Under the pieces are notes generated by a model, which saw only the letters and a list, made by a program, of their open reading frames with translations, was not told where the DNA came from and ran no database searches. This document shows, piece after piece, positions 1 to 64,000 of a stretch of 64,000 nucleotides of DNA. The DNA is from a virus: the IMG/VR virus record IMGVR_UViG_3300025849_000010, positions 64,001 to 128,000 of that record, one strand, 5' to 3'. How positions within the stretch are numbered: the first letter of the stretch is position 1; every line of letters begins with the position of its first letter. A program made the position numbers and the translations under genes.

Positions 1-2304
1 AACGTGATCAGTAATTTCGCCTAGCGTAATTTGTGTAGGATCTTCGTTATTAGGATTGTTTTGCAAGTTCAATGGAAACTCGTAATACCCATTTTCATTT
101 TTGTTTGCAAGACTATGTGTTTTAATAATAACGCTTGAATTTTCGTTCAAGTCATTTGCAAAATGAACATATAATCTATTGTTCTGTGTTACTAATGTAA
201 AATGATTAGTAATTTTGTTGTTTACAAATACTTTAACATCTAAATCAGTTAATAGTGCAGCATCATTGTATACATCAATCTCAAAATCGTTTCTATTTAA
301 GTCAGCAATATAGTGTCTAATGACTTGCTGAACACTATGAGACGCCGCACGTTCCCACGCACTGTGATATCCAAAGTTGCCAAGTCTATTGTAAACTTTA
401 ATATAGCTGTCTTTTGCAATGATCGAATACTTTTTCTCATTTTTAATATAGTCATATGTGTCTGTTAGAATATTAGAGCTAAACAAAATATCACCAATAT
501 TACTAATACTCAAATACTTAATAGGAAATCCTAAAACTGTATCTGGAGCTCCGTTGCCGGTTTGATAAGAGAACACATAGTTCCCTTTGAAGCTAGTTGA
601 ACCATACTTTGTAGTGTCACTCAGTGATTCACCGTCAGCATCAAATAGATCAAATAACGGAAACTGGTTAGGTTCTGTTTTCTGCTGTGCTTCAGTCCAT
701 TTTGTTCCGTCAAACCAGAACTGCTTACCTTGATTTAATTTTCCGGATTTAACTACTAATGTGTCGCCTACTACATTGTTCTGTACATCTGGAATTAATG
801 TTATGATTCGTTCATTATTAAATCTAACAAAATTCACAGTAAACACTTTATCACGAATTAGTAAATCGTTATCAGCAGTAAAAATAACTCGCATGCCTTC
901 AATAAGATTAATGTTATCAACGTAATATCCTGTTGTTCCTTCAATCTCCGACATAATATCTGTTGTCACTGTGTCAACTAGATCAATATCTCCAACACGG
1001 TTCCAGCCATTATTAAACAACTGAATTCCTGGAATAAATTCGATAATCGGTCTACTTGCTCTTGCTGATTGATCTAATATCGGAGTGGTGCCAGAAATTT
1101 CATAACTAGTTTCAATAACAGATTTATGTATCCATCTGTTTGCACGGCTCCAATGGTTGCCGTCGTATGCTGCGCGGTTAATTGTAATATAGTCTTTATC
1201 TTTTTCTGAGTTTTGATCAAACGGATTAACGTCGAATCCAATATCATCAAACTGCAATTCTTCTAATGCTTGGCCGGGATATAAAGTTTCTAATTCTTGT
1301 TCACTTATTAGAATAATTTCTTTACCAACACCTTCAACATACCAGTTACCTTTAGAATACTTTTCAGGAGTAACATCGCCTAAGAAGTTTACTTTCATTC
1401 CGTTACTTAACTGATGTCCAGTCTTTAGCTGGTATTCTTTTTTGCCAACTAACTCTTTATCAATATCAATTTCAGTATTTTGATCAATTGACAGTACTTG
1501 AATAAGTCCAGACGAATCTAAATCATTTGTGTTTACATAATGTAAAATATCAGGAGTGTTTTGATCAATAGTAATTGTAACTGTACCTACTTCAGTACCA
1601 TTGTTATCAATTTTTTCGTTATATTCGAATCCTGTTTTTGTCTTTTTTGTTTTAATCCAAAAAGGATTATTTTTTTGATTTACTTCAAATTTATATGTTA
1701 GACCTCTATAAAGTTTAATAGTAGGATTTCTAGTAAGTCCGTCAGGATTGAATACAAACGCATTACTGTCGCCGTCGTTAACAATCTTAACAGTGTATGT
1801 ACTTGTAACACCTTTTTCTTGGCCTGCAATACTTATAGCAACAGGGCCCTGGCTTACCCAGTAATACTCTCTATAGTTTACTAACTTGTCCCAATCAACT
1901 CGAGGATCCCAAGAATAATATTCTTGAGAATTTAGTCTGTTATGATTAGTTGTGTTAGCGCCGAAAGCACGTAATTGGTTAATATAATCATTATAGTCTT
2001 TGTAGTATACTACATTATCATTGTTGTCTTTAACAATTAATGCAGGCTCTAATTGATAATTTTGACGATCGTCAGATATATCTGGAATATAGTTATCATC
2101 GGTGGAAAACGCCTTAGATGTTTTTCTACCTAGATATCCATTTATTTTTTCAATAACACCGTCTTGAATTAACGGGTCTAATGTAGCGGACAAAAACTTT
2201 TTATTAGTAGTAGACCTAAAATATTTAGGTAACAGATCTAACGATGTTTTTCTTTGTTCGTTGTTTTCGCCTGGAAGATTAATTTCTTCTTGATCTTTTG
2301 CCAT
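1..2304 (-). CDS. Large baseplate/virion structural protein (gp7-like position), N-terminal part only; runs off the window
   Basis: Not in ORF track because it lacks a stop in the window. ATG at 2304, 2 nt after the gp6-like stop, reads MAKDQEEINLPGENNEQRKTSLDLLPKYFRSTTNKKFLSATLDPLIQDG...; the LLPKYF start and position after gp6 are typical of baseplate wedge proteins. Confidence 0.65.
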   Translation of the reverse strand, partial: MAKDQEEINLPGENNEQRKTSLDLLPKYFRSTTNKKFLSATLDPLIQDGVIEKINGYLGRKTSKAFSTDDNYIPDISDDRQNYQLEPALIVKDNNDNVVYYKDYNDYINQLRAFGANTTNHNRLNSQEYYSWDPRVDWDKLVNYREYYWVSQGPVAISIAGQEKGVTSTYTVKIVNDGDSNAFVFNPDGLTRNPTIKLYRGLTYKFEVNQKNNPFWIKTKKTKTGFEYNEKIDNNGTEVGTVTITIDQNTPDILHYVNTNDLDSSGLIQVLSIDQNTEIDIDKELVGKKEYQLKTGHQLSNGMKVNFLGDVTPEKYSKGNWYVEGVGKEIILISEQELETLYPGQALEELQFDDIGFDVNPFDQNSEKDKDYITINRAAYDGNHWSRANRWIHKSVIETSYEISGTTPILDQSARASRPIIEFIPGIQLFNNGWNRVGDIDLVDTVTTDIMSEIEGTTGYYVDNINLIEGMRVIFTADNDLLIRDKVFTVNFVRFNNERIITLIPDVQNNVVGDTLVVKSGKLNQGKQFWFDGTKWTEAQQKTEPNQFPLFDLFDADGESLSDTTKYGSTSFKGNYVFSYQTGNGAPDTVLGFPIKYLSISNIGDILFSSNILTDTYDYIKNEKKYSIIAKDSYIKVYNRLGNFGYHSAWERAASHSVQQVIRHYIADLNRNDFEIDVYNDAALLTDLDVKVFVNNKITNHFTLVTQNNRLYVHFANDLNENSSVIIKTHSLANKNENGYYEFPLNLQNNPNNEDPTQITLGEITDHV

Positions 2305-2306
2305 TC

Positions 2307-5300
2307 TTAGCTATCTCCGTTAAATGCTGCTGATGTAATATTAGTTGCACCTGATGCTGCATATGTAATCTTACTACTTGCTTTTATTTTTTCTGCTGTA
2401 ATTTCGTCTATAATCTCGATAGTATCAACAGTTGCTCCGCTTTTAAATATTTCATTGTTTTCACTGTTAACTTGGAATAAGTTACCGAACACTCCTGCTG
2501 CATCCAATGGTACAATAACAACACTTACAATGTCAGGTGCAAGGTTGTATGTAATGTATGCACTTAGTTCGCTCCAATAAAATATATCGCCAAAGTCCCA
2601 GTTCTGTAAGTCAAAAAACTCATCGATAGCAACAACAATTCTAGTTTTAATATCGTTGTCGCTTACTACTGATTCTTCATTTTTAACAACCTTAATACTT
2701 GCTTGTAATGCTGATTCTGCTTTGCTGCCAAATAGCACTTTGTAATTTACCGGATGATAAACTATTTCGTCACTTATAGATTTAATGTTGTTCAACTGTT
2801 TTCCGTAATCAAACTGCATTTGATTAGAACTTGGTGGAAGCGGCTTAGTTTCACTTAAACCCTTTAACCAACGAGTAAATTCAACATCGTAATTTCTTGT
2901 TAATAAGTAGCAATCAATAATATTACTTGCACTCGGATCAATACGTTGGTTATAGTCTGCAACATGCACATAATGGAATTTAAGACCTTTGCGGCCAACA
3001 AATGCTCTATAATTATTAGTAATAGTCATACGTGCATTTATTGTATTAAGTGTTTTAAAAACATTAGTTTGTGTAAAGTAAAACAGTTGATTATTAGTAT
3101 AACTTGTAACCGTTTGCATTTCTAATTCGTTAGAAAGAATTATTATACCTTCAGCTGTTGGATCAATAAAACTCCACTCTTCAACTTTGTCGATATTACT
3201 GCGGCGTTTTTGTATAACAAATTTGTTTAACGGATTTGTTGCAGGTTTAACTAATTGTACAAATACGTCTGGATCGTCAACTACCCCATCGTCGTCGCTG
3301 TCAAAGAATGTTACTTCGATCTTTTTAGTATCAACATATCCTGTAGGTTCTTTGTATTCTGCAACTATTTCCAAGTCATGATTAATAGTAAACGGCATTG
3401 TTGCTTCTGGCAATGTATTAATGTTTAGCACACTAATTTTGTCTTTAATAACTTTACCTGTTTTACTATCGTAAACTTTATCACTACTATCAAAGAAGAA
3501 TCTAGTTTCTTCTTCGCTTTCGAATATATAACGGAGATTTCTATAGGTAACAGTGTACTTTGTTCCACTTGTTTCAAATAGTATTAACCAACTTGAATCA
3601 AGATTTTGATTGGACGAATCTCCTGCTTTACCTAAACTAAATGGATCTGCCGAATTTAAATTGTCACTTGTTATGATTTTCCAAGTAGCAGTTGTTACGT
3701 CATATCTTAAACCAAAAGTTCTATAAGCAAAAATAAGATCAATTGCTTTATTAGCAACATCAGTTATTAGGCCTTGAGATAACTTTGTAATAATCTTTTG
3801 AAGTATCGCACCAGTTGGAATCGTATCGTTAACTTGTATAGCACCCTGGCTGTTAATAATCCCAGTGCCGTTTGATGTACCATCGCCTTGTACATTAATA
3901 ATTTTTGTCCACTTGTATGTTGTTGCTCCAAACACATTTGCTGGATCACCTTGTACAAGGTCGTAATTATTATTACTATCAAAGTAGTAACCTTCAGGTG
4001 AAACAAATTTACACATTGCGCCTGGTTGGATAAATTTAAAGTTACCGCCGGTATATGCCGGACCTACCTTATACAAACTATTATCGTTAGTATTAATAAA
4101 GTATCCGGTTGACATATTTGTTTCATTAGTAACTTGTACAAACTCTGTGTTGTACGAGATCATGTCTGTTTGTGGAAAGTTTTTGTAAAAGTAGTTTCTC
4201 AATTTTTTACTTCTAATAATAGGAGTAATAGTATTGTAGATTATATCTTCAACTTCGGTTTTGTTAGTAAAGCTAAATTCTGTTTTTTCTAAAAACTCAT
4301 CTCTATAAATGATGCCATCGTTGCCGTAAATGTTAGTATTAGAATATTTTCCCGTTGCATCTTTAAGATCAAAGTATCTACTAAATCCACTTGAAACACG
4401 GTTAACTGATTTCACTTTAACAATATCTTGACTTACAGCTAGAGGAGCAATATTATAGTCTTCCCCAGTGATCATTCTGTTCTGTGTATAATAAAGTGCA
4501 GGAGCATTTACTTTGATATCTGCATTTGATTCAGACGTAGCTGCATTAGACACTGTAGTTGTAAGCTGTAGATTTAAACTTAATGTTTCAATCTTTCCTG
4601 AAGAACTAACATACGGAATGCTAATAGAAACATTTCTAATATTCTTTGGTGTAATACTGTATGCAGAGTTTTGCGAAACTCTGTAATACGCACGGAAGTT
4701 ACCTTTTGGTAAATTTCCAAATACGCCATCACTAAACACAAGATTTACTCTGTCTCCCAAACGTGTTTGCGGAAAGTAAATGTTTCTTAGGTTTTTGCTT
4801 AGTGAATTGTAAACAACATTGTTACCTTCAACTGCGTCAACTTTTGACCATAAGTTTTGCTCACTGCCATTTGAATCTAATTGATACAGCCACAAGTCAT
4901 CATGGTTGATATTTTCTACATCAAGAGCAACAACTTGGTTATTGCTAGGATTCTCTACTGCAAAGTCTGCATTTTGTAAAGAGCCTTGACGGAAGTGAAC
5001 AAAGTATCCAGTGTTTGCACTGCCTGGTCCTGAGCCGTCATCTCTATAAAGTACACTCATGTTGTTGCCTGGTAACGGATTTTCTTCTACAATCGAACCT
5101 TCTTCTAGTTTACAACTTGTAACTTCAAAGTTTAAATTTCTACCATCAACATTTTTATTAAAAGTAAAGATAGGAACTTTTCTATTGTTTGCATTTACTT
5201 TGTAAGTGCTAGTTTTAACATTACCCACTGTGCCTTGTTGAATAGGTGTACCGATTGGATTACGCTTTGTAAATCCAGCATTTAAGACTTTAGTAAACTG

Positions 5301-5762
5301 TTCGTTCCAGTCTGGATTAGAACTGTCGTTCCATTCAATAGTAACATTACTTAAATTAGTACCGTTGTTATCAAAGATGTTTTCTGTTGTTTGCACTGTT
5401 GACAACCTCAACAGACCATTTGATGCTTTATTTCTTTTAGGATTGTAAGAAAGCATTCTAGCAATTCGGAGAACTGATTCTCTACGATCTGCTAGTTCTA
5501 AAAAGTTATCTCTTGCGTTAAGGTCGATGCGGAAAGAAAGGTTTTGGCCCAAGAAAGCAATAAGGTCAATTAGTGCAAGATACTCACTCGATTCGATATA
5601 GTCATTAAAATCTTCCGCATAATTTTTACGGAGATAATTAATCATTGAACGTCTTAGATTGTCAAAGTCGTAACTTTTAAAATCTGCATTTTGGTAGCTT
5701 TGATAGATACGTTTCCAATCTTCTGCTACTAGTAATCTGTTTTGTCTGTTGGTTGTTGACAT
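2307..5762 (-). CDS. Baseplate wedge subunit, T4 gp6-like
   Basis: N-terminal YDFDNLRRSMINYL...FNDYIESS...LIDLIAF...FLELADRRESVLRIARMLSYNPKR and internal ESNADIK.NAP..Y.TQNRMIT.EDY match gp6/baseplate-J features. Confidence 0.88.
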   Translation of the reverse strand: MSTTNRQNRLLVAEDWKRIYQSYQNADFKSYDFDNLRRSMINYLRKNYAEDFNDYIESSEYLALIDLIAFLGQNLSFRIDLNARDNFLELADRRESVLRIARMLSYNPKRNKASNGLLRLSTVQTTENIFDNNGTNLSNVTIEWNDSSNPDWNEQFTKVLNAGFTKRNPIGTPIQQGTVGNVKTSTYKVNANNRKVPIFTFNKNVDGRNLNFEVTSCKLEEGSIVEENPLPGNNMSVLYRDDGSGPGSANTGYFVHFRQGSLQNADFAVENPSNNQVVALDVENINHDDLWLYQLDSNGSEQNLWSKVDAVEGNNVVYNSLSKNLRNIYFPQTRLGDRVNLVFSDGVFGNLPKGNFRAYYRVSQNSAYSITPKNIRNVSISIPYVSSSGKIETLSLNLQLTTTVSNAATSESNADIKVNAPALYYTQNRMITGEDYNIAPLAVSQDIVKVKSVNRVSSGFSRYFDLKDATGKYSNTNIYGNDGIIYRDEFLEKTEFSFTNKTEVEDIIYNTITPIIRSKKLRNYFYKNFPQTDMISYNTEFVQVTNETNMSTGYFINTNDNSLYKVGPAYTGGNFKFIQPGAMCKFVSPEGYYFDSNNNYDLVQGDPANVFGATTYKWTKIINVQGDGTSNGTGIINSQGAIQVNDTIPTGAILQKIITKLSQGLITDVANKAIDLIFAYRTFGLRYDVTTATWKIITSDNLNSADPFSLGKAGDSSNQNLDSSWLILFETSGTKYTVTYRNLRYIFESEEETRFFFDSSDKVYDSKTGKVIKDKISVLNINTLPEATMPFTINHDLEIVAEYKEPTGYVDTKKIEVTFFDSDDDGVVDDPDVFVQLVKPATNPLNKFVIQKRRSNIDKVEEWSFIDPTAEGIIILSNELEMQTVTSYTNNQLFYFTQTNVFKTLNTINARMTITNNYRAFVGRKGLKFHYVHVADYNQRIDPSASNIIDCYLLTRNYDVEFTRWLKGLSETKPLPPSSNQMQFDYGKQLNNIKSISDEIVYHPVNYKVLFGSKAESALQASIKVVKNEESVVSDNDIKTRIVVAIDEFFDLQNWDFGDIFYWSELSAYITYNLAPDIVSVVIVPLDAAGVFGNLFQVNSENNEIFKSGATVDTIEIIDEITAEKIKASSKITYAASGATNITSAAFNGDS

Positions 5763-5792
5763 GTGCTTCTCTTACCTTAACTTAGTATAATG

Positions 5793-5798
5793 TATTTA
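5793..5798 (-). promoter_or_regulatory. Putative gp55-dependent late promoter (TAAATA)
   Basis: TAAATA on minus strand in the intergenic gap upstream of gp6; the same hexamer precedes most structural genes; T4 late promoter is TATAAATA. Confidence 0.6.
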
Positions 5799-5820
5799 TT
5801 TGATTGAGATATCTGCGTAC

Positions 5821-6261
5821 TTAATCTAGTAAGCCGTTAGATTCGTCAAACTTTAACACCAGCTGTTCAGATATATTGTAAGGTAAGTATGTTAATTCAC
5901 ATTCAATTATTATGCCAGATTCGTACTCGTCTATAAAAATATTCTCAGCTTGTATTCTCGGGTCGTAATTAATAATTTCTGTTACATTAGTAGCAATTGC
6001 TTCTTTTAACTCGTCAGTGAGCGGTTCAAATAAAAGGTCCCAGATTATTGTTCCAAAGTTTGGATTTTCTAATTTTTCACCCTGACGTATATGCAAATGG
6101 TTTACTAGATCTTGCTTAATAAGTTCAAGATCGTATACTACTGCATCACTAATTGTTCTTCCGACACTAGACACTCCTCTATAAGCCCTACTAGTAATAG
6201 GAGCTTGGGGTCTCTTTGGTGTGTTTACAACAACCTCTTTATATATTCTCTGATCTGCCAT
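5821..6261 (-). CDS. Baseplate wedge subunit gp25-like (GPW/gp25 family)
   Basis: DLELIKQDLVNHLHIRQGEKLENPNFGTIIWDLLFEP...INYDPRI is the gp25 signature. Confidence 0.9.
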   Translation of the reverse strand: MADQRIYKEVVVNTPKRPQAPITSRAYRGVSSVGRTISDAVVYDLELIKQDLVNHLHIRQGEKLENPNFGTIIWDLLFEPLTDELKEAIATNVTEIINYDPRIQAENIFIDEYESGIIIECELTYLPYNISEQLVLKFDESNGLLD

Positions 6262-6265
6262 AACG

Positions 6266-6271
6266 TATTTA
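6266..6271 (-). promoter_or_regulatory. Putative late promoter TAAATA, 4 nt before the gp25 ATG
   Basis: Minus strand reads gcTAAATAcgttATG. Confidence 0.55.
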
Positions 6272-6278
6272 GCCCTCT

Positions 6279-6590
6279 TTATTCACCGTCTGCATACACC
6301 GTGGTTTGTGTAACTTCTTTTACATATGCAGTACAATCGTAGGTGTCAGCTAGGCGTGCAACTGCTAAATTATTTGCAAATACTGTTGGACTAGCATTAT
6401 TAATAAGTGTACTGTATACCGGCGGACAGTGTGTATGAGGAGTGTTTGTATCAGTTAGTCTGTGAATAGGCTCTTCGCATACAAAAACATTGTCGCTTCC
6501 ACTTAACGTAGCAATATCAGCAGGCACAACGCAGACTGCGTGTCCTGTGTTTACTACATCTACTCCGTTTCCTCGTGCTACTAATGGCAT
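6279..6590 (-). CDS. PAAR-like spike tip protein (gp5.4-like)
   Basis: MPLVAR.., GSDNVFV..EPIHRLTD, ASPTVFANNLAVARLAD repeats with His/Cys metal ligands; follows the spike gene. Confidence 0.85.
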   Translation of the reverse strand: MPLVARGNGVDVVNTGHAVCVVPADIATLSGSDNVFVCEEPIHRLTDTNTPHTHCPPVYSTLINNASPTVFANNLAVARLADTYDCTAYVKEVTQTTVYADGE

Positions 6591-6596
6591 ATTGTT

Positions 6597-8117
6597 TTAC
6601 CTCTTAAATGTATCTGATATCGTTGGGAACGCTGGTGGCTCTTCTGGGAATCTAGTTTCGTCAAGATTTGCGATTTCGCTTTCTCGAGTTGTTCCTTCAA
6701 TTTCGCTAGTTTCTTCACCTTCACCTACTGATGCTACTGTTGCATCAGGAGTTGCTGCTTCTGGATCTAGATGTTCATGACCGAACCACGGTTCGTGTAA
6801 CGGAACACGCACGGGTTTGTTTGCAGATCCTGCTTGTGCTGCTGTTGCTGCTACTGGTCCATTCATATGAATTGGATCTGCTGTTTCGTAATGTCCTGAG
6901 CTATTAATATTTGTTGTGCCGCCAGCTGTAATCATAGTGTCGCCGGCACTATAAGTGTTTACTGTACCCTGTGCTGTAAGTAATCCATTGCCTTCTGCTC
7001 TTACACTCCAGTTAGCACCTGCTTGACTCGAAATATTATTTCCTGCACTAATATTAACATCATTTCCTGCTTCAATATTAACATCTCGTCCTGCTTTAAA
7101 GTTAAAGTCATTTTCTGTATGGATGCTAACGCTGTCTTGTGCATAGATATCAATCTTACCGTTACTGGTCATTTCAATCCAACTAGTGCCTCTAGCATTG
7201 CCAATATAGATTAAGTCTTCTGAGTTGTGAAGCAATATCTGATGACCTGTTCTGGTGCGAATTCTAAATAATTCATTATGAGGAATATTAGTCTTGTTAT
7301 CTGGTGCATATTCCGGAGGGCCTTCGCCTGCAGGAGTTTTTCTAACAAGAGTTTCATCGCCGTCATCCATTACTAAACTAGATCCGCCCAGTCTAGATGT
7401 ATGACGTTGAATATTATCGTCTTTAGTTCCATACGGTCCCTTAGGTCCAGTTTTATCTAACGGTCCAGGGCTACTAAATCCAAATACCATACTAGGCATA
7501 TCTCGTCTTGCACTCGAAGTTGTTGTTCCTCTAACCCAGTCTTCTATTAATCCTTGCTCTTGTAAAAATGCAGCTTGATGCGGGTGATACGGACGCTTAG
7601 TTTTAGTAGGATCACTATTAGGTTTATTATCTTCTAGTAATGTATTAATTTCACCCGAAGGCAATCTAAACCCTGTTATGTCGCCCGGTTCATCATCTTT
7701 CCAGCGTGTGTCTGTTGCCGGTGCAACACCAGGAACTTGCATATTGATAAAGTCATCTTGAATACAACCTATCCAAAAACATTCTTTAGTTGTTCCTTCT
7801 ACAAATACAACTAACACTTCTGTACCTGGATCTGGTGGAACCATAAAAAATCCGTAACTGTTTTGAGTACTAGCATAATCTTTATTTTTCTTAAGATGAC
7901 GCTTTCCTGTTGTTCCGTAGAACGGACTTAGATATTTTGCATTATACATAGTGCTACCTTCGCCCACAGCATCGCCTGATGCTGTTTCTTTTTTCAGCTG
8001 CACTACTATAGTGCCCATATAGGTACTATCAAGCGTTTTTACAACAGTTGCTCGATATGGTCCCGGATCTTTTGGTGCTACTGATTGTGCTGCTGGTGTT
8101 CTAGACTCTTGTGGCAT
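6597..8117 (-). CDS. Baseplate central spike, gp5/VgrG-like (OB fold plus beta-helix, no lysozyme domain recognised)
   Basis: GFFMVPPDPGTEVLVVF...FWIGC OB-fold motif; RTRTGHQILLHNSE..IYI and short beta repeats (AGRDVNIEAGNDVNISAG); followed by PAAR and gp25. Confidence 0.8.
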   Translation of the reverse strand: MPQESRTPAAQSVAPKDPGPYRATVVKTLDSTYMGTIVVQLKKETASGDAVGEGSTMYNAKYLSPFYGTTGKRHLKKNKDYASTQNSYGFFMVPPDPGTEVLVVFVEGTTKECFWIGCIQDDFINMQVPGVAPATDTRWKDDEPGDITGFRLPSGEINTLLEDNKPNSDPTKTKRPYHPHQAAFLQEQGLIEDWVRGTTTSSARRDMPSMVFGFSSPGPLDKTGPKGPYGTKDDNIQRHTSRLGGSSLVMDDGDETLVRKTPAGEGPPEYAPDNKTNIPHNELFRIRTRTGHQILLHNSEDLIYIGNARGTSWIEMTSNGKIDIYAQDSVSIHTENDFNFKAGRDVNIEAGNDVNISAGNNISSQAGANWSVRAEGNGLLTAQGTVNTYSAGDTMITAGGTTNINSSGHYETADPIHMNGPVAATAAQAGSANKPVRVPLHEPWFGHEHLDPEAATPDATVASVGEGEETSEIEGTTRESEIANLDETRFPEEPPAFPTISDTFKR

Positions 8118-8129
8118 TCTGCTATTCCT

Positions 8130-10766
8130 TTATGTGGCATCTACTGGCGGTACTACATCAGTATTCGGACGTGGATCTTTAGATGTTATTAATCCGCCTC
8201 CGCTAGAACCAGCTGATACAGTCGGCGACGATAAATCAGATTGATTTCTTCGTCGAGTTAATGACAATCGTTGTTTAAATTCACCTTGATTAAATTCGTT
8301 AGTAACTGCGGTAACCATATAAAGTCCACTAAATGGAGACACTGGAACTGAATCACTTAACATTTCTATATATCCGCCTTGGCCACCATAGTCCAACGGT
8401 GTCCTAAAGTTTACTACAATGTCTATTTCATGTCTTTGATGATCCATAGTGCCATCTGCTGTTGCAGTAGTAGTCGGACCAAGATCAGCAGTATAATTTC
8501 CAAAGCCAGTATCTGACATAAAATACGGATCGCCTAAGATTGTCATATCCAACGTAACCATATCTGCTTGGCTATCTAATATTGCTTGATGGAACATTCT
8601 AGCATTTCTTATAGGGGCAGTTTCTTGACCAGCACCTACTGGCGCTACTGCACCGTTATATGTCGGACTAGTTTTTATTTCACTTGCGCCTTCTGCAGGA
8701 GTTTCGCCGCCGGCTGGGCTAACTGTGTTTCCGTCTTTATCTTCAACAGTTGTTTGTCCTGCATTTGCGTTTGCTCGGTTACCAAAGTCTGCTTGAAGCA
8801 CAGTATGGAATGCCATTTCAAACTCAATATTAAAATCTATAATATCTATGTTTTTGCCTGTGTAAATATAATTGTATACCTTAGTTACATTAGGAGCAAT
8901 GGATCCGTATCCTTTAGGTTGCTGCGTAGGCGCCATAAATTTACTAGAATGTACTTTAGTAGGAATAACTCTATAAACATACACTTTGCTTTCGCCGCCT
9001 TTTGCAGTATCAGATGCTTTACCTACTAGATATACTTGCGGATCAATTGTAAACCAATCAACCATTCCTTGATCGTCTACTCTTTCAGCAAATTCTTGTC
9101 CATACTTTGAAGATAAAATAACTTCTTCAATGATCTTTGTAATTTTAACGCCAGCTGGAAACGAAAACTCTCGTCTGTTTGCTGAAATAGTAGTGTTTCC
9201 ACGTTTGAATACATTGTTGTCTTTATCCCACGCTTCTGCAATTCCAGCTGGAGCCTGCGGAACATTTCCTCCACTAGTTTGATCAAATCCCATCAAGCTA
9301 GATCCAATGTCGTTTAAGCTAGCTTCGCCTTGCACTAAACTGTTAGTTTCACCTTCACGTGATGCTTGGACGCCGCCAATTTGGAACCCGTCAGCTGTTG
9401 CTTGTGCAGCCGATACTGCTGCTTCACCTTCAGAAGCACGTTCTTTAGCGGCTCCTAATGATTTTGGAGACGGTAATCCAGGTATTCTACTAAATGCATT
9501 TGAAAGTACTGAGCCAATTTCACCCGGAAGTGCTGCTAGATTATTAATAGTATCAATTGCTTGGCTAGCTATTTGATTAGCATTGTTTAGGTCTTGTTGT
9601 AAATTTTGCAGAGCAGGTGCGTTGACTCCCCATTGAGATAACGCACTAGATACTTCTCCAACTGCACCTTGTGTTACTGATGCTGCTTGGTTTATTGTTC
9701 CTAATAAAGTAGTTGCAGATTCAGCTGCTGATGATAATTTATCTAAGCCTCCTGTAACTGCACCTAGTCCCATTCCTGCGCCGCCAGCGCTATCTTTTGG
9801 AAATACTATGAATATTTCTTCAACTGGAGTTGATGGGTTGTCTTTAACCCTTGCTGCATATGCTTTGTTTATTACTGCGGTAAGACTATTGTCACCTTTT
9901 TGTAACATTTCTTGAACCGATCCAGTTCCTTCTTCAGGTCCTGATATAGTAATTGCACCTTGCGATTTGTTTACTTGGTCTGATGTTGCTTGCTCATTGT
10001 AAGGATATGCTCTGACAGCATACACGGTCCCTGCTTCGCTAACTCGCATCTTGGCTTCGTACAGTCTAATAGGTATAAATCTTTTTGCATCTGGAATATT
10101 CACTGTTTGGTCTTGGTCTGTATGTCCTACAAACTCAACAGTTAACAAGAACGGTGCCATTAAGTAGTTAGAATATCCACATGCTAGTGCTGCACTTTGT
10201 AAACTTTGTAAAAATAAACCCATTGATAGCGGTTCAGTTACTTCAAATGATATACCGTGTGCATTTGTAGTTCCTGTTAACGCTGTATTTGCCATGTGCG
10301 CTGCTATTTCAACGTTATCAATAAAGTATTCAACTTTGCCGTTTGATTCCCAGGAAGTAGTTGCTTTAGGGTTTGCTCCGCCGCCGCTTCTTAATATAAC
10401 TTGCCTAGCGCCATTAAACCTATATGTAGCATTGTTATACGAGTCACGTGTTAAGCAGCTAAGTTCAAAAATACAATTAAAACTTCTAAACTGATTTAAT
10501 ATGTTTGGCTTTGCCCCGGAAAAAACATTTCCAGTTGATAAAAAATTATTTAACGAACTGCCTTTAAACAGTTCTCCATTGAGTAATGATTTTGCATCAG
10601 AAACAATTGCTTTAGAAGCTGAAGCAATATTATTTCCTAGTTGTTTAATGTCGTCTACTACTTGGACTGCTTCATTCCAAGTTTGTTGAGCTTCTTCAAT
10701 TCTCTGGACGCCACTTTCTACTCGATTTATTCCCTCGAGTAATTTATCAACTGTAGGTCTTGCCAT
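8130..10766 (-). CDS. Baseplate hub protein (gp27-like position)
   Basis: C-terminal LDMTILGDPY...FSGLYMVTAVTNEFNQGEFKQRLSL typical of hub proteins; lies between gp53-like and gp5-like genes. Confidence 0.6.
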   Translation of the reverse strand: MARPTVDKLLEGINRVESGVQRIEEAQQTWNEAVQVVDDIKQLGNNIASASKAIVSDAKSLLNGELFKGSSLNNFLSTGNVFSGAKPNILNQFRSFNCIFELSCLTRDSYNNATYRFNGARQVILRSGGGANPKATTSWESNGKVEYFIDNVEIAAHMANTALTGTTNAHGISFEVTEPLSMGLFLQSLQSAALACGYSNYLMAPFLLTVEFVGHTDQDQTVNIPDAKRFIPIRLYEAKMRVSEAGTVYAVRAYPYNEQATSDQVNKSQGAITISGPEEGTGSVQEMLQKGDNSLTAVINKAYAARVKDNPSTPVEEIFIVFPKDSAGGAGMGLGAVTGGLDKLSSAAESATTLLGTINQAASVTQGAVGEVSSALSQWGVNAPALQNLQQDLNNANQIASQAIDTINNLAALPGEIGSVLSNAFSRIPGLPSPKSLGAAKERASEGEAAVSAAQATADGFQIGGVQASREGETNSLVQGEASLNDIGSSLMGFDQTSGGNVPQAPAGIAEAWDKDNNVFKRGNTTISANRREFSFPAGVKITKIIEEVILSSKYGQEFAERVDDQGMVDWFTIDPQVYLVGKASDTAKGGESKVYVYRVIPTKVHSSKFMAPTQQPKGYGSIAPNVTKVYNYIYTGKNIDIIDFNIEFEMAFHTVLQADFGNRANANAGQTTVEDKDGNTVSPAGGETPAEGASEIKTSPTYNGAVAPVGAGQETAPIRNARMFHQAILDSQADMVTLDMTILGDPYFMSDTGFGNYTADLGPTTTATADGTMDHQRHEIDIVVNFRTPLDYGGQGGYIEMLSDSVPVSPFSGLYMVTAVTNEFNQGEFKQRLSLTRRRNQSDLSSPTVSAGSSGGGLITSKDPRPNTDVVPPVDAT

Positions 10767-10767
10767 A

Positions 10768-11076
10768 TTAAACTCCTAGTGCTCTTAGTAAGTTATCTTT
10801 TTTTGGCAAAAATATTCGAACACCTGGCTTAAAATCAAAAATAGGATCTTGTAATACGTCCATATTTCTCTGTGCAAAAACCCACCACAGTTTAGGAGTA
10901 CCGTAAATGTCAAACGATAGTAAATCTGGTCTATATATGTACTGTGGTTCTAGTTCATAGAGTATATCATCTGATTCAGACGGAATTGTTCTAATTTCAA
11001 AGTAGCTTAAATTACCCGACCCTGAAAATTTTGTATTTGACCAAGGACTTGATTTTGAATATTGTGCTGATGCCAT
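10768..11076 (-). CDS. Baseplate wedge gp53-like (LysM-type)
   Basis: YRPDLLSFDIYGTPKLWWVFAQRN motif. Confidence 0.8.
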   Translation of the reverse strand: MASAQYSKSSPWSNTKFSGSGNLSYFEIRTIPSESDDILYELEPQYIYRPDLLSFDIYGTPKLWWVFAQRNMDVLQDPIFDFKPGVRIFLPKKDNLLRALGV

Positions 11077-11942
11077 TAAATGTAACCTCCGCCTTTAACA
11101 AGATCGCCGTTGACGAATCCTCTAAGACTAAATTTCTCTTGTTCTCTTCTACTATAGGATGGTACTAATGTAATACTAACCATACTTGATACCGGAACGT
11201 GTACATTACCATTTCCTGGTCTTGGAATTGCTCCTCCTGATACTTGAGATGCAATATTTGCTGCACTTGCTAGTGAACTAGATGCACCGTCGGTGCTAAT
11301 TGAAATATAATCAGTGTCTGGCGATAAATCTAGTGTAAAGTTACTAACTACAACCGGAACATTGTTGAAAACATAATCACCGTATCCGCTAAATCTTAAT
11401 ACAGGCGGCGGCGATCCTTGCTCTGAACCATTATCTGAACCATATGCCATTTTAGTTACACTTCTTAGATAGTGCAACATTCCTAGCCAATACAATCCTT
11501 CTTCAGCTGTTTCATTAAAAAACTGACCTGATACTGTAATCTGCTCCACAGCACTATTACGGTATGCTTGAATAGGATATATACTATGTGTAGGTGATAT
11601 TGCATTGTAATTTGCACTGTGTACTATGTTAACTGTAGGAGTAAAAGGAAAGACTAAGCCGTTTGTTTTACGTAGCGGTGCTATTAAAGGACTAGATAAA
11701 AAAGCTGACGTTGATGGCATTGATAATCTAACTCGCCAATCGCCGGAACTTGGAAAATTTGCAGTAGCTGATCCACCGCTTGCAGATCCATTTAATAATC
11801 CTAACAAAGATCTACTAGTTCTAAGGACACGCCCGATGTTTCCGGATTGTATATCCTGTCCTAACTGCGCAGTTGTTCGCAATCCTGTGCTAACTGTATT
11901 AGCTGTTTGCTGAACTGTGTTGAGTACTTTTCTAAATGACAT
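11076..11942 (-). CDS. Tail tube initiator / baseplate-tube cap (gp48/gp54-like)
   Basis: LVFPFTP...PPPVLRFSGYGDYVFNNVPVVVSNFTLDL typical of tube-initiator proteins; first gene of the baseplate operon. Confidence 0.6.
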   Translation of the reverse strand: MSFRKVLNTVQQTANTVSTGLRTTAQLGQDIQSGNIGRVLRTSRSLLGLLNGSASGGSATANFPSSGDWRVRLSMPSTSAFLSSPLIAPLRKTNGLVFPFTPTVNIVHSANYNAISPTHSIYPIQAYRNSAVEQITVSGQFFNETAEEGLYWLGMLHYLRSVTKMAYGSDNGSEQGSPPPVLRFSGYGDYVFNNVPVVVSNFTLDLSPDTDYISISTDGASSSLASAANIASQVSGGAIPRPGNGNVHVPVSSMVSITLVPSYSRREQEKFSLRGFVNGDLVKGGGYI

Positions 11943-11961
11943 AATGCGTTCTCCTATACAT

Positions 11962-11967
11962 TATTTA
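11962..11967 (-). promoter_or_regulatory. Putative late promoter TAAATA for the baseplate operon
   Basis: TAAATA on minus strand, followed by an AGGAG RBS and the ATG at 11942. Confidence 0.6.
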
Positions 11968-11968
11968 G

Positions 11969-11997
11969 TTGACTTTATTAACAGAGTATATTATACT
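11969..11997 (+). promoter_or_regulatory. Sigma70-type promoter for gp55
   Basis: TTGACT (11969-11974), 17 nt spacer, TATACT (11992-11997). Confidence 0.75.
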
Positions 11998-12021
11998 AGT
12001 AGTTGAACCCTAGGAGATCCA

Positions 12022-12849
12022 ATGAAAAGAGTAAATTATCTTAACAACAAGGACATACTGTCCGAAATACATAAGTCAAAGGCAACTTTTTGCTCTTATG
12101 TAGACCCAGATTACAATCAGTTTGACATAATTTTGCCAAGTACTGATAAAATTAATCATCTTACTATCGCAGAAGCAAAGCGCAACAAAGTAAAACGCCT
12201 TAGCACTGCTGAGTATGACCGACGTAAAGCTAATGGCGAGAAGGTCAAGCAAGCTGAATGTGAAGTAGACTATAAAAGTATTACAAAGGAAGAATTAATC
12301 TTCCGTATCATGACGTTTGATCACATTCCAGACGAACCCGGAAGAAAGAAAAATCCAAAAACAGATGCAGACCGTAAAGTAAAGTTAAACTTTCCGCCAT
12401 TTCAGCATTACAAGTTTGACGACGAAGGAAACCTTGTGTGTGTAGGAAAATCACACTGGGAAGGCGGTATGGAGAATGGTTGCTTTAATCATAAACACGG
12501 TAAAGCTACAAATAAGTTAGCTCTTATGTGGATGAAGCTGTGTGATCGGTATGCTACTCGCGGTAATGTACGTGGATACACTTACAATGATGAGATGCGC
12601 GGACAAGCTATCCTACAGTTAGCACAGATTGGTTTGCAGTTTGACGAATCAAAGTCTAATAATCCGTTTGCATACTATACTGCTGCTGTTACTAACAGTT
12701 TTGTACGTGTTATCAACATTGAAAAGCGTAATCAAAACATTCGAGATGATATCTTAGAAGCAAATGGCATGAATCCGAGCTTTACACGAACTGGTAATGC
12801 AGAATGGGAAGCTAGTTTGGCAAGAGACGCCAACAATGCCCCCGATTAA
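12022..12849 (+). CDS. Late-transcription sigma factor, T4 gp55-like
   Basis: YLNNKDIL N-terminus and RGYTYNDEM...FDESKSNNPFAYYTAAVTNSFVRVINIEK; directly upstream of gp47/gp46 as in T4-like phages. Confidence 0.88.
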   Translation: MKRVNYLNNKDILSEIHKSKATFCSYVDPDYNQFDIILPSTDKINHLTIAEAKRNKVKRLSTAEYDRRKANGEKVKQAECEVDYKSITKEELIFRIMTFDHIPDEPGRKKNPKTDADRKVKLNFPPFQHYKFDDEGNLVCVGKSHWEGGMENGCFNHKHGKATNKLALMWMKLCDRYATRGNVRGYTYNDEMRGQAILQLAQIGLQFDESKSNNPFAYYTAAVTNSFVRVINIEKRNQNIRDDILEANGMNPSFTRTGNAEWEASLARDANNAPD

Positions 12850-12852
12850 TGG

Positions 12853-12881
12853 TTGACTTTACTGCTAAAGTGTAGTATTAT
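12853..12881 (+). promoter_or_regulatory. Sigma70-type promoter for gp47/gp46
   Basis: TTGACT (12853-12858), 17 nt spacer, TATTAT (12876-12881). Confidence 0.7.
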
Positions 12882-12911
12882 TAATGTATTAAATTATAGG
12901 AGAAGTCTGAC

Positions 12912-13922
12912 TTGTTTAAGAAAGCAGCAGTTTTTACAGATATCCACTTTGGATTAAAAGGCAACAGTCGAACACACAATGACGACTGTGAAGAATTTGT
13001 AGATTGGTATATTGAACAGGCAAAAGCTAACGGTTGCGAAACTGGTATCTTCTGCGGAGACTGGCATCACAATCGCAATAGCTTAAATCTTACAACTATG
13101 GACGCTACTATTAGGTCTTTAGAAAAACTAGGTAAAGCATTTGACAAGTTCTATATGTTTGTTGGCAACCATGACTTGTACTACAAAGACAAGCGTGACG
13201 TAACATCAACCATGTTCGGACGTCATATTCCAGGGATTACTATCGTAGACGAGATGTATGAAGAGGACGATGTTGCACTTGTTCCGTGGCTAGTAGGCGA
13301 TGAGTGGAAGAAAATTCAAAAGTGCAAAGCAAAATATATGTTTGGACACTTTGAACTTCCTAACTTTTATATGAACGCACTTGTAAAGATGCCTGATCAC
13401 GGTGAACTGCGTCCAGAAAACTTTGCTAATCAAAAATATGTATTCAGTGGACACTTCCATAAGCGTCAAGTACAAGGATCAATTCATTACATCGGCAATG
13501 CATTTCCACACAACTATGCAGATGCGTGGGACGATGATCGCGGTATGATGATTCTTGATCGACAAAACGATGCAGAGCCCGAATACATTAATTGGCCCAA
13601 CTGTCCTAAGTATCGTACAATTAAACTAAGCAGACTAATTGACGAACAAGATACATTTATTAAGAGCAAGATGTATCTTCGTGTTGAATTAGATCTTCCT
13701 ATCAGCTTCGAAGAAGCAAGTTTTATTAAAGAAACTTTCTTAACAGGCTATGACTGTAGAGAGATTACTTTAATTCCGCAGAAGCAGTTAGAAGAAATAT
13801 CAACTGAACTAGACATTGCACAATTTGAAAGTGTTGATCAAATTGTTGCAGGTGAGATTTCTGCACTAGACACTGAAAACTTTAATAAGAAGATGCTACT
13901 TGACATCTATAACGAGCTATAA
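12912..13922 (+). CDS. Recombination endonuclease subunit gp47 (Mre11/SbcD-like)
   Basis: Metallophosphoesterase motifs TDIHFG, GDWHH, GNHD, GHFE, SGHFH; TTG start after AGGAG. Confidence 0.93.
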   Translation: MFKKAAVFTDIHFGLKGNSRTHNDDCEEFVDWYIEQAKANGCETGIFCGDWHHNRNSLNLTTMDATIRSLEKLGKAFDKFYMFVGNHDLYYKDKRDVTSTMFGRHIPGITIVDEMYEEDDVALVPWLVGDEWKKIQKCKAKYMFGHFELPNFYMNALVKMPDHGELRPENFANQKYVFSGHFHKRQVQGSIHYIGNAFPHNYADAWDDDRGMMILDRQNDAEPEYINWPNCPKYRTIKLSRLIDEQDTFIKSKMYLRVELDLPISFEEASFIKETFLTGYDCREITLIPQKQLEEISTELDIAQFESVDQIVAGEISALDTENFNKKMLLDIYNEL

Positions 13923-15695
13923 ATGATTAAAATTAAAGACTTAACCGTAAAGAATTTTATGAGCGTGGGCAATCAAACCCAAGCAGTTGCTTTTAACAAA
14001 GAGCAACTTACGCTTGTACTAGGCGAGAATTTGGACCAAGGTGGTGACGATACAGGATCACGTAATGGTACAGGTAAAACTACTATCATTAATGCTCTGT
14101 CATATGCGCTGTACGGACAGGCACTTACAAACATTAAACGCAACAATTTAATTAACAAAACTAACTCAAAAGGCATGCTAGTTACACTGCACTTTGAAAA
14201 GAACGGTGTTGATTATCGTATTGAACGCGGACGTTCTCCTAACGTACTCAAGTTCTTCATCAACGGCGAAGAGCAAGCAATGATCGACGAGTCACAGGGC
14301 GACAGTCGCAAGACACAAGAAACAATTAACGAGTTGTTGGACATGTCGCACGATATGTTTAAACATATTGTTGCACTTAACACATACACTGAACCGTTCC
14401 TTAGTATGCGTACTAATGATCAAAGAGCTATTATCGAGCAGTTGCTTGGTATTACTATCCTTTCTGAAAAGGCAACTAATCTTAAAGATCAAATCCGTGT
14501 AACTAAAGATGCCATCACGAGCGAAACTCTTAAAATTGATGCGATACAAACTGCTAATAGTAAAATTGAATCAACTATTAATAGTTTAGGTCGTACACAA
14601 CGTGCTTGGCTGTCTAAAAAAGAACAAGACTGTGCAAAATTGTTGCAAGGTATTACAGAATTAGAGAAACTTGATATCGAAGTTGAACTTGAATCGCATG
14701 AAAAGTTGTCTAACTGGACGCAACATAACAACGCTATTATGGCTCTTAAAAAAGAATTAAGCACATTAGAGCCAGCACTATTACGTGCCGACAAGTCTGT
14801 TGAAAAAGCCAAAAAAGACATCGCAGATCTTGAAGATGCAACATGTTATACATGCGGACAAGAACTTCACGCAGATAAAAAAGCAGAGATTGCAGCTCGC
14901 AAAGACAAAGAACTTGTCGACGCTAAATCATATGCTGAAGAAATTACAGGAAAAGTAAAAGAAGTTGCGTTTGCACTTGAAGAGATTGGTGACATCAATG
15001 GCAAGCCTACAACGTTCTATGAAAGTGCCAAAGAAGCATATGACCATAGACAAAATGTTGACAGTTTGAAGCAAGCACTGTCAAACAAACAACAAGAAAC
15101 TGATCCGTATCAAACACAAATTGACGAGCTAAACAATAGTGCAATGCAAGCAATTGATTGGTCAGCTGTTAATGAACTGACAGAGTTTAAAGAGCATCAA
15201 GAATTTTTACTTAAACTTCTAACTAACAAAGATAGTTTTATTCGTAAAAAGATTATTGATCAAAACTTAGCATATCTTAACAACAGACTTACATATTATC
15301 TTGACAAGCTAGGACTGCCGCATCAAGTTCAATTCTTAAATGATTTGAACGTAGAAATTACACAGCTAGGACAGGACTTAGACTTTGATAACCTGTCAAG
15401 AGGTGAGCGCAACAGACTTATCTTAGGCCTGAGCTTTGCATTCCGTGACGTTTGGGAATCATTGTATCAAGGTGTTAACTTATTATTCATTGATGAACTT
15501 ATCGACTCGGGCATGGACACAGCCGGTGTTGAAAGTGCGTTGAGCGTACTTAAAAAGATGGGACGTGAACGAGATAAGAATGTATTCCTTATTTCACATA
15601 AAGACGAGCTTATCGGACGAGTTAATCATGTTATGAGAGTTGTAAAAGAAAACGGATTTACAAACTATGAAAACGATATTGATATTGTTGAATAA
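13923..15695 (+). CDS. Recombination ATPase gp46 (Rad50/SbcC-like)
   Basis: Walker A NGTGKTT, coiled coil with CYTC zinc hook, signature LSRGE, Walker B LFIDE, H-loop ISH. Confidence 0.95.
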   Translation: MIKIKDLTVKNFMSVGNQTQAVAFNKEQLTLVLGENLDQGGDDTGSRNGTGKTTIINALSYALYGQALTNIKRNNLINKTNSKGMLVTLHFEKNGVDYRIERGRSPNVLKFFINGEEQAMIDESQGDSRKTQETINELLDMSHDMFKHIVALNTYTEPFLSMRTNDQRAIIEQLLGITILSEKATNLKDQIRVTKDAITSETLKIDAIQTANSKIESTINSLGRTQRAWLSKKEQDCAKLLQGITELEKLDIEVELESHEKLSNWTQHNNAIMALKKELSTLEPALLRADKSVEKAKKDIADLEDATCYTCGQELHADKKAEIAARKDKELVDAKSYAEEITGKVKEVAFALEEIGDINGKPTTFYESAKEAYDHRQNVDSLKQALSNKQQETDPYQTQIDELNNSAMQAIDWSAVNELTEFKEHQEFLLKLLTNKDSFIRKKIIDQNLAYLNNRLTYYLDKLGLPHQVQFLNDLNVEITQLGQDLDFDNLSRGERNRLILGLSFAFRDVWESLYQGVNLLFIDELIDSGMDTAGVESALSVLKKMGRERDKNVFLISHKDELIGRVNHVMRVVKENGFTNYENDIDIVE

Positions 15696-15706
15696 AGAGA
15701 ATGTAG

Positions 15707-15910
15707 ATGGACGACAACGACACACACGATAAGTTAACGCAAATGTATTTAGAATACTTCAAGGCAAATGAAAAATTCGAAGCTCGCAACTCCGTACGTA
15801 CTCATAGAGAAGTACGGAGATGCCTTCGAGACATGAGACAGCTTGCTAAAGAGCGTTCTGAAGAAATACATATTAAGCATAATACTACAAGAAAAACCAA
15901 GACCGACTAA
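15707..15910 (+). CDS. Small basic helical protein, possibly DNA-binding
   Basis: 67 aa, Arg/Lys-rich second half; fills the gap between gp46 and the nuclease. Confidence 0.5.
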   Translation: MDDNDTHDKLTQMYLEYFKANEKFEARNSVRTHREVRRCLRDMRQLAKERSEEIHIKHNTTRKTKTD

Positions 15911-15938
15911 GGCAATTAAGGCAAATGTTAAGTACATT

Positions 15939-16373
15939 ATGCATTGGACTTATGAAGGAAAACAAATTGAAGAACTGCCAGAAGGCTGCGAAGCATTTGT
16001 TTATCTTATCACAAACAAGACTAATGGCATGATGTACGTAGGCAAAAAACTAGCAAAGTTTAAGGTAACTAAACCACCGCTCAAAGGCAAAAAGAATAAG
16101 AGACGTTCAACAAAAGAAAGTGATTGGAGAGATTACTGGGGTTCCAGTGATAGACTTAACGCAGACGTTGAACGGTTAGGCGCAGAAAATTTCACAAGAG
16201 AAATATTACATATTTGTCCGAGCAGAGGCATAGCAAGTTATTTAGAGGCCCGCGAACAGTTTGAACGCAGAGTACTTGAAACAGATCAATACTACAACGG
16301 TATTATCAATGTACGAGTCGGCGGTTCAACTATTCTCAAAGAACATCTCAAAAACAATCCACCACAGGCATAA
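15939..16373 (+). CDS. Small GIY-YIG family endonuclease (catalytic domain only)
   Basis: AFVYLITNKTNGMMYVGKK, YWGSS, conserved Glu (YLEAREQ) and YYN. Likely start is ATG 15939 rather than the track's 15843. Confidence 0.8.
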   Translation: MHWTYEGKQIEELPEGCEAFVYLITNKTNGMMYVGKKLAKFKVTKPPLKGKKNKRRSTKESDWRDYWGSSDRLNADVERLGAENFTREILHICPSRGIASYLEAREQFERRVLETDQYYNGIINVRVGGSTILKEHLKNNPPQA

Positions 16374-16379
16374 TCAATA

Positions 16380-16760
16380 CAGCACATAAGGTTAGCGGGC
16401 CAGTTTGTAATACCGCTGTGGAAAAGGTCCCCTGAGAAGGACACACGTAACATATTGATCGACTACCCAGAGGTAGGAAGCCATCAAACAAATTGGGCTC
16501 ACTGGTTGATATAGATTGATTGCTGTCAGTCGAAAAACTGCAAATTACACATAAAAACTCTTTAGCAATAGGAACGAAGCGAGAGGTAGTTGGAAACAAC
16601 GATGTCGACGTAGGTTGGGAAAGGTCAGAGCCCATTGTGTAGCAGTATAACAAACACCTACTTCCAATGTCTAGGCTGGATAAGACTCACATGAAGCTTT
16701 TCTTTTAGACGACGGGGCCGTAACAGGTTCCGTCTGACTGAAACGATCTACATGAAACTT
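16380..16760 (+). ncRNA. Candidate large structured non-coding RNA (family not recognised)
   Basis: No credible ORF; several hairpins, a GAAA tetraloop and two crossing long-range helices (see findings). Strand is assumed from the G-U pairs and the GNRA loop. Confidence 0.5.
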
Positions 16761-16879
16761 AAACATTATTACATTCGTAATAATGCAATTATATCATATA
16801 TTAAATCATTTAAATTAAACGAAGTGATGTAGTTTGAGCGTTAGCGATAACTAAAATGAGCTTTAGCTCATTTCTAACA

Positions 16880-16885
16880 TAAATA
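16880..16885 (+). promoter_or_regulatory. Putative late promoter TAAATA
   Basis: caTAAATAc upstream of the AGGA RBS and ATG 16916; preceded by hairpin aaatgagc-ttta-gctcattt (16854-16873). Confidence 0.55.
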
Positions 16886-16915
16886 CATTTAAGTAATAGC
16901 TTATTAGGACATCTC

Positions 16916-17950
16916 ATGAAAGTATTTGACATTGTAAACGAAACAAGATATCGAGTTAGTGAATTCCCTGGATTTGTTTGGGATGACGCAGCTGAGATGT
17001 TAACTCGTCCTGATGGCACAACAGTAAAAGCTACTAGTGCTGATGATGCAAGAAGAGCCGCAAGAACCTGGAATGCCAGAACAGCTAGACTACAATCGCC
17101 AAATGCTAAGTGGAGAAATTTTAAGCGAAGTGCTAATAATCCAGCTCTCAAGTTGGAAAACATGGATAATGCTTTTGCAAAATGGTCAACACGTTTACAA
17201 CGTATACCTGGCATTGGTAAAATTAAATGGATATTCTTATTAAATGATCTGTTTGCTGATATGGCCGGGATTGCTACAGCCGTCATTGAAGAAGAAAATG
17301 AACGTGCAGAAGCAGCAGGCGAAGAATTTGACACAGTAGAAGTTACTAGTTTAATTTCAGCAGCTATATGGACACACCTTAAAGAAGTATTTCCTGCGAT
17401 AGCAAGATCAGCAGCAGTGTTTATTACAACTATATGGGCAAGTACAAAAATATTGACAAGAGTTATTAACTCAATTATGTGGGTAGTTAGAGGATTTGGT
17501 CTTGCAACTGGACCTGGCGCTCCGATAGTTTGGTTAGGAACTTTTGCTGCACAGATTGGCCTAAGTTGGTTTATGACAACTGATTACGGCAAACAAAAAA
17601 TGCGTGACGCATGGATTTGGACACTTGAAGCATTGCTTCCAGGAGTAATAGGTTTAGCAGCGTCTATAGCAGTTAAAGCAGGGTTCGAATCTGCTGAAGG
17701 ACTGTCAGATGCGGCTCGTGCAGCTAGCGAAACTGTAGCAGATACACTAAAAACTCAAATGGAATCACAAGCTGAAACTATACTAAACGGTATGGATGAA
17801 TTTGGTGGCGGAGTAAGTGAAGACGATGTTCAAGACATGCCGCAGGAAATTCAAGATAGACTTAATCAACAAGAACAACCAGATGCTGCACCAACTCCAG
17901 CAGCAGCAAATCAAAGTTTTAAAGACATTGTAGGCGCTGGTACTTGGTAA
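16916..17950 (+). CDS. Hypothetical late protein, possible internal head/ejection protein with hydrophobic helices
   Basis: 344 aa ORF with RBS and late promoter; hydrophobic Gly/Ala-rich segments; N-terminus MKVFDIVNE. Confidence 0.55.
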   Translation: MKVFDIVNETRYRVSEFPGFVWDDAAEMLTRPDGTTVKATSADDARRAARTWNARTARLQSPNAKWRNFKRSANNPALKLENMDNAFAKWSTRLQRIPGIGKIKWIFLLNDLFADMAGIATAVIEEENERAEAAGEEFDTVEVTSLISAAIWTHLKEVFPAIARSAAVFITTIWASTKILTRVINSIMWVVRGFGLATGPGAPIVWLGTFAAQIGLSWFMTTDYGKQKMRDAWIWTLEALLPGVIGLAASIAVKAGFESAEGLSDAARAASETVADTLKTQMESQAETILNGMDEFGGGVSEDDVQDMPQEIQDRLNQQEQPDAAPTPAAANQSFKDIVGAGTW

Positions 17951-17951
17951 T

Positions 17952-18191
17952 TTAAATTAACGGCATTCCGGCCTTATTGGTATTTTCCCAATTTTCTTTG
18001 ATAATTTTATTAAGGATAGCCTTGTCGGCTACATCGATATAATACATTAGGTCTTGATACTGGACACCGCCTCGCATATACCATACCAATCGGTACATTT
18101 CGTCTTTGAGGCTTTTTTCTGTTTCTTCGTACTGTTCAAGAACTGCTTCGATATCAGAGACTTCGAGATTACCTATTAGCTTCCGAAAAAA
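17952..18191 (-). CDS. gp51-like frame, probably translated as a -1 frameshift extension of the gp26-like gene
   Basis: Not in track. Open frame FFRKLIGNLEVSDIEAVLEQYEETEKSLKDEMYRLVWYMRGGVQYQDLMYYIDVADKAILNKIIKENWENTNKAGMPLI*; first ATG only at 18098. Confidence 0.7.
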   Translation of the reverse strand, partial: FFRKLIGNLEVSDIEAVLEQYEETEKSLKDEMYRLVWYMRGGVQYQDLMYYIDVADKAILNKIIKENWENTNKAGMPLI

Positions 18192-19003
18192 CTTGAATCA
18201 TCCATTGTGAACAACTGCGTGTAACCTTTAGCGCACTCACCGCACTTGACCTCTAGCGGTTTTATTTGCTGATCTTCGTTATTTTTTTCAATTGTCTTTT
18301 TTAACAGTTCAAAATATTCTCTATCACTTGTTAAAATAAAATCTCTTATTTGTGCTGGATCGTATTCTGAACCATCAGGTGTGATAATTTCAACAACTTG
18401 TCCTGCAATACTTTCTTCAATTACTTGATTTAGTTTTTTATATGCAGTGTATTCAATTTCTCGCTGTTGTTCAACAGTTAGGTCTTTTTGGCTAGCAGTT
18501 TGTGCTATCAAACGCTGAGTTTCAAAAGATACTTTTTCTATAGCAGTGTATGCATCGTAAGTTAACGGATTAAGTTTAAAAGTTAGCTCGTGCATTTTAA
18601 CAGTTTCTAAATACTTGCGATCACTAAGACTTTCTAAGATGTGTCCTAAAATTACTTCGTGTTTGTTTCCCTCACCACAATGTGGACAAGAACTGTGTTG
18701 ATTATATTTTTCTCCGTAGGATGCTATGCGTATTGCTACTAACAAAAATTCGATGTCTATTATAGAAATATTGCCTGGCTCAACAATACTAGGAATACAT
18801 GACTTAATTAGATTCTTAGTTGCTAGTCCACTTAACAATGCTTCTGGATTTTTCATCATAAGTTCATCAGCACCCGACATTGAGTAAATCGGTACTTCTT
18901 TGAATGTACTATTACTAGTGCCTTCTTTTACAAATCTAAATTGTGATGGAATATCAACAAAGATTTTTGGCTGTCTTTTGTGCTTGGTTAAAACCGAACT
19001 CAT
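18176..19003 (-). CDS. Baseplate hub assembly / tail assembly chaperone, T4 gp26-like
   Basis: DIEFLLVAIRIASYGE, CPHC and CGEC zinc pairs, C-terminal SSFFGS. Confidence 0.8.
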   Translation of the reverse strand: MSSVLTKHKRQPKIFVDIPSQFRFVKEGTSNSTFKEVPIYSMSGADELMMKNPEALLSGLATKNLIKSCIPSIVEPGNISIIDIEFLLVAIRIASYGEKYNQHSSCPHCGEGNKHEVILGHILESLSDRKYLETVKMHELTFKLNPLTYDAYTAIEKVSFETQRLIAQTASQKDLTVEQQREIEYTAYKKLNQVIEESIAGQVVEIITPDGSEYDPAQIRDFILTSDREYFELLKKTIEKNNEDQQIKPLEVKCGECAKGYTQLFTMDDSSFFGS

Positions 19004-19022
19004 CGTGTAATTCTCCTAAGGA

Positions 19023-19042
19023 TAAATATATAAAAGTATTTA
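19023..19042. promoter_or_regulatory. Pair of opposed late promoters (TAAATA + at 19023-19028, TAAATA - at 19037-19042)
   Basis: Both hexamers are in the short gap between the divergent gp26-like and tape measure genes. Confidence 0.55.
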
Positions 19043-19087
19043 TGCGACATAAAGTACGCATATATCATTACTGATTAAGGAAAATTT

Positions 19088-21079
19088 ATGTCAGACGCAG
19101 CAGACAGTCAAGCACAACAAGACGACATTCGTAAAAATACTAGAGCTATTCAAGGTTGGACTAGTGCGCTGTCGGGCGCAGTTACTGGCGCTAGTCAGTT
19201 TGCTGGCGCTCTTGTATCCGGGTCTACAAAGATCGCAGACTACACTGGTGCGCTTGGAACTATGGCAAAGGCACTTCCTATTCCAGGAATGGGCGCTCTA
19301 TCTGATGGATTAAACAAAGCAGCATCAGTTATAGACGAGATGAATGCTGGCTACAAATCACTTAGTAGATCAGGATTTTCTTTAAGAGGCTCATTGTCGG
19401 GCACAGCACTTGCAGCATCAGATGCTGGATACAGTGTAGCAGAATTAGGCAAGTTTGCAGAAGCTAATGCTAAACAGTTAAGAATAATGGGCGGAACAGG
19501 CGGCCGCGCAACAGCAATGTTTGCACGAATGAGTGGTGACTTTGCAAACAGCTCAGAAAATTATGTAAAAGGTCTATCAGCAATTGGCTACAGCAACGAA
19601 GAAATAAACGAATCTCTAGTTAATTTTGCATCAATTAATAGATTGCAGTTTTTAGAAAACGTAAGAACTGGAACTAGTCAAAATAGATCAGCTATGGCCT
19701 TTGCAGTGTCGATGGATAGAATGGCAACGCTAACTAACCAAAGTAGAAAAGAACTTGCAAAGAAAATGGAAGAAGATAGACGCAATGGTCGAGTGCAAGC
19801 ATTCCTTGCTGGTCTAAATAAAGAGCAACAAGTAGTGTTTAACGAAGGCCTGCAAATGGCAAAACAAAACGGACCGTTAGCAGCAAAAGCATACGAAGAT
19901 ATGATGATGCAAGCATCTCTAACAGGAGAAAGTGCAAATGCAGCAGCAGTGTATGGTAGCGAGTATATAGACAATTTAGCAGGACTACGTCAGCGATTGT
20001 TTAGTATTGAAGCAGGAGACAAAGCTGCCGGCGAAGCGTTTAGAACACAATCATTAGTCGTACAAGGCGAAGCAATGGATGCATTGCGTAGTCAAGGTAA
20101 TATACAATTAGGTATGCTTAGAGGGAATGGTGGGATAATAAAAGATATCCAAGATGCCCTTGCCGGAAGCGTAGACATGTATGATCAAATTTCGTTAGTA
20201 CAAGCACAATCTAGTACATCACTAACTAGCGCACAAGCTAGACTTCGAATGATGCAAATGACTGACCAAGAGTTAAGACAAGCAGGATTAACTAAAGATG
20301 CAGAAGGTAACATTAAAGTAGCAGGAGCAGCTGATGCTGCAACAGATGCAGTTAGCTCGTTTGAATCGACGATGGCAACTGCTTCTCGAGCAGTACGAAC
20401 AGAATTAATAACTACACTGTTAGGACCAGCAGGAGTTGGTGAAGAACTACGAGAATTTGCTAGAGATTTAGATTCGACTAGAGTAAAAGTTACTGCCGAA
20501 ATTACAAAGTTTGGTACTACCTTTAGAGATGAAGCTACTAGGATAGCAGGTGCATATAACACTCCTAACGTCGAAGCTGGAGTATTAACTGGTCAAGCAG
20601 CAGTGCAAGCAGCAACTAATCGAGGTAATAGTCAAGAAGCTAACCAAACTGGCAGTATACCGAACAACGAAACAAGTAACGGAGCTCGTCCAAATAATCC
20701 TAGTACTGATAACAATATGTTTGGCGGCATGATGGATGCACTAAGACCAAGTATAGTAGGCGAGCGTGGACCTGAGTTTCTTATCCCAAAAGGTGCTAAC
20801 AATTTAATTGCAACTGCTCAAACAATGGCAAAACAAATTGCACCACAGATGCAACAAATGGCAGAACAGATGCGTCCACAAATGGAACAGATGGCTGCAC
20901 AATTTGAGCCACAATTAAAACAAATGGCAAGTCAATTTCAACAGAGCTCTCCAGAAATGGGCCAGCAGATGGAAGTTATGATGACACAACTAAACGGCAA
21001 GTTTGATCAATTGTTGAATGCATACAAAGACAACACACGCGAAATCAGACGAAGCGGCGGAAACGTATATAGGACATAA
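19088..21079 (+). CDS. Tape measure-like protein
   Basis: Ala/Gln-rich helical sequence, C-terminal SIVGERGPE motif, adjacent to the chaperone-like gp26/gp51 pair. Confidence 0.7.
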   Translation: MSDAADSQAQQDDIRKNTRAIQGWTSALSGAVTGASQFAGALVSGSTKIADYTGALGTMAKALPIPGMGALSDGLNKAASVIDEMNAGYKSLSRSGFSLRGSLSGTALAASDAGYSVAELGKFAEANAKQLRIMGGTGGRATAMFARMSGDFANSSENYVKGLSAIGYSNEEINESLVNFASINRLQFLENVRTGTSQNRSAMAFAVSMDRMATLTNQSRKELAKKMEEDRRNGRVQAFLAGLNKEQQVVFNEGLQMAKQNGPLAAKAYEDMMMQASLTGESANAAAVYGSEYIDNLAGLRQRLFSIEAGDKAAGEAFRTQSLVVQGEAMDALRSQGNIQLGMLRGNGGIIKDIQDALAGSVDMYDQISLVQAQSSTSLTSAQARLRMMQMTDQELRQAGLTKDAEGNIKVAGAADAATDAVSSFESTMATASRAVRTELITTLLGPAGVGEELREFARDLDSTRVKVTAEITKFGTTFRDEATRIAGAYNTPNVEAGVLTGQAAVQAATNRGNSQEANQTGSIPNNETSNGARPNNPSTDNNMFGGMMDALRPSIVGERGPEFLIPKGANNLIATAQTMAKQIAPQMQQMAEQMRPQMEQMAAQFEPQLKQMASQFQQSSPEMGQQMEVMMTQLNGKFDQLLNAYKDNTREIRRSGGNVYRT

Positions 21080-21087
21080 GTAATAAC

Positions 21088-22833
21088 ATGAGCTGGAAAA
21101 AATATTTTACACCTGTACCAACAGGAAATCAAGAAGGAACATATAGCCCGTTAGGTAACGGCGCTAATGCTAGTCGACCAGGGCCGGCACGTTCAAATTA
21201 TTCAAGCTACTTACCAGATGTATATACTGGTAGTCCAAATCGTGTTGAACGCTATGGTCAGTACGAAACAATGGACAGCGACAGTGAAGTTAATGCTGCA
21301 CTAGACATTTTAGCAGAATTTTGCACACAAAAGAATACAAGCAATAAAACTCCATTTGCTTTAGACTTTAAAGAAAAAGCTACGAATTCTGAAATTAGAA
21401 TTCTAAAGCAGTACTTACAGCAATGGAGTAAGTTACAAAACTTCGAAACTCGCATTTTCCGTATATTACGTAATGTATTCAAATACGGTGATGCATTTTT
21501 TATTAGAGATCCAGAAACTAAAAAATGGTTTTATGTTGATCCAGCAAAAGTTACTAAAATCATTGTTAATGAAAGTGAAGGCAAAAAGCCTGAGCAGTAT
21601 GTTGTTAAAGACCTTAACATTAATTTTGGCAACTTAGTTGCTACTACACTAAGCACTGATCCGGGCGGATCAACTAGTTCTGGTCATTCAGGATACTTCC
21701 AAGGCGGCGCGAAAGGTATGGCAGGTTCTGCTCCAAGTAGCGCATCAACTGGTTCACGTTTTGAAACATCACAACAAGAAGTTGCAGTTGATGCTGAACA
21801 CGTTGTGCATTTAAGTTTATCAGAAGGACTAGACAACAACTATCCATTTGGTAACAGTTTACTTGAAACAATCTTTAAAGTATACAAGCAAAAAGAATTG
21901 CTTGAAGATGCTATTATTATCTATCGTGTACAACGTGCGCCAGAACGTAGAGTATTTTATGTAGACGTAGGCAACATGCCAAGTCACCTTGCTATGAACT
22001 TTGTTGAACGTGTTAAGAACGAAATTCATCAAAGACGTATTCCGTCACAAACAGGCGGCGGCACTAATGTTATTGACAGTAGTTACAATCCGTTGTCAAT
22101 CAACGAAGACTACTTCTTTCCACAAACAGCTGAAGGACGTGGTTCTAAAGTTGAAACACTGCCGGGCGGTACTAACCTTGGAGAGATTGACGATCTCAAA
22201 TACTTTACTAACAAACTAGTACGTGGACTGCGTATTCCTAGTAGCTACTTACCTACAGCAGCAGATGACGGACAAAGTCAGTTTAGTGACGGTCGTGTAG
22301 GAACAGCATACATTCAAGAGCTACGCTTTAATACCTACTGCGAACGCTTACAGAGCTTAGTACAAAGCAAGTTTGATGAAGAATTTAAATTATATATTCT
22401 TGAAAAAGGCGTAAATGTTGATACTAGTGTGTTTGAACTAGGATTTCAACCTCCTAAGAACTTTGCAAGCTATCGTCAAGCAGAACTAGATAACAACCGT
22501 ATTGGTACATTTACACAGTTACAACAGATTCCTTATATGAGCCAACGTTTTGCACTACAGCGTTTCTTAGGTCTTAGCGACGAAGAAATTGCAGAAAATG
22601 AAAGACTATGGCGAGAAGAAAATGATGAAAATCTAAATCTTCCAACTGATGCTAGCGGTGAACTAAGAAGCGCAGGCATCAGTGCAGGTGCTATTAGTGC
22701 AGACTTAGGAGCAGCCGAAACAGCAGCACCTGATGCAGAAGCAGCACCTGAAGCTGGCGCACTAGGTGATACAGGTGAAACTCCAGCAGCTGGCGCAGCG
22801 CCAACAGGTCCTGGCCCTGGCGAAAACGTATAA
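21088..22833 (+). CDS. Portal protein gp20
   Basis: LLEDAIIIYRVQRAPERRVFYVDVGNMP, EDYFFP...GRGSKVETLPGGTNLGEIDD..YF..KL.RGLRIPSS. Confidence 0.96.
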   Translation: MSWKKYFTPVPTGNQEGTYSPLGNGANASRPGPARSNYSSYLPDVYTGSPNRVERYGQYETMDSDSEVNAALDILAEFCTQKNTSNKTPFALDFKEKATNSEIRILKQYLQQWSKLQNFETRIFRILRNVFKYGDAFFIRDPETKKWFYVDPAKVTKIIVNESEGKKPEQYVVKDLNINFGNLVATTLSTDPGGSTSSGHSGYFQGGAKGMAGSAPSSASTGSRFETSQQEVAVDAEHVVHLSLSEGLDNNYPFGNSLLETIFKVYKQKELLEDAIIIYRVQRAPERRVFYVDVGNMPSHLAMNFVERVKNEIHQRRIPSQTGGGTNVIDSSYNPLSINEDYFFPQTAEGRGSKVETLPGGTNLGEIDDLKYFTNKLVRGLRIPSSYLPTAADDGQSQFSDGRVGTAYIQELRFNTYCERLQSLVQSKFDEEFKLYILEKGVNVDTSVFELGFQPPKNFASYRQAELDNNRIGTFTQLQQIPYMSQRFALQRFLGLSDEEIAENERLWREENDENLNLPTDASGELRSAGISAGAISADLGAAETAAPDAEAAPEAGALGDTGETPAAGAAPTGPGPGENV

Positions 22834-22849
22834 GAGGATAAATAATTAC

Positions 22850-23089
22850 ATGATACTTAGAGAACTCTTTTACTTTGATAAAGACACATTAGAAATGAGT
22901 AATGACGGACGTTATACTCCTGAAAACGATTCTGATGTGATCAAAAAAAGTGACACACGCAAAACACGATTAACTCTAGAACAGATTAATCAATTGCGTG
23001 TTGCTTCTGACCTACACGAACAAGAAAAAGAAGCAGAGCTAGAGTTTGTTAGACAAATGTACGGCGTACCAGCACAGCCAGGTATGTAA
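22850..23089 (+). CDS. Small hypothetical protein of the head module
   Basis: Likely start ATG 22850 (MILRELFYFDKD...), 5 nt after TAAATA (22839-22844). Confidence 0.65.
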   Translation: MILRELFYFDKDTLEMSNDGRYTPENDSDVIKKSDTRKTRLTLEQINQLRVASDLHEQEKEAELEFVRQMYGVPAQPGM

Positions 23090-23691
23090 TGTTATCCTTT
23101 GTATTAGGTAACGGAAACTCACGAAAAGAATTTAATGTAAAGCACTACAAGCAATATGGAAACATATATGGCTGTAATGCAATTTATCGCGACGAATTAG
23201 TTGACTATCTAGTTGCAGTAGATCCACCCATGGTTCAAGAGATAATTGACAATAAGGCTCATCTTTTAACCAAGTTCTATACTAGAGAACATAGGCGCTT
23301 TACTGAAATTCCCAATATAAACATTATTCCAAAACGACTAGGATGGAGTAGCGGTCCTACAGCATTATGGCTTGCTAGTCATAATAAATCATCAAGTATC
23401 TGTTTAGTAGGATTTGATTTTCAAAGTAATATAAATACTATTAATAACATATACAGCGGAACTAAAAACTACAAGCCTACAGAAAGCCCAGCAACCTATT
23501 TTGGCAACTGGATTAAGCAGGTACAACTAACTGTTAGGGATAATCCTAACATAAATTATTATAGGTTAATAACGAAAGAACATAGGTTTACACCCCCGGA
23601 ATTATTAAGATATCCTAATTTTTCCAATATCACATACGAAAAATTGCTTGAAAAATTTAAAATGGCTCGTTTTGAGCCTATTTCAGAGTAG
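23089..23691 (+). CDS. Rossmann-like transferase (DUF115/MptE/sialyltransferase-like), function unknown
   Basis: VLGNGNSR, YGCNA, DYLVAVD, WSSGPTALWLA, ICLVGFD motifs. Confidence 0.55.
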   Translation: MLSFVLGNGNSRKEFNVKHYKQYGNIYGCNAIYRDELVDYLVAVDPPMVQEIIDNKAHLLTKFYTREHRRFTEIPNINIIPKRLGWSSGPTALWLASHNKSSSICLVGFDFQSNINTINNIYSGTKNYKPTESPATYFGNWIKQVQLTVRDNPNINYYRLITKEHRFTPPELLRYPNFSNITYEKLLEKFKMARFEPISE

Positions 23692-23757
23692 TTTATTGTA
23701 TAGATAGTAAATACTTATTGACAGCCTTGTAATATTACGAACATATAGGAGAGAACA

Positions 23758-24528
23758 ATGACTGATCGTACAAAATTTGAAAAAATGCTTGAACTCCTTA
23801 TCAACGAAGACCGTGACGCAGCTGAAGAGCTATTTCACGAGATTGTTGTAGAGAAATCAAGAGATATTTATGAAGGTCTACTAGAAACTGATCTAGAAGA
23901 CGAAGACATCGACGAAGCTACTGATGAAGAAGCGGATGAAGATGAAGAAGCAGTTGAAGAATCAACTGACGAAGAATTAGACGAATTTGAAATCGAAGCT
24001 GGAGATCCAGCAGACGATATGATCGCTGACATCGAAATGGGTGATGGCGATGATGAAGAGGCAGATATGGACGACGAAGGCGACGAAGGCGAAGAAGCTG
24101 GAGAAGAAGAAATCGAAGACCGTATTGAAGACCTCGAAGATGCCCTAGACGAGCTATCAAGAGAATTCCAAGCAATGCTCGGCGGTGACGAAGAAGCACC
24201 AGCTGATGACATGGAAGGCGACATGGCAGACATGGGCGACGAAGCAGGTGAAGATGACATGGAAGAAGAATCTTTCGAGTTTGAATCAACTGAAACAGAC
24301 GGCGAACAGCTAGACGAGTACACGCAAAAAGTTGCTGAGCCAAAAGGCGAAGACAACAAAGCAACATCACCAGTAGCTAAAAAGAACGATATGGGCGGCA
24401 CTGCTGCAAACATCGCAAAAGGTTCTGCAGAAGAAAAGGGCAGCAAAGCTGCTGCTGCTAAAGTAGACGATGCTGGCAATGTAAATAAATCAGGTAACGC
24501 AAAAGCACCTGGTTACTCAAAAGCGTAA
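23758..24528 (+). CDS. Highly acidic prohead core/scaffold-associated protein
   Basis: Asp/Glu-rich; between portal and protease; TAAATA at 23708-23713 and AGGAG RBS upstream. Confidence 0.65.
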   Translation: MTDRTKFEKMLELLINEDRDAAEELFHEIVVEKSRDIYEGLLETDLEDEDIDEATDEEADEDEEAVEESTDEELDEFEIEAGDPADDMIADIEMGDGDDEEADMDDEGDEGEEAGEEEIEDRIEDLEDALDELSREFQAMLGGDEEAPADDMEGDMADMGDEAGEDDMEEESFEFESTETDGEQLDEYTQKVAEPKGEDNKATSPVAKKNDMGGTAANIAKGSAEEKGSKAAAAKVDDAGNVNKSGNAKAPGYSKA

Positions 24529-24541
24529 GCCTAAGGAGAAC

Positions 24542-25171
24542 TTGAAGATGAATGTACTCCAAGAGAATTTGACATTTGATCAAGCGAATATGATCGTTGA
24601 GACTGCTGAAGAAGGAAAAGATCTTCACATGAGCGGTATCTTCATCCAAGGTGGTGTAAGAAATGCCAATCAGCGTGTTTATCCTGTAAACGAAATCGGC
24701 AGGGCTGTCAAAACTCTTAACGAGCAGATCGAGGGGGGATATTCAGTTCTTGGCGAAGTAGATCATCCGCAAGGTCTTAATGTAAACTTAGATCGTGTAA
24801 GCCATATGATCACAAAAATGTGGATGGATGGCCCAAACGGTTATGGAAAACTAAAACTTATTCCAACACCAATGGGGTCTCTAGTAAAAACAATGCTAGA
24901 GGCCGGTGTTAAACTTGGTGTAAGTTCGAGAGGTTCCGGGAACGTAAGTGAAGACGGTTCCGGAGAGGTTAGCGACTTTGAAATTATTACAGTTGATGTA
25001 GTTGCTCAACCAAGTGCTCCAGGTGCCTACCCTACACCAATTTATGAGCATCTTATGAATACCACGGGTGGGTATAAGGCATTTAGAACAGCACAAGAAC
25101 TTAGGGAAGATACTAAGGCACAACAATATCTTAAGAATCAGTTGGTGAATATCATCAACGGGCTCCGATAA
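24542..25171 (+). CDS. Prohead core protease gp21
   Basis: GIFIQG..RNANQRVYP, LGEVDHP, LGVSSRGSG, DVVAQPSAPGA. Start is TTG 24542 or ATG 24548. Confidence 0.95.
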   Translation: MKMNVLQENLTFDQANMIVETAEEGKDLHMSGIFIQGGVRNANQRVYPVNEIGRAVKTLNEQIEGGYSVLGEVDHPQGLNVNLDRVSHMITKMWMDGPNGYGKLKLIPTPMGSLVKTMLEAGVKLGVSSRGSGNVSEDGSGEVSDFEIITVDVVAQPSAPGAYPTPIYEHLMNTTGGYKAFRTAQELREDTKAQQYLKNQLVNIINGLR

Positions 25172-25185
25172 ACGAGGAGAAACAC

Positions 25186-26283
25186 ATGTTGGACGCATTA
25201 AAATCACTATTTGAAAACAATGTTGTTTCCGAAAGCGTGAGAGCGGAAATTGAAGAAGCGTGGAATGCAAAAGTTTCAGAAGCAAAGCAAAGTGCAGTGT
25301 CAGAACTGCGTGAAGAGTTTGCTCAGAAATATGCGCATGACAAGAACGTTATGGTAGAAGCTATCGATAAGTTAGTTGAAGACCGTCTTCAAATTGAAAT
25401 TTCAGAGTTTGCAGAAGACCGCAAACAGTTAGCTGAAGCAAAAGCAAAGTATGCAGTAGCAATGCGTGAAAACGCAGATCTACTAAAAGGCTTTGTAGTA
25501 GAATCACTAACTAAAGAAGTTTCAGAGTTACACGAAGATCAGAAAGTTATGGCTGAAAAATATGGTCAACTTGAAGAATTTGTAGTAGAAGCTCTAGCTA
25601 AGGAAATTGCAGAATTTCATACAGACAAAAAAGATCTAGCAGAAACTAAAGTTGCATTGATAAGAGAAGCGAAGGCTCAGTTTGCAAAAGTAAAAACTAC
25701 TTTTGTTAAAAAGAGTTCAGCTCTTGTTGCAGAAACAGTGGCAAAATCACTTAACAAAGAGATTAAAACACTGAAAGAAGATATCGATTCAGCACGTAGT
25801 AACGACTTCGGTCGTAAGATCTTTGAAGCGTTTGCATCAGAATACAATAACAGCTACCTTAATGAGAAATCAGAGGCAGCTAAACTTCTTAGAGTACTAA
25901 GTAAAAAAGACTTAGAGCTTGCAGAAGCGAAAGCAGCTATTGTAGAAAAAACTGCTTTGGTTGAAAGCAAACAGCGAGAAATTGCAGAAGCTAACAGCCA
26001 AATGATGCGAAAAGAAAAGCTTCAAGAACTCCTAGGCCCACTTAACGGTGAGCAAAAGGAAATTATGACAGACTTACTGGAATCAGTTCAGACTGCACGC
26101 CTAACAGCACAGTTTGAAAAGTACCTACCGGCGGTAATTGACGGTAAAACTCCAGCGAAGAAGAAGGCACTGACAGAAGGCAAAGAAATCACAGGCAACA
26201 AAGTTAATACTAGTATCAGTAGTGCAAAAGGCGAAACAGAAAATAATATTTTCGATATTCGTCGATTAGCAGGAATCAAATAA
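25186..26283 (+). CDS. Prohead scaffold protein gp22-like
   Basis: Coiled-coil, Glu/Lys-rich, GRKIFEAF motif, between protease and major capsid genes. Confidence 0.85.
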   Translation: MLDALKSLFENNVVSESVRAEIEEAWNAKVSEAKQSAVSELREEFAQKYAHDKNVMVEAIDKLVEDRLQIEISEFAEDRKQLAEAKAKYAVAMRENADLLKGFVVESLTKEVSELHEDQKVMAEKYGQLEEFVVEALAKEIAEFHTDKKDLAETKVALIREAKAQFAKVKTTFVKKSSALVAETVAKSLNKEIKTLKEDIDSARSNDFGRKIFEAFASEYNNSYLNEKSEAAKLLRVLSKKDLELAEAKAAIVEKTALVESKQREIAEANSQMMRKEKLQELLGPLNGEQKEIMTDLLESVQTARLTAQFEKYLPAVIDGKTPAKKKALTEGKEITGNKVNTSISSAKGETENNIFDIRRLAGIK

Positions 26284-26290
26284 GGAGAAC

Positions 26291-27463
26291 ATGAAAATGT
26301 CAGAACTACTAGAAAGCCGCTGGTCGGACACTAAATCAGCACTGCTCGAAGGCCTAGAAGGCAATCGTAAGTCAGTAATGGCTGTTACACTTGAAAATAC
26401 TCGCAAGTATTTGTCAGAGAGTGCTACAGCAGGTGCTACCTCCGCCGGTAACGTCGCAACTCTTAACAGAGTTATTTTACCCGTCATCAGACGTGTAATG
26501 CCAACAACAATCGCAAACGAATTAGTTGGTGTTCAGCCTATGACAGGACCAGTGGGCCAAATCCACACACTAAGAGTACGCTATGCTGATTCAGCAACAG
26601 GTGTAACAGCAGGTGAAGAAGCTCTATCACCATTCAAGATTGCTCAAGGTTACTCAGGTAACGATGCAGCTGATCCAGATGGTAAAGCTAACAACACTGC
26701 AACACTTGAAGGTGCAGCAGGTAAGCGTATGTCAATTCAGATCTTGAAACAGACTGTTGAAGCAAAGTCACGCAAGCTATCAGCTCGCTGGACATTTGAA
26801 GCAGCTCAAGACGCACAGTCAATGCAAGGCATTGATGTCGAAGCTGAAATCATGGCAGCTCTTGCACAAGAGATTACAACTGAAATTGATCAGGAAATCT
26901 TAAACAGTCTACGTTCATTAGCAGGAACAGCTTCAGAGACCTTTAACCAGGCTGCTGTAAGTGGTACTGCTACTTTCGTTGGTGACGAGCATGCTGCATT
27001 AGCTGTTCTAATCAACCGTCAGGCTAACAAAATCGCACAACGCACTCGTCGTGGTGCAGGTAACTTTGCTGTTGTATCGCCATTCGCGTTAACAGTATTG
27101 CAGTCTGCAACTACTTCTGCGTTTGCACGTACTACTGAAGGTACATTTGAAGCACCAACAAACACTAAGTTCGTTGGAACATTGAACAATGCAATGAAAG
27201 TATATGTTGATACATACGCTTCTGATGCAACTGACGTTCTTGTTGGCTACAAAGGTTCTTCAGAATCTGATGCTGCTGCATTCTACTGCCCATACATCCC
27301 ATTGATGTCAAGCGGTGTTGTACTAGATCCAGATACATTCGAGCCAGTAGTTAGCTTCATGACACGTTATGGTTATGTTGAACTAAACAACACTGCATCG
27401 TCACTAGGCAATGCAGCAGACTACGTCGAGCGTGTTGCGATTTCGAACGTAAGCTTCAGCTAA
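26291..27463 (+). CDS. Major capsid protein gp23
   Basis: LVGVQPMTGPVGQI, VEAKSRKLSARWTFEAAQD, FYCPYIPL, FMTRYG. Confidence 0.97.
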   Translation: MKMSELLESRWSDTKSALLEGLEGNRKSVMAVTLENTRKYLSESATAGATSAGNVATLNRVILPVIRRVMPTTIANELVGVQPMTGPVGQIHTLRVRYADSATGVTAGEEALSPFKIAQGYSGNDAADPDGKANNTATLEGAAGKRMSIQILKQTVEAKSRKLSARWTFEAAQDAQSMQGIDVEAEIMAALAQEITTEIDQEILNSLRSLAGTASETFNQAAVSGTATFVGDEHAALAVLINRQANKIAQRTRRGAGNFAVVSPFALTVLQSATTSAFARTTEGTFEAPTNTKFVGTLNNAMKVYVDTYASDATDVLVGYKGSSESDAAAFYCPYIPLMSSGVVLDPDTFEPVVSFMTRYGYVELNNTASSLGNAADYVERVAISNVSFS

Positions 27464-27483
27464 GTTTTATTTTATATAAAACG

Positions 27484-27512
27484 AAAATAGCACCTTCGGG
27501 TGCTATTTTTTT
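27484..27512 (+). terminator. Rho-independent terminator after the capsid gene
   Basis: aaaatagcacc-TTCG-ggtgctatttt followed by more Ts; cUUCGg tetraloop. Confidence 0.92.
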
Positions 27513-27609
27513 GACTAAATTTTAATGATTTTACGGATGACTTTTAGGTACAAATATGTTTAAATAGTAATGTAGTAAATTTTTATTAACTTAATTTATG
27601 GAGTACACT

Positions 27610-27681
27610 ATGTGGACAACACCGAAAGCAACAGAGATGAGATTCGGCTTCGAAGTAACGATGTATGTGATGAACAAGTAA
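27610..27681 (+). CDS. pqqA: Pyrroloquinoline quinone precursor peptide PqqA
   Basis: 23 aa MWTTPKATEMRFGFEVTMYVMNK with the W-x-x-P...R-x-G-F-E-V-T-x-Y pattern (E-x3-Y core); GGAG RBS 6 nt upstream; below the ORF track cut-off. Confidence 0.92.
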   Translation: MWTTPKATEMRFGFEVTMYVMNK

Positions 27682-27742
27682 CAACATTACCAGAAGTAGA
27701 TATGAGCAAGCTAATAGAAACATTAGATTGTGAGTAAAACAT

Positions 27743-27767
27743 AGCCCGCATATTAGCGGGCTTTTTT
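27743..27767 (+). terminator. Rho-independent terminator after pqqA
   Basis: agcccgc-atatta-gcgggct followed by a T run. Confidence 0.88.
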
Positions 27768-27888
27768 GTCTGCATATAATGCTTTCAGTCGATATGGATA
27801 AATACTTTTGTTATAGAGATATCCTCTATTGCGAGGAATTATGCGGAAACCCGCCGCGTAGACCTAGAACGTCAAAAAGGAGAAAACA

Positions 27889-28305
27889 ATGGGACGTCCA
27901 CTTAATAAAAGATACTTCGGAGAACCAACTGCCGGAGGAAACGAAATCAAAGTACAATTTCACAATGGAACAGCTAGTGTAAACGGCTGGATCGTTAAAC
28001 AAAAAGGTTCAAAAAAATTCTTATGCTCAGACGGAACTGTCGAAGCAACATGTGTACTAGTTGACAAAGCATCAGGCGCAGTAGCAGCTGGTGAAATGAC
28101 TATTACAGTACTTGACGGTGCAACACCACGTCAGGTAACAAAGATTGCTGCACACAAAGTAACAATGGATAACGGTTTAACTATTAACTGGGACTTCACT
28201 GGAACTGGTGCAACTGTTGAAATGGAAGAAGCAGGCGATGATGCTGTTATCGACAATGTAGGCGTTGATGAAGACGACTTCGAAGGCGATGACCCAGCAC
28301 CATAA
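27889..28305 (+). CDS. Hypothetical virion structural protein
   Basis: AAGGAG RBS, late promoter TAAATA at 27799-27804, beta-rich composition, first gene of the structural operon. Confidence 0.65.
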   Translation: MGRPLNKRYFGEPTAGGNEIKVQFHNGTASVNGWIVKQKGSKKFLCSDGTVEATCVLVDKASGAVAAGEMTITVLDGATPRQVTKIAAHKVTMDNGLTINWDFTGTGATVEMEEAGDDAVIDNVGVDEDDFEGDDPAP

Positions 28306-28333
28306 GCTGATATTTTCAATATAAGGAATCATA

Positions 28334-29416
28334 ATGTTAAGACTAGTTAGTGTACCCGATGGCGACTATAAATTAAAAACTAAACCAGGTGGAAAGATCA
28401 CACTCGATCCAGGCGCATCTGGTAACGTAGTCGTTGATGGTAATTTAACTGTAACAGGTAACACTACTACAGTTAATTCTACTATCACAACGATTAAAGA
28501 CCCTATAATAACTTTAAACGAAGGTGATCCGGGCACACAAGGAGCTATAAGTTTTAGAAAAGCCGGTTTGCACATTAATAGAGGTAATGGCATTCCGGAC
28601 ACTTATATAGTCCACGACGAAGACGTAACATTCACTGATCCTTATACTGGAGCACAATCATACGGTGTTATTAACTTTTTCCAAGAATCGTTTACAGGCG
28701 GCGGAACAAGAATAGAAACTTCTGTTCCATTAAAGACACAAAGTATTGTTATTACCCCTGGAACTAAATTTTTATTCCAAGGTCTAGGTAGTACAGGTGT
28801 ACTTGAAGTAGATAGTGCAGCATATGCAGAATCTATTGATCCTAGAGCATCGGGTTGGTTTACAAACGATGACGATAAAATACTTGCTAACAAAGGTTAT
28901 GTAGATTGGAAAATTGTTGACTATCTAAACATAACTGGTGTACCTACAATTTCTAGTACGCTTGCTGATCCAATTACATTTGCACCAATCTCTACTACTG
29001 CGATAACAGTTAAACAAGAAGGTGTTAACTGGACGCAGAATAGTGAAATTGAAATGACTATCGATGATGTTTCTGCTTTTAGAGCATCGAATGAAGATGG
29101 TTTTGAATTTTACAATGCTATTGATGCACAAGGACTTAGAATAAAAGGTTACGATAGCGGAACATTAATCGAAAGTATGGGATCAAACTCGGATCTTACA
29201 CTAACAGTTAGTGGTTCAGGAAGCATACGCATACTAGATGATTTATTAATGGTTAAGAATAGCAGCGAGCCTGCACTTCCTCCTCCGGGCACTGGAACTA
29301 AGTTATACGGTGGAGAAATAGGCGGAGGCGGCACTGGCTTGTATGCTGCAACTGAAGAAGGCAGAGACGAGTTAGCAAGCAGACGAAAGGCAATCATTTA
29401 CGGATTGTTGTTTTAA
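28334..29416 (+). CDS. Structural/fibre-like protein
   Basis: VDGNLTVTGNTTTVNST...DPIITLN motif common in phage fibre proteins. Confidence 0.6.
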   Translation: MLRLVSVPDGDYKLKTKPGGKITLDPGASGNVVVDGNLTVTGNTTTVNSTITTIKDPIITLNEGDPGTQGAISFRKAGLHINRGNGIPDTYIVHDEDVTFTDPYTGAQSYGVINFFQESFTGGGTRIETSVPLKTQSIVITPGTKFLFQGLGSTGVLEVDSAAYAESIDPRASGWFTNDDDKILANKGYVDWKIVDYLNITGVPTISSTLADPITFAPISTTAITVKQEGVNWTQNSEIEMTIDDVSAFRASNEDGFEFYNAIDAQGLRIKGYDSGTLIESMGSNSDLTLTVSGSGSIRILDDLLMVKNSSEPALPPPGTGTKLYGGEIGGGGTGLYAATEEGRDELASRRKAIIYGLLF

Positions 29417-29427
29417 GGGATATAAAA

Positions 29428-29760
29428 ATGGCTATAAAAAATGTAAGAATAAGCACTACTAACGCAACAGAAGTTTTGCTCAATGATCAAGCTGTAGGCG
29501 GCGGTAATGATATAGCTGTTACTATAATGATTTTGTGCAATACATCTGCTAGCACAGACGTAACAGTTGATCTACACGTTGTTGCTGCTGGTGATGCAGC
29601 AGGAGAAGACAATCAAATAATGAAAGATTTGTCGATTCCAGCAGGCGAAAGTTTTAGTTTAGATACTGAAAAATTTGTTATGGAAGAGAATGACGGAATT
29701 CAAGTTGTTGCTAGTACTGCAAACGTAGTTACAGTGACCTCTAGTTACGTGAGGGTATAA
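29428..29760 (+). CDS. Small beta-sandwich structural protein
   Basis: 110 aa in the structural operon; ILCNTS..DVTVDLHVV...IPAGESFSL..EKFVM pattern. Confidence 0.55.
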   Translation: MAIKNVRISTTNATEVLLNDQAVGGGNDIAVTIMILCNTSASTDVTVDLHVVAAGDAAGEDNQIMKDLSIPAGESFSLDTEKFVMEENDGIQVVASTANVVTVTSSYVRV

Positions 29761-29763
29761 AGA

Positions 29764-32700
29764 ATGAAGTTTTTAAAACGTAATACACTTGCTTCTAAAA
29801 ATGTAAAAGACGAAGCATTAAAGATTAATAGATATGGTGAAGTAACTTCAGACAGTAAAATGTCTATTGGTAAATCTTCGCGTCCAATTGTAGAATTAGA
29901 TGTCAACGGAAGTGCAAATGTATCTGATACACTTAACGCTAACGTATTGCAAGCAACTGTATTAGAACCACAGTTCTCAAATGGCGACTTATCTATACGT
30001 GCAAGTGGTACTGGTAATGTTGTTATTAACAACTTGCTTACCGTTGGCGAAACTGCAACTACTTTTACAGGCGAAGTTGTTAACATCAACAACTTGAGAC
30101 TAGATGGCGACGGCGGTCGCACAGGTATATCAGCAATTGATTCAAATACCGGACTTTATTTAGATAGTGCCGGTACAGAAGGAATTTATGCTAACGGTGT
30201 AGACATTACTAAAACAGAAGGTAATGTAATTTGGGTTACTGCAAATGGTAGTGACGGCAATACAGGCGAAAGTATGCAAGACGCACTTGCAACTGTTAGA
30301 CAAGCTCTTATTATTGCACGTAACGGAGATACTGTTAAAATCGGAACAGGGACATTTGAAGAAATCTTTCCATTAACTGTATATCCCGGCGTGTCTATTA
30401 ACGGACAAGGAATACGCTCTACACAAATTAAACCAACTGCTGCGACACGTGATCAAAACTGTTTCCAGTTTAGAGGCGGCGCATCAGTTAAAGACTTGAC
30501 TGTTCGAGAAATGGAATATAATAGCATAGCTGATAGAGGTTATGCTTTCTGTTACGATGAGTCAACAACAGCAACATTTACTCGTGGTCCTTACATTATG
30601 AACGTAACTGTTCTTAACTTCGGATCAACAGTACGTTTAGGCATTAACTCACCGGATGATCCATACGGATATAGTGCAGGTGATGCAGGCCGTGGTATTA
30701 AAGCTGACGGCAGATACGTTAATAGAAATTCTATAGAACCAAGTTTCCTTGTAAACGAAGCTACATTCTTTTGCCCAGGACAAACTGCTATTGTACTGAC
30801 AAACGGTACACGTATGGAGTATTTAAACTCATTTGTTTACCTAGCAGACAAAGCAATACATGCAACTACAGGAACACAAGGCTGGGGCGGCACTGGGCAA
30901 ACTTATGTCATTGTTAACAATGTCACCGGCGGAAACTTTATTCCGGGCGAAACAGTACGTTACACTTCAACAGATGGTTCAACAGTAGCACAGTTCCAAA
31001 TATCAAGCTGGGACGTATCAACTCAAACATTGTCAATTACAGGACTATATACTGGACTCGACGGAGTTGACTTTACACCGCAATATGGTCAAGGTGGTTC
31101 AATTATTGGTACAGTTTCTGGTGTACAAGCAGAAAATATTGTAGAAGTTACAAAGTTTGAGTTTGGCGCAGAACTAAGAGCAATTGGCTCCGCAATGGTA
31201 TACGGTAACACAGGTGTTGTTGCTGATGGACCAGGTGTAAGTTTGCGCTTAATTGGACACAACTTTGCATACATTGGCGCAGGCAAACTAACATCTAACC
31301 GTGCTTCGGATGCAATACAAGCAAACGAAGTTGTTGAAACTAACGGTGCTAAAGTTCGCTATACATCAACTGACCATTTAGGCGACTTCCGTGTAGGCGA
31401 TCTGTTTTATGTATCACAAGAAACAGGGGAAGTGCAAATTGACGGCAGTGGGCTTAATTTTGGTGCGCTAGCAGGTGGATTAGTATTTGATGACGGCGCA
31501 GGAAACAAGAGTAGTATTACTGCTACTGAACTAACAACTGGATTTTTAACTTTCACAAGCAACGCTATTGGATCAACTGATATACTAGAAATTGATTCGT
31601 TAGATGCAATGACATTGTATGCTGCTGAAGGTGACATATCAATCAATGCAGCTGACGGAACACAGCAACTAGAAATCACTGGTGGGCCAATTATTTTACG
31701 AGGAGAAATCCAACTTGGTACTGATCCGCTATTACAAGGTGATGACTTTCCTCATGTAACTAAATTTAAATCGTTTGTTGAAAGCAACATACAGCCAGCT
31801 CCTGAATTTACAGGGATATGGGACTTAGGACAACCTGACGCAGTCTGGGCAACACTGTATGCAAGTGCAGTGCAAGTAGATGACATACGTTTAGAAGATA
31901 ATAAAATCTCAGTTAATAATACTAACTCTGATTTAGAAATTATACCAAGCGGTGCAGGTAGTGTTCTCATTGGAGGTACAACTTATCTTAAAGTACCAGT
32001 AGGTAATACACCCGAACGTGGTCCAAATGCACAAGCAGGTGCTATCCGATTCAACACACAAATTCAGCAGTTTGAAGGTTATCAGGGAACAGCATGGAGC
32101 TCACTAGGCGGCATTAAAGACATTGACGGTAATACATATATTACTCCAGAAGTATCTCCAGGGTCTAACGATGATAGGTTTGATATATACGCTGGCGGAA
32201 CATTAATCGGACAGTGGGATTTTGATGATCTTACAGTAAATTCTACTAGATTTAATAACAACAACTTTACGTTTGAAAATAATGTCATGAAAATGACAGA
32301 CATTGATACTAACTATCGTTTTGAAATAACTCCAGGTGGAACTGGTGAATTCTTCTTTAACAAAACAGTTCATATTGAAGGCGACATTGTATTGCCAGGC
32401 GGCACTATTAGTGCGCCTAATGCAACGCTATCTATTACAAGTTTAGCAGCACAAAATTTTGCAAGTGATATTATTCCTGACGTTAATATGGCGTATGACA
32501 TTGGTCATACAACTTCGATGTTTAGTGCAGCGTACATTGCAGAAGTTAACACATCAGATTTTAGATTATTTCAAAATAGAATTAGCACTATAAACACAAA
32601 TGCTGATTTTGAAATTCAAGCAGCTGGCAGCGGTCAAGTTAGAATCATCGGCGATTCGGCATTAGTAATACCAGTTGGCGGCAATTCTGTAAGACCTGCA

Positions 32701-34266
32701 GGAGAACTTGGACAAGTACGCTTTAATACTGATACTAATCAGTATGAAGGATACAACGGTATTGCATGGAGTTCATTAGGCGGCGTTCGTGATGTAGACG
32801 GCGACACTTACATAATTCCAGAAACAAGTCCAGGATCTAACGAAGACACATTGTTCTTCTATGGCGGCGGCATTGAGTTACTAAGACTTAACAATCAAGG
32901 CTTCCAAGGCGGAATATTAATTGATGGCAATTTAAGCATTGAAGGCAATGCAATTAAAACACTACAGTCAAACTCCGATATTGACATTATGCCAAACGGC
33001 ACAGGCGAAGTTAATCTTGATGCAAATACAAACGTTACTGGTGTTTTAAATGCAAGCAATTGGGTAACTACTCCTAGAGCATTTATTACAGGCGAACTAA
33101 TAAACAGAATTGCATACATTGACTTTCAAAATGAAATACAAACTAGTGACAACTTGCAGTTTGATGACACTGAATTAACAGTAAATGTTCCTACAAATAT
33201 TAACGGAAACACTACTATTGATGGCATACTAAACATCACAGCAAATATTAACACCCCTGAAGTATTTTCGGATTTCTTAACTGTTGCTGAAGATGCATAC
33301 TTCCTAAAGAATGTTTACTTTGACGAAGTTGGAGTGTTTGGTACACGAATAGCTACACTTAATACAAATGCTCCGTTGCAACTTGATGCAGCAGGCAACG
33401 GTAGAATTGTTTCAATGAAAAACATGACCGTTGAAGGTGAGTTGTTTATTGAAGGTGACTTATACGGTAGTTCAACTACTCAGAATGTCTTTAACACAAC
33501 AGCTACTACTATAAATGCATTCGGTCAAGCAACAAACATTAGTTTTGGTAATGCAGCAGGTACAACTAGATTTAATTCTAACACCGGATCGTTAGCATAT
33601 AATAGCGGCGCTGTTGTTATTGGCGGCGGATTGGGAGTCGGAGAAAATATTAATGTACTCGGAGACCTAGCTGTACAAGGCGGTGAAATCCGTACTGCAC
33701 AAGAAAACTTTGATCTTCTTAGAGATAACATACAGTTCTTAAGAGCATTTAACAGTGCAATTAGTATTGAATTTGGCGCAACAACTGGACAAACTTCCTT
33801 TGAGTCAACAGACTCTAGCACTAGTGTACTAACAGGTGGTGCAATATTTAAAGGCGGCATCGGTGTTGCTGAGAACGTTTATGTCGGCGGCATTATTAAT
33901 GCTACCAATACAGTAGATTCTACAAGTGCAGCAACTGGTGCAATAGTAACTGAAGGCGGAGTCGGTATTGGCAAAGCACTTTATGTTGCAGGCCTTACAA
34001 GACTTGAAGATCCAACTAGTTCTACATCTAGTACAACAGGAGCGTTATTAGTAACCGGCGGTGTTGGCATTGCTGAGAATATAAACGTTGCTGGCATTAT
34101 GCAAATCGAATCAACTACTGAGTCGGGAAGTACTACTTCCGGAGCATTAGTAGTAGAGGGCGGAGTTGGCGTTGGTAGAGATATCTACGTTGGACAAGAT
34201 TTAGAAGGCGCTGGAATTGATTTAAGTTACATTAATAACTTCACAATTGATGGCGGCACATTCTAA
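29764..34266 (+). CDS. 1500 aa fibre/structural protein with beta-helix-like N-terminal region and internal repeats
   Basis: WVTANGSDGNTG...LATVRQAL...GDTVKIGTGTFEE (DUF1565/pectate-lyase-like start); duplicated RFNT..Q.EGY.G.AWSSLGG..D.DG.TYI.PE.SPGSN.D module; C-terminal STTGALxVxGGVG repeats. Confidence 0.75.
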   Translation: MKFLKRNTLASKNVKDEALKINRYGEVTSDSKMSIGKSSRPIVELDVNGSANVSDTLNANVLQATVLEPQFSNGDLSIRASGTGNVVINNLLTVGETATTFTGEVVNINNLRLDGDGGRTGISAIDSNTGLYLDSAGTEGIYANGVDITKTEGNVIWVTANGSDGNTGESMQDALATVRQALIIARNGDTVKIGTGTFEEIFPLTVYPGVSINGQGIRSTQIKPTAATRDQNCFQFRGGASVKDLTVREMEYNSIADRGYAFCYDESTTATFTRGPYIMNVTVLNFGSTVRLGINSPDDPYGYSAGDAGRGIKADGRYVNRNSIEPSFLVNEATFFCPGQTAIVLTNGTRMEYLNSFVYLADKAIHATTGTQGWGGTGQTYVIVNNVTGGNFIPGETVRYTSTDGSTVAQFQISSWDVSTQTLSITGLYTGLDGVDFTPQYGQGGSIIGTVSGVQAENIVEVTKFEFGAELRAIGSAMVYGNTGVVADGPGVSLRLIGHNFAYIGAGKLTSNRASDAIQANEVVETNGAKVRYTSTDHLGDFRVGDLFYVSQETGEVQIDGSGLNFGALAGGLVFDDGAGNKSSITATELTTGFLTFTSNAIGSTDILEIDSLDAMTLYAAEGDISINAADGTQQLEITGGPIILRGEIQLGTDPLLQGDDFPHVTKFKSFVESNIQPAPEFTGIWDLGQPDAVWATLYASAVQVDDIRLEDNKISVNNTNSDLEIIPSGAGSVLIGGTTYLKVPVGNTPERGPNAQAGAIRFNTQIQQFEGYQGTAWSSLGGIKDIDGNTYITPEVSPGSNDDRFDIYAGGTLIGQWDFDDLTVNSTRFNNNNFTFENNVMKMTDIDTNYRFEITPGGTGEFFFNKTVHIEGDIVLPGGTISAPNATLSITSLAAQNFASDIIPDVNMAYDIGHTTSMFSAAYIAEVNTSDFRLFQNRISTINTNADFEIQAAGSGQVRIIGDSALVIPVGGNSVRPAGELGQVRFNTDTNQYEGYNGIAWSSLGGVRDVDGDTYIIPETSPGSNEDTLFFYGGGIELLRLNNQGFQGGILIDGNLSIEGNAIKTLQSNSDIDIMPNGTGEVNLDANTNVTGVLNASNWVTTPRAFITGELINRIAYIDFQNEIQTSDNLQFDDTELTVNVPTNINGNTTIDGILNITANINTPEVFSDFLTVAEDAYFLKNVYFDEVGVFGTRIATLNTNAPLQLDAAGNGRIVSMKNMTVEGELFIEGDLYGSSTTQNVFNTTATTINAFGQATNISFGNAAGTTRFNSNTGSLAYNSGAVVIGGGLGVGENINVLGDLAVQGGEIRTAQENFDLLRDNIQFLRAFNSAISIEFGATTGQTSFESTDSSTSVLTGGAIFKGGIGVAENVYVGGIINATNTVDSTSAATGAIVTEGGVGIGKALYVAGLTRLEDPTSSTSSTTGALLVTGGVGIAENINVAGIMQIESTTESGSTTSGALVVEGGVGVGRDIYVGQDLEGAGIDLSYINNFTIDGGTF

Positions 34267-34334
34267 AAAATCCGTATCCTTCTCAAAGAAATAAATACAT
34301 ATACAAGAATATCGTAACTGGGAAGTAACCAATA

Positions 34335-37300
34335 ATGGCAAATAAAATATTACACAAACGAAATAATGTTAGCGGACAAGAGCCTCTTGCAGAGCAATTA
34401 GACCTAGGCGAAATTGCTATTAACACTGCTGATGGTAAAATGTTTATTAAACAGTCCGACGGCAGTATTAAAGATGTAACACAACAAATTGAAAAAGGTG
34501 ACACACGAGTTGTAGTAAACGACCAAGGAAATGGCGTTGTTACAATGGAAGTCGACGGCATTGAAAAATTACGTGTAGACGGTACAAAGGTTTATGTATC
34601 CGATGATTTAGAAATTGATGATCAAGGATCGATTAAATTAAAAGAACTTGGACAATTTGGTAGTAGTTCAGTTAATATTAAAGCACCGCCAGAATTGGAA
34701 GAGTCTTATGATATTATACTTCCAGATACCGATGCTCGCAAAGGACAAATTTTACAGAATCTAGGCTTTGGCCAAACTAAATGGAGTGACCCAGGCTCCT
34801 TAGGTGGTAACAGAGTTTACGTAAGTGCAGAGTACGGTGACGATACAAATGACGGACGCACAGGCGCTGTTAAAACAATTAAACGTGCTGCACAAATTGC
34901 ATCCGACGGTATTTTTACACCAGTTGTTGATCCAGGTGAAAGTGCATATGCAGCTAAAGACTTATTAGAAGTAAACAGAACTTTCTTGCAAACAGAAGTT
35001 CTAAACTTTAGTACTAAAGCATTTAACATTACTTATGATCAAGCTAAGTGTGAACGAGATGTTGGCTTAATTATTGATGCAATTGAAAATGACTTGCGCT
35101 TTGGCGGCGATGCAGCTACCTCACACGCAGGTGCAGCATATTCATTAGAAAGTTCTGCACTAGTTAAACAAGCTCAAGATGTTGCTACATCATACGGTTT
35201 ACAACGTGCTAGAGATCTTGCTAAATCAGTTGTTACTAACACGCCTATTATTGATACAACACAAGTAGCAGTAGCGCAGCAATTTGACGGTACAAAAACT
35301 GCAACAGCAAGCGAAGCAGCAACAGTTGAATCACTAGGACAAAAAGTTGTCGACTTTTACGACAACGGCGTTGGCGAAGCTCCTAACGAAACTCAAACAC
35401 AAGATGTTGGTCTACTAAATGCTGAAACATTAATTGACAACAACAAAACCTTTATTCAAAACGAAGTTATTGCTTTCTTAAATAATAAGTACAGCGGATT
35501 TAGTTTTGATGCAGCTAAATGTTCTCGAGATACTGGGTATATTGTTGACGCTGCAAATTTTGACTTACTATACAGTGGTAATGCAGAATCTCATTATGCA
35601 GGTATAACTTACTTAAATGCAACAGCATCTTTAGTACGTTCGGATCAAAAACAAGAAACACTTGCAGGCATTGACTATGCTAGATCTCTAGCAGAAAAAG
35701 TTGTATTAGGCCAGCAAGTTGATTACTTGTATCAAACAACAGTGGCACAAAACACTGAATTAACTCCTGGTACGCAAACTGAAGCAACAACAGTCTTTAA
35801 TAACATTAGCAAAGTTTATTCAATCCTAAACAACGGTATTGGTACTGCTAACGGAGTAGTAACGACTGATGCAGGCAAGTTAAATTCAGAAACACTTATT
35901 GATCAAAACCAAGACTTTATTAAAGAAGAAGTTATTGGATACTTAACTACAACTTATCCAGGCTTTTCATACGATCAGAACAAGTGTCGTAGAGATGTAG
36001 GATATATTTTAGATGCTATTAGTTACGACTTAACACATGGCGGTAACAATGAAAGTATTCAAGCAGCACTAGCGTATTACCAGTGGACTGCAAAAGATGC
36101 AGTTAACTTGCAATTGGCAGAAACAAGAGCAGGAATTACATATGCAATTGATCTTGCTAAACTTGTTATTGTTAACCAAGATCCTGCTACTAGTTATCAA
36201 GGTATATTTGCACAGTTTAAAGACGCAGGCAATCCAGGCGATGCAACTTCACAAACTATACTTACTGGATTAGGCAGCTTAATTGACGATATCATCACAG
36301 ATGGCGATAGTACTACTATTGGCCTAGACATTGATCCTAATAACTCTGTACCAAGTGCAGTTCAAGATACAGTAAATGCTAATGCAATTCTTGCAGCAAA
36401 CAAAGAATTTATTCAAGCTGAAGTTGTAGCGTTTATTGAAGAAAACTTTGGCAACTTTAATTACGATCCAGTTGCATGTGAAAGAGATGTTGGCTTAATT
36501 GTTGATGCAGTTAAGTTTGATATTGAACACGGTGGCGATGCTGAAAGTATTTTTGCAGGGATAAGTTATTACAACAATGTAACAACTGGCACTGGGGAAA
36601 TCACAGGCGATGCTATTGAAGTTCTAAGAAAGCAACTACAGCCTACATTAGACGCTGTAGAATATGCTAGAGATTTGCTTGCAAACGTTGTATTACAAAA
36701 TGCAGTATCAAATCTTTACCAAAGTGGAACAACGCAAACATTCGACGGCACAAATCCAAGCACAACAAGTGTAGCACAAACAGTTTTTAATCGTGCTAAT
36801 ACTATATTAACTATTCTTAAGAATGGGTTAGGTACAACTAACAGCTTTACAAAAACTACCGGAATTGGTGCGTTAAACACTGAAGCATTGTTGCAAGCAA
36901 ACACTGCATTTTTGCAAGAAGAAGTACTTGGGTATATTAATAATCAATATCCTGGACTAACATATGACCAAGCTTCATGTCGCAGAGACGTTGAATTAAT
37001 TGTTGATGCTATTGCGTATGACTTAACACACGGCGGTAATACAAATAGTATTGCAGCAGGTACAGCATACTATAGACAAGCAGCAGCACTTGTAGTCACT
37101 GGACAAAGTACAGAAACTTTAGCAGGCCTAGTGCATCTAAAAGAACTTGCACAAAAAGTTGTTCGTAACGTAACAGTTGACGTTACATATAGTGCAACAC
37201 CTCAAGTATTTGACGGTGCAAACCCAGGTGATGTAACAAGTGCAAACACAGTAGGAACACTAGCTGATATTGTTATTGATATTGTTGACGATGGACTAAG

Positions 37301-40300
37301 TCCTTATATTAACATTACAGCAAACGGCGCATTAACAACTGATCAAGACATACTTGATGCAGGCGCATTGATTGCTTCGAACAAACTATTCATACAAAAA
37401 GAAGTAGTTGCTTATGTTGACGGAAGTTGGATTAACTTCTCAAGTAACTATAATCAAACAACTTGCAGTCGCGATGTTGGTTTAATTCTAGATGCAATTA
37501 ACTTTGACTTAACATGGGGCGGAACATCTAATGCTGTTGCTGCTGGTATTGCATACTTTAAACAAAGCAGTCAGCTAACACTACAGCGTCAGTTAGTACA
37601 AACTATTGACGGTATCATGCATGCTATTAGATTAGCACAGCAGGTAGTTGAAAACTATCCAGTAGTAAGTTTCCAAAATACTGCTGCACAAGTAACTGAC
37701 AATTTAAATCCAGGTAGCGCAGAAGCAATTACTAAGATTGCAGAACTTGGCGCACTAATCGAAGACATTGTTATTGACGGAGCAAGTGCAACTGCAGGTG
37801 TTACTATCTTTGGAAACGGAATTGTTCCAAATTCAAACATAGCTGTACAAAACGCAGCAGATTTGATTGCACTAAACAGATCGTTTATTCAAGCTGAAGT
37901 AGTAAGTTACATTAATACTTACTTTACAAACTTCACTTATGACACTGATTTCTGTTACAGAGATGTTGGCTTGTTTATTGATGCAATACAATATGATTTG
38001 ATCTTTGGTGGTAACGAACGTGCTATTGAAGCAGGTAAATCATACTATATTGGTAATACTATTGTTATTCCGGGACAAGAATTCCAAACAGTTCTTGCTA
38101 ATAGATACTTCCAGTCATTAGTAGACAACATATTACAAAACATTGTTAACAAGAAACTTTATCAAAATGTTACTGGTCAAATTACTGACCCAACTAAGAT
38201 AGTTGACGGCACAACACTAGGAATTGTTGAAGCGGAATTTAATACTATTGTTGATATTATTGAAAATGGTCCTACATCGCCTAACATTCCTACAGAAGTT
38301 GAAGGCGCATTTAATATCAGTTACACAACTATTATGGTGTCAACTGGTGAATATAAAGAAGACAACCCAGTTATTATTCCAGACTATGTATCTATTGTTG
38401 GCGATAACTTGCGTACAACTATTATTCGTCCGCTAAATGCTAACCAAGATATTTTCCGTATTCGTAACGGTGCTTATTTGTTAGGTGTTACATTTAAAGA
38501 TGGACTAGATGCATTTAACGTACCTAGCTTTACAGGTAGATATTGTACTGCGTTTGACGATCCGTTTGACACAGGTGTTGATCGTACTGGTTATATAGGA
38601 CTAAGAGATCGTCCGCTTATTACACAGTCGCCATACATACAAAACGTATCTATTATTTCGTTCTTAGGTCTAAGCGGTTGTTTAGTAGACGGTTCAAAAG
38701 TTATTACACCGAACGTACCGCGTTTTGCTATCGAAGCTGAAAATCCAGTATTTGGTGAAACACCTGAACAAGGTAAGTCAATGGTTGCTAACGCATATAC
38801 TATGCTATCATTTGGTGGTATTGGCTGGCGCTTAACTAACGATGCATACGCACAGATCGTTTCGTGTTTCCAAATTTTCCTTGGAAATGGTTGCTGGTGT
38901 CAGTCAGGTGCTTACCTTTCTGTTACTAACTCTGCTACTAACTTTGGTCTATACGCACTACGTTCGTCAGGTTACTCTGCAAACAGCTTTGTGTTTGACC
39001 GTGGTGTTATTGCAGAAGTCGGCGCCCAAGCATCGCAGCAAAAACTTATCACAGTTGGTACTAAGCGTACTCCAGTTAACCAATTCGTTATTAGATTGTA
39101 CGACGATGACGAGTACAATAACTTAGCAAACGATATTACAAACAGCTTTAAAACTATTCCAAATATTGTTTACTTTAATGCAGGCGAACTTGGAGAATTA
39201 TATGGCGATGCTGCAAACTACGAAGTTGTAGCAGTAGGGTCAACTACATTTACAGTACAAATAGGATCTGGCAAAAACTTAGGATCTTGGGTCGAAGGCG
39301 GCACAGTTGACATAAACGGTGCATTTAATCCAGCAGCAGTATTGTCAGCTTCGTATAATAATACAAACGGTGCTTTAGAAATTGAAGTAACTACTTTACC
39401 GAATATTGGTGACATAGTAACACTTACTACATTGACTTTTGACGGAACTAACTACCCTGTAAACGAAGAAGGTTCACTAAGTCTTGAAGACAATACTATT
39501 ACTATTCCGGGACACGGCTTAGTAACAGGAGATGCATTAACATATCGCAGAAACGGTAATATTGAAATTAACGGCTTTGCAGACCAAGGTTTGTATTATG
39601 TCGAGGTTCTAACTGATGATATTATTAGACTATATCAAGATGACTCAAGAGGATTCGTTGCAGATATTATTGACGTATCAACAGGACAACATTATTTCGA
39701 AACACAGACTGAAGAATTCTTTATCGATGATATCATTCTTGATGCAGATAGCAATAAACTAACACACAACAAGTATCAGGTGTTAACACTTGCACCAGGA
39801 ACATATAACTTTGAACCAGGTGACACTATTGAAGCAACAACTGGGGTTTATAGAAACAAGGCGTTTGTTTATACCTACGAAGCTGCAACAAGACAGCTAA
39901 CTGTATCAGTTGAGAAAGCAGACAATTCAGGTTCACTAACAAGAATCTTCTTTGATGCAACTTCGATTATTGATAGAGATAGTAGTGCTATTCCGCAAAG
40001 TAATATACCTGTAACAGGATTTACTTCTAGAACAGACTTATTTACAGCAGAGTTTACAATTGATCCGACTATTGTAGGTGGCGTACTAACTAATACAGGT
40101 GCGTTAAAAGGAACATTTATTCGCTTGCATAGACCTTCAATTGTTAACAGTTCGTCACACACTTGGGAATATGCAGGTTCAGGTACAGACTATAACGCTC
40201 TACCACAGAACGGCGGTATTACAAGAGAAGAATTTGAACAGTTTAGTGACTTACCAGGACGAGTTTACTCTTCAGGTACTAACGAACTTGGTGACTTTAA

Positions 40301-43300
40301 AGTTGGTGACTTCATTGTTGCAGAAAACAGAACTGGTAACATTACATTTAAAAACACAGTTACAGTTGGTGAACTTTCAGCACTGAAACTTGCAGTTTCG
40401 GATGTTGTTATTGAAGCAATTTCAACTGATCCAGGACTAGGCGACAACGAACCAGGTGGTGCTACAGATACACGTTTGATTACGCAGAATGCAGCACGTA
40501 GCTTCTTAGCAAACAGACTAGGTGACTTCATTGACAAGAACGTATCTACTAACTCAGTTAGTGGTGCTGTTCCGCAGATGAACGCACAAGGCTTGTTAAA
40601 CTCGGATATTATTCCAGCAACACGTAACTTTAGTTTGTTCACAACAGATAAGAAGTTTGGTAGATTTAACCTAACTGATGATATTCCTGCGCAGGAACCG
40701 CTACAAGGCGATATTGCACAAGAACGTTACTCACGTACATTCTTTACATTAAGTGCGCCAATAGCATTGAATGAAGACGATGTTATTATTGAATTAAACA
40801 CTGGAGCAACTGCTATTGTTGATGAAGACAACGGCGGCGCGGCTACTGTTTATCTTGCTAACATCGAAGGAACGTTTAGTAATAATATTAGCGGAAACGT
40901 ACTTAATGTAAGAGGAAGTAACACTACTACATATATTACTAATACTGGTTCAAGTGAAGTACGAGACATTCAGTACACAATGGTACAAGACTCGTCGAGT
41001 CAGTTCCTAAGATACTTACCATCAGGCGCAGCTTTTGTTAATGGACAAACCATTACAGCAGCTAATTCAAAGACACAAGGTGTAATTACCGGTCAAGTTG
41101 AAGGTGTTGCATTGGCACTTGATCTTGGAAATATTAGTACAGGTAATGGATATGTTCCATCAACTGGTTCACAAACATATAAGGGTGTTGTACTTTCAAA
41201 TGTTAGCGGAACAGGCACAGGTGCTATTGCAGACATTAGTGTAACCAACGGCAAAGTTACAAACGTTGACCTTACAAGAGGCGGCAGCGGATATGCTGTT
41301 GGTAATGCATTAACTGCAACAGTTGACCAACTAGGCGGACAGAACACACAAGACTTCCAGGTTAGCATACTTGGAGTTGATAATAGAGTGTTTGTTGAGT
41401 TGCTAGCAGGAAAGTTTGTTGCTACAACAAGTTCAAATGATTATACTGAAGACGGCAACGCAGTAGTAACTACTGTACCGTTAGGAAATACAACACTTAC
41501 TGCATTTAATGCTGACACTATTGGCAACGGCGGTAATGTTGATTATCCAACTTCACGAATAACAATTAATTCGCATATATTTGATAACGGAGATGTAGTT
41601 AACTATGCTAGTTCACCAAATCCAGCAATTGGCGGATTTATACAAGGTGAAAGTTACTTTGTTAAAGTTGTTGATGCAAACACTATTGAACTTTACAACA
41701 GATACGATTTAAATGCTGCAAATAAAGTAATATTTACTTCCAGTTCTACAGGCACACATGCGTTTATTATTAACTATGTTGACACACGTAAAGATCGCAT
41801 TTATGCACAGGACCACGGATTTACTAACGGACAAGCATTCCGTTTTGTAGGAGCTAATCCTCCAACTGGCATGGCAAGCGGCGGATACTACTATGCTGGT
41901 ACAGTAAGTCAGAATACATTCTCGGTACACGAATTCCAGCAAGACGCAGAAAACAGTGTTAATGGAGTAACTCAAGGTGCTATTAACTTTATTCAAACTG
42001 GTAGCGGTAGTGCAGACTTTATTCACCAAAATATTACAATTTACGGAGAAGTTAACACATCAGGTAATGTAGAAACTAACTGGGCACTAACTGGTAGTGC
42101 AAACGTAGACGCATCAAACATTGTGTCGGGTGTTATTAGTACATCACGTTTGGCAGCAGTTGGTACAGCGAATAGTGATACTTACTTAAAAGGTGACAGC
42201 AGTTGGGATTATGCAACACGTACAGTTCGTACAGCACTTAATTCACCGCTTAACATAACTGGTAACTTCTATACAAGCGGCGGTCAAAACTTCTACTTCA
42301 AGAACACACAGTTTGATATTGACAGAACTGATGGCACTTTAGGTAACCAAAGTTTCACTAACCTTGGTGTTGCAGCATTTAGTAAAGCACAGTTTAACGT
42401 AAACTCAGGTGAAGTTGAACTAAAAGCAGGAGTACTAGATGCAGGAACACTAGACGGACTAGATAGTCAATACTTCCTAGATCCAGGAAACTTACTAAAT
42501 CCAGTTCCTGTATCACGTGGCGGTACACAGATAGATCAATATATTGCCGGGGATATGATTTATGCAACATCTCCAACAACACTAAACAGACTGCCAATTG
42601 GTAGTCAAGGTGCTGTTATGGTTGTTGATGAATTAGGGAACCCAGCATGGTCAAATGACGTTGCTCCGTTTGTTGAAGATACTAATAACTTCGGTGTTTC
42701 AAGACCACTAGAAATACGACATGACGTAACAAATACTCCAGCAGTTGGCATTGGTGTTGGTATGCAGTTCCAGGTTGAAACTGCTAACAATAACAGAGAA
42801 GTTGGCGGCACTATTGACGCTGTTGCATCAGACGTAACATTTGGTTCAGAAGACTTTAGCTTTAAGTTTAACTTAATGGCAGCAGGCTTCTTAGCAGAGC
42901 GTATGGTACTAGACTCATTAGGTAACTTAGCTATTGACGGTGACTTAAATGTTGACGGTGGTGATATTAAAACTACTAAAACAAGTGCAACTGTATACGA
43001 TACTACAGTTACATCACTAAGCATTGGTAGAGCTGCAACTTCAGTTACTATTGGCGCAGATAAAACTGGTGAACTAAGAGTACGAAATGCAACTCTAGTA
43101 GTTGGCGGTGACTCAATAGAAACACAGCCAGTTGATGCAAAAATTAAAGCACCAAATTCACTAGGTACTAACAAGCAAGGTCCAGATTTAACTATTCAAG
43201 GCGGCGCAAGTACAGGTAGTGGCGTAGCAGGATCAGTATTCATTGATACTGGTGCTAGTGGATCAAGCGGCAGTACTTCAAATACACAAGTAAATCGTGT

Positions 43301-46097
43301 AGAAATTAGCGGATCAGACAATCATACACATAACTTAGACTTTGGTAGAAGTTCACAAGGTACGCAGCAAATTGGTAAGGTTGGTGTTAAAGGTCCTATT
43401 ACTGGACAGTTTAACGTTAACGGTTCGGTATTAGAACTAACGCCAGGCGCCGGTACAGGTTCGGGACAAGGTGCTAAAGTTAACATTTACGGTTCAAATA
43501 GTATCGGTTCTGGTAGTGGCATACAAAGTAGTGAACTAATTGCAAGTTTCTCAGGAGACGCTATTAGACTAAACAAAGATGTTATTACACAAGCAACTAG
43601 CTTAGGCACAAATCAATCAACATTTGATCTTGTTAATGATACTGCAACAACACTTAATATTGGTGGCGCTGCAACAGCTATTGACATCGGTGCATCAAGT
43701 GGTTACTTGCACGTTAACTCCGCTGACCAAGCAGTTAGTACTACAACAGGTGCGCTACGTGTAGACGGAGGCGGTAGTTTTGGTAAGAACTTGTATGTTG
43801 GTGGTAACTTAGTTGCTGCTGAACTTACACTAACTGGTGCTATTGATGGTAACAGTTACAATGTAGGCGGTATTGAAGTAATTGACACTAACAGACGCTT
43901 TATTTCAAGCGGTGGCACAACTGGTGAACTTTCAAAAGTACACGGCATTAGCTTTGACTGGGACGGCAACTACGGCGCAGTCGGCGGTTATGTAAACCAT
44001 GGTATTAGTTCACGTAACGAAACTTGGGGAGCTAACGATAGTTTAAGTATTAACTCGTACAACAATGTTAACGTAAGACTTGATACTAACTCTAACAATG
44101 CTGCTGCAAGTACATTCTTCCGCATTAACAATGACGTAAGTCAAACTAATGGTAACATTGTACTAAGTGCAAGAGGCGACGGCAAGGTTGGTATTAACAA
44201 AGATCCAAGCGGTACTTACAACTTAGATGTTGGCGGTAGCTTTAATGCTACAACTGGTTACATTAACGGTGGTGCAATTTGGACTGACGCTAATGACGGT
44301 GATGGCTCAGGCTTAAACGCAGACTTGCTAGACGGCTTACATGCATCCAGCTTCCTACGTGTTGATACTGGTGCTGCATTTAGTGGTGGTGTATTTAAGA
44401 TTAGTGCTCCTGCAACAACAATTCAAAACACTGGCGAAGTTAACACATTACAGTTATATCAAGGCAACGGTGCTAATAGTTACGATGCATTTATGACATT
44501 CCATATTGGCGGTGACTATGCTGTACACTTTGGTTTAGATGGAAGTACAAACGATCTAGCATACGGCGGTTGGTCAGCTGGTGCAGTTGCACATAAAGTA
44601 TGGCACGCTGGTAATGATGGTAGTGGCAGTGGACTTGATGCAGACTTGTTAGATGGACAAGATAGTGCATTCTTCCGTAACGCAAGTAATATTAATGCTG
44701 GTACTTTCCCAGATAGATTTAGTAGTAGCGAACGTTACAACATTGGATTTATTGACGGTTACGGCGGCGATAGCTACGACAAACTGCGTGTATGGAATAG
44801 TGGTTCGTACTCAATAGGTATGCACAGTGGCCAAACAATGGGTTGGCTAAACGACTATGCTATGACATTCACAATGAATAACGATAGTGATCGTGGCTTT
44901 AAATGGCGTCATGAAAGTGATGGTGTTGCTGATGGTGCTATGGCACTTACAACAGATGGTCGTTTAACAGTTAAGCAGTTCATCTCAGTAGGTAATCAAA
45001 CTACACGTTACCTAAGAGAACCAACAGGTAACTACGGTTCGATTCAGATTAGCGGTAGTGGATTTGGTAACTGGGAAGGCTTTAGCATTGACGGTCGTGC
45101 AGTATTCATGCATGACGGTGGCACTGCAACTGGTATCTTCAACGATGTAGATAACGAATGGTTGTTCTACGGTGTACACAACGCACAAACTGAAATGATG
45201 CATAATGGTAGTTGGAAAGTTCAAACACGTTCCAATGGTGCAAACATTGCAGGCGAGCTATATGTTGATAACTGGGTACGCATTGAAAGCAATTCAGGTA
45301 TTTACTGGGAAGGTGGCAACTATGCTGGATGGCACATTTATCCACAAGCAACTAACAGAATCCACATGCGTTCAGCTAACAGCGGAAGTTGTGAAGTTTC
45401 TCTTGCTAACAGTGCAAACACTATCTATGGTAGATTATATGCAGATGATGCATCACAAGGCTTCCTAAACGAAGATGGCAACTGGGCACTACGTAGCTAC
45501 AACAACGACGGTGTTTCACCTGGTTGGAGATTCTACGAAAACGGTAACGAAAGCTGGACAGGCAACCCAGGTAATGACGTTGGTAAGATTGAATATCACG
45601 CTAACAGATTCTACATTGCATCAGGTGCTAACTCCGATCGTGTTGTACAGTTTAGACGTGATGGAACAGATGTTTCATACGTTGATAACAGTGGTGTTTA
45701 CCAAGGTACTGCTGCAAGTGCTAACTGGGCTGACTTGGCAGAGAAATACTTAGCTGACGAAGTTTACGCACACGGTACTGTACTTGCTATTGGTGGCGAT
45801 GCTGAAGTTACATTGTTCAAACCAGGCATGAAACTAGCAGGCGTTGTTTCAACACAGCCGGGCTTGATGATGAACCAAACAGACGATAACAGAGATGATC
45901 CGATGTGGCCGTTCGTTGCACTTAAAGGTCGTGTACCAGTTATGATTAATGGTTCAGCTAAGAAAGGCCAGTATATCATTGCAGATCAAGACGGTAAAGG
46001 TCGTGCTGTAGACGAACTAAGTACTATAGCAGAATACACTTTATTAATTGGTACTGCATTAGAAGATGGTACAGATGTAGTTGAAGTGAAGGTATAA
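34335..46097 (+). CDS. Giant (3920 aa) tail fibre/structural protein
   Basis: N-terminal LDLGEIAINTADGKMF attachment motif; seven CxRD repeats; HG(L/F)xxG modules; DGxGSGLxADLLDG fibre repeats; C-terminal ADLAEKY...GVVST.P...VALKGRVPV chaperone-like domain; TAAATA at 34292-34297. Confidence 0.85.
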   Translation: MANKILHKRNNVSGQEPLAEQLDLGEIAINTADGKMFIKQSDGSIKDVTQQIEKGDTRVVVNDQGNGVVTMEVDGIEKLRVDGTKVYVSDDLEIDDQGSIKLKELGQFGSSSVNIKAPPELEESYDIILPDTDARKGQILQNLGFGQTKWSDPGSLGGNRVYVSAEYGDDTNDGRTGAVKTIKRAAQIASDGIFTPVVDPGESAYAAKDLLEVNRTFLQTEVLNFSTKAFNITYDQAKCERDVGLIIDAIENDLRFGGDAATSHAGAAYSLESSALVKQAQDVATSYGLQRARDLAKSVVTNTPIIDTTQVAVAQQFDGTKTATASEAATVESLGQKVVDFYDNGVGEAPNETQTQDVGLLNAETLIDNNKTFIQNEVIAFLNNKYSGFSFDAAKCSRDTGYIVDAANFDLLYSGNAESHYAGITYLNATASLVRSDQKQETLAGIDYARSLAEKVVLGQQVDYLYQTTVAQNTELTPGTQTEATTVFNNISKVYSILNNGIGTANGVVTTDAGKLNSETLIDQNQDFIKEEVIGYLTTTYPGFSYDQNKCRRDVGYILDAISYDLTHGGNNESIQAALAYYQWTAKDAVNLQLAETRAGITYAIDLAKLVIVNQDPATSYQGIFAQFKDAGNPGDATSQTILTGLGSLIDDIITDGDSTTIGLDIDPNNSVPSAVQDTVNANAILAANKEFIQAEVVAFIEENFGNFNYDPVACERDVGLIVDAVKFDIEHGGDAESIFAGISYYNNVTTGTGEITGDAIEVLRKQLQPTLDAVEYARDLLANVVLQNAVSNLYQSGTTQTFDGTNPSTTSVAQTVFNRANTILTILKNGLGTTNSFTKTTGIGALNTEALLQANTAFLQEEVLGYINNQYPGLTYDQASCRRDVELIVDAIAYDLTHGGNTNSIAAGTAYYRQAAALVVTGQSTETLAGLVHLKELAQKVVRNVTVDVTYSATPQVFDGANPGDVTSANTVGTLADIVIDIVDDGLSPYINITANGALTTDQDILDAGALIASNKLFIQKEVVAYVDGSWINFSSNYNQTTCSRDVGLILDAINFDLTWGGTSNAVAAGIAYFKQSSQLTLQRQLVQTIDGIMHAIRLAQQVVENYPVVSFQNTAAQVTDNLNPGSAEAITKIAELGALIEDIVIDGASATAGVTIFGNGIVPNSNIAVQNAADLIALNRSFIQAEVVSYINTYFTNFTYDTDFCYRDVGLFIDAIQYDLIFGGNERAIEAGKSYYIGNTIVIPGQEFQTVLANRYFQSLVDNILQNIVNKKLYQNVTGQITDPTKIVDGTTLGIVEAEFNTIVDIIENGPTSPNIPTEVEGAFNISYTTIMVSTGEYKEDNPVIIPDYVSIVGDNLRTTIIRPLNANQDIFRIRNGAYLLGVTFKDGLDAFNVPSFTGRYCTAFDDPFDTGVDRTGYIGLRDRPLITQSPYIQNVSIISFLGLSGCLVDGSKVITPNVPRFAIEAENPVFGETPEQGKSMVANAYTMLSFGGIGWRLTNDAYAQIVSCFQIFLGNGCWCQSGAYLSVTNSATNFGLYALRSSGYSANSFVFDRGVIAEVGAQASQQKLITVGTKRTPVNQFVIRLYDDDEYNNLANDITNSFKTIPNIVYFNAGELGELYGDAANYEVVAVGSTTFTVQIGSGKNLGSWVEGGTVDINGAFNPAAVLSASYNNTNGALEIEVTTLPNIGDIVTLTTLTFDGTNYPVNEEGSLSLEDNTITIPGHGLVTGDALTYRRNGNIEINGFADQGLYYVEVLTDDIIRLYQDDSRGFVADIIDVSTGQHYFETQTEEFFIDDIILDADSNKLTHNKYQVLTLAPGTYNFEPGDTIEATTGVYRNKAFVYTYEAATRQLTVSVEKADNSGSLTRIFFDATSIIDRDSSAIPQSNIPVTGFTSRTDLFTAEFTIDPTIVGGVLTNTGALKGTFIRLHRPSIVNSSSHTWEYAGSGTDYNALPQNGGITREEFEQFSDLPGRVYSSGTNELGDFKVGDFIVAENRTGNITFKNTVTVGELSALKLAVSDVVIEAISTDPGLGDNEPGGATDTRLITQNAARSFLANRLGDFIDKNVSTNSVSGAVPQMNAQGLLNSDIIPATRNFSLFTTDKKFGRFNLTDDIPAQEPLQGDIAQERYSRTFFTLSAPIALNEDDVIIELNTGATAIVDEDNGGAATVYLANIEGTFSNNISGNVLNVRGSNTTTYITNTGSSEVRDIQYTMVQDSSSQFLRYLPSGAAFVNGQTITAANSKTQGVITGQVEGVALALDLGNISTGNGYVPSTGSQTYKGVVLSNVSGTGTGAIADISVTNGKVTNVDLTRGGSGYAVGNALTATVDQLGGQNTQDFQVSILGVDNRVFVELLAGKFVATTSSNDYTEDGNAVVTTVPLGNTTLTAFNADTIGNGGNVDYPTSRITINSHIFDNGDVVNYASSPNPAIGGFIQGESYFVKVVDANTIELYNRYDLNAANKVIFTSSSTGTHAFIINYVDTRKDRIYAQDHGFTNGQAFRFVGANPPTGMASGGYYYAGTVSQNTFSVHEFQQDAENSVNGVTQGAINFIQTGSGSADFIHQNITIYGEVNTSGNVETNWALTGSANVDASNIVSGVISTSRLAAVGTANSDTYLKGDSSWDYATRTVRTALNSPLNITGNFYTSGGQNFYFKNTQFDIDRTDGTLGNQSFTNLGVAAFSKAQFNVNSGEVELKAGVLDAGTLDGLDSQYFLDPGNLLNPVPVSRGGTQIDQYIAGDMIYATSPTTLNRLPIGSQGAVMVVDELGNPAWSNDVAPFVEDTNNFGVSRPLEIRHDVTNTPAVGIGVGMQFQVETANNNREVGGTIDAVASDVTFGSEDFSFKFNLMAAGFLAERMVLDSLGNLAIDGDLNVDGGDIKTTKTSATVYDTTVTSLSIGRAATSVTIGADKTGELRVRNATLVVGGDSIETQPVDAKIKAPNSLGTNKQGPDLTIQGGASTGSGVAGSVFIDTGASGSSGSTSNTQVNRVEISGSDNHTHNLDFGRSSQGTQQIGKVGVKGPITGQFNVNGSVLELTPGAGTGSGQGAKVNIYGSNSIGSGSGIQSSELIASFSGDAIRLNKDVITQATSLGTNQSTFDLVNDTATTLNIGGAATAIDIGASSGYLHVNSADQAVSTTTGALRVDGGGSFGKNLYVGGNLVAAELTLTGAIDGNSYNVGGIEVIDTNRRFISSGGTTGELSKVHGISFDWDGNYGAVGGYVNHGISSRNETWGANDSLSINSYNNVNVRLDTNSNNAAASTFFRINNDVSQTNGNIVLSARGDGKVGINKDPSGTYNLDVGGSFNATTGYINGGAIWTDANDGDGSGLNADLLDGLHASSFLRVDTGAAFSGGVFKISAPATTIQNTGEVNTLQLYQGNGANSYDAFMTFHIGGDYAVHFGLDGSTNDLAYGGWSAGAVAHKVWHAGNDGSGSGLDADLLDGQDSAFFRNASNINAGTFPDRFSSSERYNIGFIDGYGGDSYDKLRVWNSGSYSIGMHSGQTMGWLNDYAMTFTMNNDSDRGFKWRHESDGVADGAMALTTDGRLTVKQFISVGNQTTRYLREPTGNYGSIQISGSGFGNWEGFSIDGRAVFMHDGGTATGIFNDVDNEWLFYGVHNAQTEMMHNGSWKVQTRSNGANIAGELYVDNWVRIESNSGIYWEGGNYAGWHIYPQATNRIHMRSANSGSCEVSLANSANTIYGRLYADDASQGFLNEDGNWALRSYNNDGVSPGWRFYENGNESWTGNPGNDVGKIEYHANRFYIASGANSDRVVQFRRDGTDVSYVDNSGVYQGTAASANWADLAEKYLADEVYAHGTVLAIGGDAEVTLFKPGMKLAGVVSTQPGLMMNQTDDNRDDPMWPFVALKGRVPVMINGSAKKGQYIIADQDGKGRAVDELSTIAEYTLLIGTALEDGTDVVEVKV
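34950..38280 (+). repeat. Seven tandem ~155-167 aa protein repeats with invariant CxRD
   Basis: Cys codons at 35049, 35520, 35985, 36477, 36978, 37464, 37953 (residues 239, 396, 551, 715, 882, 1044, 1207). Outer boundaries approximate. Confidence 0.9.
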
Positions 46098-46100
46098 TTT

Positions 46101-46475
46101 ATGGGAAACATGACAAGAGCCTCGGCAAGAGATTACTTTACCGGAAATGCCGGGGCTCAGTTACGAGGATTTGACAAAACTATTAACTTTGCTGCTACAG
46201 TGTATGTTACAGGAAACGTGGACGGTGGCCGTGCTGGAACTGCATATGGTAATAGACGTTATGAATACGTAAATGCACCTAACAGTGATTACAACGGAAA
46301 TGTTTATCCAAATACTACACAAGTAGATGCAACCCAATTAATTGATCAAGCACTTGATGCAATACAACGAACTTGCGATTTAATTGAAGGTCGTATTAGC
46401 AATAGTTACTTTGATTGGAGAATATGTCACGCAAGTTGTCATTATAGCTGCCACGGATCAAGAGGGAGAAGATAA
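46101..46475 (+). CDS. Putative radical-SAM substrate protein A, C-terminal (CHxS)3-RGRR
   Basis: Ends WRICHASCHYSCHGSRGRR; starts 3 nt after the fibre stop; paralog of the next gene. Confidence 0.75.
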   Translation: MGNMTRASARDYFTGNAGAQLRGFDKTINFAATVYVTGNVDGGRAGTAYGNRRYEYVNAPNSDYNGNVYPNTTQVDATQLIDQALDAIQRTCDLIEGRISNSYFDWRICHASCHYSCHGSRGRR

Positions 46476-46647
46476 TGGCAGGATTAAGTCATGCACAATT
46501 AGAAGCTCGGTACTATGGTAATGCATATACAAGAATACGCACATTTGATAAAACTATTAACGTAGCAGCTACAGTATATTATGCGCGATATAATGGTAGT
46601 GGCCAAGGAACTGCATATGGTAATAGACGTTATGAATACGTAAATGC
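46236..46647 (+). repeat. 41 bp exact direct repeat shared by the two substrate genes (46236-46276 and 46607-46647)
   Basis: ggaactgcatatggtaatagacgttatgaatacgtaaatgc occurs in both; encodes GTAYGNRRYEYVNA. Confidence 0.9.
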
Positions 46648-46858
46648 CGGGCAAGGTGCCTTTGCTAATACAGATATTCCAAATGGTGTAGGTGACAATT
46701 TATTAATAAGAGCAGGTGATATACAAACATTTGCTTCAAATGCAATCAGCAGAACAGTAAATGGCATAGAAGGAAGAATTACAAATTCGTATTTCGACTT
46801 TAGAATATGCCATTCAAGTTGCCATTATAGCTGCCACGGCAGCAGAGGGAGAAGATAA
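46475..46858 (+). CDS. Putative radical-SAM substrate protein B, C-terminal (CHxS)3-RGRR
   Basis: Ends FRICHSSCHYSCHGSRGRR; TAATG overlap with the previous gene. Confidence 0.75.
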   Translation: MAGLSHAQLEARYYGNAYTRIRTFDKTINVAATVYYARYNGSGQGTAYGNRRYEYVNAGQGAFANTDIPNGVGDNLLIRAGDIQTFASNAISRTVNGIEGRITNSYFDFRICHSSCHYSCHGSRGRR

Positions 46859-47920
46859 ATGATAGGCGAAAGTTTTTACTATATCAGTAATAAAAAATAC
46901 TTAGGACGATCTACTGCAATGCTTTCGGCATTATCAGAAAGTCCGTGGAGCGGAGTTCAATCAAGACGTATTAGCATAATAATGCCAGATGGACATAGTG
47001 CAGTGCAAGAAAGTTATGCATCGTCGTTAAGTAATGATTATCCATTAGCAAACGCTGAAGATATGATAACATTTGCTAATTATAGCGATATTGATTCTTG
47101 GGAATATCTCAATAACAATACTAAGGAATTTTTATTATTTGAATCAGCGCATGAGTTTTTGAAGATGTATGCAAAGTATACAGCTTCGCTATTAAAAACA
47201 ACAACTAACAAAGATGTTAAACAAGTTGTTAAGGAATTTATTGTATTAGCAACTACTAGAGATGTAACATACTCGACAATGGGCGATTACAATGAAGGCG
47301 ATATCAATGCAGCAGTAGAGGAAGTATTTGCAGAAAACGTATTCTATGATATTCCTAATGCAACCAGTAAGCACTGGGGTTACGATATTCTTTTCTTTAT
47401 TAATGACAAGTACAATGAAAATGAAACCTATGCAGAAATTAATGTAACAACAACTGCATTTTTAAGAGAAAAGTTTACAGTACATAGTGATAAAATGATT
47501 CATGAAGTTATTAGTATGTTACAATCTAAAATTGGTTATGTAAGTGTTATTAACAATATTATTGATTGGTTTAATAATAACGGAAATACAGAATGGAATA
47601 GAGCTGAGTTTGTGAAAGATGTATTTCAAAATACGAATCGCATGCAAGCACTATACAGATTACGTGACTTTTGGAACGATGTAGGTTCTAATAAAGAATT
47701 AATGACATTAATTGACGGGCATGACGAATGGGAATACGAAGAAGTATATAAAGAGTTTGCTAGAACTATTCCAATTGTCATACAAATTGCAGAGGGCGGA
47801 TTTAATTTTGCAAATAACGAAGCACTAAGAAGTGCATGGAGCGAGGTAGAGTTTTTCTATAAACGTAAAAGTCGTATTCCTTATTTGCTGTTTAAAATAT
47901 TACCACTTGTACCGGAGTAA
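46859..47920 (+). CDS. Hypothetical protein in the radical-SAM cluster
   Basis: 353 aa ORF abutting substrate B; no motif recognised. Confidence 0.7.
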   Translation: MIGESFYYISNKKYLGRSTAMLSALSESPWSGVQSRRISIIMPDGHSAVQESYASSLSNDYPLANAEDMITFANYSDIDSWEYLNNNTKEFLLFESAHEFLKMYAKYTASLLKTTTNKDVKQVVKEFIVLATTRDVTYSTMGDYNEGDINAAVEEVFAENVFYDIPNATSKHWGYDILFFINDKYNENETYAEINVTTTAFLREKFTVHSDKMIHEVISMLQSKIGYVSVINNIIDWFNNNGNTEWNRAEFVKDVFQNTNRMQALYRLRDFWNDVGSNKELMTLIDGHDEWEYEEVYKEFARTIPIVIQIAEGGFNFANNEALRSAWSEVEFFYKRKSRIPYLLFKILPLVPE

Positions 47921-47922
47921 AA

Positions 47923-48630
47923 ATGACACAAGAAAATTACACACTGCCACTAAGTCCAACAGATTTAGCAGAAATATATAAAATAAAAACAAGCTCGGAA
48001 GATTACGTTCTCAAGGTTGATTATTTTAAAAGTAAGGAAGTACTGTCAGTAAAACATATACTCGTATATATTGCTAACACTAACTTTAAAGTACAGTTTG
48101 AAGGCATTGACGATGAATTAATAAATGAATATATAATTTCTAATTTTATGGTTGATTGTCCGTTACTTTCTAGATACATTACGTTAATTGCTAAACGTAA
48201 ACTAGGACAGGAATATAATCAAGTTGACCAAGCATTAAATACTATAATGTCTGATGCTGACATTGATTCATATTTAGAAAAGAATGGCGAATTATTTGAC
48301 GACTTGTTAGATAAACTAAAACATGTTACACTGTTTTGTTTAGATCAAGCTGGCAAATATGCCGACAAGTACAAAGAATTTATACCAGAAGAGATTGAAC
48401 GTGCAGATGAAGAAACTCAAATTGGACTAAATATTGTATATATTGCAACATACTCGTTGGACTTGTTGTATTTGTTAGGTAATAAATTTGGTCCGTGGCC
48501 TACTAATAAATTAAATGTTAGAGTGTTTAATGATGTTAGTAAGTATCAAGGAGCAGACCTATATAATACATTACTAAAATATGGTGTTGCAACTAGTATG
48601 TTAGAATTATTTGACGAGGAATCAGCATAA
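47923..48630 (+). CDS. Hypothetical protein in the radical-SAM cluster
   Basis: 235 aa ORF with TAATG overlap to the first radical-SAM gene; no motif recognised. Confidence 0.7.
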   Translation: MTQENYTLPLSPTDLAEIYKIKTSSEDYVLKVDYFKSKEVLSVKHILVYIANTNFKVQFEGIDDELINEYIISNFMVDCPLLSRYITLIAKRKLGQEYNQVDQALNTIMSDADIDSYLEKNGELFDDLLDKLKHVTLFCLDQAGKYADKYKEFIPEEIERADEETQIGLNIVYIATYSLDLLYLLGNKFGPWPTNKLNVRVFNDVSKYQGADLYNTLLKYGVATSMLELFDEESA

Positions 48631-49811
48631 TGACAATGCAACAATCATATTGTAAACAGATGAAGTATAGTGGGCCAGAAAGTCTACCTCCTTCACACGC
48701 CCAGAAGTTTGACGTATTAATTAACTTTGAAGGCCTTACTGGCTGCGAATATGGTTGTTTAGGATGTTTTGTTAACAAGAATCAAGACGTTACTACAATG
48801 AATCAAATGCTAACAACTGCAAAAGAACTTGCAGATGGTGTAAAGCGTACAGGTTTAAACTTACGTGAGTTTGTTGTAGGTCCGACAGATTTATTCTCTG
48901 CGTCAAATACTGATAGCATTCTTAATAATACTATTATACAAGATATAATGCGCGAACACACTAATGCACGTATTGCTACACCTAGTAAGATAGACGGCGT
49001 GAGCATGGAAAGGTTGCGAGAAGTATTTGCAATACTTGATGATCCTTCTAAGTATAGAGACGAAATGATCATTGAGTTTATTATGCCAGTTGGCGATGTT
49101 GATCGTATACTAAATGACGAAGAATACTTTAAAGATATTAAATCAAAATTAGAATTCTTTAAATCCGAAACTCCCAAGAAAATTGACTGGAGTTGGACAT
49201 TACAAGCAAGTAATGTTATGCAAAAACATCTAACTAAAGAAAACTATAATAAACTGCTATATAAGATTCTTGATGAATATGAAACTATTCTAGAAATGAA
49301 CCCAGCGTTCTCTAGAGCACCGAGTGTATTGCACCAGCGTAAGAACTTAGTAGCATGGAATAACTTCCTAAAAGAAGTAGTAGATCAAGACAATTTTAAA
49401 GACGTTACAATGAGTATGGCTAACTTATATTGTAACTCCATGAACTTCATAGGGTTAACTGTTGTTCCTGGATTAGAGACGCCACGTGTATTTTTAAATG
49501 TAATGTTACACGAACAAGCATTCTTTACACAGCATAGGGATTTAGAAGTAACAGGACTAAGTTTTGAAGAAATTCTAGTCAAGAGGGATCACTTAATAGC
49601 ACAAGGGTTAGCTAAGTCGTCTAAAGTTAAGGATTGTGCAGATTGCAAATATGCAGTAGCATGTGCAAACAGACTAATATTCCAAGCACAAGATGCAATG
49701 AACATGCACGAATGTTTAATGCCGCTAGAAGTATTAGAACTGTATAATCCGTTTGTTACTAGTAACGAACAGTGGAACGACGATGCTTTAAAAATCGTCA
49801 ATGCTCGTTAA
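48630..49811 (+). CDS. Divergent radical-SAM protein 1 (GPTD type)
   Basis: CEYGCLGC; VVGPTD; C-terminal CADCKYAVAC...C. Confidence 0.8.
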   Translation: MTMQQSYCKQMKYSGPESLPPSHAQKFDVLINFEGLTGCEYGCLGCFVNKNQDVTTMNQMLTTAKELADGVKRTGLNLREFVVGPTDLFSASNTDSILNNTIIQDIMREHTNARIATPSKIDGVSMERLREVFAILDDPSKYRDEMIIEFIMPVGDVDRILNDEEYFKDIKSKLEFFKSETPKKIDWSWTLQASNVMQKHLTKENYNKLLYKILDEYETILEMNPAFSRAPSVLHQRKNLVAWNNFLKEVVDQDNFKDVTMSMANLYCNSMNFIGLTVVPGLETPRVFLNVMLHEQAFFTQHRDLEVTGLSFEEILVKRDHLIAQGLAKSSKVKDCADCKYAVACANRLIFQAQDAMNMHECLMPLEVLELYNPFVTSNEQWNDDALKIVNAR

Positions 49812-50829
49812 CCTAAACTCAACTCCTACAGGATTTAACAATTATATAGAAGGCATAAGCCCTAAGGATAATAACTTTCTTAGGACAGAAGTTCATGCTG
49901 ATATATTACATGGATGCAGTCAAAAGTGTCCAGGGTGTTTCATTCCTAGAAAAAATCTTACTAATGCTGATCATCTTACAACACTATGCGATATATTGGA
50001 ATCTAGTGCATATACACCTGATGATGTTGTAATAGGTCCTACTGATATATTTGATGCTGAAAACTTTTGGGACTTAATGGACCATCCTAGTATGAAACGT
50101 TTATACAGTATTGCAGCACTAAGTTTTAACTCAACACTACTACAGGACTACGACACTGTACTTGCCAAACACACTAAGATTTGGAGTCTTTACGAAGGAT
50201 TGGATCGTACGCCTGATATAGATTTTAAAATAGTACTTGATATTACTAGATATTTACAAGGCGATATTGAAGACATGTGTCGCAAACTAGAACTTTTTAA
50301 ACAAGGTAGTGTACAGTTTAGAGTAAACTATTACCCGGGTATATTTGATCGTGTGAGCTATAATGATTTATGTGATATGATTAAAGAAGACTTCAATGCT
50401 CCAGTAGTTATATTGCCAGGTTTCTTAACAGACAGAAATAGTCGAGGTAAAGTTAGTAAATTACTTCCGATGTTTTTAGACGAGCTACGTAAACAAGATA
50501 TAAGACCCGAATACAAACAGTTATACACGATGTTTGATGCAAACTTTAATAGTCACGGATGTACCAATTATAGTTTTTACAACGGCAGCTTGTATATGAA
50601 TCCATTTGTGTTTGACGGAATATTGCAGCGTACACAAGAATTTAAAGTAGACAATCTTAATACTAAAAACTTTTTAGCTGAAAATTTATCATATGCAGCA
50701 TCTACTAAAGAATGTGAAAGTTGCGAATACTTAATGAGCTGTGCAGAGCGCAATGTATTGTTCTATATGAAGTCGAGAAATTTAACAGAGTGTGTTACAG
50801 TAAAGGAGTATACAAATGCCGGTCATTAA
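49801..50829 (+). CDS. Divergent radical-SAM protein 2 (GPTD type)
   Basis: CSQKCPGC; VIGPTD; CESCEYLMSC...C. Confidence 0.8.
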   Translation: MLVNLNSTPTGFNNYIEGISPKDNNFLRTEVHADILHGCSQKCPGCFIPRKNLTNADHLTTLCDILESSAYTPDDVVIGPTDIFDAENFWDLMDHPSMKRLYSIAALSFNSTLLQDYDTVLAKHTKIWSLYEGLDRTPDIDFKIVLDITRYLQGDIEDMCRKLELFKQGSVQFRVNYYPGIFDRVSYNDLCDMIKEDFNAPVVILPGFLTDRNSRGKVSKLLPMFLDELRKQDIRPEYKQLYTMFDANFNSHGCTNYSFYNGSLYMNPFVFDGILQRTQEFKVDNLNTKNFLAENLSYAASTKECESCEYLMSCAERNVLFYMKSRNLTECVTVKEYTNAGH

Positions 50830-51997
50830 AAATAACTTGTATTATGAGCTTACTACAGAAACGCAAACTAAGCCAGTAAGTGCAGTAAAAATACAGCTTG
50901 ATGTGTTAGACGGGTGTGTACACGCTTGCCCTGGGTGTTTTGTACATCGTAGAGGAAATGCACCTGAAGTTGATCATTTAAAAGATTGCCGAAACTTTGT
51001 AAAACGAATTACAGATGTAGGTGTTTTAGTTGACGAAATACTCATAGGCCCAACTGACTGTTTATCTAGTGAAAACTTTTATGAAGTAATGAGCAATACT
51101 GATTTGTTAGCAATGATAAATGAAAACTCTCCTATACTTGCTTTTACTACTACATTTTTAGAAAAGGATCTAACACATTTAGATCGTTGGATTACGTTTT
51201 TACATGACAATGTGAATACTGACACTGAAATAGAAATTGGCATAGCAACTGATCCTATGCGATATAAAGATATACTTTATATACAGCAATTAAAACGCTG
51301 TATTGCATATGTCGACCAGCATTTAAAACATGAATGTACATATACGTTTATTGTTAATATTAGAAACTATGACCTAGACTACGAGCAAATACATGATTTT
51401 GTAGTGAAGCAATTTGATACAACAATTGACTTTATTCCAAGTGTAAGTCGCAGTCATAAAGCAAGTATCATACTACCTACACTAAATCAATTCAATGAAT
51501 TTTTTGAAGCATTACCAGAAGATACTCATTTAAATAATATTATGGTAGATCACACACATGCTGGGCATAATTATACCGTATTAAATTTTAAAGGAGGACA
51601 GTGGTATCTAAGTCCGTTCCTTTATGAAAATATGGCATTGTATGATAATATGTTTGCAGTAAACAATCTAGACGAAGCATATGATCTTACTGTGTCACAA
51701 GTAGATCGAGCTAAAGGAACAGTGTGCGAAAACTGTGATTTATTTTTTAGTTGCTACAATAGAAAAATTATTTTATTACGTGACTACTTGGGTACTAAAG
51801 AGTGTATAGCGCCTAAGCAAAATATGTTAAAAAATATACATAACTATAATAAAAGTGCTGCTGAAATGTATGACTGGACAGGATATACTGTTGAGGGTGA
51901 TAAGCAAGGATATCGTAAAAAATTCTTAATAACTAAAGACGGCGATGAAAGATTAGATGAAATAAAAAAGGTGTATCATGTCAATCGTAAAGGATAA
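50816..51997 (+). CDS. Divergent radical-SAM protein 3 (GPTD type)
   Basis: CVHACPGC; LIGPTD; CENCDLFFSC...C. Confidence 0.8.
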   Translation: MPVIKNNLYYELTTETQTKPVSAVKIQLDVLDGCVHACPGCFVHRRGNAPEVDHLKDCRNFVKRITDVGVLVDEILIGPTDCLSSENFYEVMSNTDLLAMINENSPILAFTTTFLEKDLTHLDRWITFLHDNVNTDTEIEIGIATDPMRYKDILYIQQLKRCIAYVDQHLKHECTYTFIVNIRNYDLDYEQIHDFVVKQFDTTIDFIPSVSRSHKASIILPTLNQFNEFFEALPEDTHLNNIMVDHTHAGHNYTVLNFKGGQWYLSPFLYENMALYDNMFAVNNLDEAYDLTVSQVDRAKGTVCENCDLFFSCYNRKIILLRDYLGTKECIAPKQNMLKNIHNYNKSAAEMYDWTGYTVEGDKQGYRKKFLITKDGDERLDEIKKVYHVNRKG

Positions 51998-53072
51998 TTA
52001 TTGGGAAGCAACAATGGGTCATAAAGACTATAATATCAGTGTAGGTGATGCACATGATATAAAAGTAAACATGACAGTTGACGTCCTTGACGGGTGCATA
52101 CATGCTTGTGAAGGATGCTTTGTTAATCGCAGAAGACAGCAAGCATCTAATGATCAGTTTTCCAAAGTACTAGCTGCACAAAAAATGTTTAATCAAAATA
52201 ACATTCGATTTAGCAGCATAATACTTGGTCCTACTGATGTCTTTGGTAATTTAAATATACAGGACGTTTTAAAATTTGATAGTTTTAAAGAAGTAGTAAG
52301 TAACTGCACCACTGTCGGAATGATTAGTACACTGCTTAACGATGATACTCATATCAATCCTATAATAGATGGCTTCAACGCTATACCTAAATGTGAAGGT
52401 TTCTTATATGACTTTCAAGTAGTTATTGATGTTAAACGAGCACTTGATCCAGAATATAGAAAGAATCACTTAGCACGTATACATGATGTTTTAAATAGAT
52501 TTACTGATCCCTTAAACTTTACTATAATTTTTAATATGGATCAAGACTTTGCTGAGTTTGGAAATCTAGCAGAAATATGTCGTGTAATAAAAGAAGAGTA
52601 CGACACTATTGTAGAGCCTATTCCTAGTTATCAGCGTTATGGTAAAGGAAAAATACACAACGATATTATTAGGGCGTGGGTTGATATAATAGAAGACACG
52701 TTCACTAAAGAAAATCAAGAATACCTAGCCATGACAATAGCTGACAAAAATCAAGGTGGCGCACTTGAATTAAATTATACATATAGTGCAGGAGAATTTT
52801 ATTCAACTCCGTTTGTTTATGAAGTTGCACTTATACGTGACGAAAAGTTTAGAGTAAAAGATCCAACAGATATTAAAAGTTGGACTAGCTTAAAAACAGA
52901 CTTGTATATAGATCAGCTTGCGTATTCCCCTAAAACGCTGCATTGTGAAACATGCAATCGTCGTGAAATATGTTTGAAAAAACACGTATTAAGTTATATG
53001 GAGCATTTTGACTTTACGGAGTGTGTGTATCCTAGAGAAGTATTAAATGAATATAGGCCGTTAACATGTTAA
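51978..53072 (+). CDS. Divergent radical-SAM protein 4 (GPTD type)
   Basis: CIHACEGC; ILGPTD; CETCNRREIC...C. Confidence 0.8.
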   Translation: MSIVKDNYWEATMGHKDYNISVGDAHDIKVNMTVDVLDGCIHACEGCFVNRRRQQASNDQFSKVLAAQKMFNQNNIRFSSIILGPTDVFGNLNIQDVLKFDSFKEVVSNCTTVGMISTLLNDDTHINPIIDGFNAIPKCEGFLYDFQVVIDVKRALDPEYRKNHLARIHDVLNRFTDPLNFTIIFNMDQDFAEFGNLAEICRVIKEEYDTIVEPIPSYQRYGKGKIHNDIIRAWVDIIEDTFTKENQEYLAMTIADKNQGGALELNYTYSAGEFYSTPFVYEVALIRDEKFRVKDPTDIKSWTSLKTDLYIDQLAYSPKTLHCETCNRREICLKKHVLSYMEHFDFTECVYPREVLNEYRPLTC

Positions 53073-54193
53073 AAAATGATTGGCAAACTTATCTGCAAAA
53101 TAATAAACAATCTCTTTCACCAGAGGGGTTTATAGATCCTGCTGATCAAAACAAGATAAAAATTCAGTTAATGCTTGAAATATTAGAAGGTTGTGCTTAC
53201 AACTGTTCGGGCTGTTTTGTTAAAAGACGAAAAAACTTTGGACAGGGATTAGGGCTAGACTATGCTGCACAACTTGTTGACGAGTTAACTGATCAATATG
53301 TATTAGATGATATTATTGTAGGACCTACTGATTTCTTCTCCAGCGGAAATATAATACAAGTCTTAGAAGATCCTAGATTTAAAAAGATAGTAAACGCATT
53401 ACCCGAAGACGGCGGACTACAGCATAACTGTTCAATAGACTTTTTTATAGGAAATGATCGAGTAAAAGAAATTATTACTTATATTGAAAATAGCTATCTA
53501 AAGGATCGTCCGTTTGATGTACAAATTGCAGTAGACTTGCATATGTTAGATAATCCACATGTACACGATTTAATAAGTGAACGCCTAGAAGCTATGGAAA
53601 ATAGTTCTGTAGAATATGAAGTAAGCCTGCTGTGTAATATAACTCAAGACATTGACGACGATGTATTAGACAAAATTGAAACTGTTAGAAACAAGTGGAA
53701 TACTGTTGTTGAATGGGGGCCTAGTTTAGTACGTGCCATGACAAATAGGCCTGATAAAATGTTAGGTATGATACAAGGATGGAATGAAAGTATAGGAAAG
53801 GTTGCTAGCATAGATGAAAAGCGTTTTACACAAAACTTTATATGGCAACAGAGCGATACTAGTCATAAAAACTTTAATGAAGTAATTGTTACAGTTAATA
53901 ATGACCAGTTATATATAGTTCCGTTTTTATATGAAAATTCTCCTATATATCATCCTAGTTTCGAAGTACCGATAGGCGAAAATATATTAAACAGTATTTT
54001 TGATAAAAGGCACGAATTGCAATTAACACAATATGCTAACATTCCTAACTTAGTATGCAACGGATGTAAGTATGTAGAAAATTGTAGCTCTAGATTAATA
54101 CCAACGCTAATCACAGATGTAGTTAAGCATAACCAGTGTCTAATAAATAAAAACATAATGGCATTATACGACAATATAGGATATAATAAATGA
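53066..54193 (+). CDS. Divergent radical-SAM protein 5 (GPTD type)
   Basis: CAYNCSGC; IVGPTD; CNGCKYVENC...C. Confidence 0.8.
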   Translation: MLKNDWQTYLQNNKQSLSPEGFIDPADQNKIKIQLMLEILEGCAYNCSGCFVKRRKNFGQGLGLDYAAQLVDELTDQYVLDDIIVGPTDFFSSGNIIQVLEDPRFKKIVNALPEDGGLQHNCSIDFFIGNDRVKEIITYIENSYLKDRPFDVQIAVDLHMLDNPHVHDLISERLEAMENSSVEYEVSLLCNITQDIDDDVLDKIETVRNKWNTVVEWGPSLVRAMTNRPDKMLGMIQGWNESIGKVASIDEKRFTQNFIWQQSDTSHKNFNEVIVTVNNDQLYIVPFLYENSPIYHPSFEVPIGENILNSIFDKRHELQLTQYANIPNLVCNGCKYVENCSSRLIPTLITDVVKHNQCLINKNIMALYDNIGYNK

Positions 54194-55398
54194 GCTGCGG
54201 AACAGAAATACTAAAAGCATTAATGCCGGATAACATTACTGATGATCACTTGTTGGACACAAAGGCACAGCAAGAAGCAAATGCAGTAACACACGCAATA
54301 TTAGAGCGTAAGCGTCCTCTTATTGGCGAAATTGAAATAACACTTTTTGAAAACTGTCCTATTAATTGCGACTTTTGCTTCCATGATAAAGAAAGCGAAG
54401 TAGGCATGACATATGAAGAAATGCTAATGAAACTTCCTCTGGTAGAAGCACACTGTAAAAAGATGCAGGGCAAAGTACATGCTATGCAGTTTAATATGGT
54501 AGGTGGAGAGCTGTTTCAAGACCGTGCAAAAGATACACTGTATCCTATGTTTTTTGATTTAATGGTAGAAATTAAAAAAATAACAGATAGGTACGGACAC
54601 GTTATACAAGTAGTTTGGGTTAGTAACTTTTTGTTTAAGTATCACGAAGATGTACGCAAACTGCTAGACGATCTAAATGCAGTAGACATACCAAGTAAAC
54701 TGATTGCTAGTTATGATCTAAGTGGACGTCCTACAGGCGGACAATACACTAAAAATATCGAACGTTTTAAAGATTATATTTCTACTATCAATTTAGTAGC
54801 AACAACAGACAGTATCAATGCATTGTTTGCAGGAGATGATTATTTCAATTATCTATATGAAAACTTTGATTTGTTCTTTGATGATTTTATTCCAGATCCG
54901 GGATACGACCATTTAGTACCAGCTGATTCGCTTTACTTAAAGTTTATGAAATACATTGCTGATAATTATCCAGAAGTAAATCCGTATAAAGAACTTATAG
55001 AAAATGATGTTAATCAAATGCATTGTATGAGCTTAAACAAGTTAACTATTTTTCCGGATAACACAACTGCAAATTGCCGTTGGCATCGTTATACACGCAA
55101 TGATTTTCAACACGCATATATTAGAAAAGACAACACTAACCTCATGCAAGCATACATGGACGAAGTTGGTTGTTTAAGTTGTCAATATTTTGATCGTTGC
55201 GGCTTCCGTTGTTATACGCAATGGGACTGGAAGAATCGTGCTAGGGATTTACCACCTGGCATTTGTCCTATAAAAGAGTTCTTTAATTATGTAGGGGATA
55301 CTGATCAAACATCATCTCTTCCTCATAATAAGACCTTACGTCGGGCACCATTCCCGTCTGAGATGAAGGATCAGGAAGGCTTATATGGTCGAGAATAG
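54190..55398 (+). CDS. Radical-SAM/SPASM-type protein 6
   Basis: CPINCDFC; VGGELF; C-terminal CLSCQYFDRCGFRC...ICP. Confidence 0.88.
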   Translation: MSCGTEILKALMPDNITDDHLLDTKAQQEANAVTHAILERKRPLIGEIEITLFENCPINCDFCFHDKESEVGMTYEEMLMKLPLVEAHCKKMQGKVHAMQFNMVGGELFQDRAKDTLYPMFFDLMVEIKKITDRYGHVIQVVWVSNFLFKYHEDVRKLLDDLNAVDIPSKLIASYDLSGRPTGGQYTKNIERFKDYISTINLVATTDSINALFAGDDYFNYLYENFDLFFDDFIPDPGYDHLVPADSLYLKFMKYIADNYPEVNPYKELIENDVNQMHCMSLNKLTIFPDNTTANCRWHRYTRNDFQHAYIRKDNTNLMQAYMDEVGCLSCQYFDRCGFRCYTQWDWKNRARDLPPGICPIKEFFNYVGDTDQTSSLPHNKTLRRAPFPSEMKDQEGLYGRE

Positions 55399-55702
55399 CA
55401 TTGTAAGTTTCTTTATCTTCGCTATAGGGTTTAAAGTACGGATCATTGCCGGCTAATAAATCTTTATCATCTAGTAGCTCGTAGAAATCGTATTTAAAAT
55501 CTAAACTTATCCAATAAGCATAACAGATTGCTACGAAATAACTTTTAGCAGGATACACCCATTCGTCTACACGTTCGTAGAAATGTTTCACTGCCCAAAT
55601 AACACTGTCTTCTTCTGTACGAATGTCGACTTTGTTTAAGTCGTCAGTAAATTCTGTTGCAGTACTATTAAATAGTTGTAATCTAGTCTTCCAGTTCAGC
55701 AT
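55283..55702 (-). CDS. Hypothetical protein in the radical-SAM cluster
   Basis: 139 aa; start overlaps the end of the upstream minus-strand radical-SAM gene; aromatic/acidic composition. Confidence 0.7.
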   Translation of the reverse strand: MLNWKTRLQLFNSTATEFTDDLNKVDIRTEEDSVIWAVKHFYERVDEWVYPAKSYFVAICYAYWISLDFKYDFYELLDDKDLLAGNDPYFKPYSEDKETYNAILDHISLPDPSSQTGMVPDVRSYYEEEMMFDQYPLHN

Positions 55703-56600
55703 ACCAGTCTATTAGTCCCTTATATCCATTACAGCCGTTGTTTAAGTCTTTAACATATCGATAATGTTCAGTTAAGCATTTACCGTAGTATTTACAATTA
55801 TGACATATTTCACTGACGTTTTCTGTAGACTCTTTTGAAGCCCACAACAAGTATTCGTCAAACGTATTATATTCTTCAAAAAACTCATTATCGTTCTTGT
55901 CAAATTCAAGCACACCGAATTTAGCATCAGGCGTAATGTATACATGATCGTTACTAAATGCATTACGATTGCCTTCTAATACATCTTCTAAATCATCTAC
56001 GTTAACAAAATCAAACTGCTTTAATACAGGAGATTCTATCCATTGCTGCACATGTTGTTCAAAATCTCTATGTGTAACAGGGTGTGCATTTGCTTGATTA
56101 GTTGAGTAAGGTTTTATTTCTACACACTTAACATTTTGCATCATATTAAATGTATTAATCATTAAGTCTACATTAGTAGCTAATACCTTAGGACTTGCTA
56201 AAACTAGTACACTAATATCCTTAGGAAAAAGCATCATATTCTGTAATACTTTATCACTTTGTTCTCGAGCTTCGAAGTCATAGCTTACACTAATATGCAC
56301 ATCATCATCTAAAAAGAAATCAGGCCTTGCACTTAAATTAGTATTGATGTTAATTCTACCACTAAAATATTTTCTAATAACAGTTTTCAAACTATAAAAA
56401 TATTCTTTATCTAGCATACCTATTTCGCCACCGTATAAATCTACGTGTGTAATCGGTACAGACACTTCACTAAGACGCTTGTCTAGATCTTCCGGAGTAA
56501 TACGCTTTTTATTACCTAGTTGGGCTGTAGTAAGATAACAAAAGTCGCAGCGAAAGTTACAAAAATATGTAGGATTGATACTAACAGTAAATTCAGTCAT
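55683..56600 (-). CDS. Radical-SAM protein 7 with C-terminal Cys cluster
   Basis: CNFRCDFC; YGGE; CHNCKYYGKC...GC. Confidence 0.88.
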   Translation of the reverse strand: MTEFTVSINPTYFCNFRCDFCYLTTAQLGNKKRITPEDLDKRLSEVSVPITHVDLYGGEIGMLDKEYFYSLKTVIRKYFSGRININTNLSARPDFFLDDDVHISVSYDFEAREQSDKVLQNMMLFPKDISVLVLASPKVLATNVDLMINTFNMMQNVKCVEIKPYSTNQANAHPVTHRDFEQHVQQWIESPVLKQFDFVNVDDLEDVLEGNRNAFSNDHVYITPDAKFGVLEFDKNDNEFFEEYNTFDEYLLWASKESTENVSEICHNCKYYGKCLTEHYRYVKDLNNGCNGYKGLIDWYAELED

Positions 56601-57627
56601 ATTCCCTCACATAAGGAGTAACGCTATCAGGGTCTTGATTATTCAACTTTAAAATAGTTGGAGCAAGTTGTTTCATTTCAAAACAATGTTCTTCTACTTG
56701 ACCTTCACGCTTGTGATCTCTAACAGTTTTACGACAGCCGTTACATATTCTAAACATAGGACACGTTAGGCATGCCTGCTTCATTGAAATTAGTTCTGGC
56801 GCATCTTGCAACGGTGTACTAAATCCTCCTGACATTTCATATTCAAAGTCGATAGGATAATCTTTGTCGTCACCTAAACTACCGCAACTATAATAGTCGC
56901 CGCCTGGATTGAACGCACGTATGCCTTCGTCACAATGTCTGTTTTGAGGACAAGTAGTTGTATCACTTTGTAGCCTACGAACCATTTGTTGTGTATTGTA
57001 TTCCCAGTCCATTAGTCCAGCGTTGTAAATATCAATGTATGCTTTATATATTTTACTAAGACGATATGTATAGCCCTGCTCGCCGCTTGCCATTGCATAG
57101 TTTACTTTGCAAACTACATTCATCTTTTTAGCAAGCTCTACTGTTTTAATAATAGTATGCTCGTTCATGTCGTCAATAACAGCAATAAACTCAGGACGAT
57201 AACCACAAAGTTCTAACATTTTATCTGATACTTTCCAGAAGTCTTCTTCTGTAAATATTGAAAAGTCACCTTTAAGTCTACCAGCACCGTATTGAAAACT
57301 AGTCGAGATTCCCATACGTGGGTGATTGAATAAATCTATCCACTTTTCGGGTTTAACGTAAAACGGCCATAAGTTGCTAGTAAAGCTAATAGTTGCCGGC
57401 ATATCGTGTGTATCGAGATATTCTATTATTTTCCAATAATATTCTGGAGACATCATGAGTGGATCACCACCGTTAACAATAATTGTATTAGTGTCGGGAT
57501 ATCTATCTAAAAATCTAAAGATATAATCGTGATCTAATTGTCCTGCATTATTAGGATCGATCTTAGTCGAAGAACAAAATGTACATTTGAAGTTACATGC
57601 TTCAGTGGGTTTAATAATAAGATCCAT
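56593..57627 (-). CDS. Radical-SAM/SPASM protein 8
   Basis: IKPTEACNFKCTFC; NGGDP; CPQNRHC...YYSC...CLTCPMFRICNGC...HC. Confidence 0.9.
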   Translation of the reverse strand: MDLIIKPTEACNFKCTFCSSTKIDPNNAGQLDHDYIFRFLDRYPDTNTIIVNGGDPLMMSPEYYWKIIEYLDTHDMPATISFTSNLWPFYVKPEKWIDLFNHPRMGISTSFQYGAGRLKGDFSIFTEEDFWKVSDKMLELCGYRPEFIAVIDDMNEHTIIKTVELAKKMNVVCKVNYAMASGEQGYTYRLSKIYKAYIDIYNAGLMDWEYNTQQMVRRLQSDTTTCPQNRHCDEGIRAFNPGGDYYSCGSLGDDKDYPIDFEYEMSGGFSTPLQDAPELISMKQACLTCPMFRICNGCRKTVRDHKREGQVEEHCFEMKQLAPTILKLNNQDPDSVTPYVREYD

Positions 57628-58655
57628 TACGGCGCTAACTCCAACATTAGTGTTTTAGGAGCAGGACATATATCGCCTTCCCATGCAAGTTTGTAACAAT
57701 CGCCACCGCAGTAAAACTGCACAGGACATTCATAACATTTAGAATTTCTATTCATTTCAGTTGCAATATTACACATTCGACTTGGATGAAATAATACATG
57801 ATCTATGTCATCAGAAATGTGTGCATAGTGTGCAGTTGGCGCACTATTGGGACAACCTGCAATGCGACCGTCTGCATTTATAGTAAACAGTTTTTGTTCA
57901 CAGTCTCTACAGAATGTACTTGCACGAGTAATGCCATCCTCAAACTTCATATATACACTTTCAATTGTAGAGTTGTATATTTTATCTCTAAGATTTCTTG
58001 CTTGTGTTTCCTTGTGCAACTGTAAGTACCAATCTTGTATTTCTATATTAGTAGGAAATATCTTAGGATTGCGCACAGCATTGCCGTCTGAAGTTAATCT
58101 TTCAAAGTCAACTTCTTGTATACCTAAGTCGATCAAATATTCGATAACATCTGCAGGATTTTCTTGTATCATATCTTTACTTAAACTAACAAAACACTTG
58201 ATGTCTACTCCATCTGCTGTTAGTTGACGCACATTATCTTCCCATAGTTTTTGCTGTTTAGCATTAGCCCAACGTATAAACGGATCGTAACTTGTACCTA
58301 AACGTTTGTGTAGTATTCCGTATATTAGATCAAGTTTCTCGTCTGTAAGTTTATATGTTAAGTTAGTGGTCATGCCGTAGTAAGCTCTGTCACCCCAAAC
58401 ATCATAAGTCAGTTTGTGAAACAGTTTCATATCTTCTACGGGTGCAAGCATAGGTTCACCGCCGTGGAACTCGAAAGCTATTCCGCTATTGGGCATTTTA
58501 GCATACAGTCTATTAAAAAAATCTGCTGTAGCACGGGGATCAAAATAAATCTTACGTCCGTTGATGCCATTAGTAAAACAATGAGAACAGTTTAAATTAC
58601 AAGTCTCAGTTGTTTTAATATAAGACATATACTGTGTGGCGTTATGTACGGTCAT
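57627..58655 (-). CDS. Radical-SAM/SPASM protein 9 (anSME/peptide-maturase-like)
   Basis: IKTTETCNLNCSHC; FHGGEP; CRDC...DGRIAGC...CYECPVQFYCGGDC...ICP. Confidence 0.92.
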   Translation of the reverse strand: MTVHNATQYMSYIKTTETCNLNCSHCFTNGINGRKIYFDPRATADFFNRLYAKMPNSGIAFEFHGGEPMLAPVEDMKLFHKLTYDVWGDRAYYGMTTNLTYKLTDEKLDLIYGILHKRLGTSYDPFIRWANAKQQKLWEDNVRQLTADGVDIKCFVSLSKDMIQENPADVIEYLIDLGIQEVDFERLTSDGNAVRNPKIFPTNIEIQDWYLQLHKETQARNLRDKIYNSTIESVYMKFEDGITRASTFCRDCEQKLFTINADGRIAGCPNSAPTAHYAHISDDIDHVLFHPSRMCNIATEMNRNSKCYECPVQFYCGGDCYKLAWEGDICPAPKTLMLELAP

Positions 58656-59100
58656 CTAATCCCCAAGATAGCATAATGCTATTGTCTTTATTTAAAGCAC
58701 GGTGCGGTGTTTCTGCAGGCACAAACAAGCAATGTCCACTGTGTGCTGTTATCTCTGTACCGTTTATTTCTAATGTTTTACTTCCATGAGTAACTTGCAA
58801 TACTAAGTCTACAGGATCGGTGTGAATACCGAATGATGGAGAATTAGGCTTTGCGTAGAACACATGACAAGTACCATTATTAAAATTACAAATCTGTTCA
58901 TACTTTTCTAATTTAATTGTTATATCATCACGCAGCAAAAGATTATCTACTACTCCGAGATATGAAATATAATCATTTTCGGTTATATAATGTTGTAAGC
59001 CTTCACTGTCAATGTAGCTAGTCATTACTCTATTATATGCTAAGTCACTGCGGAGTATATCATAAAACTCTAACATTGACATTTTAACTTTAGGAATCAT
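58642..59100 (-). CDS. JmjC/cupin-type Fe(II)/2OG hydroxylase
   Basis: HVFYA..NSPSFGIHTDPVDLVLQVTHGSK...LFVPAETPHRA gives an HxD...H triad, as in Cupin_4/YcfD-type protein hydroxylases. Likely start ATG 59100. Confidence 0.78.
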   Translation of the reverse strand: MIPKVKMSMLEFYDILRSDLAYNRVMTSYIDSEGLQHYITENDYISYLGVVDNLLLRDDITIKLEKYEQICNFNNGTCHVFYAKPNSPSFGIHTDPVDLVLQVTHGSKTLEINGTEITAHSGHCLFVPAETPHRALNKDNSIMLSWGLDDRT

Positions 59101-59101
59101 A

Positions 59102-59632
59102 TCAACACCACACGTCAAACGGCATGCAAATTCGCATGTCTTTTACAGTCTCGACATTGTGCCAAACAAAGCTAGGAAATATAAACAAATCACCAGCCTG
59201 AGGCTTTAATACAACAGGTTCAAATATATGATTTAAGTTACTGTTGTAACCTCTATTAGCATTACCTCTAGGATCGTGTAATACTAGTTCTCCGCCTACA
59301 GGAGGAGTTGCAAGATAAAGTATTCCAGTAAACTGACTTCCTAAGTGGTTGTGTATATGATGTGTTGCACCTTGTCTATAAACATGTACCCACCAGCTAA
59401 AAGAAAATGATTTCTGTTTTGGAAAGTCTGATTCTAAATAAGATTTAATAGAATTGTCAATAAACTCGTGTGCTAATTTTAATTCTGAATACTCGTCAAT
59501 ATCAGGACGCTCGTGATCACTTATACCATCAGGAAACTTCATGATAATATCGTTAACTACATTGCCTAACGCAATTTGATCATCCCACGTAAACTGTGCA
59601 AGTGTAGTAGGCCAAAGTTCATTAAGTATCAT
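59102..59632 (-). CDS. 2OG-Fe(II) oxygenase superfamily protein
   Basis: WVHVY..GATHHIHNH..SQFTGILYL...LVLHDPR...GDLFIFPSFVWHNV...RI. Confidence 0.85.
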   Translation of the reverse strand: MILNELWPTTLAQFTWDDQIALGNVVNDIIMKFPDGISDHERPDIDEYSELKLAHEFIDNSIKSYLESDFPKQKSFSFSWWVHVYRQGATHHIHNHLGSQFTGILYLATPPVGGELVLHDPRGNANRGYNSNLNHIFEPVVLKPQAGDLFIFPSFVWHNVETVKDMRICMPFDVWC

Positions 59633-60074
59633 TGTGATCCTCTATGTATTGCAAAACGTCAACTGCCGTCATGACTTTAGTCTTTATTGTAGCATTGTTT
59701 AATGTATTTCGCAACCCCTGATGTAAGGGTTTTGGCCAATTTCCAAATGTAACCCAACAGTAACCTGAGTGTTCGTCATTTAACAACGGAATAAATTCGT
59801 CATTTACAAAACATAGATATGTATGAAAATTAAACTTTTCATCATTTGATACAAATAGCTCTAATGGGATAACTTTAGCAAAAGAAGGAAGTTTGCCTAA
59901 TTCTTCGGTTATCTCTCGTTGTAGACCTTCCCAAGGAGTTTCGCCATATTCATTTTTGCCGCCTACTAGTCCCCAGTGCTCAGGCTGTTTAACATGAGTT
60001 CGTTGTAATAGTAATACACGTTTAGTTTTAAGGGAACAAATCAGAGCTCCACTACAAATTATTTTCTCGGACAT
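59622..60074 (-). CDS. NUDIX hydrolase
   Basis: Nudix box GGKNEYGETPWEGLQREITEELG. Confidence 0.9.
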   Translation of the reverse strand: MSEKIICSGALICSLKTKRVLLLQRTHVKQPEHWGLVGGKNEYGETPWEGLQREITEELGKLPSFAKVIPLELFVSNDEKFNFHTYLCFVNDEFIPLLNDEHSGYCWVTFGNWPKPLHQGLRNTLNNATIKTKVMTAVDVLQYIEDHNDT

Positions 60075-60090
60075 ATAATATATAGTAGTT

Positions 60091-61521
60091 TTAGAGGATG
60101 ACTTGCCAGTGTCCTGGCTTATATAAACCTTCCCACGCCTTAATCCATTGCTCGCCGTCCCATTTAAATTGTAGGCCGCTGTTTGGATTAATGTTTGTTA
60201 CATATACCGGGTCACCCGTGTACTCACTTGCGTCGAATATAATAGTCCAAGAAGTTCCGTCCCATTCGATAATGTCGTTTGCTCCAGCAACAAAGTCGAC
60301 ACCATTTGTGTTCTTCCAAAAGTCCGGCCCGTCAACGTTGCTTTCGCTTCCGATATCAGCTGTAAGTAAGAATCTAACACCTGGAACGATTGCCGGAGGA
60401 TTTCTCACAGGATCAACTACTGCATTAATATTTCCATCTGATCTTAATGGTCCTACTAAAGTACTATTTGTTGGCTGAGTGTCAATATCCCAATTAACAG
60501 TAAGTTGTGTCTCGTCTAGTGGATTCAAAGTTAAGTAACCAACAATTGGAGTTTTTGAATCGTCTCTACGTAAAAATACCTTAGATAGTCCTGCTCTATA
60601 TGTTCCTGGCAATGCATCTAATACACCTTGCCAGTTACCTTGAGCACCACTAGGGGTTGATTTCTCAAGTTCAGAAGCATTACTAAGACCCATCGGTTTA
60701 ACAAGTTTGATTGTGTTACCAAACACAAGCGAATGCCAACTTGCTGCTGCGGTATCTAGATTAGCACTAAATGCATCAGGTACAGTTTGATCCCAACCTG
60801 GGAAGAGAATTGAATCACCCGGTATGTTAATACCAGTTTCAATTGTGCCTCTGTCTTCGTCGCCAATGCTCATTGCAATAGCTGTAATAACACCTAGTTG
60901 TTTTACTTTTACTGGAGGACTAATATAAATCGGAGTACTAAACGATAATGTTGACACATCAATTTCTGTTTCAGTACCTTGTGGTATTGAACGAGAGCTC
61001 CATGTAATTCCTTCTAAGTTTACAACACTTAAACTAGTCCAATCAATAAAGTTATCTGTAGTTTGTATTTCTAAACTTGGATTGAATAGCGTTAAAATTT
61101 GTTCTATAATTTGTAATTTTTGATCAGTGTTCGTTGACCAAATATCAGCACTTACTGTTAGAGTGTACGGACTTGGCATTAAGCGTTCAACTGTATACGA
61201 GTTGCCTTGCTGTGTAGTGTAACGCTGGTTTACTTCGTCAAAAGCACGTTCTCTAATGTTTACTTTACTAACTAGTGTTGCATCAGACGTTCTAGTCCTG
61301 TCTTGCTCCATTGCTGTAACATACATACCTATGCGAGGTGCGCTTGGTATTTTATTTTCTGAATTATCACGAATAATACTTGACACCTGACGTGTGATAT
61401 CGCCATACATTACGGGCACAGGAGTAATTTTTCCTGATCCGTCTTTGTATGTAAAGTTGCTTAGTAAACGCAACATTTGATTTAAATATCGTCTTACTTG
61501 GCCGTCATAAAAGTGCTGCAT
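60091..61521 (-). CDS. Tail sheath stabiliser / tail terminator, gp15-like with C-terminal extension
   Basis: HFYDGQVRRY, VPVMYG, MPSPYTLTVSADIW...DQKLQIIEQIL.LFNP. Confidence 0.85.
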   Translation of the reverse strand: MQHFYDGQVRRYLNQMLRLLSNFTYKDGSGKITPVPVMYGDITRQVSSIIRDNSENKIPSAPRIGMYVTAMEQDRTRTSDATLVSKVNIRERAFDEVNQRYTTQQGNSYTVERLMPSPYTLTVSADIWSTNTDQKLQIIEQILTLFNPSLEIQTTDNFIDWTSLSVVNLEGITWSSRSIPQGTETEIDVSTLSFSTPIYISPPVKVKQLGVITAIAMSIGDEDRGTIETGINIPGDSILFPGWDQTVPDAFSANLDTAAASWHSLVFGNTIKLVKPMGLSNASELEKSTPSGAQGNWQGVLDALPGTYRAGLSKVFLRRDDSKTPIVGYLTLNPLDETQLTVNWDIDTQPTNSTLVGPLRSDGNINAVVDPVRNPPAIVPGVRFLLTADIGSESNVDGPDFWKNTNGVDFVAGANDIIEWDGTSWTIIFDASEYTGDPVYVTNINPNSGLQFKWDGEQWIKAWEGLYKPGHWQVIL

Positions 61522-62888
61522 TAATTATCGCTCCTTGCTCTCAAAGCTTCTGATAAACTTTGACGCTGTTTGACTCTGTCATTATAGAAGATAACTTCCC
61601 ATAAGCCTGCATCAATAATTTCAATAGGCAAGTTAAGTTTTACTAGATTCGGAATATTGTTTCTAGTATGAGTATCGTACATATTAGGATGTTCGTTAGA
61701 ATCAAATTCTACCTTGTATCCATTTATTTTAAGCATAATAAATCTAGGATTAGCAACTTGTGATTCTACATCAGTTAGTACTACAGTGTCGCCTTTAGCA
61801 AGTGATACTAAGTCGGTTGCTATTTGGTCAATATATGTATATTCGTTATTGTTAATAAACGATGTTTTTTGTGTTTGTCTTGCATCGTCGCTTGTTAAGT
61901 TCATTCTCATATTATCACGCATCTTAACCCAACGTTCGCCGTCATATCTAAAAAGTCTATTTGGCATAAAGTCTACACGTAAGAAATAATCGCCTTCGGC
62001 TACTTCTAGTGGAAATGTAATACCACTACCAAACGGTGCACCATCAGGTGCTTCTGTAGAGCCCAGTAAGTAACCACTGTATCCGTCTTTTCTAGGAGTG
62101 TTTCTTAATGCATCTACTGTAGCTAAACTTCCTGCATTTAATGAACTATCATCAACTGTGGCTAAATCAACAGTTCCGTTTTCAGTTGACAACGTATAAA
62201 AGTTAGTAATGTCATATCCTGATTTAGGAGCATCTTTTTCAGCTTCTAATAAGTTAGCATTATTAATTTGCATTTCTGCATCATATGTTGATAACAAGTC
62301 ACGCAATGATCCTTGATCAGGTGCATCTTCATTCATTGGAAGATCAAGTATTTCTTTAAATTCTTGACTATCGACAATTTGTTTTAGTTTAACACGGTAC
62401 AAGTGCGGATACCACGTGGGCGAAAATCCTTCAGCTGCACGGTTAACATCTTCTACAACATAAAAGCGTTTAAGTGCTACTTCATAGTCGTTAGCAGCAT
62501 ATTCATCTTTTAAATGTGGCAATTCAATTACGTCTCCAGGCATAATTTTTCTGCCTAAAGAATCAACGCTACTGTTAATATGAATAGTCATAAACACTGT
62601 ATCGTTTTGTAAAAACAATCCAAACTGACTTAGATCAAAGTCGATATCTTGGACATTATATATTCCTCTTAAGGAGTAAATATCCTGGTCGTACTTTCTA
62701 TCTCTATTTTCTAAAAACAACAGATCTTGAATTTGTCGCTCGTCTTTCACAGTGGTGCCGTCGTCTGTACCAATGTATTTGTGTACTAGAACATCTGTCC
62801 CACCAATTTGGAACATTTCGTATATCTGTCGATCTAAAAATTTATAGTCTCGACCTTTTTCTGGTTTATATAAACTGAGTCTGGGCAT
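61521..62888 (-). CDS. Neck protein, gp14-like
   Basis: DLSQFGLFL.NDTVFMT...MPGDVIELPH; directly upstream of gp15. Likely start ATG 62888 (MPRLSLYKP). Confidence 0.75.
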   Translation of the reverse strand: MPRLSLYKPEKGRDYKFLDRQIYEMFQIGGTDVLVHKYIGTDDGTTVKDERQIQDLLFLENRDRKYDQDIYSLRGIYNVQDIDFDLSQFGLFLQNDTVFMTIHINSSVDSLGRKIMPGDVIELPHLKDEYAANDYEVALKRFYVVEDVNRAAEGFSPTWYPHLYRVKLKQIVDSQEFKEILDLPMNEDAPDQGSLRDLLSTYDAEMQINNANLLEAEKDAPKSGYDITNFYTLSTENGTVDLATVDDSSLNAGSLATVDALRNTPRKDGYSGYLLGSTEAPDGAPFGSGITFPLEVAEGDYFLRVDFMPNRLFRYDGERWVKMRDNMRMNLTSDDARQTQKTSFINNNEYTYIDQIATDLVSLAKGDTVVLTDVESQVANPRFIMLKINGYKVEFDSNEHPNMYDTHTRNNIPNLVKLNLPIEIIDAGLWEVIFYNDRVKQRQSLSEALRARSDN

Positions 62889-62896
62889 AGTACAAG

Positions 62897-62928
62897 TATT
62901 TATTAGATTCCTGCTCATAAGATAAATA
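62897..62928. promoter_or_regulatory. Back-to-back late promoters (TAAATA - at 62897-62902; + at 62923-62928)
   Basis: Both hexamers are in the gap between two divergent structural genes. Confidence 0.6.
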
Positions 62929-62962
62929 CTTTAACAAATGCAATGCTAGGAAATAGGATACT

Positions 62963-64000
62963 ATGACTCAAGAAATTATTAACGTTGGCAGCAGCCCGGA
63001 CGCAGGTGATGGCGATACATTACGTTCTGCGCTAACAAAAACAAATTTAAATTTTACAGAATTATACGGTAAGGTAGGCGGATTTCCGCAATGGCAAGAC
63101 GGCCTACAAGGTCAAGTTCTTATTGTAGGTATTGACGGATCCATTCAATGGGGCAGTGCAACATCATCAAGTACTGACGCTGCTACATTAGGCGGCCAAC
63201 CTCCTAGCTTTTATTTAGATTATGACAATTTTGCAAACGTTCCGGCATTAGTTACTTCGCTTTCAGCATTAACTGATACAAGTGTAGGTTCTGCAACAAC
63301 AGGCCAAGTACTATCATACGACGGCGCTGTGTGGACAGCAACTACTCCAGCAGCAGTAGCACAAGCATTAGGTGATTTAACAAACGTAAGTGTAGCCAAT
63401 CCTAGCAGTGGGCAAGCACTTGTGTGGAATGGCGCTGCTTGGGTACCTGGAAGTGTTGCAGCGGATATTGGGTCAACTAGCATTAACGCATTAAGTGATG
63501 TAGATACAACTACAACTGCTCCTAACAATGGTGAAGCACTTGTGTGGGACGGATCTAACTTTGTACCGGGAACAGTATCGTCTACAGACATTTCAACAGC
63601 AAGCATTAACGACTTATCAGATGTAGATACAGCTGGTGCAGTATCAGGTAGTGTATTAAAGTATAGCGGAACTGCTTGGATAGTAGGAACTGACGATAGT
63701 GCAGGCGGTATTGCATTAACTGACTTATCAGCTAATACTGTTGCTGCCAGCGGCACTGGTACACTAACATATAATAATACACTAGGACTGTTTACTTTAA
63801 CACCTCCTGATTTATCAACATATGCAACAACAGCAAGTTTAGCAACTGTAGCAACAAGTGGAGCATATGCAGACTTAACAGGTACACCAACATTAGCAAC
63901 TGTAGCAACAAGTGGCGCATATGCAGACTTAACAGGTGCTCCTACCATTCCTACAAACGTAGGTGACTTAGCAGATGTAAGTGCTGTTGCGCCTACAACA
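62963..64000 (+). CDS. Fibre/baseplate-attached protein, N-terminal part only
   Basis: Not in track (no stop in window). MTQEIINVGSSPDAGDGDTLRSALTKTNLNFTELY resembles the gp9/gp10-type N-terminal motif; followed by L.DL.DV...G..L.W.G..W fibre repeats. Confidence 0.8.
   Translation, partial: MTQEIINVGSSPDAGDGDTLRSALTKTNLNFTELYGKVGGFPQWQDGLQGQVLIVGIDGSIQWGSATSSSTDAATLGGQPPSFYLDYDNFANVPALVTSLSALTDTSVGSATTGQVLSYDGAVWTATTPAAVAQALGDLTNVSVANPSSGQALVWNGAAWVPGSVAADIGSTSINALSDVDTTTTAPNNGEALVWDGSNFVPGTVSSTDISTASINDLSDVDTAGAVSGSVLKYSGTAWIVGTDDSAGGIALTDLSANTVAASGTGTLTYNNTLGLFTLTPPDLSTYATTASLATVATSGAYADLTGTPTLATVATSGAYADLTGAPTIPTNVGDLADVSAVAPTT
63839..63946 (+). repeat. 54 bp tandem repeat x2 (LATVATSGAYADLTGxPT)
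   Basis: Near-identical copies at 63839-63892 and 63893-63946. Confidence 0.85.

What the first reader, a model, noticed from the sequence alone, without database searches (positions are those of the whole stretch)
27513..27767. Stand-alone pqqA cassette right after the major capsid gene
Seen: 23 aa ORF MWTTPKATEMRFGFEVTMYVMNK with an RBS, bracketed by two terminators, with TAAATA at 27561-27566. No pqqB/C/D is recognisable in the window. Known: PqqA supplies the Glu and Tyr of PQQ, the cofactor of methanol, alcohol and glucose dehydrogenases, and is consumed stoichiometrically. Inference: this is an auxiliary metabolic gene that boosts host PQQ supply. From memory the sequence is closest to Methylophilaceae-type PqqA, which would point to a methylotroph host. 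It is too short for normal gene callers.
Basis: partly seen in the sequence, partly recalled or inferred. Interest (0 to 1): 0.8.

Follow-up and report, generated by a model that had tools for sequence, protein, structure and literature searches.

The report
Phage pqqA cassette with overprinted ORF
A large uncultured phage of methanol-eating bacteria carries, just behind its capsid gene, its own copy of the tiny gene whose peptide host enzymes convert into the cofactor PQQ; this helper gene is already known in such phages, but here a second, virus-only reading frame overlaps it and appears to be kept open by selection.

Summary
Window 27610-27681 (+) encodes a 23-residue PqqA that scores about twice the curated cut-offs of both PqqA models. 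It has a Shine-Dalgarno sequence, lies between two intrinsic terminators and sits directly behind the major head gene. The 159.6-kb virus record has no pqqB/C/D/E.

The peptide is 22/23 identical to the commonest Methylophilaceae PqqA, so a methylotroph host is well supported. The same stand-alone gene is in every Methylophilales phage record that the GenBank search returned, mostly unannotated, and in at least 120 IMG/VR contigs. It evolves under the same constraint as the bacterial copies.

The auxiliary-gene reading is therefore supported but untested. It is also not new: Coutinho et al. 2020 reported viral PqqA, and this scan has already noted phage pqqA in at least 102 other genomes.

New here is a virus-only cassette type. 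A +2 frame (27612-27737) starts in the ATGTG start site, crosses all of pqqA and ends in a conserved tail 5 nt before the terminator. Synonymous codons that would close this frame are avoided (1/43 against 37/68). The tail is linked to pqqA in 52 of 54 viral contigs and is absent from 361 Methylophilaceae genomes. Its role is unknown.

The parts
27484..27512 (+). Intrinsic terminator ending the major-head-gene transcript; it insulates the cassette on its 5' side
   Evidence: GC-rich hairpin with a TTCG loop plus a T-run
27520..27545 (+). Conserved upstream promoter element containing the 8-mer ATGATTTT, followed by a -35-like ATGACT at 27537-27542
   Evidence: ATG[AG]TTTT or its complement occurs in 45% of viral and 49% of bacterial pqqA upstream regions, against 1.6-2.0% of control windows. 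It is nearly identical in 27/28 unique tail-bearing cassettes.
27557..27566 (+). It can be read as an extended -10 (TGn + TTAAAT) or as a near-late-type promoter.
   Evidence: Conserved in 27/28 unique tail-bearing cassettes. The hexamer lies exactly 35 nt after the upstream 8-mer, where other viral cassettes have CATAAT or TATAAT. The phage's own late word ATAAATA is absent here.
27600..27603 (+). Shine-Dalgarno GGAG, 6 nt before the ATG and 8 nt before the GTG
   Evidence: Sequence
27610..27681 (+). pqqA: 23-codon PQQ precursor peptide with Glu15-x3-Tyr19
   Evidence: PF08042 40.9 bits and TIGR02107 39.9 bits; 22/23 identical to the commonest Methylophilaceae PqqA; pN/pS 0.24 on codons not fixed by the search pattern
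27612..27737 (+). Overprinted +2 frame of 41 codons. It starts at the GTG inside the ATGTG start site, crosses all of pqqA and stops 5 nt before the terminator stem.
   Evidence: The frame is open across pqqA in 25/26 tail-bearing cassettes against 2/101 other viral copies; 0.068 is expected from codon usage. Stop-creating T at two-fold sites is 1/43 against 37/68 at safe sites. Public gene callers call it as a protein, in 13 unnamed clusters.
27696..27737 (+). Conserved C-terminal tail of the +2 frame (consensus V-D-M/I-x-K/R-L-L/I-E-T-L/Q-D-C-E-stop)
   Evidence: 54 IMG/VR contigs match the tail pattern and 52 of them have pqqA directly upstream. All ten distinct spacings are 2 mod 3. Variation is codon-like and RNAalifold finds no consensus fold. 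The tail is absent from 361 Methylophilaceae genomes.
27743..27768 (+). Intrinsic terminator closing the cassette
   Evidence: 7-bp GC-rich stem, 6-nt loop and T-run. In all tail-bearing cassettes a terminator starts 0-6 nt after the +2 stop.

Best explanation
Window 27513-27768 is a self-contained transcription unit insulated by terminators. A T4-like phage of Methylophilaceae carries it in a variable slot behind its major head gene.

Shown:
- Frame 0 encodes a genuine PqqA of host type.
- It is stand-alone in every viral copy examined.
- It is under the same purifying selection as the bacterial copies.
- The held part of the phage genome has no PQQ-pathway enzymes.
- Candidate hosts have PqqB/C/E and themselves keep several orphan pqqA copies.

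Inferred:
- During infection the peptide is made from the phage template and handed to the host's PqqD/PqqE/PqqB/PqqC. These use up one peptide per PQQ molecule (established biochemistry).
- This keeps PQQ available, and with it periplasmic methanol dehydrogenase activity and energy supply, after host gene expression declines.

This cassette type also carries a second, virus-only reading frame. It starts at the GTG inside ATGTG and ends in a conserved acidic Cys-containing tail right at the terminator. Selection keeps it open, and it is probably translated at a low level by ambiguous initiation. Its role is not known. My guess is either a small trans-acting helper peptide, or a cis-acting leader whose terminating ribosome covers the terminator's 5' arm.
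For: Family membership. Phage context (portal, protease, major head, baseplate).

Host type: the exact core occurs in at least 120 bacterial stretches, nearly all Methylophilaceae. The commonest bacterial peptide is 22/23 identical to the window's, and it is also the commonest viral one.

Spread in phages:
- tblastn finds the gene in Methylophilales phages MEP301, P19250A, Venkman, MEP401/402 and Melnitz x4, and in a spring-water podovirus.
- At least 120 IMG/VR contigs carry it, falling into at least 8 multi-member context groups.

Specificity controls:
- An Acinetobacter-type PqqA core, validated on a real operon, gives 0 IMG/VR contigs.
- No PqqB-like gene occurs in 1.0 Mb of viral flanks.

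Selection: pN/pS is 0.24 in viral and 0.25 in bacterial copies, on codons the search did not constrain.

Host machinery and dosage: Ca. Methylopumilus (1.27 Mb) has pqqC and pqqE plus three orphan pqqA copies. Only 24 of 129 bacterial copies are followed by pqqB.

Autonomy: two terminators, a conserved promoter block, and a next gene with its own late-type ATAAATA. Among phages with closely related major head (MCP) proteins, cassette presence needs 10 changes on the tree, at least 8 of them forced by well-supported branches.

Overprinted frame. Experimental precedent for AUGUG double initiation: PMC9841429.

Published precedent for the auxiliary-gene reading: PMC7678222.
Against: - There is no expression, peptide or PQQ measurement of any kind.
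- The record is estimated to be 44% complete, so pathway genes or a methanol dehydrogenase could lie in the missing part.
- If host protein synthesis stops, extra PQQ helps only if apo-enzyme or cofactor loss is limiting. That is an assumption.
- Viral and bacterial sets were collected with patterns that fix the core peptide.
- IMG/VR classification of short contigs was not checked one by one.
- The overprinting statistics treat 26 unique cassettes as independent, although they are related.
- With the window's spacer (aligned about 5-6 nt), the E. coli data predict that AUG dominates strongly over GUG.
- The AlphaFold model of the +2 product is weak (pLDDT 68.7).
Confidence: 0.7

Rival explanations
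1. Decoy or inhibitor. The phage peptide binds host PqqD/PqqE but is processed poorly, for example because of Lys6. This would shut down host PQQ synthesis or redirect the enzymes, rather than feeding the pathway.
For: Lys at position 6 was seen only in viral copies: the window and MEP301, with a Ser4/Lys6 variant. Positions 4-8 are the most variable part in viral copies.
Against: The commonest viral peptide is identical to the commonest bacterial one (25 viral and 52 bacterial copies). Glu15 and Tyr19 and the whole core are intact. Constraint equals that of the bacterial copies. A phage that depends on host energy gains nothing obvious from blocking methanol oxidation.
Confidence: 0.06
2. The peptide is a substrate for the phage's own enzymes. 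The genome carries about nineteen radical-SAM enzymes, and one of them could turn PqqA into PQQ or into a different product independently of the host.
For: Radical-SAM genes are abundant in this record (earlier notes e1-5729902 and e1-5729888). Four of them give weak hits to the PqqE model. Coutinho et al. suggested that phage radical-SAM proteins boost PQQ synthesis.
Against: The best PqqE-model score is 31.5 bits against a cut-off of 381, and it covers only the generic N-terminal core. No PqqD/RRE domain, PqqB or PqqC is present. Small phages of 35-44 kb with no such enzyme sets carry the same gene, so the common denominator is the host.
Confidence: 0.06
3. In this cassette type the selected product is the +2 frame or its act of translation (a regulatory leader). 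On this view pqqA is retained mainly as the scaffold from which the new frame was overprinted.
For: The +2 frame is kept open by codon choice and has a conserved virus-only tail that always ends at a terminator.
Against: Within tail-bearing cassettes the PqqA peptide itself stays fully conserved in the core and varies only where other copies vary. The part of the +2 product that overlaps pqqA is not conserved and simply follows pqqA's synonymous changes. Most viral cassettes have pqqA without the tail.
Confidence: 0.08
4. Neutral passenger: a recently captured host fragment, or an attachment-site remnant, with no role in the phage.
For: The cassette lies in a hypervariable slot whose content differs between close relatives.
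Against: Viral copies differ from one another by a mean of 14 of 69 nucleotides but only about 2 residues. They are complete with promoter, SD and terminator. They occur in at least 8 unrelated context groups, including lytic T4-like phages. DNA similarity is confined to promoter plus ORF, unlike an att core.
Confidence: 0.03

Closest known systems
Orphan (non-operon) pqqA copies of Methylophilaceae chromosomes (PF08042 / TIGR02107)
   Same: Same 23-residue peptide, 22/23 identical. Same stand-alone arrangement: only 24/129 bacterial copies are followed by pqqB, and Ca. Methylopumilus has three orphans. They share an upstream 8-mer.
   Different: The window copy is encoded in a virus with no PQQ enzymes. 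Its promoter is compact, with the element 35 nt before the -10 instead of about 58 nt. Lys6 is present. The overprinted +2 frame and its tail are absent from 361 Methylophilaceae genomes.
Viral PqqA of Lake Baikal T4-like Methylophilaceae phages (population VP_266; Coutinho et al. 2020, Microbiome 8:163, PMC7678222)
   Same: T4-like, low-GC (35% there, 37.9% here), predicted Methylophilaceae host, stand-alone PqqA, radical-SAM-rich genome, and the same auxiliary-gene interpretation.
   Different: Those genomes also encode a methanol dehydrogenase, which is not found in the 159.6 kb held here. The paper does not describe the cassette's anatomy, its spread to cultured methylophages, or an overlapping frame.
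Cyanophage psbA (D1 protein), the classic phage auxiliary gene that replaces a rapidly consumed host component (from general knowledge, not tested here)
   Different: PqqA is a 23-residue sacrificial substrate, not a structural subunit. No expression data exist for it.
Ambiguous AUGUG/GUGUG initiation sites in E. coli (Kohl et al. 2022, NAR 51:271, PMC9841429)
   Same: An AUGUG start behind one SD can produce products in frame 0 and frame +2. This was shown with reporters and labelled peptides.
   Different: In E. coli the second frames are mostly short and unconserved. Here the +2 frame is 36-51 codons, is kept open by codon choice and ends in a conserved tail. Translation here is not shown.
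Leader-peptide attenuators and arrest peptides (pyrBI leader, TnaC; from general knowledge)
   Same: A short ORF whose stop codon abuts a terminator, so a terminating or stalled ribosome could mask the hairpin's 5' arm. There is a weak sub-threshold Rfam match to Trp_leader at 27692-27769 (21 bits, gathering score 41).
   Different: No sensor logic or downstream regulated gene is evident, and the match is below threshold. A trans-acting peptide explains the conserved tail equally well.

Membership tests
PqqA (PF08042 / TIGR02107) | Score above the curated cut-off of the family models | tested here: met
   PF08042 40.9 bits vs 21.1; TIGR02107 39.9 vs 20, matched over the full model length
PqqA (PF08042 / TIGR02107) | Short ribosomal peptide (about 20-40 residues) with conserved Glu and Tyr separated by three residues, the atoms that become PQQ | tested here: met
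   23 residues with Glu15-Val-Thr-Met-Tyr19
PqqA (PF08042 / TIGR02107) | N-terminal leader of the family (Trp-x-x-Pro region) that PqqD recognises | tested here: met
   Trp2 and Pro5 are invariant in 103 viral and all bacterial copies. Binding itself was not tested.
PqqA (PF08042 / TIGR02107) | Genomic association with pqqBCDE | tested here: not met
   None in the 159.6-kb record or in 1.0 Mb of viral flanks. This feature is not required in the host family either: most Methylophilaceae copies are orphans.
PqqA (PF08042 / TIGR02107) | Conversion to PQQ by PqqD/E/B/C | not testable with these tools
   Needs complementation or in-vitro cross-linking
Phage auxiliary metabolic gene | Host-derived metabolic gene inside a bona fide phage genome and maintained by selection | tested here: met
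   Flanked by portal, protease, major head and baseplate genes. pN/pS is 0.24, equal to bacterial copies. It recurs in cultured phages.
Phage auxiliary metabolic gene | Expressed during infection with an effect on host metabolism | not testable with these tools
   No transcriptome or culture is available
T4-type late promoter (TATAAATA) | Match to the late-promoter word used by this phage | tested here: inconclusive
   The window's late-type word ATAAATA occurs 12 times, mostly 36-65 nt before operon-first genes. The cassette has TTTAAATA instead, in a block conserved in 27/28 related cassettes, none of which has ATAAATA.
Overlapping gene by ambiguous AUGUG initiation | AUGUG start behind one SD, with a second frame open and under selection | tested here: met
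   ATGTG at 27610-27614. Frame open in 25/26 vs 2/101; stop-avoiding codon choice p = 1.7e-9; indels in multiples of three.
Overlapping gene by ambiguous AUGUG initiation | Both products actually translated | not testable with these tools
   The spacer of about 5-6 nt predicts AUG well above GUG by the E. coli data

The most novel reading that the evidence does not exclude
A subset of phage pqqA cassettes, including this one, is dual-coding. The single ATGTG start yields PqqA and, in the +2 frame, a virus-invented peptide of about 40 residues. Its conserved acidic Cys-containing tail ends on the terminator. It is either a new small factor that assists or regulates use of phage PqqA by the host pathway, or a translation-sensing leader that controls termination. 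This would be a natural, selected use of ambiguous AUGUG initiation and a case of gene birth by overprinting inside an auxiliary metabolic gene.
Probability: 0.5. Interest if true: 0.7.

Novelty: new variant of a known kind. Interest (0 to 1): 0.5.

Why it matters
Phage-borne pqqA is the smallest auxiliary metabolic gene one could imagine. The phage brings only the sacrificial substrate of a cofactor pathway. It appears to be a near-universal signature of phages of Methylophilaceae, which are abundant methanol oxidisers in lakes and coastal seas. That makes it a practical host marker for uncultured viral contigs. It is also a reminder that gene callers and AMG surveys miss it.

The overprinted frame matters more. 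If it is translated, it gives a compact natural system for studying ambiguous AUGUG initiation, de novo gene birth in a 23-codon gene, and possibly a new regulator of PQQ supply or of termination.

Tried and rejected
I used degenerate DNA patterns instead.
- Rfam found nothing at threshold inside the cassette. There were only sub-threshold terminator-like matches and a 21-bit Trp_leader match.
- A PqqE among the phage radical-SAM enzymes is rejected: 31.5 bits against 381, and no PqqD.
- An att-site or prophage-remnant origin is rejected: full promoter-to-terminator units, synonymous divergence, and presence in lytic T4-like phages.
- 'Host promoter retained intact' is only partly supported. 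The 8-mer is shared, but the spacing to the -10 differs: 35 nt in phages, and about 58 nt with a second half-site in bacteria.
- A conserved RNA hairpin as the reason for the conserved tail is rejected. RNAalifold gives no consensus structure on 25 unique tails, and variation is highest at third codon positions.
- The tail's Met as the start of an independent 11-codon mini-ORF is rejected. That Met is replaced by Ile or Val in many cassettes, and conservation continues upstream of it.
- A -1 frameshift near the pqqA 3' end is unlikely, because stop-avoidance also holds at codons 3 and 8.
- The AlphaFold model of the +2 product is uninformative.
- The 'Acinetobacter phage MD-2021a' pqqA hit is chromosomal DNA carrying pqqABCDE.

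Full report
**What is in the sequence.**
- GGAG lies 6 nt upstream of the ATG.
- A GC-rich hairpin with a T-run closes the preceding gene at 27484-27512, and a second one closes the cassette at 27743-27768.
- The peptide matches Pfam PqqA at 40.9 bits (cut-off 21.1) and the NCBIfam equivalog TIGR02107 at 39.9 bits (cut-off 20), over the full length of both models.
- It has the defining Glu-x3-Tyr (Glu15, Tyr19) and the Trp-x-x-Pro leader.
- The gene before it is the major head protein (phrog_138, 343 bits), preceded by scaffold-like, protease and portal genes and followed by baseplate and fibre genes.

The window is bases 64001-128000 of a 159,618-bp IMG/VR virus record estimated to be 44% complete. 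That record has one pqqA and no pqqB, pqqC, pqqD or PQQ-dependent alcohol dehydrogenase. Its many radical-SAM genes match the PqqE model only through the generic core (31.5 bits against a cut-off of 381).

**Whose PqqA it is.** I scanned for the 11-residue core around the cross-link site, back-translated into a DNA pattern.
The titles are almost all Methylophilaceae: Methylotenera, Methylophilus, Methylovorus, Methylobacillus, Ca. Methylopumilus, OM43 and unclassified Burkholderiales/Nitrosomonadales MAGs, with a handful of odd MAG labels.
- The commonest bacterial peptide (52 of 129 copies) differs from the window's at one position (Ala6 to Lys).
- Window GC is 37.9%.

A Methylophilaceae host is therefore well supported, though the sequence alone cannot tell freshwater from marine lineages.

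**It is a general property of methylophages.**
- tblastn against GenBank phages finds the same stand-alone ORF in MEP301, P19250A, Venkman, MEP401/402 and the four Melnitz records, and in an uncultured spring-water podovirus.
- In these records it is unannotated or covered by an ORF called on the wrong strand.
- The only other hit, 'Acinetobacter phage MD-2021a', is plain chromosome carrying ppk and pqqABCDE.
- None of these loci (1.0 Mb in all) holds a PqqB-like gene (the query is a verified PqqB).
- As a specificity control, the Acinetobacter-type core, validated on that real operon, gives zero IMG/VR contigs.

**Selection.** The core is fixed by my search pattern, so I measured selection on codons 1-8 and 20-23 only.
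- pN/pS is 0.24 for 103 unique viral sequences and 0.25 for 112 bacterial ones.
- The window differs from other viral copies by a mean of 14.4 of 69 nucleotides but only 2.1 residues.
- DNA similarity to other cassettes is confined to promoter plus ORF, 27519-27681 at most.

These are working genes, not debris.

**Why a lone pqqA makes sense.** Candidate hosts have the processing enzymes. They also treat pqqA as a dosage gene.
- Ca. Methylopumilus universalis (1.27 Mb) has pqqC and pqqE at 577-579 kb and three orphan pqqA copies elsewhere. Another Methylophilaceae genome has four copies.
- Only 24 of 129 bacterial copies are followed by pqqB.
- By established biochemistry, PqqE with PqqD cross-links Glu and Tyr of PqqA, and the peptide is consumed. 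The reference is Barr et al. 2016, cited.

The inference is that the phage supplies the one consumable of the pathway so that PQQ, and with it methanol dehydrogenase activity, is sustained during infection. The logic is the same as for cyanophage psbA (general knowledge). Coutinho et al. 2020 (PMC7678222) proposed exactly this for T4-like, 35%-GC, radical-SAM-rich Lake Baikal phages predicted to infect Methylophilaceae. The present phage looks like a relative of those. Their suggestion that phage radical-SAM proteins boost PQQ synthesis finds no support here.

**Expression signals.**
- The 8-mer ATG[AG]TTTT or its complement lies upstream of 45% of viral and 49% of bacterial pqqA copies, against 1.6-2.0% of control windows from the same loci.
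- In bacteria it is part of a dyad of TCATGA-like half-sites further upstream.
- In viral cassettes a -10-like hexamer sits exactly 35 nt after the 8-mer in 58% of cases. In the window that hexamer is TTAAAT (27560-27565), preceded by TG, with ATGACT at the -35 position.
It belongs to a 10-nt block, TGTTTAAATA, conserved in 27 of 28 unique cassettes of the window's type.
- The word found before operon-first late genes of this phage is ATAAATA: 12 sites, including one at 27798 for the next gene. None of the 28 cassettes has it.

I therefore read the cassette as having its own promoter, most simply of host sigma-70 extended -10 type. A late-type reading cannot be excluded from sequence alone.

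**The slot.**
- Among the 80 closest major-head relatives (81-88% identity), the gap to the next conserved gene ranges from 170 nt to over 1.7 kb, and few have pqqA there.
- A wider sample shows 28 contigs with the cassette behind the head gene on the same strand, and one lineage with a different pqqA on the opposite strand.
- On a head-protein tree the cassette needs 10 gains or losses, at least 8 of them forced by well-supported branches, although it is more clustered than random.
- These are quick trees, and 'absent' means absent within 2.5 kb of the head gene.
- The same cassette type also sits between a virion protein and the gp32-like SSB gene in another T4-like group.

It behaves as a moron that comes and goes.

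**The overprinted frame.** An earlier first-reader note on another genome prompted me to test the +2 frame.

In the window a GTG two bases after the ATG opens a 41-codon frame (27612-27737) that stops 5 nt before the terminator stem. Across 103 viral pqqA copies this frame closes after a median of 7 codons, and only 3% run past the pqqA stop. The few that do share a similar C-terminal tail.

A pattern for that tail finds 54 IMG/VR contigs.
- 52 have pqqA immediately upstream.
- The ten distinct spacings (14 to 47 nt) are all 2 mod 3.
- A terminator follows within 0-6 nt of the stop.

In 26 of 27 unique cassettes the frame is open from before the pqqA start.

Codon choice explains how the frame stays open.
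- At two-fold Y-ending codons where T would create a +2 stop, T is used in 1 of 43 cases, against 37 of 68 at safe codons in the same sequences (p = 1.7e-9).
- The other 101 viral copies show no bias (132/214 against 125/211).
- For example, Phe12 is TTT in 14 of 25 but Phe14 in 1 of 26.
- The expected chance of an open frame is 0.068. The observed counts are 25/26 against 2/101.

Other features of the frame:
- The tail's Met is often Ile or Val, so the start lies upstream, most simply at the GTG.
- The overlapped part is not conserved as protein.
- The linker varies by Glu-Val repeats.
- The tail varies mostly at third positions and has no consensus RNA fold.
- The tail pattern is absent from 361 Methylophilaceae genomes and from the 120 bacterial loci.
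- Public gene callers call this frame instead of pqqA, in 13 unnamed clusters without Pfam domains.
- Double initiation at AUGUG has been shown experimentally in E. coli. With a spacer like the window's, AUG should dominate.
- An AlphaFold model is weak: pLDDT 68.7, two helices.

The main caveat is that the 26 cassettes are related, so the statistics overstate independence. Even so, synonymous sites elsewhere in the same sequences have clearly turned over.

**Verdict.** The basic phenomenon is published, and this scan has already noted it on other DNA: 165 notes in at least 102 genomes. What raises this cassette above 'one more copy' is the virus-only dual-coding architecture, which I could support statistically but not explain.

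Noticed in passing
window 27821-27891 (+): Rfam 'freshwater-2 RNA' (RF02980) matches at 52.1 bits (gathering score 49.9, E 5e-7). It lies in the 5' UTR of gene 27889-28305, just after a late-type ATAAATA at 27798. The stretch 27795-27886 is conserved in head-gene relatives (L309, L319/L321, L106/L112).
   Followed up: partly
window: ATAAATA at 16879, 19022, 22838, 23431, 27798, 34291, 54143, 62922 (+) and 62903, 23871, 19043, 5799 (-): This 7-mer lies mostly 36-65 nt upstream of the first genes of structural operons. It is probably the phage's late promoter word.
   Followed up: partly
L330 (CAKLQF020000010.1, 105-111 kb): The GenBank record named 'Acinetobacter phage MD-2021a' is ordinary chromosome here: polyphosphate kinase followed by pqqABCDE.
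   Followed up: yes
L004 (Melnitz-1, gene _151) and L331 (MW202481, UOF77531.1): The annotated 'hypothetical protein' lies on the strand opposite to the real pqqA. In MEP301, P19250A, Venkman and MEP401/402, pqqA is not annotated at all.
   Followed up: yes
bacterial loci, e.g. L142, L152, L166, L173 (100-140 nt upstream of pqqA): Chromosomal Methylophilaceae pqqA copies carry a dyad of TCATGA-like half-sites (9-nt period) plus a third half-site about 20 nt downstream. This is a candidate operator for an unknown regulator of pqqA.
   Followed up: partly
G002 (Ca. Methylopumilus universalis chromosome): A streamlined 1.27-Mb genome keeps three orphan pqqA copies (416, 457 and 1186 kb), none next to pqqC/pqqE (577-579 kb).
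   Followed up: partly
L367 (IMGVR_UViG_3300034407_001903): This contig has a 100% identical major head protein and identical tail DNA. Its PqqA has Thr6 instead of Lys6, and the promoter spacer differs, which suggests recombination within the cassette.
   Followed up: no
L376, L382, L377; proteins P0009, P0012: The linker of the +2 frame expands by 6-nt Glu-Val repeats (two to five units) between pqqA and the conserved tail.
   Followed up: no

Follow-up and report, generated by a model that had tools for sequence, protein, structure and literature searches.

Why would a virus place genes for nine radical-SAM-type enzymes among those for its particle, and on what could such enzymes act? The question arises from positions 46101-59632 of the window, the 64,000-nucleotide stretch of DNA, from a large uncultured phage, that was analyzed. 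This cassette consists of 16 ORFs, with gaps between neighbours of -20 to +2 nt, in a plus run and a minus run that converge and overlap by 116 nt at 55283-55398 (Table 1). It encodes two paralogs with Cys/His tails (P1 and P2), nine radical-SAM-type proteins (A to D and E1 to E5), a cupin/JmjC-like protein, a 2OG-Fe(II) oxygenase, and three other proteins without assignment. An earlier, sequence-only reading had described 16 tightly packed genes in two convergent runs, one beginning 3 nt behind the stop of a giant fibre-like gene and the other continuing from gp14, gp15, and NUDIX genes, and all of this agrees with the recomputed ORFs and spacing. The stop codon of the giant ORF lies 3 nt upstream of P1, and a NUDIX gene and a T4 gp15-like gene come after the minus run. 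The giant ORF has no Pfam family match and is preceded by a baseplate-wedge-like gene of 1500 aa. Over its last ~130 aa it shares 40% identity with the C terminus of gp176 of phage Atu_ph07 (48-59% in marine relatives), and gp176 was detected in an Atu_ph07 particle preparation (PMC6102473). The T4 late-promoter motif showed no enrichment.

Table 1. Features of the cassette and the ORF directly upstream of it (positions in the window)
Feature	Coordinates	Strand	Basis or remark
Giant fibre-like structural ORF, 3920 aa	34335..46097	+	directly upstream; context, not part of the cassette
P1, putative substrate, 124 aa	46101..46475	+	tail CHASCHYSCHGSRGRR encoded at 46425-46472
P2, P1 paralog, putative substrate, 127 aa	46475..46858	+	tail CHSSCHYSCHGSRGRR encoded at 46808-46855
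U353, 353 aa	46859..47920	+	conserved in marine relatives
U235, 235 aa	47923..48630	+	35-37% identity in marine relatives
E1, divergent radical-SAM-like paralog	48630..49811	+	motifs (GCx3CxGC, GPTD, Cx2Cx5C...C)
E2, divergent radical-SAM-like paralog	49801..50829	+	motifs
E3, divergent radical-SAM-like paralog	50816..51997	+	Pfam Radical_SAM 17.1 bits, below cut-off
E4, divergent radical-SAM-like paralog	51978..53072	+	Fer4_12 18.1 bits
E5, divergent radical-SAM-like paralog	53066..54193	+	motifs; PF04055 15.7 bits
B, core radical-SAM/SPASM-like (CPINCDFC; Cx2Cx5Cx3C)	54190..55398	+	phrog_1802, E 2.7e-24
U139, small accessory protein, 139 aa	55283..55702	-	phrog_20737
D, core radical-SAM, one C-terminal 4-Cys cluster	55683..56600	-	PF04055 32.6 bits
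C, core radical-SAM/SPASM	56593..57627	-	PF04055 34.1 bits
A, core radical-SAM/SPASM, anSME-like architecture without N-terminal recognition domain	57627..58655	-	TIGR04085 28.7 bits
Cupin/JmjC-like oxygenase, HxD...H triad	58642..59118	-	borderline Pfam scores
2OG-Fe(II) oxygenase	59102..59632	-	PF13759, 65 bits vs cut-off 27; TIGR02466-like

The two small proteins are, as first described, paralogs (52% identity) with a shared ending, CHxSCHYSCHGSRGRR, or (Cys-His-x-Ser)x3-Arg-Gly-Arg-Arg. Beyond this tail, P1 has a single Cys and P2 a single His. The tail is invariant across 18 aligned homologues despite N-domain identities to P2 of 26-56%; the invariant positions of this alignment (A1) are C112, H113, S115, C116, H117, C120, H121, R124, G125, R126, and R127. 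Some members have Asn or Ala in place of the middle Ser, while Cys and His show no variation, and the tail Ser and terminal RxRR positions are conserved almost to the Cys/His level. Approximately 28 clusters were found among 1.84 billion representatives, every one of them with this C-terminal tail, a conservation that, judged from sequence, is far beyond chance. The N-terminal domain, by comparison, differs in length from 58 to 296 aa across the homologues, which include gp170 of Atu_ph07. P1 matches phrog_35144 (annotated as of unknown function) through its C-terminal part only. Neither P1 nor P2 has a Pfam domain, a peptidoglycan-binding domain, or a signal peptide in its sequence. The AF2 model of P2 (pLDDT 74.5) predicts a helix, a beta-hairpin, and a helix followed by a low-confidence tail, and a fold search with it gave no match.

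What are the enzymes? The sequence-only reading counted nine CxxxCxxC proteins with a C-terminal CxxCx5C cluster, and by motif the count holds: Cx3Cx2C near the N terminus and Cx2Cx5C near the C terminus are present in 9/9. By score the class is narrower. C and D are the only ones to pass the PF04055 gathering cut-off of 29.5 bits; A scores 22.7 bits, E3 and E5 lower still (Table 1), and B and the remaining E proteins match Fer4_12 alone or nothing in Pfam. SPASM/twitch regions were sought with TIGR04085 and PF13186 (at least 27 bits) and as a C-terminal Cx2Cx5Cx3C with additional Cys. A reaches the cut-off and C scores 18.9 bits; A and B carry Cx2Cx5Cx3C, C carries Cx2Cx5Cx2C, and each has at least seven late Cys. 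D and E1 to E5 have four to six late Cys, with Cx2Cx5C plus at least one more, and their auxiliary region looks twitch-like. By score, the SPASM/twitch assignment extends to A alone; for the other enzymes it comes from the motif. The top NCBIfam matches are PapB, anSME, DarE, DynA, and HxsB. A profile of the A family gives a full-length alignment to anSME 4K37 (E 8e-12) and a further match to the sactisynthase CteB 5WGG. Because of their sequences and Cys patterns, A to C probably belong to the SPASM protein/peptide maturase class. C is the most conserved member of the cassette (53-70% identity in all relatives), with a relative encoded on 270 IMG/VR contigs. D orthologs share 41-66% identity, and B orthologs are found in RSL2 (34% identity), Atu_ph07 (30%), and Bdellovibrio-related contigs.

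The radical-SAM scores of E1 to E5 are all below threshold, and no curated radical-SAM cut-off is reached. E4 aligns to an NrdG-type activase at E 6.6e-5, far under the cut-off, and the family has no PDB sequence match. A predicted structure of E3 from the Atlas shows TM scores of 0.59-0.65 to bacterial rSAM or rSAM/SPASM clusters; it is this similarity and the invariant motifs that suggest a radical-SAM fold for all five. The total of nine results from the expansion of this one divergent family in the present lineage. The nine-enzyme factory first proposed is thus real here as a count but is not the core: only A to D are common, and the lineage-specific E family is absent in Atu_ph07.

Of the two Fe oxygenases claimed, the 2OG enzyme is secure by its score and the JmjC-type protein borderline. 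The latter has H99-T-D and a distal His and scores 26.8 against 27.2 for Cupin_2 and 23.3 against 22 for JmjC_2, with no single stretch passing; its orthologs lie immediately upstream of A in RSL2, Atu_ph07, and pPa_SNUABM_DT01. U353 found no match in Pfam, NCBIfam, PHROG, or Atlas searches, and hhalign gave a 2% probability of relationship to the ~360-aa proteins of other clades. U235 matched no Pfam, PHROG, or NCBIfam family. U139 occurs in all other relatives examined, among them RSL2 and the Bdellovibrio-related contigs, but BLAST found no counterpart in the Atu_ph07 stretch compared; its AF2 model (pLDDT 85.8) gave no clear match in a fold search.

Is this assembly peculiar to one virus? 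The cassette is conserved rather than a one-off, and the co-occurrence of tail and enzymes is near-obligatory. Tail, A to D, and the 139-aa protein recur jointly in 27 of 28 long IMG/VR loci. In this count, seeded with enzyme C and limited to loci of at least 18 kb (n=28), the tail gene is present at 27, and the sole exception is at a contig end. Seeding from the tail instead, adjoining rSAM-like or cassette genes are found wherever sequence extends, at 14/14 viral and 8/8 genome loci (viral loci by motif; orthologs BLAST-confirmed in L011 and the genome loci). One check suggested earlier was whether proteins ending in (CHxS)3 travel with these enzymes and with fibre genes; the enzymes are nearly always alongside, with fibre genes near by. 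The cassette recurs in ~10 cultured jumbo phages, including the RSL2 group, Atu_ph07, Phosso, and pPa_SNUABM_DT01. In Atu_ph07, as here, it comes after genes for a baseplate wedge and a giant fibre-like protein, and in RSL2 and pPa_SNUABM_DT01 baseplate, spike, or fibre-like genes adjoin it. Nor is it confined to phages: some Bdellovibrio-related bacteria have it on the chromosome, namely 7 of the 301 genomes that were sampled from one Bdellovibrio-related class. In the two such genomes examined, pilin-like, S74-type fibre genes adjoin it; on a Bdellovibrio-related chromosome the neighbouring fibre-like genes carry N_methyl plus Peptidase_S74 domains. On one bacterial contig, an unrelated ABC ATPase lies several kb away.

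The particle proteome of Atu_ph07 bears on where the tail protein ends up. Its gp170 (31.9 kDa) was found there with 8 unique peptides and 35% coverage (PMC6102473, Table S5), whereas none of the enzymes gp164, gp165, gp168, gp171, and gp172 was detected (PMC6102473). The gp170 signal peaks in the top gel band, band 1, where proteins of >100 kDa run (PMC6102473); aggregation could explain this instead of a covalent link. The proteome comes from one PEG-purified preparation, in which RecA-like, SSB, terminase, and topoisomerase proteins are also present (PMC6102473).

The known systems that come nearest are HXS, from bacteria, and anSME; none of the membership thresholds tried for either was reached. 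The HXS system (HxsA/B/C/D, TIGR03976-03979; Li et al., Nat Commun 2026, PMC13128918) matures HxsA, an HxS-repeat protein that binds DNA electrostatically, by means of two rSAM enzymes and a small partner, and its modification maps to an HxS unit (PMC13128918). Common to both are a whole protein with basic-rich His-x-Ser repeats, more than one radical-SAM enzyme, and a small accessory protein; U139 is possibly a functional analog of HxsD. Here, however, the unit is Cys-His-x-Ser, in exactly three copies at the extreme C terminus of a protein lacking a signal peptide or peptidoglycan-binding domain, and four to nine rSAM enzymes plus oxygenases accompany it within a phage structural module, with detection in a particle preparation. 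P1 and P2 have no NCBIfam match to HxsA (TIGR03979) at E<=0.1, nor U139 to HxsD at E<=1; A scores 33.5 bits against 370 for HxsB and C 22.8 against 267.9 for HxsC, at least 10-fold short. Among solved structures, anSME (TIGR03942; PDB 4K36-4K39) comes closest to family A. Both have the minimal rSAM-plus-SPASM build without an N-terminal recognition domain, and anSME acts on Cys or Ser in a short motif of a folded protein. The sulfatase motif is C/S-x-P/A-x-R, and the last tail unit, C-H-[GAST]-S-R, matches it in Cys-to-Arg spacing; the tail motif differs in lacking Pro, in being repeated with His, and in needing three more rSAM families. The cassette contains no sulfatase. Assignment of A to anSME itself was rejected (42.1 bits against 349; C scores 35.7), as was assignment to ranthipeptide PapB (NF047865, 42.9 against 340) or to the CXXX-repeat maturases (TIGR04115, 29.9 against 350).

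Other resemblances are looser. The Cys/His-crosslinking RiPP maturases (PapB, TIGR04115, CteB, HaaB, HtkB) likewise apply rSAM/SPASM enzymes to short periodic Cys/His motifs, and the triceptide His-cyclophane synthases HaaB and HtkB form rings of three residues, the size of an H-x-S unit (PMC11499958). They differ from the present case, where a putative substrate of 124-296 aa would stay intact, Cys and His motifs are interleaved, and leader peptidase and exporter are lacking. CP220 and CPt10, T4-like phages of Campylobacter, have 11-12 radical-SAM genes, five of which are grouped in one module, an abundance called highly unusual in 2010 and given a proposed metabolic role (PMC2853527). No Campylobacter phage was matched by D or E3 at E 1e-3, by C at E 1e-20, or by A. 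No CHxS-tail protein is known from CP220 or CPt10. The MAT fibres of Bdellovibrio are mosaic adhesive trimers with S74 chaperone domains that mediate prey recognition, and the paper describing them does not mention radical-SAM genes (PMC10769870). Similar phage-like, S74-terminated fibre genes stand beside the cassette in Bdellovibrio-related genomes, although these additionally have a pilin-type N-terminal methylation motif.

What, then, is the cassette for? At a probability of roughly 0.6, our reading is that a particle protein of the fibre or baseplate module has its tail modified by the enzymes, and that the product is no secreted peptide. An enzyme-plus-substrate relationship fits because tail and enzymes co-occur near-obligatorily; it is from synteny that we infer the tail to be the substrate. 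P1 and P2 would be synthesized as ordinary cytoplasmic proteins, whose disordered C-terminal 16 residues would be modified by the four core enzymes (SPASM-type in A to C, one auxiliary cluster in D). The five E-type paralogs and both Fe(II) oxygenases are probably involved as well in the present lineage, and U139 may assist tail maturation. The N-terminal domain would be retained and the finished protein incorporated into the particle within the baseplate/fibre module, and the product would therefore be a chemically modified structural or host-contact protein rather than a released peptide. Candidate chemistries include oxidation of Cys or Ser to formylglycine (as by anSME), thioether links, and His-to-C-beta cross-links. 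Such a product could serve as a rigid cationic anchor, as a covalent cross-linker, or as a metal site that acts on Gram-negative envelopes; the roles suggested earlier were those of a fibre tip, an adhesin, or a metal-binding appendage. The earlier choice of a modified virion protein, and not a secreted natural product, gains from gp170 in particles without its enzymes, from variable N-domain lengths, and from the lack of a protease or transporter; that the tail is modified at all we infer.

Several things count against this reading. The particle evidence is from the one PEG-purified preparation in which non-structural proteins were also present, the band 1 signal could come from aggregation, and E1 to E5 stay under every curated radical-SAM cut-off. 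The tail proteins have no signal peptide with which the bacterial versions might reach the cell surface, and an invariant Cys/His motif is equally expected of a plain metal-binding site. Might the tail then be a metal or iron-sulfur site, with a different target for the enzymes (for example the giant fibre, some other virion protein, or a small molecule)? The protein that bears the tail would in that case act as a scaffold, carry clusters, or form a metal-bearing part of the structure. Spaced at i, i+4, and i+8, the Cys-His pairs would face one side of a helix, which AF2 weakly predicts there, the invariance suits a ligand set as well as a core peptide, the nine iron-sulfur enzymes need clusters, and fibre genes are always close by. 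We nonetheless consider this unlikely: particles that contain the tail protein and not the enzymes argue against an enzyme-only carrier, a simple metal site needs neither the Ser nor the RxRR that are nearly as conserved as Cys and His, and A to C fall in a class that modifies Cys, Ser, or His within short motifs.

It is quite improbable that the locus encodes a true RiPP. On that reading the N-domain would be a long leader, a protease of the host or of an unlinked gene would cut off the 16-residue core, and lysis would set the core free to act as an antibiotic, metallophore, or signal. The gene order, with precursors first and several rSAM/SPASM enzymes behind them, is typical of RiPP clusters, in which duplicated precursors that share one core are also frequent. 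Yet peptidase or transporter families match 0/16 cassette genes in Pfam, NCBIfam, and PHROG profile searches, as the sequence-only reading had it, and no examined version has a protease or exporter, apart from the distant ABC ATPase. The supposed leader would range from 42 to 280 aa and has its own predicted fold, the cassette is tied to fibre genes, and the gp170 peptides in particles include the N-domain (PMC6102473). Membership among RiPP biosynthetic gene clusters was accordingly rejected. The tail could, finally, be a phage counterpart of the HXS defence effector, a matured cationic end that binds DNA in the envelope and either blocks the entry of competing phages (superinfection exclusion) or, in the opposite sense, eases the passage of the phage's own DNA. 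Three HxS units, the RGRR end, the electrostatic DNA binding of HxsA (PMC13128918), and the weak matches of A to HxsB and C to HxsC speak for it; the missing signal peptide and peptidoglycan-binding domain, scores far under the Hxs cut-offs, the lack of HxsA or HxsD matches, a middle Ser that varies while Cys and His never do, and detection of a homologue in a particle preparation make it hardly probable.

Modification of a fibre- or baseplate-module protein is thus the reading we favour. The kit of tails and enzymes was previously undescribed, and it sits by fibre genes in jumbo phages and predatory bacteria alike.

The two small paralogous proteins of the cassette, P1 and P2, are its putative substrates. 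They share 52% identity and end in CHASCHYSCHGSRGRR and CHSSCHYSCHGSRGRR, respectively, and related tail proteins end in CHSSCHTSCHGSRGRR in phage RSL2, CHSSCHASCHNSRSRR in Atu_ph07, and CHTSCHTSCHSARGRR in pPa_SNUABM_DT01 (DT01). With P2 as the query, HMMER was run exhaustively over 1.84 billion representatives and recovered about 28 true clusters, whose N-terminal domains range from 58 to 257 amino acids. The C-terminal end is the same in every complete cluster sequence, with one of them, P0012, continuing beyond the second Cys-His unit. In the aligned tails, C, H, S, C, H, C, H, R, G, R, and R are invariant; when all relatives are considered, Asn or Ala can take the place of the middle and last Ser, Ser or Asn can take that of the Gly, and the Cys and His residues are constant. 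Searches of PDB and BFVD with the P2 fold gave nothing significant. Two candidate relationships, of P2 to Phage_30_8 (15.5 bits versus 25 in Pfam) and of P1 to a PHB esterase model, were at chance level.

Do these tails travel with the enzymes? Among viral loci found with P2, all 14 carry radical-SAM-like genes with the Cys motifs of the cassette beside the tail genes, where sequence extends; in one of the relatives, L011, orthologs of the cassette genes were confirmed by BLAST. The independent search, started from radical-SAM enzyme C, found relatives on at least 270 IMG/VR contigs. Counting only loci of at least 18 kb (n = 28), a tail gene lies within 10 kb in 20; seven of the remaining eight have two tail genes just past the fetched flank, and the eighth reaches the contig end. 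Tail proteins commonly standing without radical-SAM genes would have told against the sequence-only reading. The opposite was found from both search directions: 14/14 with P2 and 27/28 with C.

That earlier reading of the gene content, namely tails on P1 and P2, Cys motifs in nine enzymes, and iron oxygenases, was confirmed. Each of the nine enzymes has Cx3Cx2C near its N terminus and Cx2Cx5C near its C terminus. Enzymes C and D pass the Pfam cut-off for Radical_SAM, A passes that for SPASM, and B matches the phage radical-SAM family phrog_1802. The paralogs E1 to E5, which are 18 to 25% identical to each other, share the invariant motifs GCx3CxGC, GPTD, and Cx2Cx5Cx16C. Their radical-SAM scores are all sub-threshold, the E-family profile found nothing in PDB at an E value of ≤1, and hhalign against the A family aligned the C-terminal cluster alone (probability, 29%). 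An Atlas model of E3 matches bacterial radical-SAM or radical-SAM/SPASM clusters with TM scores of 0.59 to 0.65 over about 300 to 320 residues. The assignment of E1 to E5 as divergent radical-SAM-like enzymes is accepted but is less certain than that of A to D. The 2OG-Fe(II) oxygenase assignment is clear; that of the cupin/JmjC-like protein, which has an HxD...H triad, is borderline. For the accessory protein U139, a fold search gave weak winged-helix-like rows only (Z ≤ 3.3), Foldseek against PDB and Atlas gave nothing, and co-folding with P2 gave no usable model (score, 0.01); an RRE- or HxsD-like role is a guess. Homology of U353 to the ~360-amino-acid proteins of RSL2 and Bdellovibrio-related cassettes is unsupported (probability, 2%), and an Atlas search with U353 found nothing. 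An apparent insertion of 350 nucleotides in enzyme C of many viral loci was an artefact in which the adjacent paralog D had been merged into the match.

Coordinates of the cassette and of features in related loci
Sequence	Feature	Coordinates	Strand
Window	Giant fiber-like ORF, 3,920 aa	34335-46097	+
Window	3' part of giant ORF, G+C 0.40-0.43	40001-46000	
Window	Region of G+C 0.33-0.35	46001-54000	
Window	Cassette, 16 genes	46101-59632	
Window	P1	46101-46475	+
Window	P2	46475-46858	+
Window	Convergent overlap of B (+) and U139 (-) 3' ends, 116 nt	55283-55398	
Window	Cupin/JmjC-like protein	58642-59118	-
Window	2OG-Fe(II) oxygenase	59102-59632	-
RSL2 (L001)	Dihydrofolate reductase (DHFR) gene and second DHFR-like ORF (ORF073, ORF074)	14027-15176	
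Atu_ph07 (L002)	gp178, 237 aa	3231-3944	
Bdellovibrio-related L024	Pilin-motif/Peptidase_S74 genes	4406-8148	
Bdellovibrio-related L026	Pilin-motif/Peptidase_S74 genes	17582-19983	
Bdellovibrio-related L026	B12-binding radical-SAM gene	7138-8865	
JGI contig of P0030	B12-binding radical-SAM gene	2082-3905	

The source virus record is 159.6 kb long with a CheckV completeness of 44%, which implies a phage of several hundred kilobases. Portal, major head, and baseplate-wedge proteins are encoded in the left half of the window. A gene for a 1,500-amino-acid wedge-like protein is followed by the giant ORF, for which a Pfam search returned no family, and the cassette starts 3 nucleotides past its stop. 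The plus run comprises ten genes (P1, P2, U353, U235, E1 to E5, and B). The minus run, which carries on from NUDIX and T4 gp15-like genes, comprises six (U139, D, C, A, cupin, and 2OG oxygenase). Intergenic gaps are -20 to +2 nucleotides, and no terminator-like site was seen where the two runs overlap. In L011, the B ortholog lies within the minus run, on the opposite strand from B in the window. G+C content is 33 to 35% in the plus run, 35 to 36% in the minus run, and 38 to 43% in the structural genes just upstream. The drop relative to the giant ORF is a hint that the cassette moves horizontally as a module. Scans of the window for sigma-70 promoters and terminators stayed at chance level, and for the T4 late-promoter motif TATAAATA, the whole 64 kb holds a single copy where 7.9 would be expected. 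The phage does have T4-like gp15, portal, and head genes; to judge from its sequence, it must use late transcription signals other than those of T4.

How widespread is the cassette? A nucleotide search of GenBank phages gave no match, nor did tblastn with P2, because that query is short. Enzyme A, as well as C and D, matches the same 15 GenBank phage records, every one 223 to 490 kb: the Ralstonia/Burkholderia RSL2/RSF1/FLC/S13 group, Agrobacterium Atu_ph07, Sinorhizobium Phosso, and Pseudomonas pPa_SNUABM_DT01. All of these cultured carriers are jumbo phages with Gram-negative hosts. RP12 and RP31, along with their virion proteome, were set aside as not relevant, since neither phage is matched by the tail protein or by enzyme A, C, or D. 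RSL2, Atu_ph07, and DT01 share the gene order cupin, A, and small tail protein, then B, C, and D; RSL2 and DT01 also have 2OG oxygenases. U139 is present in all relatives examined except Atu_ph07, in which the fetched stretch held no match. Since no E-type gene occurs in Atu_ph07 and a single one in RSL2, the core is A to D, and the nine enzymes of the window are, on this comparison of sequences, an expansion of E. Other variations were noted. In RSL2-group cassettes, a DHFR insertion separates B and C, and some cassettes hold an extra B12-binding radical-SAM gene of about 575 to 607 codons. Enzyme C is 53 to 70% identical among marine, soil-phage, and Bdellovibrio-related versions.

As that last group indicates, the cassette is not confined to viruses. 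A scan of prokaryotes with the tail query (one genome per species) found eight loci: five in Bdellovibrio-related assemblies, two on Rhodobacteraceae-binned contigs that both resemble the marine phage type, and one on a short contig in an unclassified bin. The Bdellovibrio-related loci have A, B, C, D, and U139, most with an E-type gene and a second A-like gene. One lies at about 199 kb of a 299-kb contig, alongside EF-G-like and LepA-like GTPase genes; this contig is chromosomal. A C ortholog (E ≤ 1e-60) occurs in 7 of 301 genomes sampled from the Bdellovibrio-related class. The description of the cassette as phage-encoded therefore needs widening, since some of these bacteria carry it on the chromosome.

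What lies beside the cassette in the bacteria? In the two loci scanned, flanking genes encode a type IV pilin-like N-terminal methylation motif and a C-terminal Peptidase_S74 chaperone domain, and several such genes adjoin the cassette in tandem. Peptidase_S74 domains end phage tail fibers and the MAT prey-recognition fibers of Bdellovibrio (PMC10769870). In the window, only the last ~130 amino acids of the giant ORF have a recognizable relative, at 40% identity: the C terminus of Atu_ph07 gp176, a 66-kDa protein detected in the particle preparation and encoded a few genes upstream of the Atu_ph07 cassette. The cassette is thus associated with fiber genes in two very different cell-attacking entities. 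Between the giant structural gene and the fiber and cassette genes of Atu_ph07 lies gp178, which by sequence looks like a GIY-YIG-type homing endonuclease.

The Atu_ph07 proteome bears on what becomes of a tail protein. Particles were PEG purified and boiled in SDS, and gel slices were analyzed by ESI-MS/MS (PMC6102473, with gene numbers as in RefSeq). The tail protein gp170 (31.9 kDa) was identified by 8 unique peptides covering 35% of it and was found in bands 1 to 9 with its peak in band 1 (PMC6102473, Table S5). Other ~30-kDa proteins peak in bands 7 and 8, and band 1 otherwise holds proteins of 75 to 140 kDa (PMC6102473). The enzymes gp164, gp165, gp168, and gp171 and the cupin gp172 are absent from the same list, which did include some replication proteins, a caveat on the preparation (PMC6102473, Table S5). 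The 4,450-amino-acid gp180 (13,350-nucleotide gene), the positional counterpart of the giant ORF, is also absent from the virion peptide list. Peptide list and band pattern together suggest, provisionally, that gp170 travels with particles, without the enzymes, in an SDS- and heat-resistant form. This fits a covalent or unusually stable assembly without proving it; of course, aggregates also collect at the top of a gel, a caveat on band 1.

What might the enzymes do to the tail? By sequence, A to C fall in the SPASM class, and D has a single twitch-like cluster. SPASM enzymes modify short motifs at Cys, Ser, His, and aromatic residues. The best NCBIfam matches are PapB, anSME, DarE, DynA, and HxsB, all far under cut-off. 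An A-family profile aligned over its whole length with anSME (4K37; E = 8e-12), followed by ChlB, CteB, and SuiB, and anSME is also the best solved-structure match of C. In A, C, and D, Cx3Cx2C begins at residue 11 to 19 with no N-terminal recognition domain before it, as in anSME, an arrangement that would suit a protein substrate better than a peptide guided by a leader. The sulfatase motif is C/S-x-P/A-x-R, and the last tail unit, C-H-[GAST]-S-R, has the same Cys-to-Arg spacing; by analogy, one possibility is oxidation to formylglycine, a reactive aldehyde. Alternatively, the tail might receive thioether links or His-C-beta cross-links like those of ranthipeptides and triceptides. For the cupin/JmjC and 2OG enzymes, hydroxylation of His or Arg is a possible role.

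We put at roughly 60% the probability that the radical-SAM and oxygenase cassette matures the Cys-His-x-Ser tail of a particle protein belonging to the fiber or baseplate module. The sequence-only reading had likewise proposed a modified virion protein; the linkage of tail and enzymes and the presence of gp170 in particles without them support that part, and the phage-only setting is not sustained. A more ambitious proposal is tentative and decidedly less probable. Jumbo phages and predatory Bdellovibrio-related bacteria might share a radical-SAM pathway that builds a new polycyclic or aldehyde-bearing Cys/His/Ser structure on the C terminus of a structural protein of cell-attacking fibers. 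Once modified, the tail would serve as a functional warhead (cross-linking covalently, providing a metal site, or anchoring to the envelope or DNA) needed for attaching to or breaching Gram-negative envelopes. If true, radical-SAM enzymes would for the first time be seen to modify a protein of a virus particle.

Known targets of radical-SAM maturation are secreted peptides, cofactors, and, since 2026, a single bacterial defense effector; we know of no example among virus-particle proteins. The nearest described system is HXS defense, in which an effector with five HxS repeats is matured by the radical-SAM enzymes HxsB and HxsC together with the small HxsD; one SHRSS unit of the effector becomes 8 Da heavier, and the exported effector keeps phage DNA from entering (PMC13128918). 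The cassette is alike in outline, but every test of HXS membership came out negative, and differences lie in the motif and where it sits, in the number of enzymes, in the absence of export signals, and in the context. Campylobacter phages, with 11 to 12 radical-SAM genes (PMC2853527), are a precedent for gene number only; searches with the cassette enzymes found theirs unrelated. No paper interpreting the cassette was found in the searchable literature. Phage papers merely list its genes, as accessory or DNA-repair/metabolic, and radical SAM goes unmentioned in a large jumbo-phage review.

Overall, the cassette is widespread, uncharacterized, and directly testable in cultured phages, with four systems available: Atu_ph07, the RSL2 group including S13, Phosso, and pPa_SNUABM_DT01. 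A phage devotes 13.5 kb of its genome to it, and in some predatory bacteria, the same set of genes likewise lies next to fiber genes. If the tail is modified as proposed, the Cys-His-x-Ser unit would be the site of new enzyme chemistry, and its maturation would represent a new layer of virion maturation and a tool common to phages and bacterial predators.

Follow-up and report, generated by a model that had tools for sequence, protein, structure and literature searches.

The stretch of DNA analysed here (the window) comprised 64,000 nucleotides, positions 64,001 to 128,000, of the viral record IMGVR_UViG_3300025849_000010. Two coupled open reading frames were called on its plus strand, ORF A (46101 to 46475; 124 aa) and ORF B (46475 to 46858; 127 aa), the latter also supported by homologue alignments. 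Their products are paralogues with 52% identity, referred to below as short-type tail proteins; orthologues of ORF A were present in 14 related contigs. The C-terminal ends read WRI-CHAS-CHYS-CHGS-RGRR in ORF A and FRI-CHSS-CHYS-CHGS-RGRR in ORF B. The tail proper occupies the final 16 codons of ORF A (46425 to 46472) and positions 46808 to 46855 of ORF B, both on the plus strand, and was delimited by pattern matching and by invariant alignment columns. The back-translated tail motif matched the window twice, against 0.00 matches expected from 100 shuffles. A sequence-only reading of this DNA had described both reading frames with these ends, Cys and His concentrated in the tails, and a set of shared motifs. 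All of this held: the calls coincided, the tails of ORF A and ORF B together account for 6/7 of the Cys and 6/7 of the His, and RxFDKTINxAATVY, GTAYGNRRYEYVNA and IEGRIxNSYFD were found in both proteins.

Three nucleotides separate ORF A from the stop codon of a 3920-aa fibre-like protein (34335 to 46097), the start of ORF B and the stop of ORF A share 1 nt, and the gene for a conserved protein, U353 (353 aa; 46859 to 47920, plus strand), adjoins the ORF B stop. The C-terminal ~185 aa of the fibre-like protein (45543 to 46097, plus strand, start approximate) were delimited by identity to an ORF of a distant clade (L008-L014), which lies directly upstream of the tail genes there and is 58-61% identical. 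This C-terminal domain accompanies short-type tail proteins and gave a weak Peptidase_G2 IMC match (E 0.0044, under the cutoff). U353 is followed by U235 (235 aa; 47923 to 48630, plus strand); both were ORF calls conserved at related loci, and no Pfam, NCBIfam or Protein Atlas match was obtained for U353. The remainder of the window, a structural region of T4-like type, encodes baseplate wedge and hub, portal, major head protein and tail sheath.

Downstream of U235, five tandem paralogues resembling atypical radical-SAM enzymes were recognised by their motifs and by phrog_31457 on the plus strand between 48630 and 54193 (48630-49811, 49801-50829, 50816-51997, 51978-53072 and 53066-54193). In 33 sequences of this family, CxxxCxGC, GPTD and four C-terminal Cys residues were invariant. 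The paralogues are homologous to ORF071 of phage RSL2, and a profile of the atypical enzymes (A5) gave no meaningful match in the PDB. A radical-SAM/SPASM enzyme orthologous to RSL2 ORF072 follows (54190 to 55398, plus strand; CxxxCxxC and CxxCx5Cx3C; phrog_1802, E 3e-24; 34% identity). The remaining genes of the cluster lie on the minus strand. These are a conserved small protein, U139, orthologous to RSL2 ORF081 (139 aa; 55283 to 55702; phrog_20737); a radical-SAM enzyme orthologous to ORF077 (55683 to 56600; Pfam Radical_SAM 32.6 bits, above cutoff; 44% identity); a radical-SAM/SPASM enzyme orthologous to ORF075 (56593 to 57627; Pfam Radical_SAM 34.1 bits; 59% identity), with weak DynA and anSME matches; a radical-SAM/SPASM enzyme orthologous to ORF067, termed rS_57627 (57627 to 58655); a cupin/JmjC-like protein orthologous to ORF066 (58642 to 59118; Cupin_2 and JmjC_2 matches; 30% identity), whose gene adjoins that of rS_57627 in most loci; and a 2OG-Fe(II) oxygenase (59102 to 59632; PF13759, E 9e-18; phrog_81).

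The enzyme rS_57627 was placed in the radical SAM/SPASM superfamily by its motifs, its SPASM domain and a full-length match to anSME. In 22 sequences C19, C23 and C26 (CxxxCxxC), G65-G66-E67 (GGE) and 8 further Cys residues were invariant. The SPASM domain passed the TIGR04085 cutoff (28.7 bits; cutoff 27), and the best relative in the PDB was anSME 4k37 (E 8e-9, full length), followed by ChlB and CteB. Enzymes of this class fit a role in peptide or protein modification.

A protein search returned 18 homologues of the window-type protein, and in an alignment of these with ORF A (19 sequences) the tail was invariant and the remainder variable. A larger alignment of 28 homologues included the distant clade from viral contigs (29-38% identity). 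Thirteen of its 18 invariant columns were the Cys, His and Ser of the three repeats together with RGRR; the tail, whose conservation the sequence-only reading had put at stake, was invariant down to 29% identity. Viral contigs were also scanned with a DNA pattern for (CHxS)3RGRR, a pattern unable to encode Asn, Gln or Asp at position 4 of a repeat. At least 118 viral contigs contained the motif and, among the matches listed, 140 ORFs of 120-300 aa all terminated exactly in it. The bodies of these ORFs formed two families unlinked by BLAST, one short (124-140 aa, window-like) and one long (170-292 aa), and profile comparison joined the two through their last ~95 columns only. A few singleton bodies stood beside both families. 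In the long-type proteins (33-44 sequences) the tail was the sole invariant part of alignments whose mean column identity was 19-23%. The bodies were nearly free of Cys, with a mean of 0.36 per 152 aa among the matches listed.

Cys at positions -16, -12 and -8 was present in all 140 motif-selected ORFs listed, where the search pattern demanded it, and also in all 42 tails from enzyme-anchored loci, which were chosen by enzyme gene and are free of motif selection. The tail was encoded by 100 distinct DNA sequences, with Ser codons of both the AGY and TCN types and Arg codons of both the AGR and CGN types; selection therefore acts on the amino acids. The apparent uniformity of Ser at position 4 in the motif scan is due in part to the DNA pattern, which excluded Asn, Gln and Asp. 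In the enzyme-anchored sample Cys and His stayed fixed and position 4 was Ser in ~89% of cases and otherwise Asn, Gln or Asp. The CHxS repeat as first described thus stood in its Cys and His and not in a strict Ser at the fourth position. In some tails RGRR was replaced by RSRR, one isolate had CHSA as its final repeat, and in one lineage of the enzyme-anchored sample the middle repeat was degenerate. Judged from these alignments, the tail is evidently a real, deeply conserved unit under strong selection.

The tail genes and the enzyme genes were followed in both directions. Gene order was kept in 14/14 related contigs, as far as each contig extends. Radical-SAM family homologues were found at 39/39 informative loci among the matches listed, an informative locus being a motif-selected one with at least 2.5 kb on each side. 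Two architectures were distinguished. Window-type loci have a pair of short tail proteins, after which come U353, U235 and the five atypical paralogues; single-copy loci run from the cupin through rS_57627, the tail protein and R070 to the next enzyme. In 60 loci among the matches listed, the gene for rS_57627 directly preceded the tail gene. The window-type architecture puts 7-11 kb between the tail genes and the four canonical enzymes, three of which are encoded on the opposite strand, and adjacency is for these reasons weaker there than in single-copy loci.

When loci were anchored on the enzyme, a tail gene adjoined it in 42/80. Contigs that seemed to carry the enzyme only had tail genes elsewhere on the contig in 5/5 tested, and a reversed-pattern control gave 0. 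Among GenBank phages, the 11 records with a protein like RSL2 ORF068 were the same 11 that had a full-length homologue of the atypical enzyme, and 15/15 records with an orthologue of rS_57627 (the RSL2 group, Atu_ph07, Phosso and pPa_SNUABM_DT01) had the tail protein directly downstream. This strict co-inheritance in both directions with radical-SAM/SPASM enzymes is consistent with a substrate role, and in this part the earlier suggestion that the tail could be an enzyme substrate was strengthened; membership of the Hxs or CXXX families found no support. The linkage persisted through rearrangement and between unrelated lineages, T4-like (the window) and phiKZ-like (the RSL2 group and DT01), and the module has, to judge by these genomes, moved as a unit between the two.

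The module was found in the cultured jumbo phages RSL2, RSF1, FLC6, Atu_ph07, Phosso and DT01, and cultured phages with the tail-protein family have hosts in Ralstonia, Burkholderia, Agrobacterium, Sinorhizobium and Pseudomonas. The partner enzyme occurred in at least 360 viral contigs. A search of 185,579 prokaryotic species genomes returned the motif in 18 MAG contigs only and in 0 isolates; all 18 had the enzymes nearby and several were of jumbo-phage size, and the module is therefore phage-borne. Direct queries of GenBank phages, by megablast with 46000-51000 and by tblastn with ORF B, gave no match, and the isolates there were found through enzyme queries only. RP12 and RP31 were absent from the phages with a tail-protein homologue; a virion proteome exists for RP31 (PMC5468394).

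Structures were predicted for both types of tail protein. The window-type model (ORF B, AF2) had a moderate pLDDT of 66.5 and consisted of a helix, a long hairpin, a helix and a low-confidence tail. The long-type model reached pLDDT 88 and pTM 0.81 and showed an alpha/beta domain of 170 aa, in which the last strand leads into the first Cys and the final ~15 residues are of low confidence, as is expected of an accessible tail on a folded domain. The models favour a folded domain that carries an exposed tail over a disposable leader, in agreement with the view taken from the sequence that the N-terminal part has the length of a folded domain. Foldseek searches with the window-type model against the PDB, BFVD and VIA-wide returned nothing usable, nor did searches with the long-type model against the PDB, VIA-wide (Z<=4.1) and the Atlas (TM<=0.33), and a Protein Atlas feature search with ORF B gave only MobA-like noise, below 0.9. 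Prediction of a complex between rS_57627, with three 4Fe-4S clusters and SAM, and the last 43 residues of ORF B gave a score of 0.02 in a run without controls, and carries no weight for or against binding. The JGI name "expansin (peptidoglycan-binding protein)" attached to one homologue had no Pfam support and was rejected.

Evidence from virus particles came from Atu_ph07, for which 131 virion proteins have been listed by ESI-MS/MS (PMC6102473). The tail protein of this phage, AUZ94952.1, was mapped to gp170 by exact molecular weight (computed 31.89 kDa, tabulated 31.89 kDa), a mapping supported by the neighbours gp176 (66.07 kDa) and gp177 (21.66 kDa). It was detected in purified virions by 8 unique peptides at 35% coverage, in gel bands 1-9 with a peak in band 1, whereas other proteins of 29-34 kDa peak in bands 7-8 (PMC6102473 Table S5). 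Since gp170 is among the proteins of purified virions, the Atu_ph07 tail protein is packaged; a search for homologues among the virion proteins of other jumbo phages had been proposed at the outset, and gp170 makes its outcome positive. The radical-SAM protein gp171, the cupin gp172, gp168 and gp169 were absent from the same virion list (PMC6102473 Table S5), a statement that covers only those neighbouring enzymes whose gp numbers could be mapped. gp170 is a long-type homologue and shares with the window proteins the tail region only. The papers on FLC6, SURPRISE13 and DT01 contain no proteomics.

Together, the conservation of the tail, its linkage to the enzymes and the virion homologue point to enzymatic modification of phage particle proteins, undescribed so far. 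In the preferred reading, given a probability of about 0.6, the products of ORF A and ORF B are folded, particle-associated proteins whose tail is the substrate of a co-inherited phage enzyme set and whose mature form is a virion component. The substrate would be the tail (Cys-His-x-Ser/Asn)x3-Arg-Gly/Ser-Arg-Arg, and the modification set would consist of four canonical radical-SAM/SPASM enzymes, one to five atypical radical-SAM-like paralogues, the cupin/JmjC-like protein and at least one 2OG-Fe(II) oxygenase. The enzymes may work during late infection; their target would be the flexible tail, attached behind a beta-strand of the folded domain, and they would install covalent changes on its Cys, His and Ser side chains. 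Candidate chemistries are His-to-C-beta three-residue cyclophanes, Cys thioethers, and Cys oxidation of the anSME type at the last C-x-x-x-R. H-x-S/N/D/Q matches the His motif of the three-residue cyclophanes made by HtkB and HaaB (PMC11499958), the Cys residues at period four are reminiscent of thioether-forming SPASM systems, and the last C-x-x-x-R unit together with an anSME-like enzyme suggests Cys oxidation. The mature protein would then be built into the virion, probably with the upstream giant fibre/whisker protein, a partner indicated by conserved gene adjacency only. Nine enzymes exceed the obvious need of six CHxS units, and for this reason some of them may act on other substrates, for example the giant fibre. 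As a counterpoint to the substrate reading, the link between tail and enzymes is known from genomes alone.

Several other accounts of the same observations were weighed. Radical-SAM enzymes might make the tail reactive or cross-linked and so join the tail protein covalently to itself or to the giant fibre/whisker protein, and the signature of such joining would be that gp170, a 32-kDa protein, is most abundant at the top of an SDS gel of boiled sample. The Atu_ph07 loading buffer as described was without reductant (PMC6102473), so gp170 at the top of the gel may represent disulfide-linked multimers and not enzymatic cross-links; joining by the enzymes was considered rather unlikely. The tail might also be an unmodified metal or Fe-S site, Cys3His3 per chain and perhaps shared between chains, with the enzymes modifying something else, such as the giant fibre. 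In the tail, Cys and His are the sole strictly invariant side chains while position 4 tolerates Asn, Gln, Asp and Ala, and the bodies are nearly Cys-free (mean 0.36 in 152 aa), as such a site would have it. Axial His/Cys metal sites are often held by phage fibres and spikes (the HxH iron sites of T4 gp37, the PAAR and gp5.4 tips), and this counts for the same account. Metal binding, however, leaves unexplained why tail protein and enzymes are never apart, why rS_57627 abuts the tail gene in 60 loci, and why the repeats are fixed at three with an invariant RG/SRR after them, and it was held to be improbable.

A phage analogue of the HxsA effector, in which a basic HxS tail would bind DNA or the envelope at genome entry, for example in phage exclusion or in counter-HXS defence, would take up the likeness to a folded protein with basic HxS repeats, DNA binding and a +8 Da modification on SHRSS (PMC13128918), since the phage tail ends in HxS and basic residues. 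Against it, no HxsA, HxsB, HxsC or HxsD profile was significant or reached its cutoff, and a peptidoglycan-binding domain is lacking. The genes stand in a structural operon instead of a defence island, and the Atu_ph07 homologue is part of the virion; the analogue was judged very unlikely. Scarcely any weight was given to a classical RiPP, with an N-terminal leader cleaved off and a modified 16-residue peptide released as toxin or signal. The core does lie at the C-terminus as in RiPP precursors and SPASM-type enzymes adjoin, but the module contains no recognisable protease or exporter, the N-domain of 170 aa is confidently folded in the model, and virions yielded the full-size protein at 35% coverage. 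Nor is it at all probable that the small proteins are enzyme helpers, electron donors or Fe-S carriers, in place of substrates. Radical-SAM enzymes depend on a reductant and on having their clusters loaded, and a Cys/His tail might conceivably hold a cluster; the Atu_ph07 homologue, however, is packaged while the mappable neighbouring enzymes were undetected in virions, and the N-domains are highly variable while the enzymes are conserved.

The enzymes themselves have been noticed before. Six to nine clustered radical-SAM genes in giant-phage structural operons have been called "highly unusual" (PMC12390700), and such clusters have been ascribed to DNA repair or metabolism (PMC8541153). In the papers on FLC6, SURPRISE13, DT01 and 332-Vera the radical-SAM genes figure only as accessory genes of an unusual kind, and no paper in the literature searched was found to name the tail protein or to suggest a substrate for the enzymes. 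The present family offers a candidate substrate for giant-phage radical-SAM clusters, a virion-associated family whose 16-residue Cys/His tail is conserved like an active site, and experiments are feasible at once because the family occurs in cultured phages. If the tail is modified as preferred here, radical chemistry of the RiPP type would extend to the maturation of virus particles, probably with a new cross-link or cofactor, and a phage-side counterpart to the bacterial HXS defence with its +8 Da change on SHRSS would exist. Covalent joining, if true, would be the first case of radical-SAM chemistry stitching a virus particle.

The module was compared with described maturation systems. The CXXX-repeat systems share with the phage tail a C-terminal repeat in which strictly every fourth residue is Cys, encoded next to a radical-SAM enzyme. 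The phage tail differs in its repeat number, fixed at three, and in its invariant His, and the CXXX-repeat maturase profile TIGR04115 scored 29.9 bits against a cutoff of 350, over residues 14-70 only, the N-terminal cluster region. The triceptide maturases HaaB and HtkB act on His motifs (PMC11499958), and H-x-S/N/D/Q, present three times per tail, corresponds to the aromatic-X-X3 motif of these systems. Their radical-SAM/SPASM enzymes link His C2 to the C-beta of the third residue, and the swaps of Ser to Asn, Asp or Gln tolerated in the phage tail are of the kind expected of an acceptor position. The invariant Cys of the phage tail lies outside triceptide motifs, and the phage substrate would be a folded virion protein. 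The cyclophane maturase profiles stayed below cutoff (FxsB 29.5 vs 370, YhhB 33.3 vs 445, AmcB 25.7 vs 425), as did GrrM, whose score was far under it.

Among solved structures, the anaerobic sulfatase-maturating enzyme anSME (PDB 4k37) stands nearest to rS_57627, and the alignment covers the full length. The residue that anSME modifies is a Cys or Ser of a folded protein, set in C/S-x-P/A-x-R, and the last phage repeat, C-H-(G/S/T/A/N)-(S/N/A)-R, likewise has Arg at +4. The differences are at +2, mostly Gly, Ser or Thr in the phage tails (Ala in 3/140 and Pro in 0/140 among the matches listed), in the first two repeats, which are without Arg, and in the lack of a sulfatase fold; the anSME profile TIGR03942 scored 42.1 bits against a cutoff of 349. 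The ranthipeptide and sactipeptide maturases PapB and CteB, likewise SPASM enzymes, form Cys thioethers within short recurring motifs (C-x3-D for PapB). QhpD makes thioethers on QhpC, a subunit of a protein complex and no disposable peptide. PapB was the top NCBIfam match of rS_57627 (42.9 bits, cutoff 340), the phage tail is without an acidic acceptor at +4, and a virion context is undescribed for these enzymes. All enzymes of the window stayed far under the curated cutoffs of the characterised maturase families. As for classical RiPPs, no protease family was recognised in the module and the N-domain is folded in the model (pLDDT 88).

In the HXS anti-phage system, the folded HxS-repeat protein HxsA is matured by two radical-SAM enzymes, HxsB and HxsC, and HxsD is also present (PMC13128918). 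The HxsA repeats are rich in basic residues, the protein binds DNA, and the +8 Da modification falls on the last repeat, SHRSS (PMC13128918). The likeness lies in a folded protein with tandem HxS repeats near basic residues, three HxS units per tail in the phage case, encoded beside several radical-SAM enzymes. Membership of the His-Xaa-Ser and CXXX-repeat families failed, with no match to HxsA or HxsD and enzyme scores of 23-34 bits against cutoffs of 268-370. In detail, the HxsA profile (TIGR03979) had no NCBIfam match at E<=1 in ORF A, ORF B, RSL2 ORF068, the Atu_ph07 tail protein or L114; HxsB scored 33.5 bits (cutoff 370) and HxsC 22.8 (cutoff 267.9), both confined to the N-terminal cluster region; and HxsD had no match in U353, U235, U139 or RSL2 ORF069/070. 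The phage tail has exactly three repeats, an invariant Cys before each His and a place at the extreme C-terminus followed only by RG/SRR. The phage proteins are without a signal or processing region and without a peptidoglycan-binding domain, and the module is without HxsD. The HXS system is bacterial, whereas the phage module is phage-encoded, stands in structural operons and yields a virion protein. HXS is the closest described system, and the phage module appears similar to it in working without being a member of it. The feature is widespread and is a variant of the known arrangement of radical-SAM enzymes plus a C-terminal repeat substrate, now in phage virion biology.

A 41-nt stretch was found to be exactly identical between the two tandem tail-protein genes of the window, ORF A (46101-46475, +) and ORF B (46475-46858, +). 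It lies at positions 46236-46276 and again at 46607-46647 and encodes GTAYGNRRYEYVNA; outside it the paralogues are 52% identical. At other loci, the longest word common to the tandem copies ranged from 10 to 51 nt and its position was variable. Because the longest shared words differ in length and place among loci, sporadic gene conversion between tandem tail-protein copies is suggested.

The final ~185 aa of the giant fibre-like protein upstream (window ~45543-46097) share 58-61% identity with the ORF that precedes the tail genes in the distant clade, and were thus better conserved between the window and that clade than the tail proteins themselves (33-43%). The same region gave a weak signal resembling a Peptidase_G2 intramolecular chaperone. 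In contigs L230 and L231, the ORF 3' of the enzyme encodes a 229-aa tail protein with a degenerate middle repeat, ending CHYS-CFTSS-CHFS-RGRR, which is a natural variant with one His replaced.

Among the genome contigs matched, the module was present in MAGs whose bins carry the labels Bdellovibrionota, Rhodobacteraceae, Flavobacteriaceae and even Methanobacteriota. These contigs (L137-L153) were 222-382 kb in length and resemble jumbo-phage sequences that ended up in the bins of cellular genomes. The complete module, including two tail genes, was also found in G005 (the record behind L228), comprising 159,934 bp and rated 91% complete; its occurrence is therefore not limited to genomes above 200 kb. 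In the window, a NUDIX hydrolase gene (59622-60074, −; phrog_1198, E 1e-25) adjoins the 2OG oxygenase gene and closes the minus-strand run, just ahead of the tail sheath gene.

In Agrobacterium phage Atu_ph07 (L154), a 4449-aa 'T4-like structural protein' (gp180, AUZ94962.1) is encoded upstream of the module. This protein is absent from the published virion proteome, yet the tail protein, at 32 kDa, is most abundant in the uppermost band of the gel. In Ralstonia phage RSL2 (L017), the radical-SAM motif of ORF071 (L017:11900-12200) was lost through the annotated start position, GCQFNCKGCH being in frame 5' of the annotated ATG. The RSL2 radical-SAM module is interrupted mid-way by two dihydrofolate reductase paralogues, ORF073 and ORF074 (L017:14119-15268; PF00186, E 2e-48 and 1e-17).
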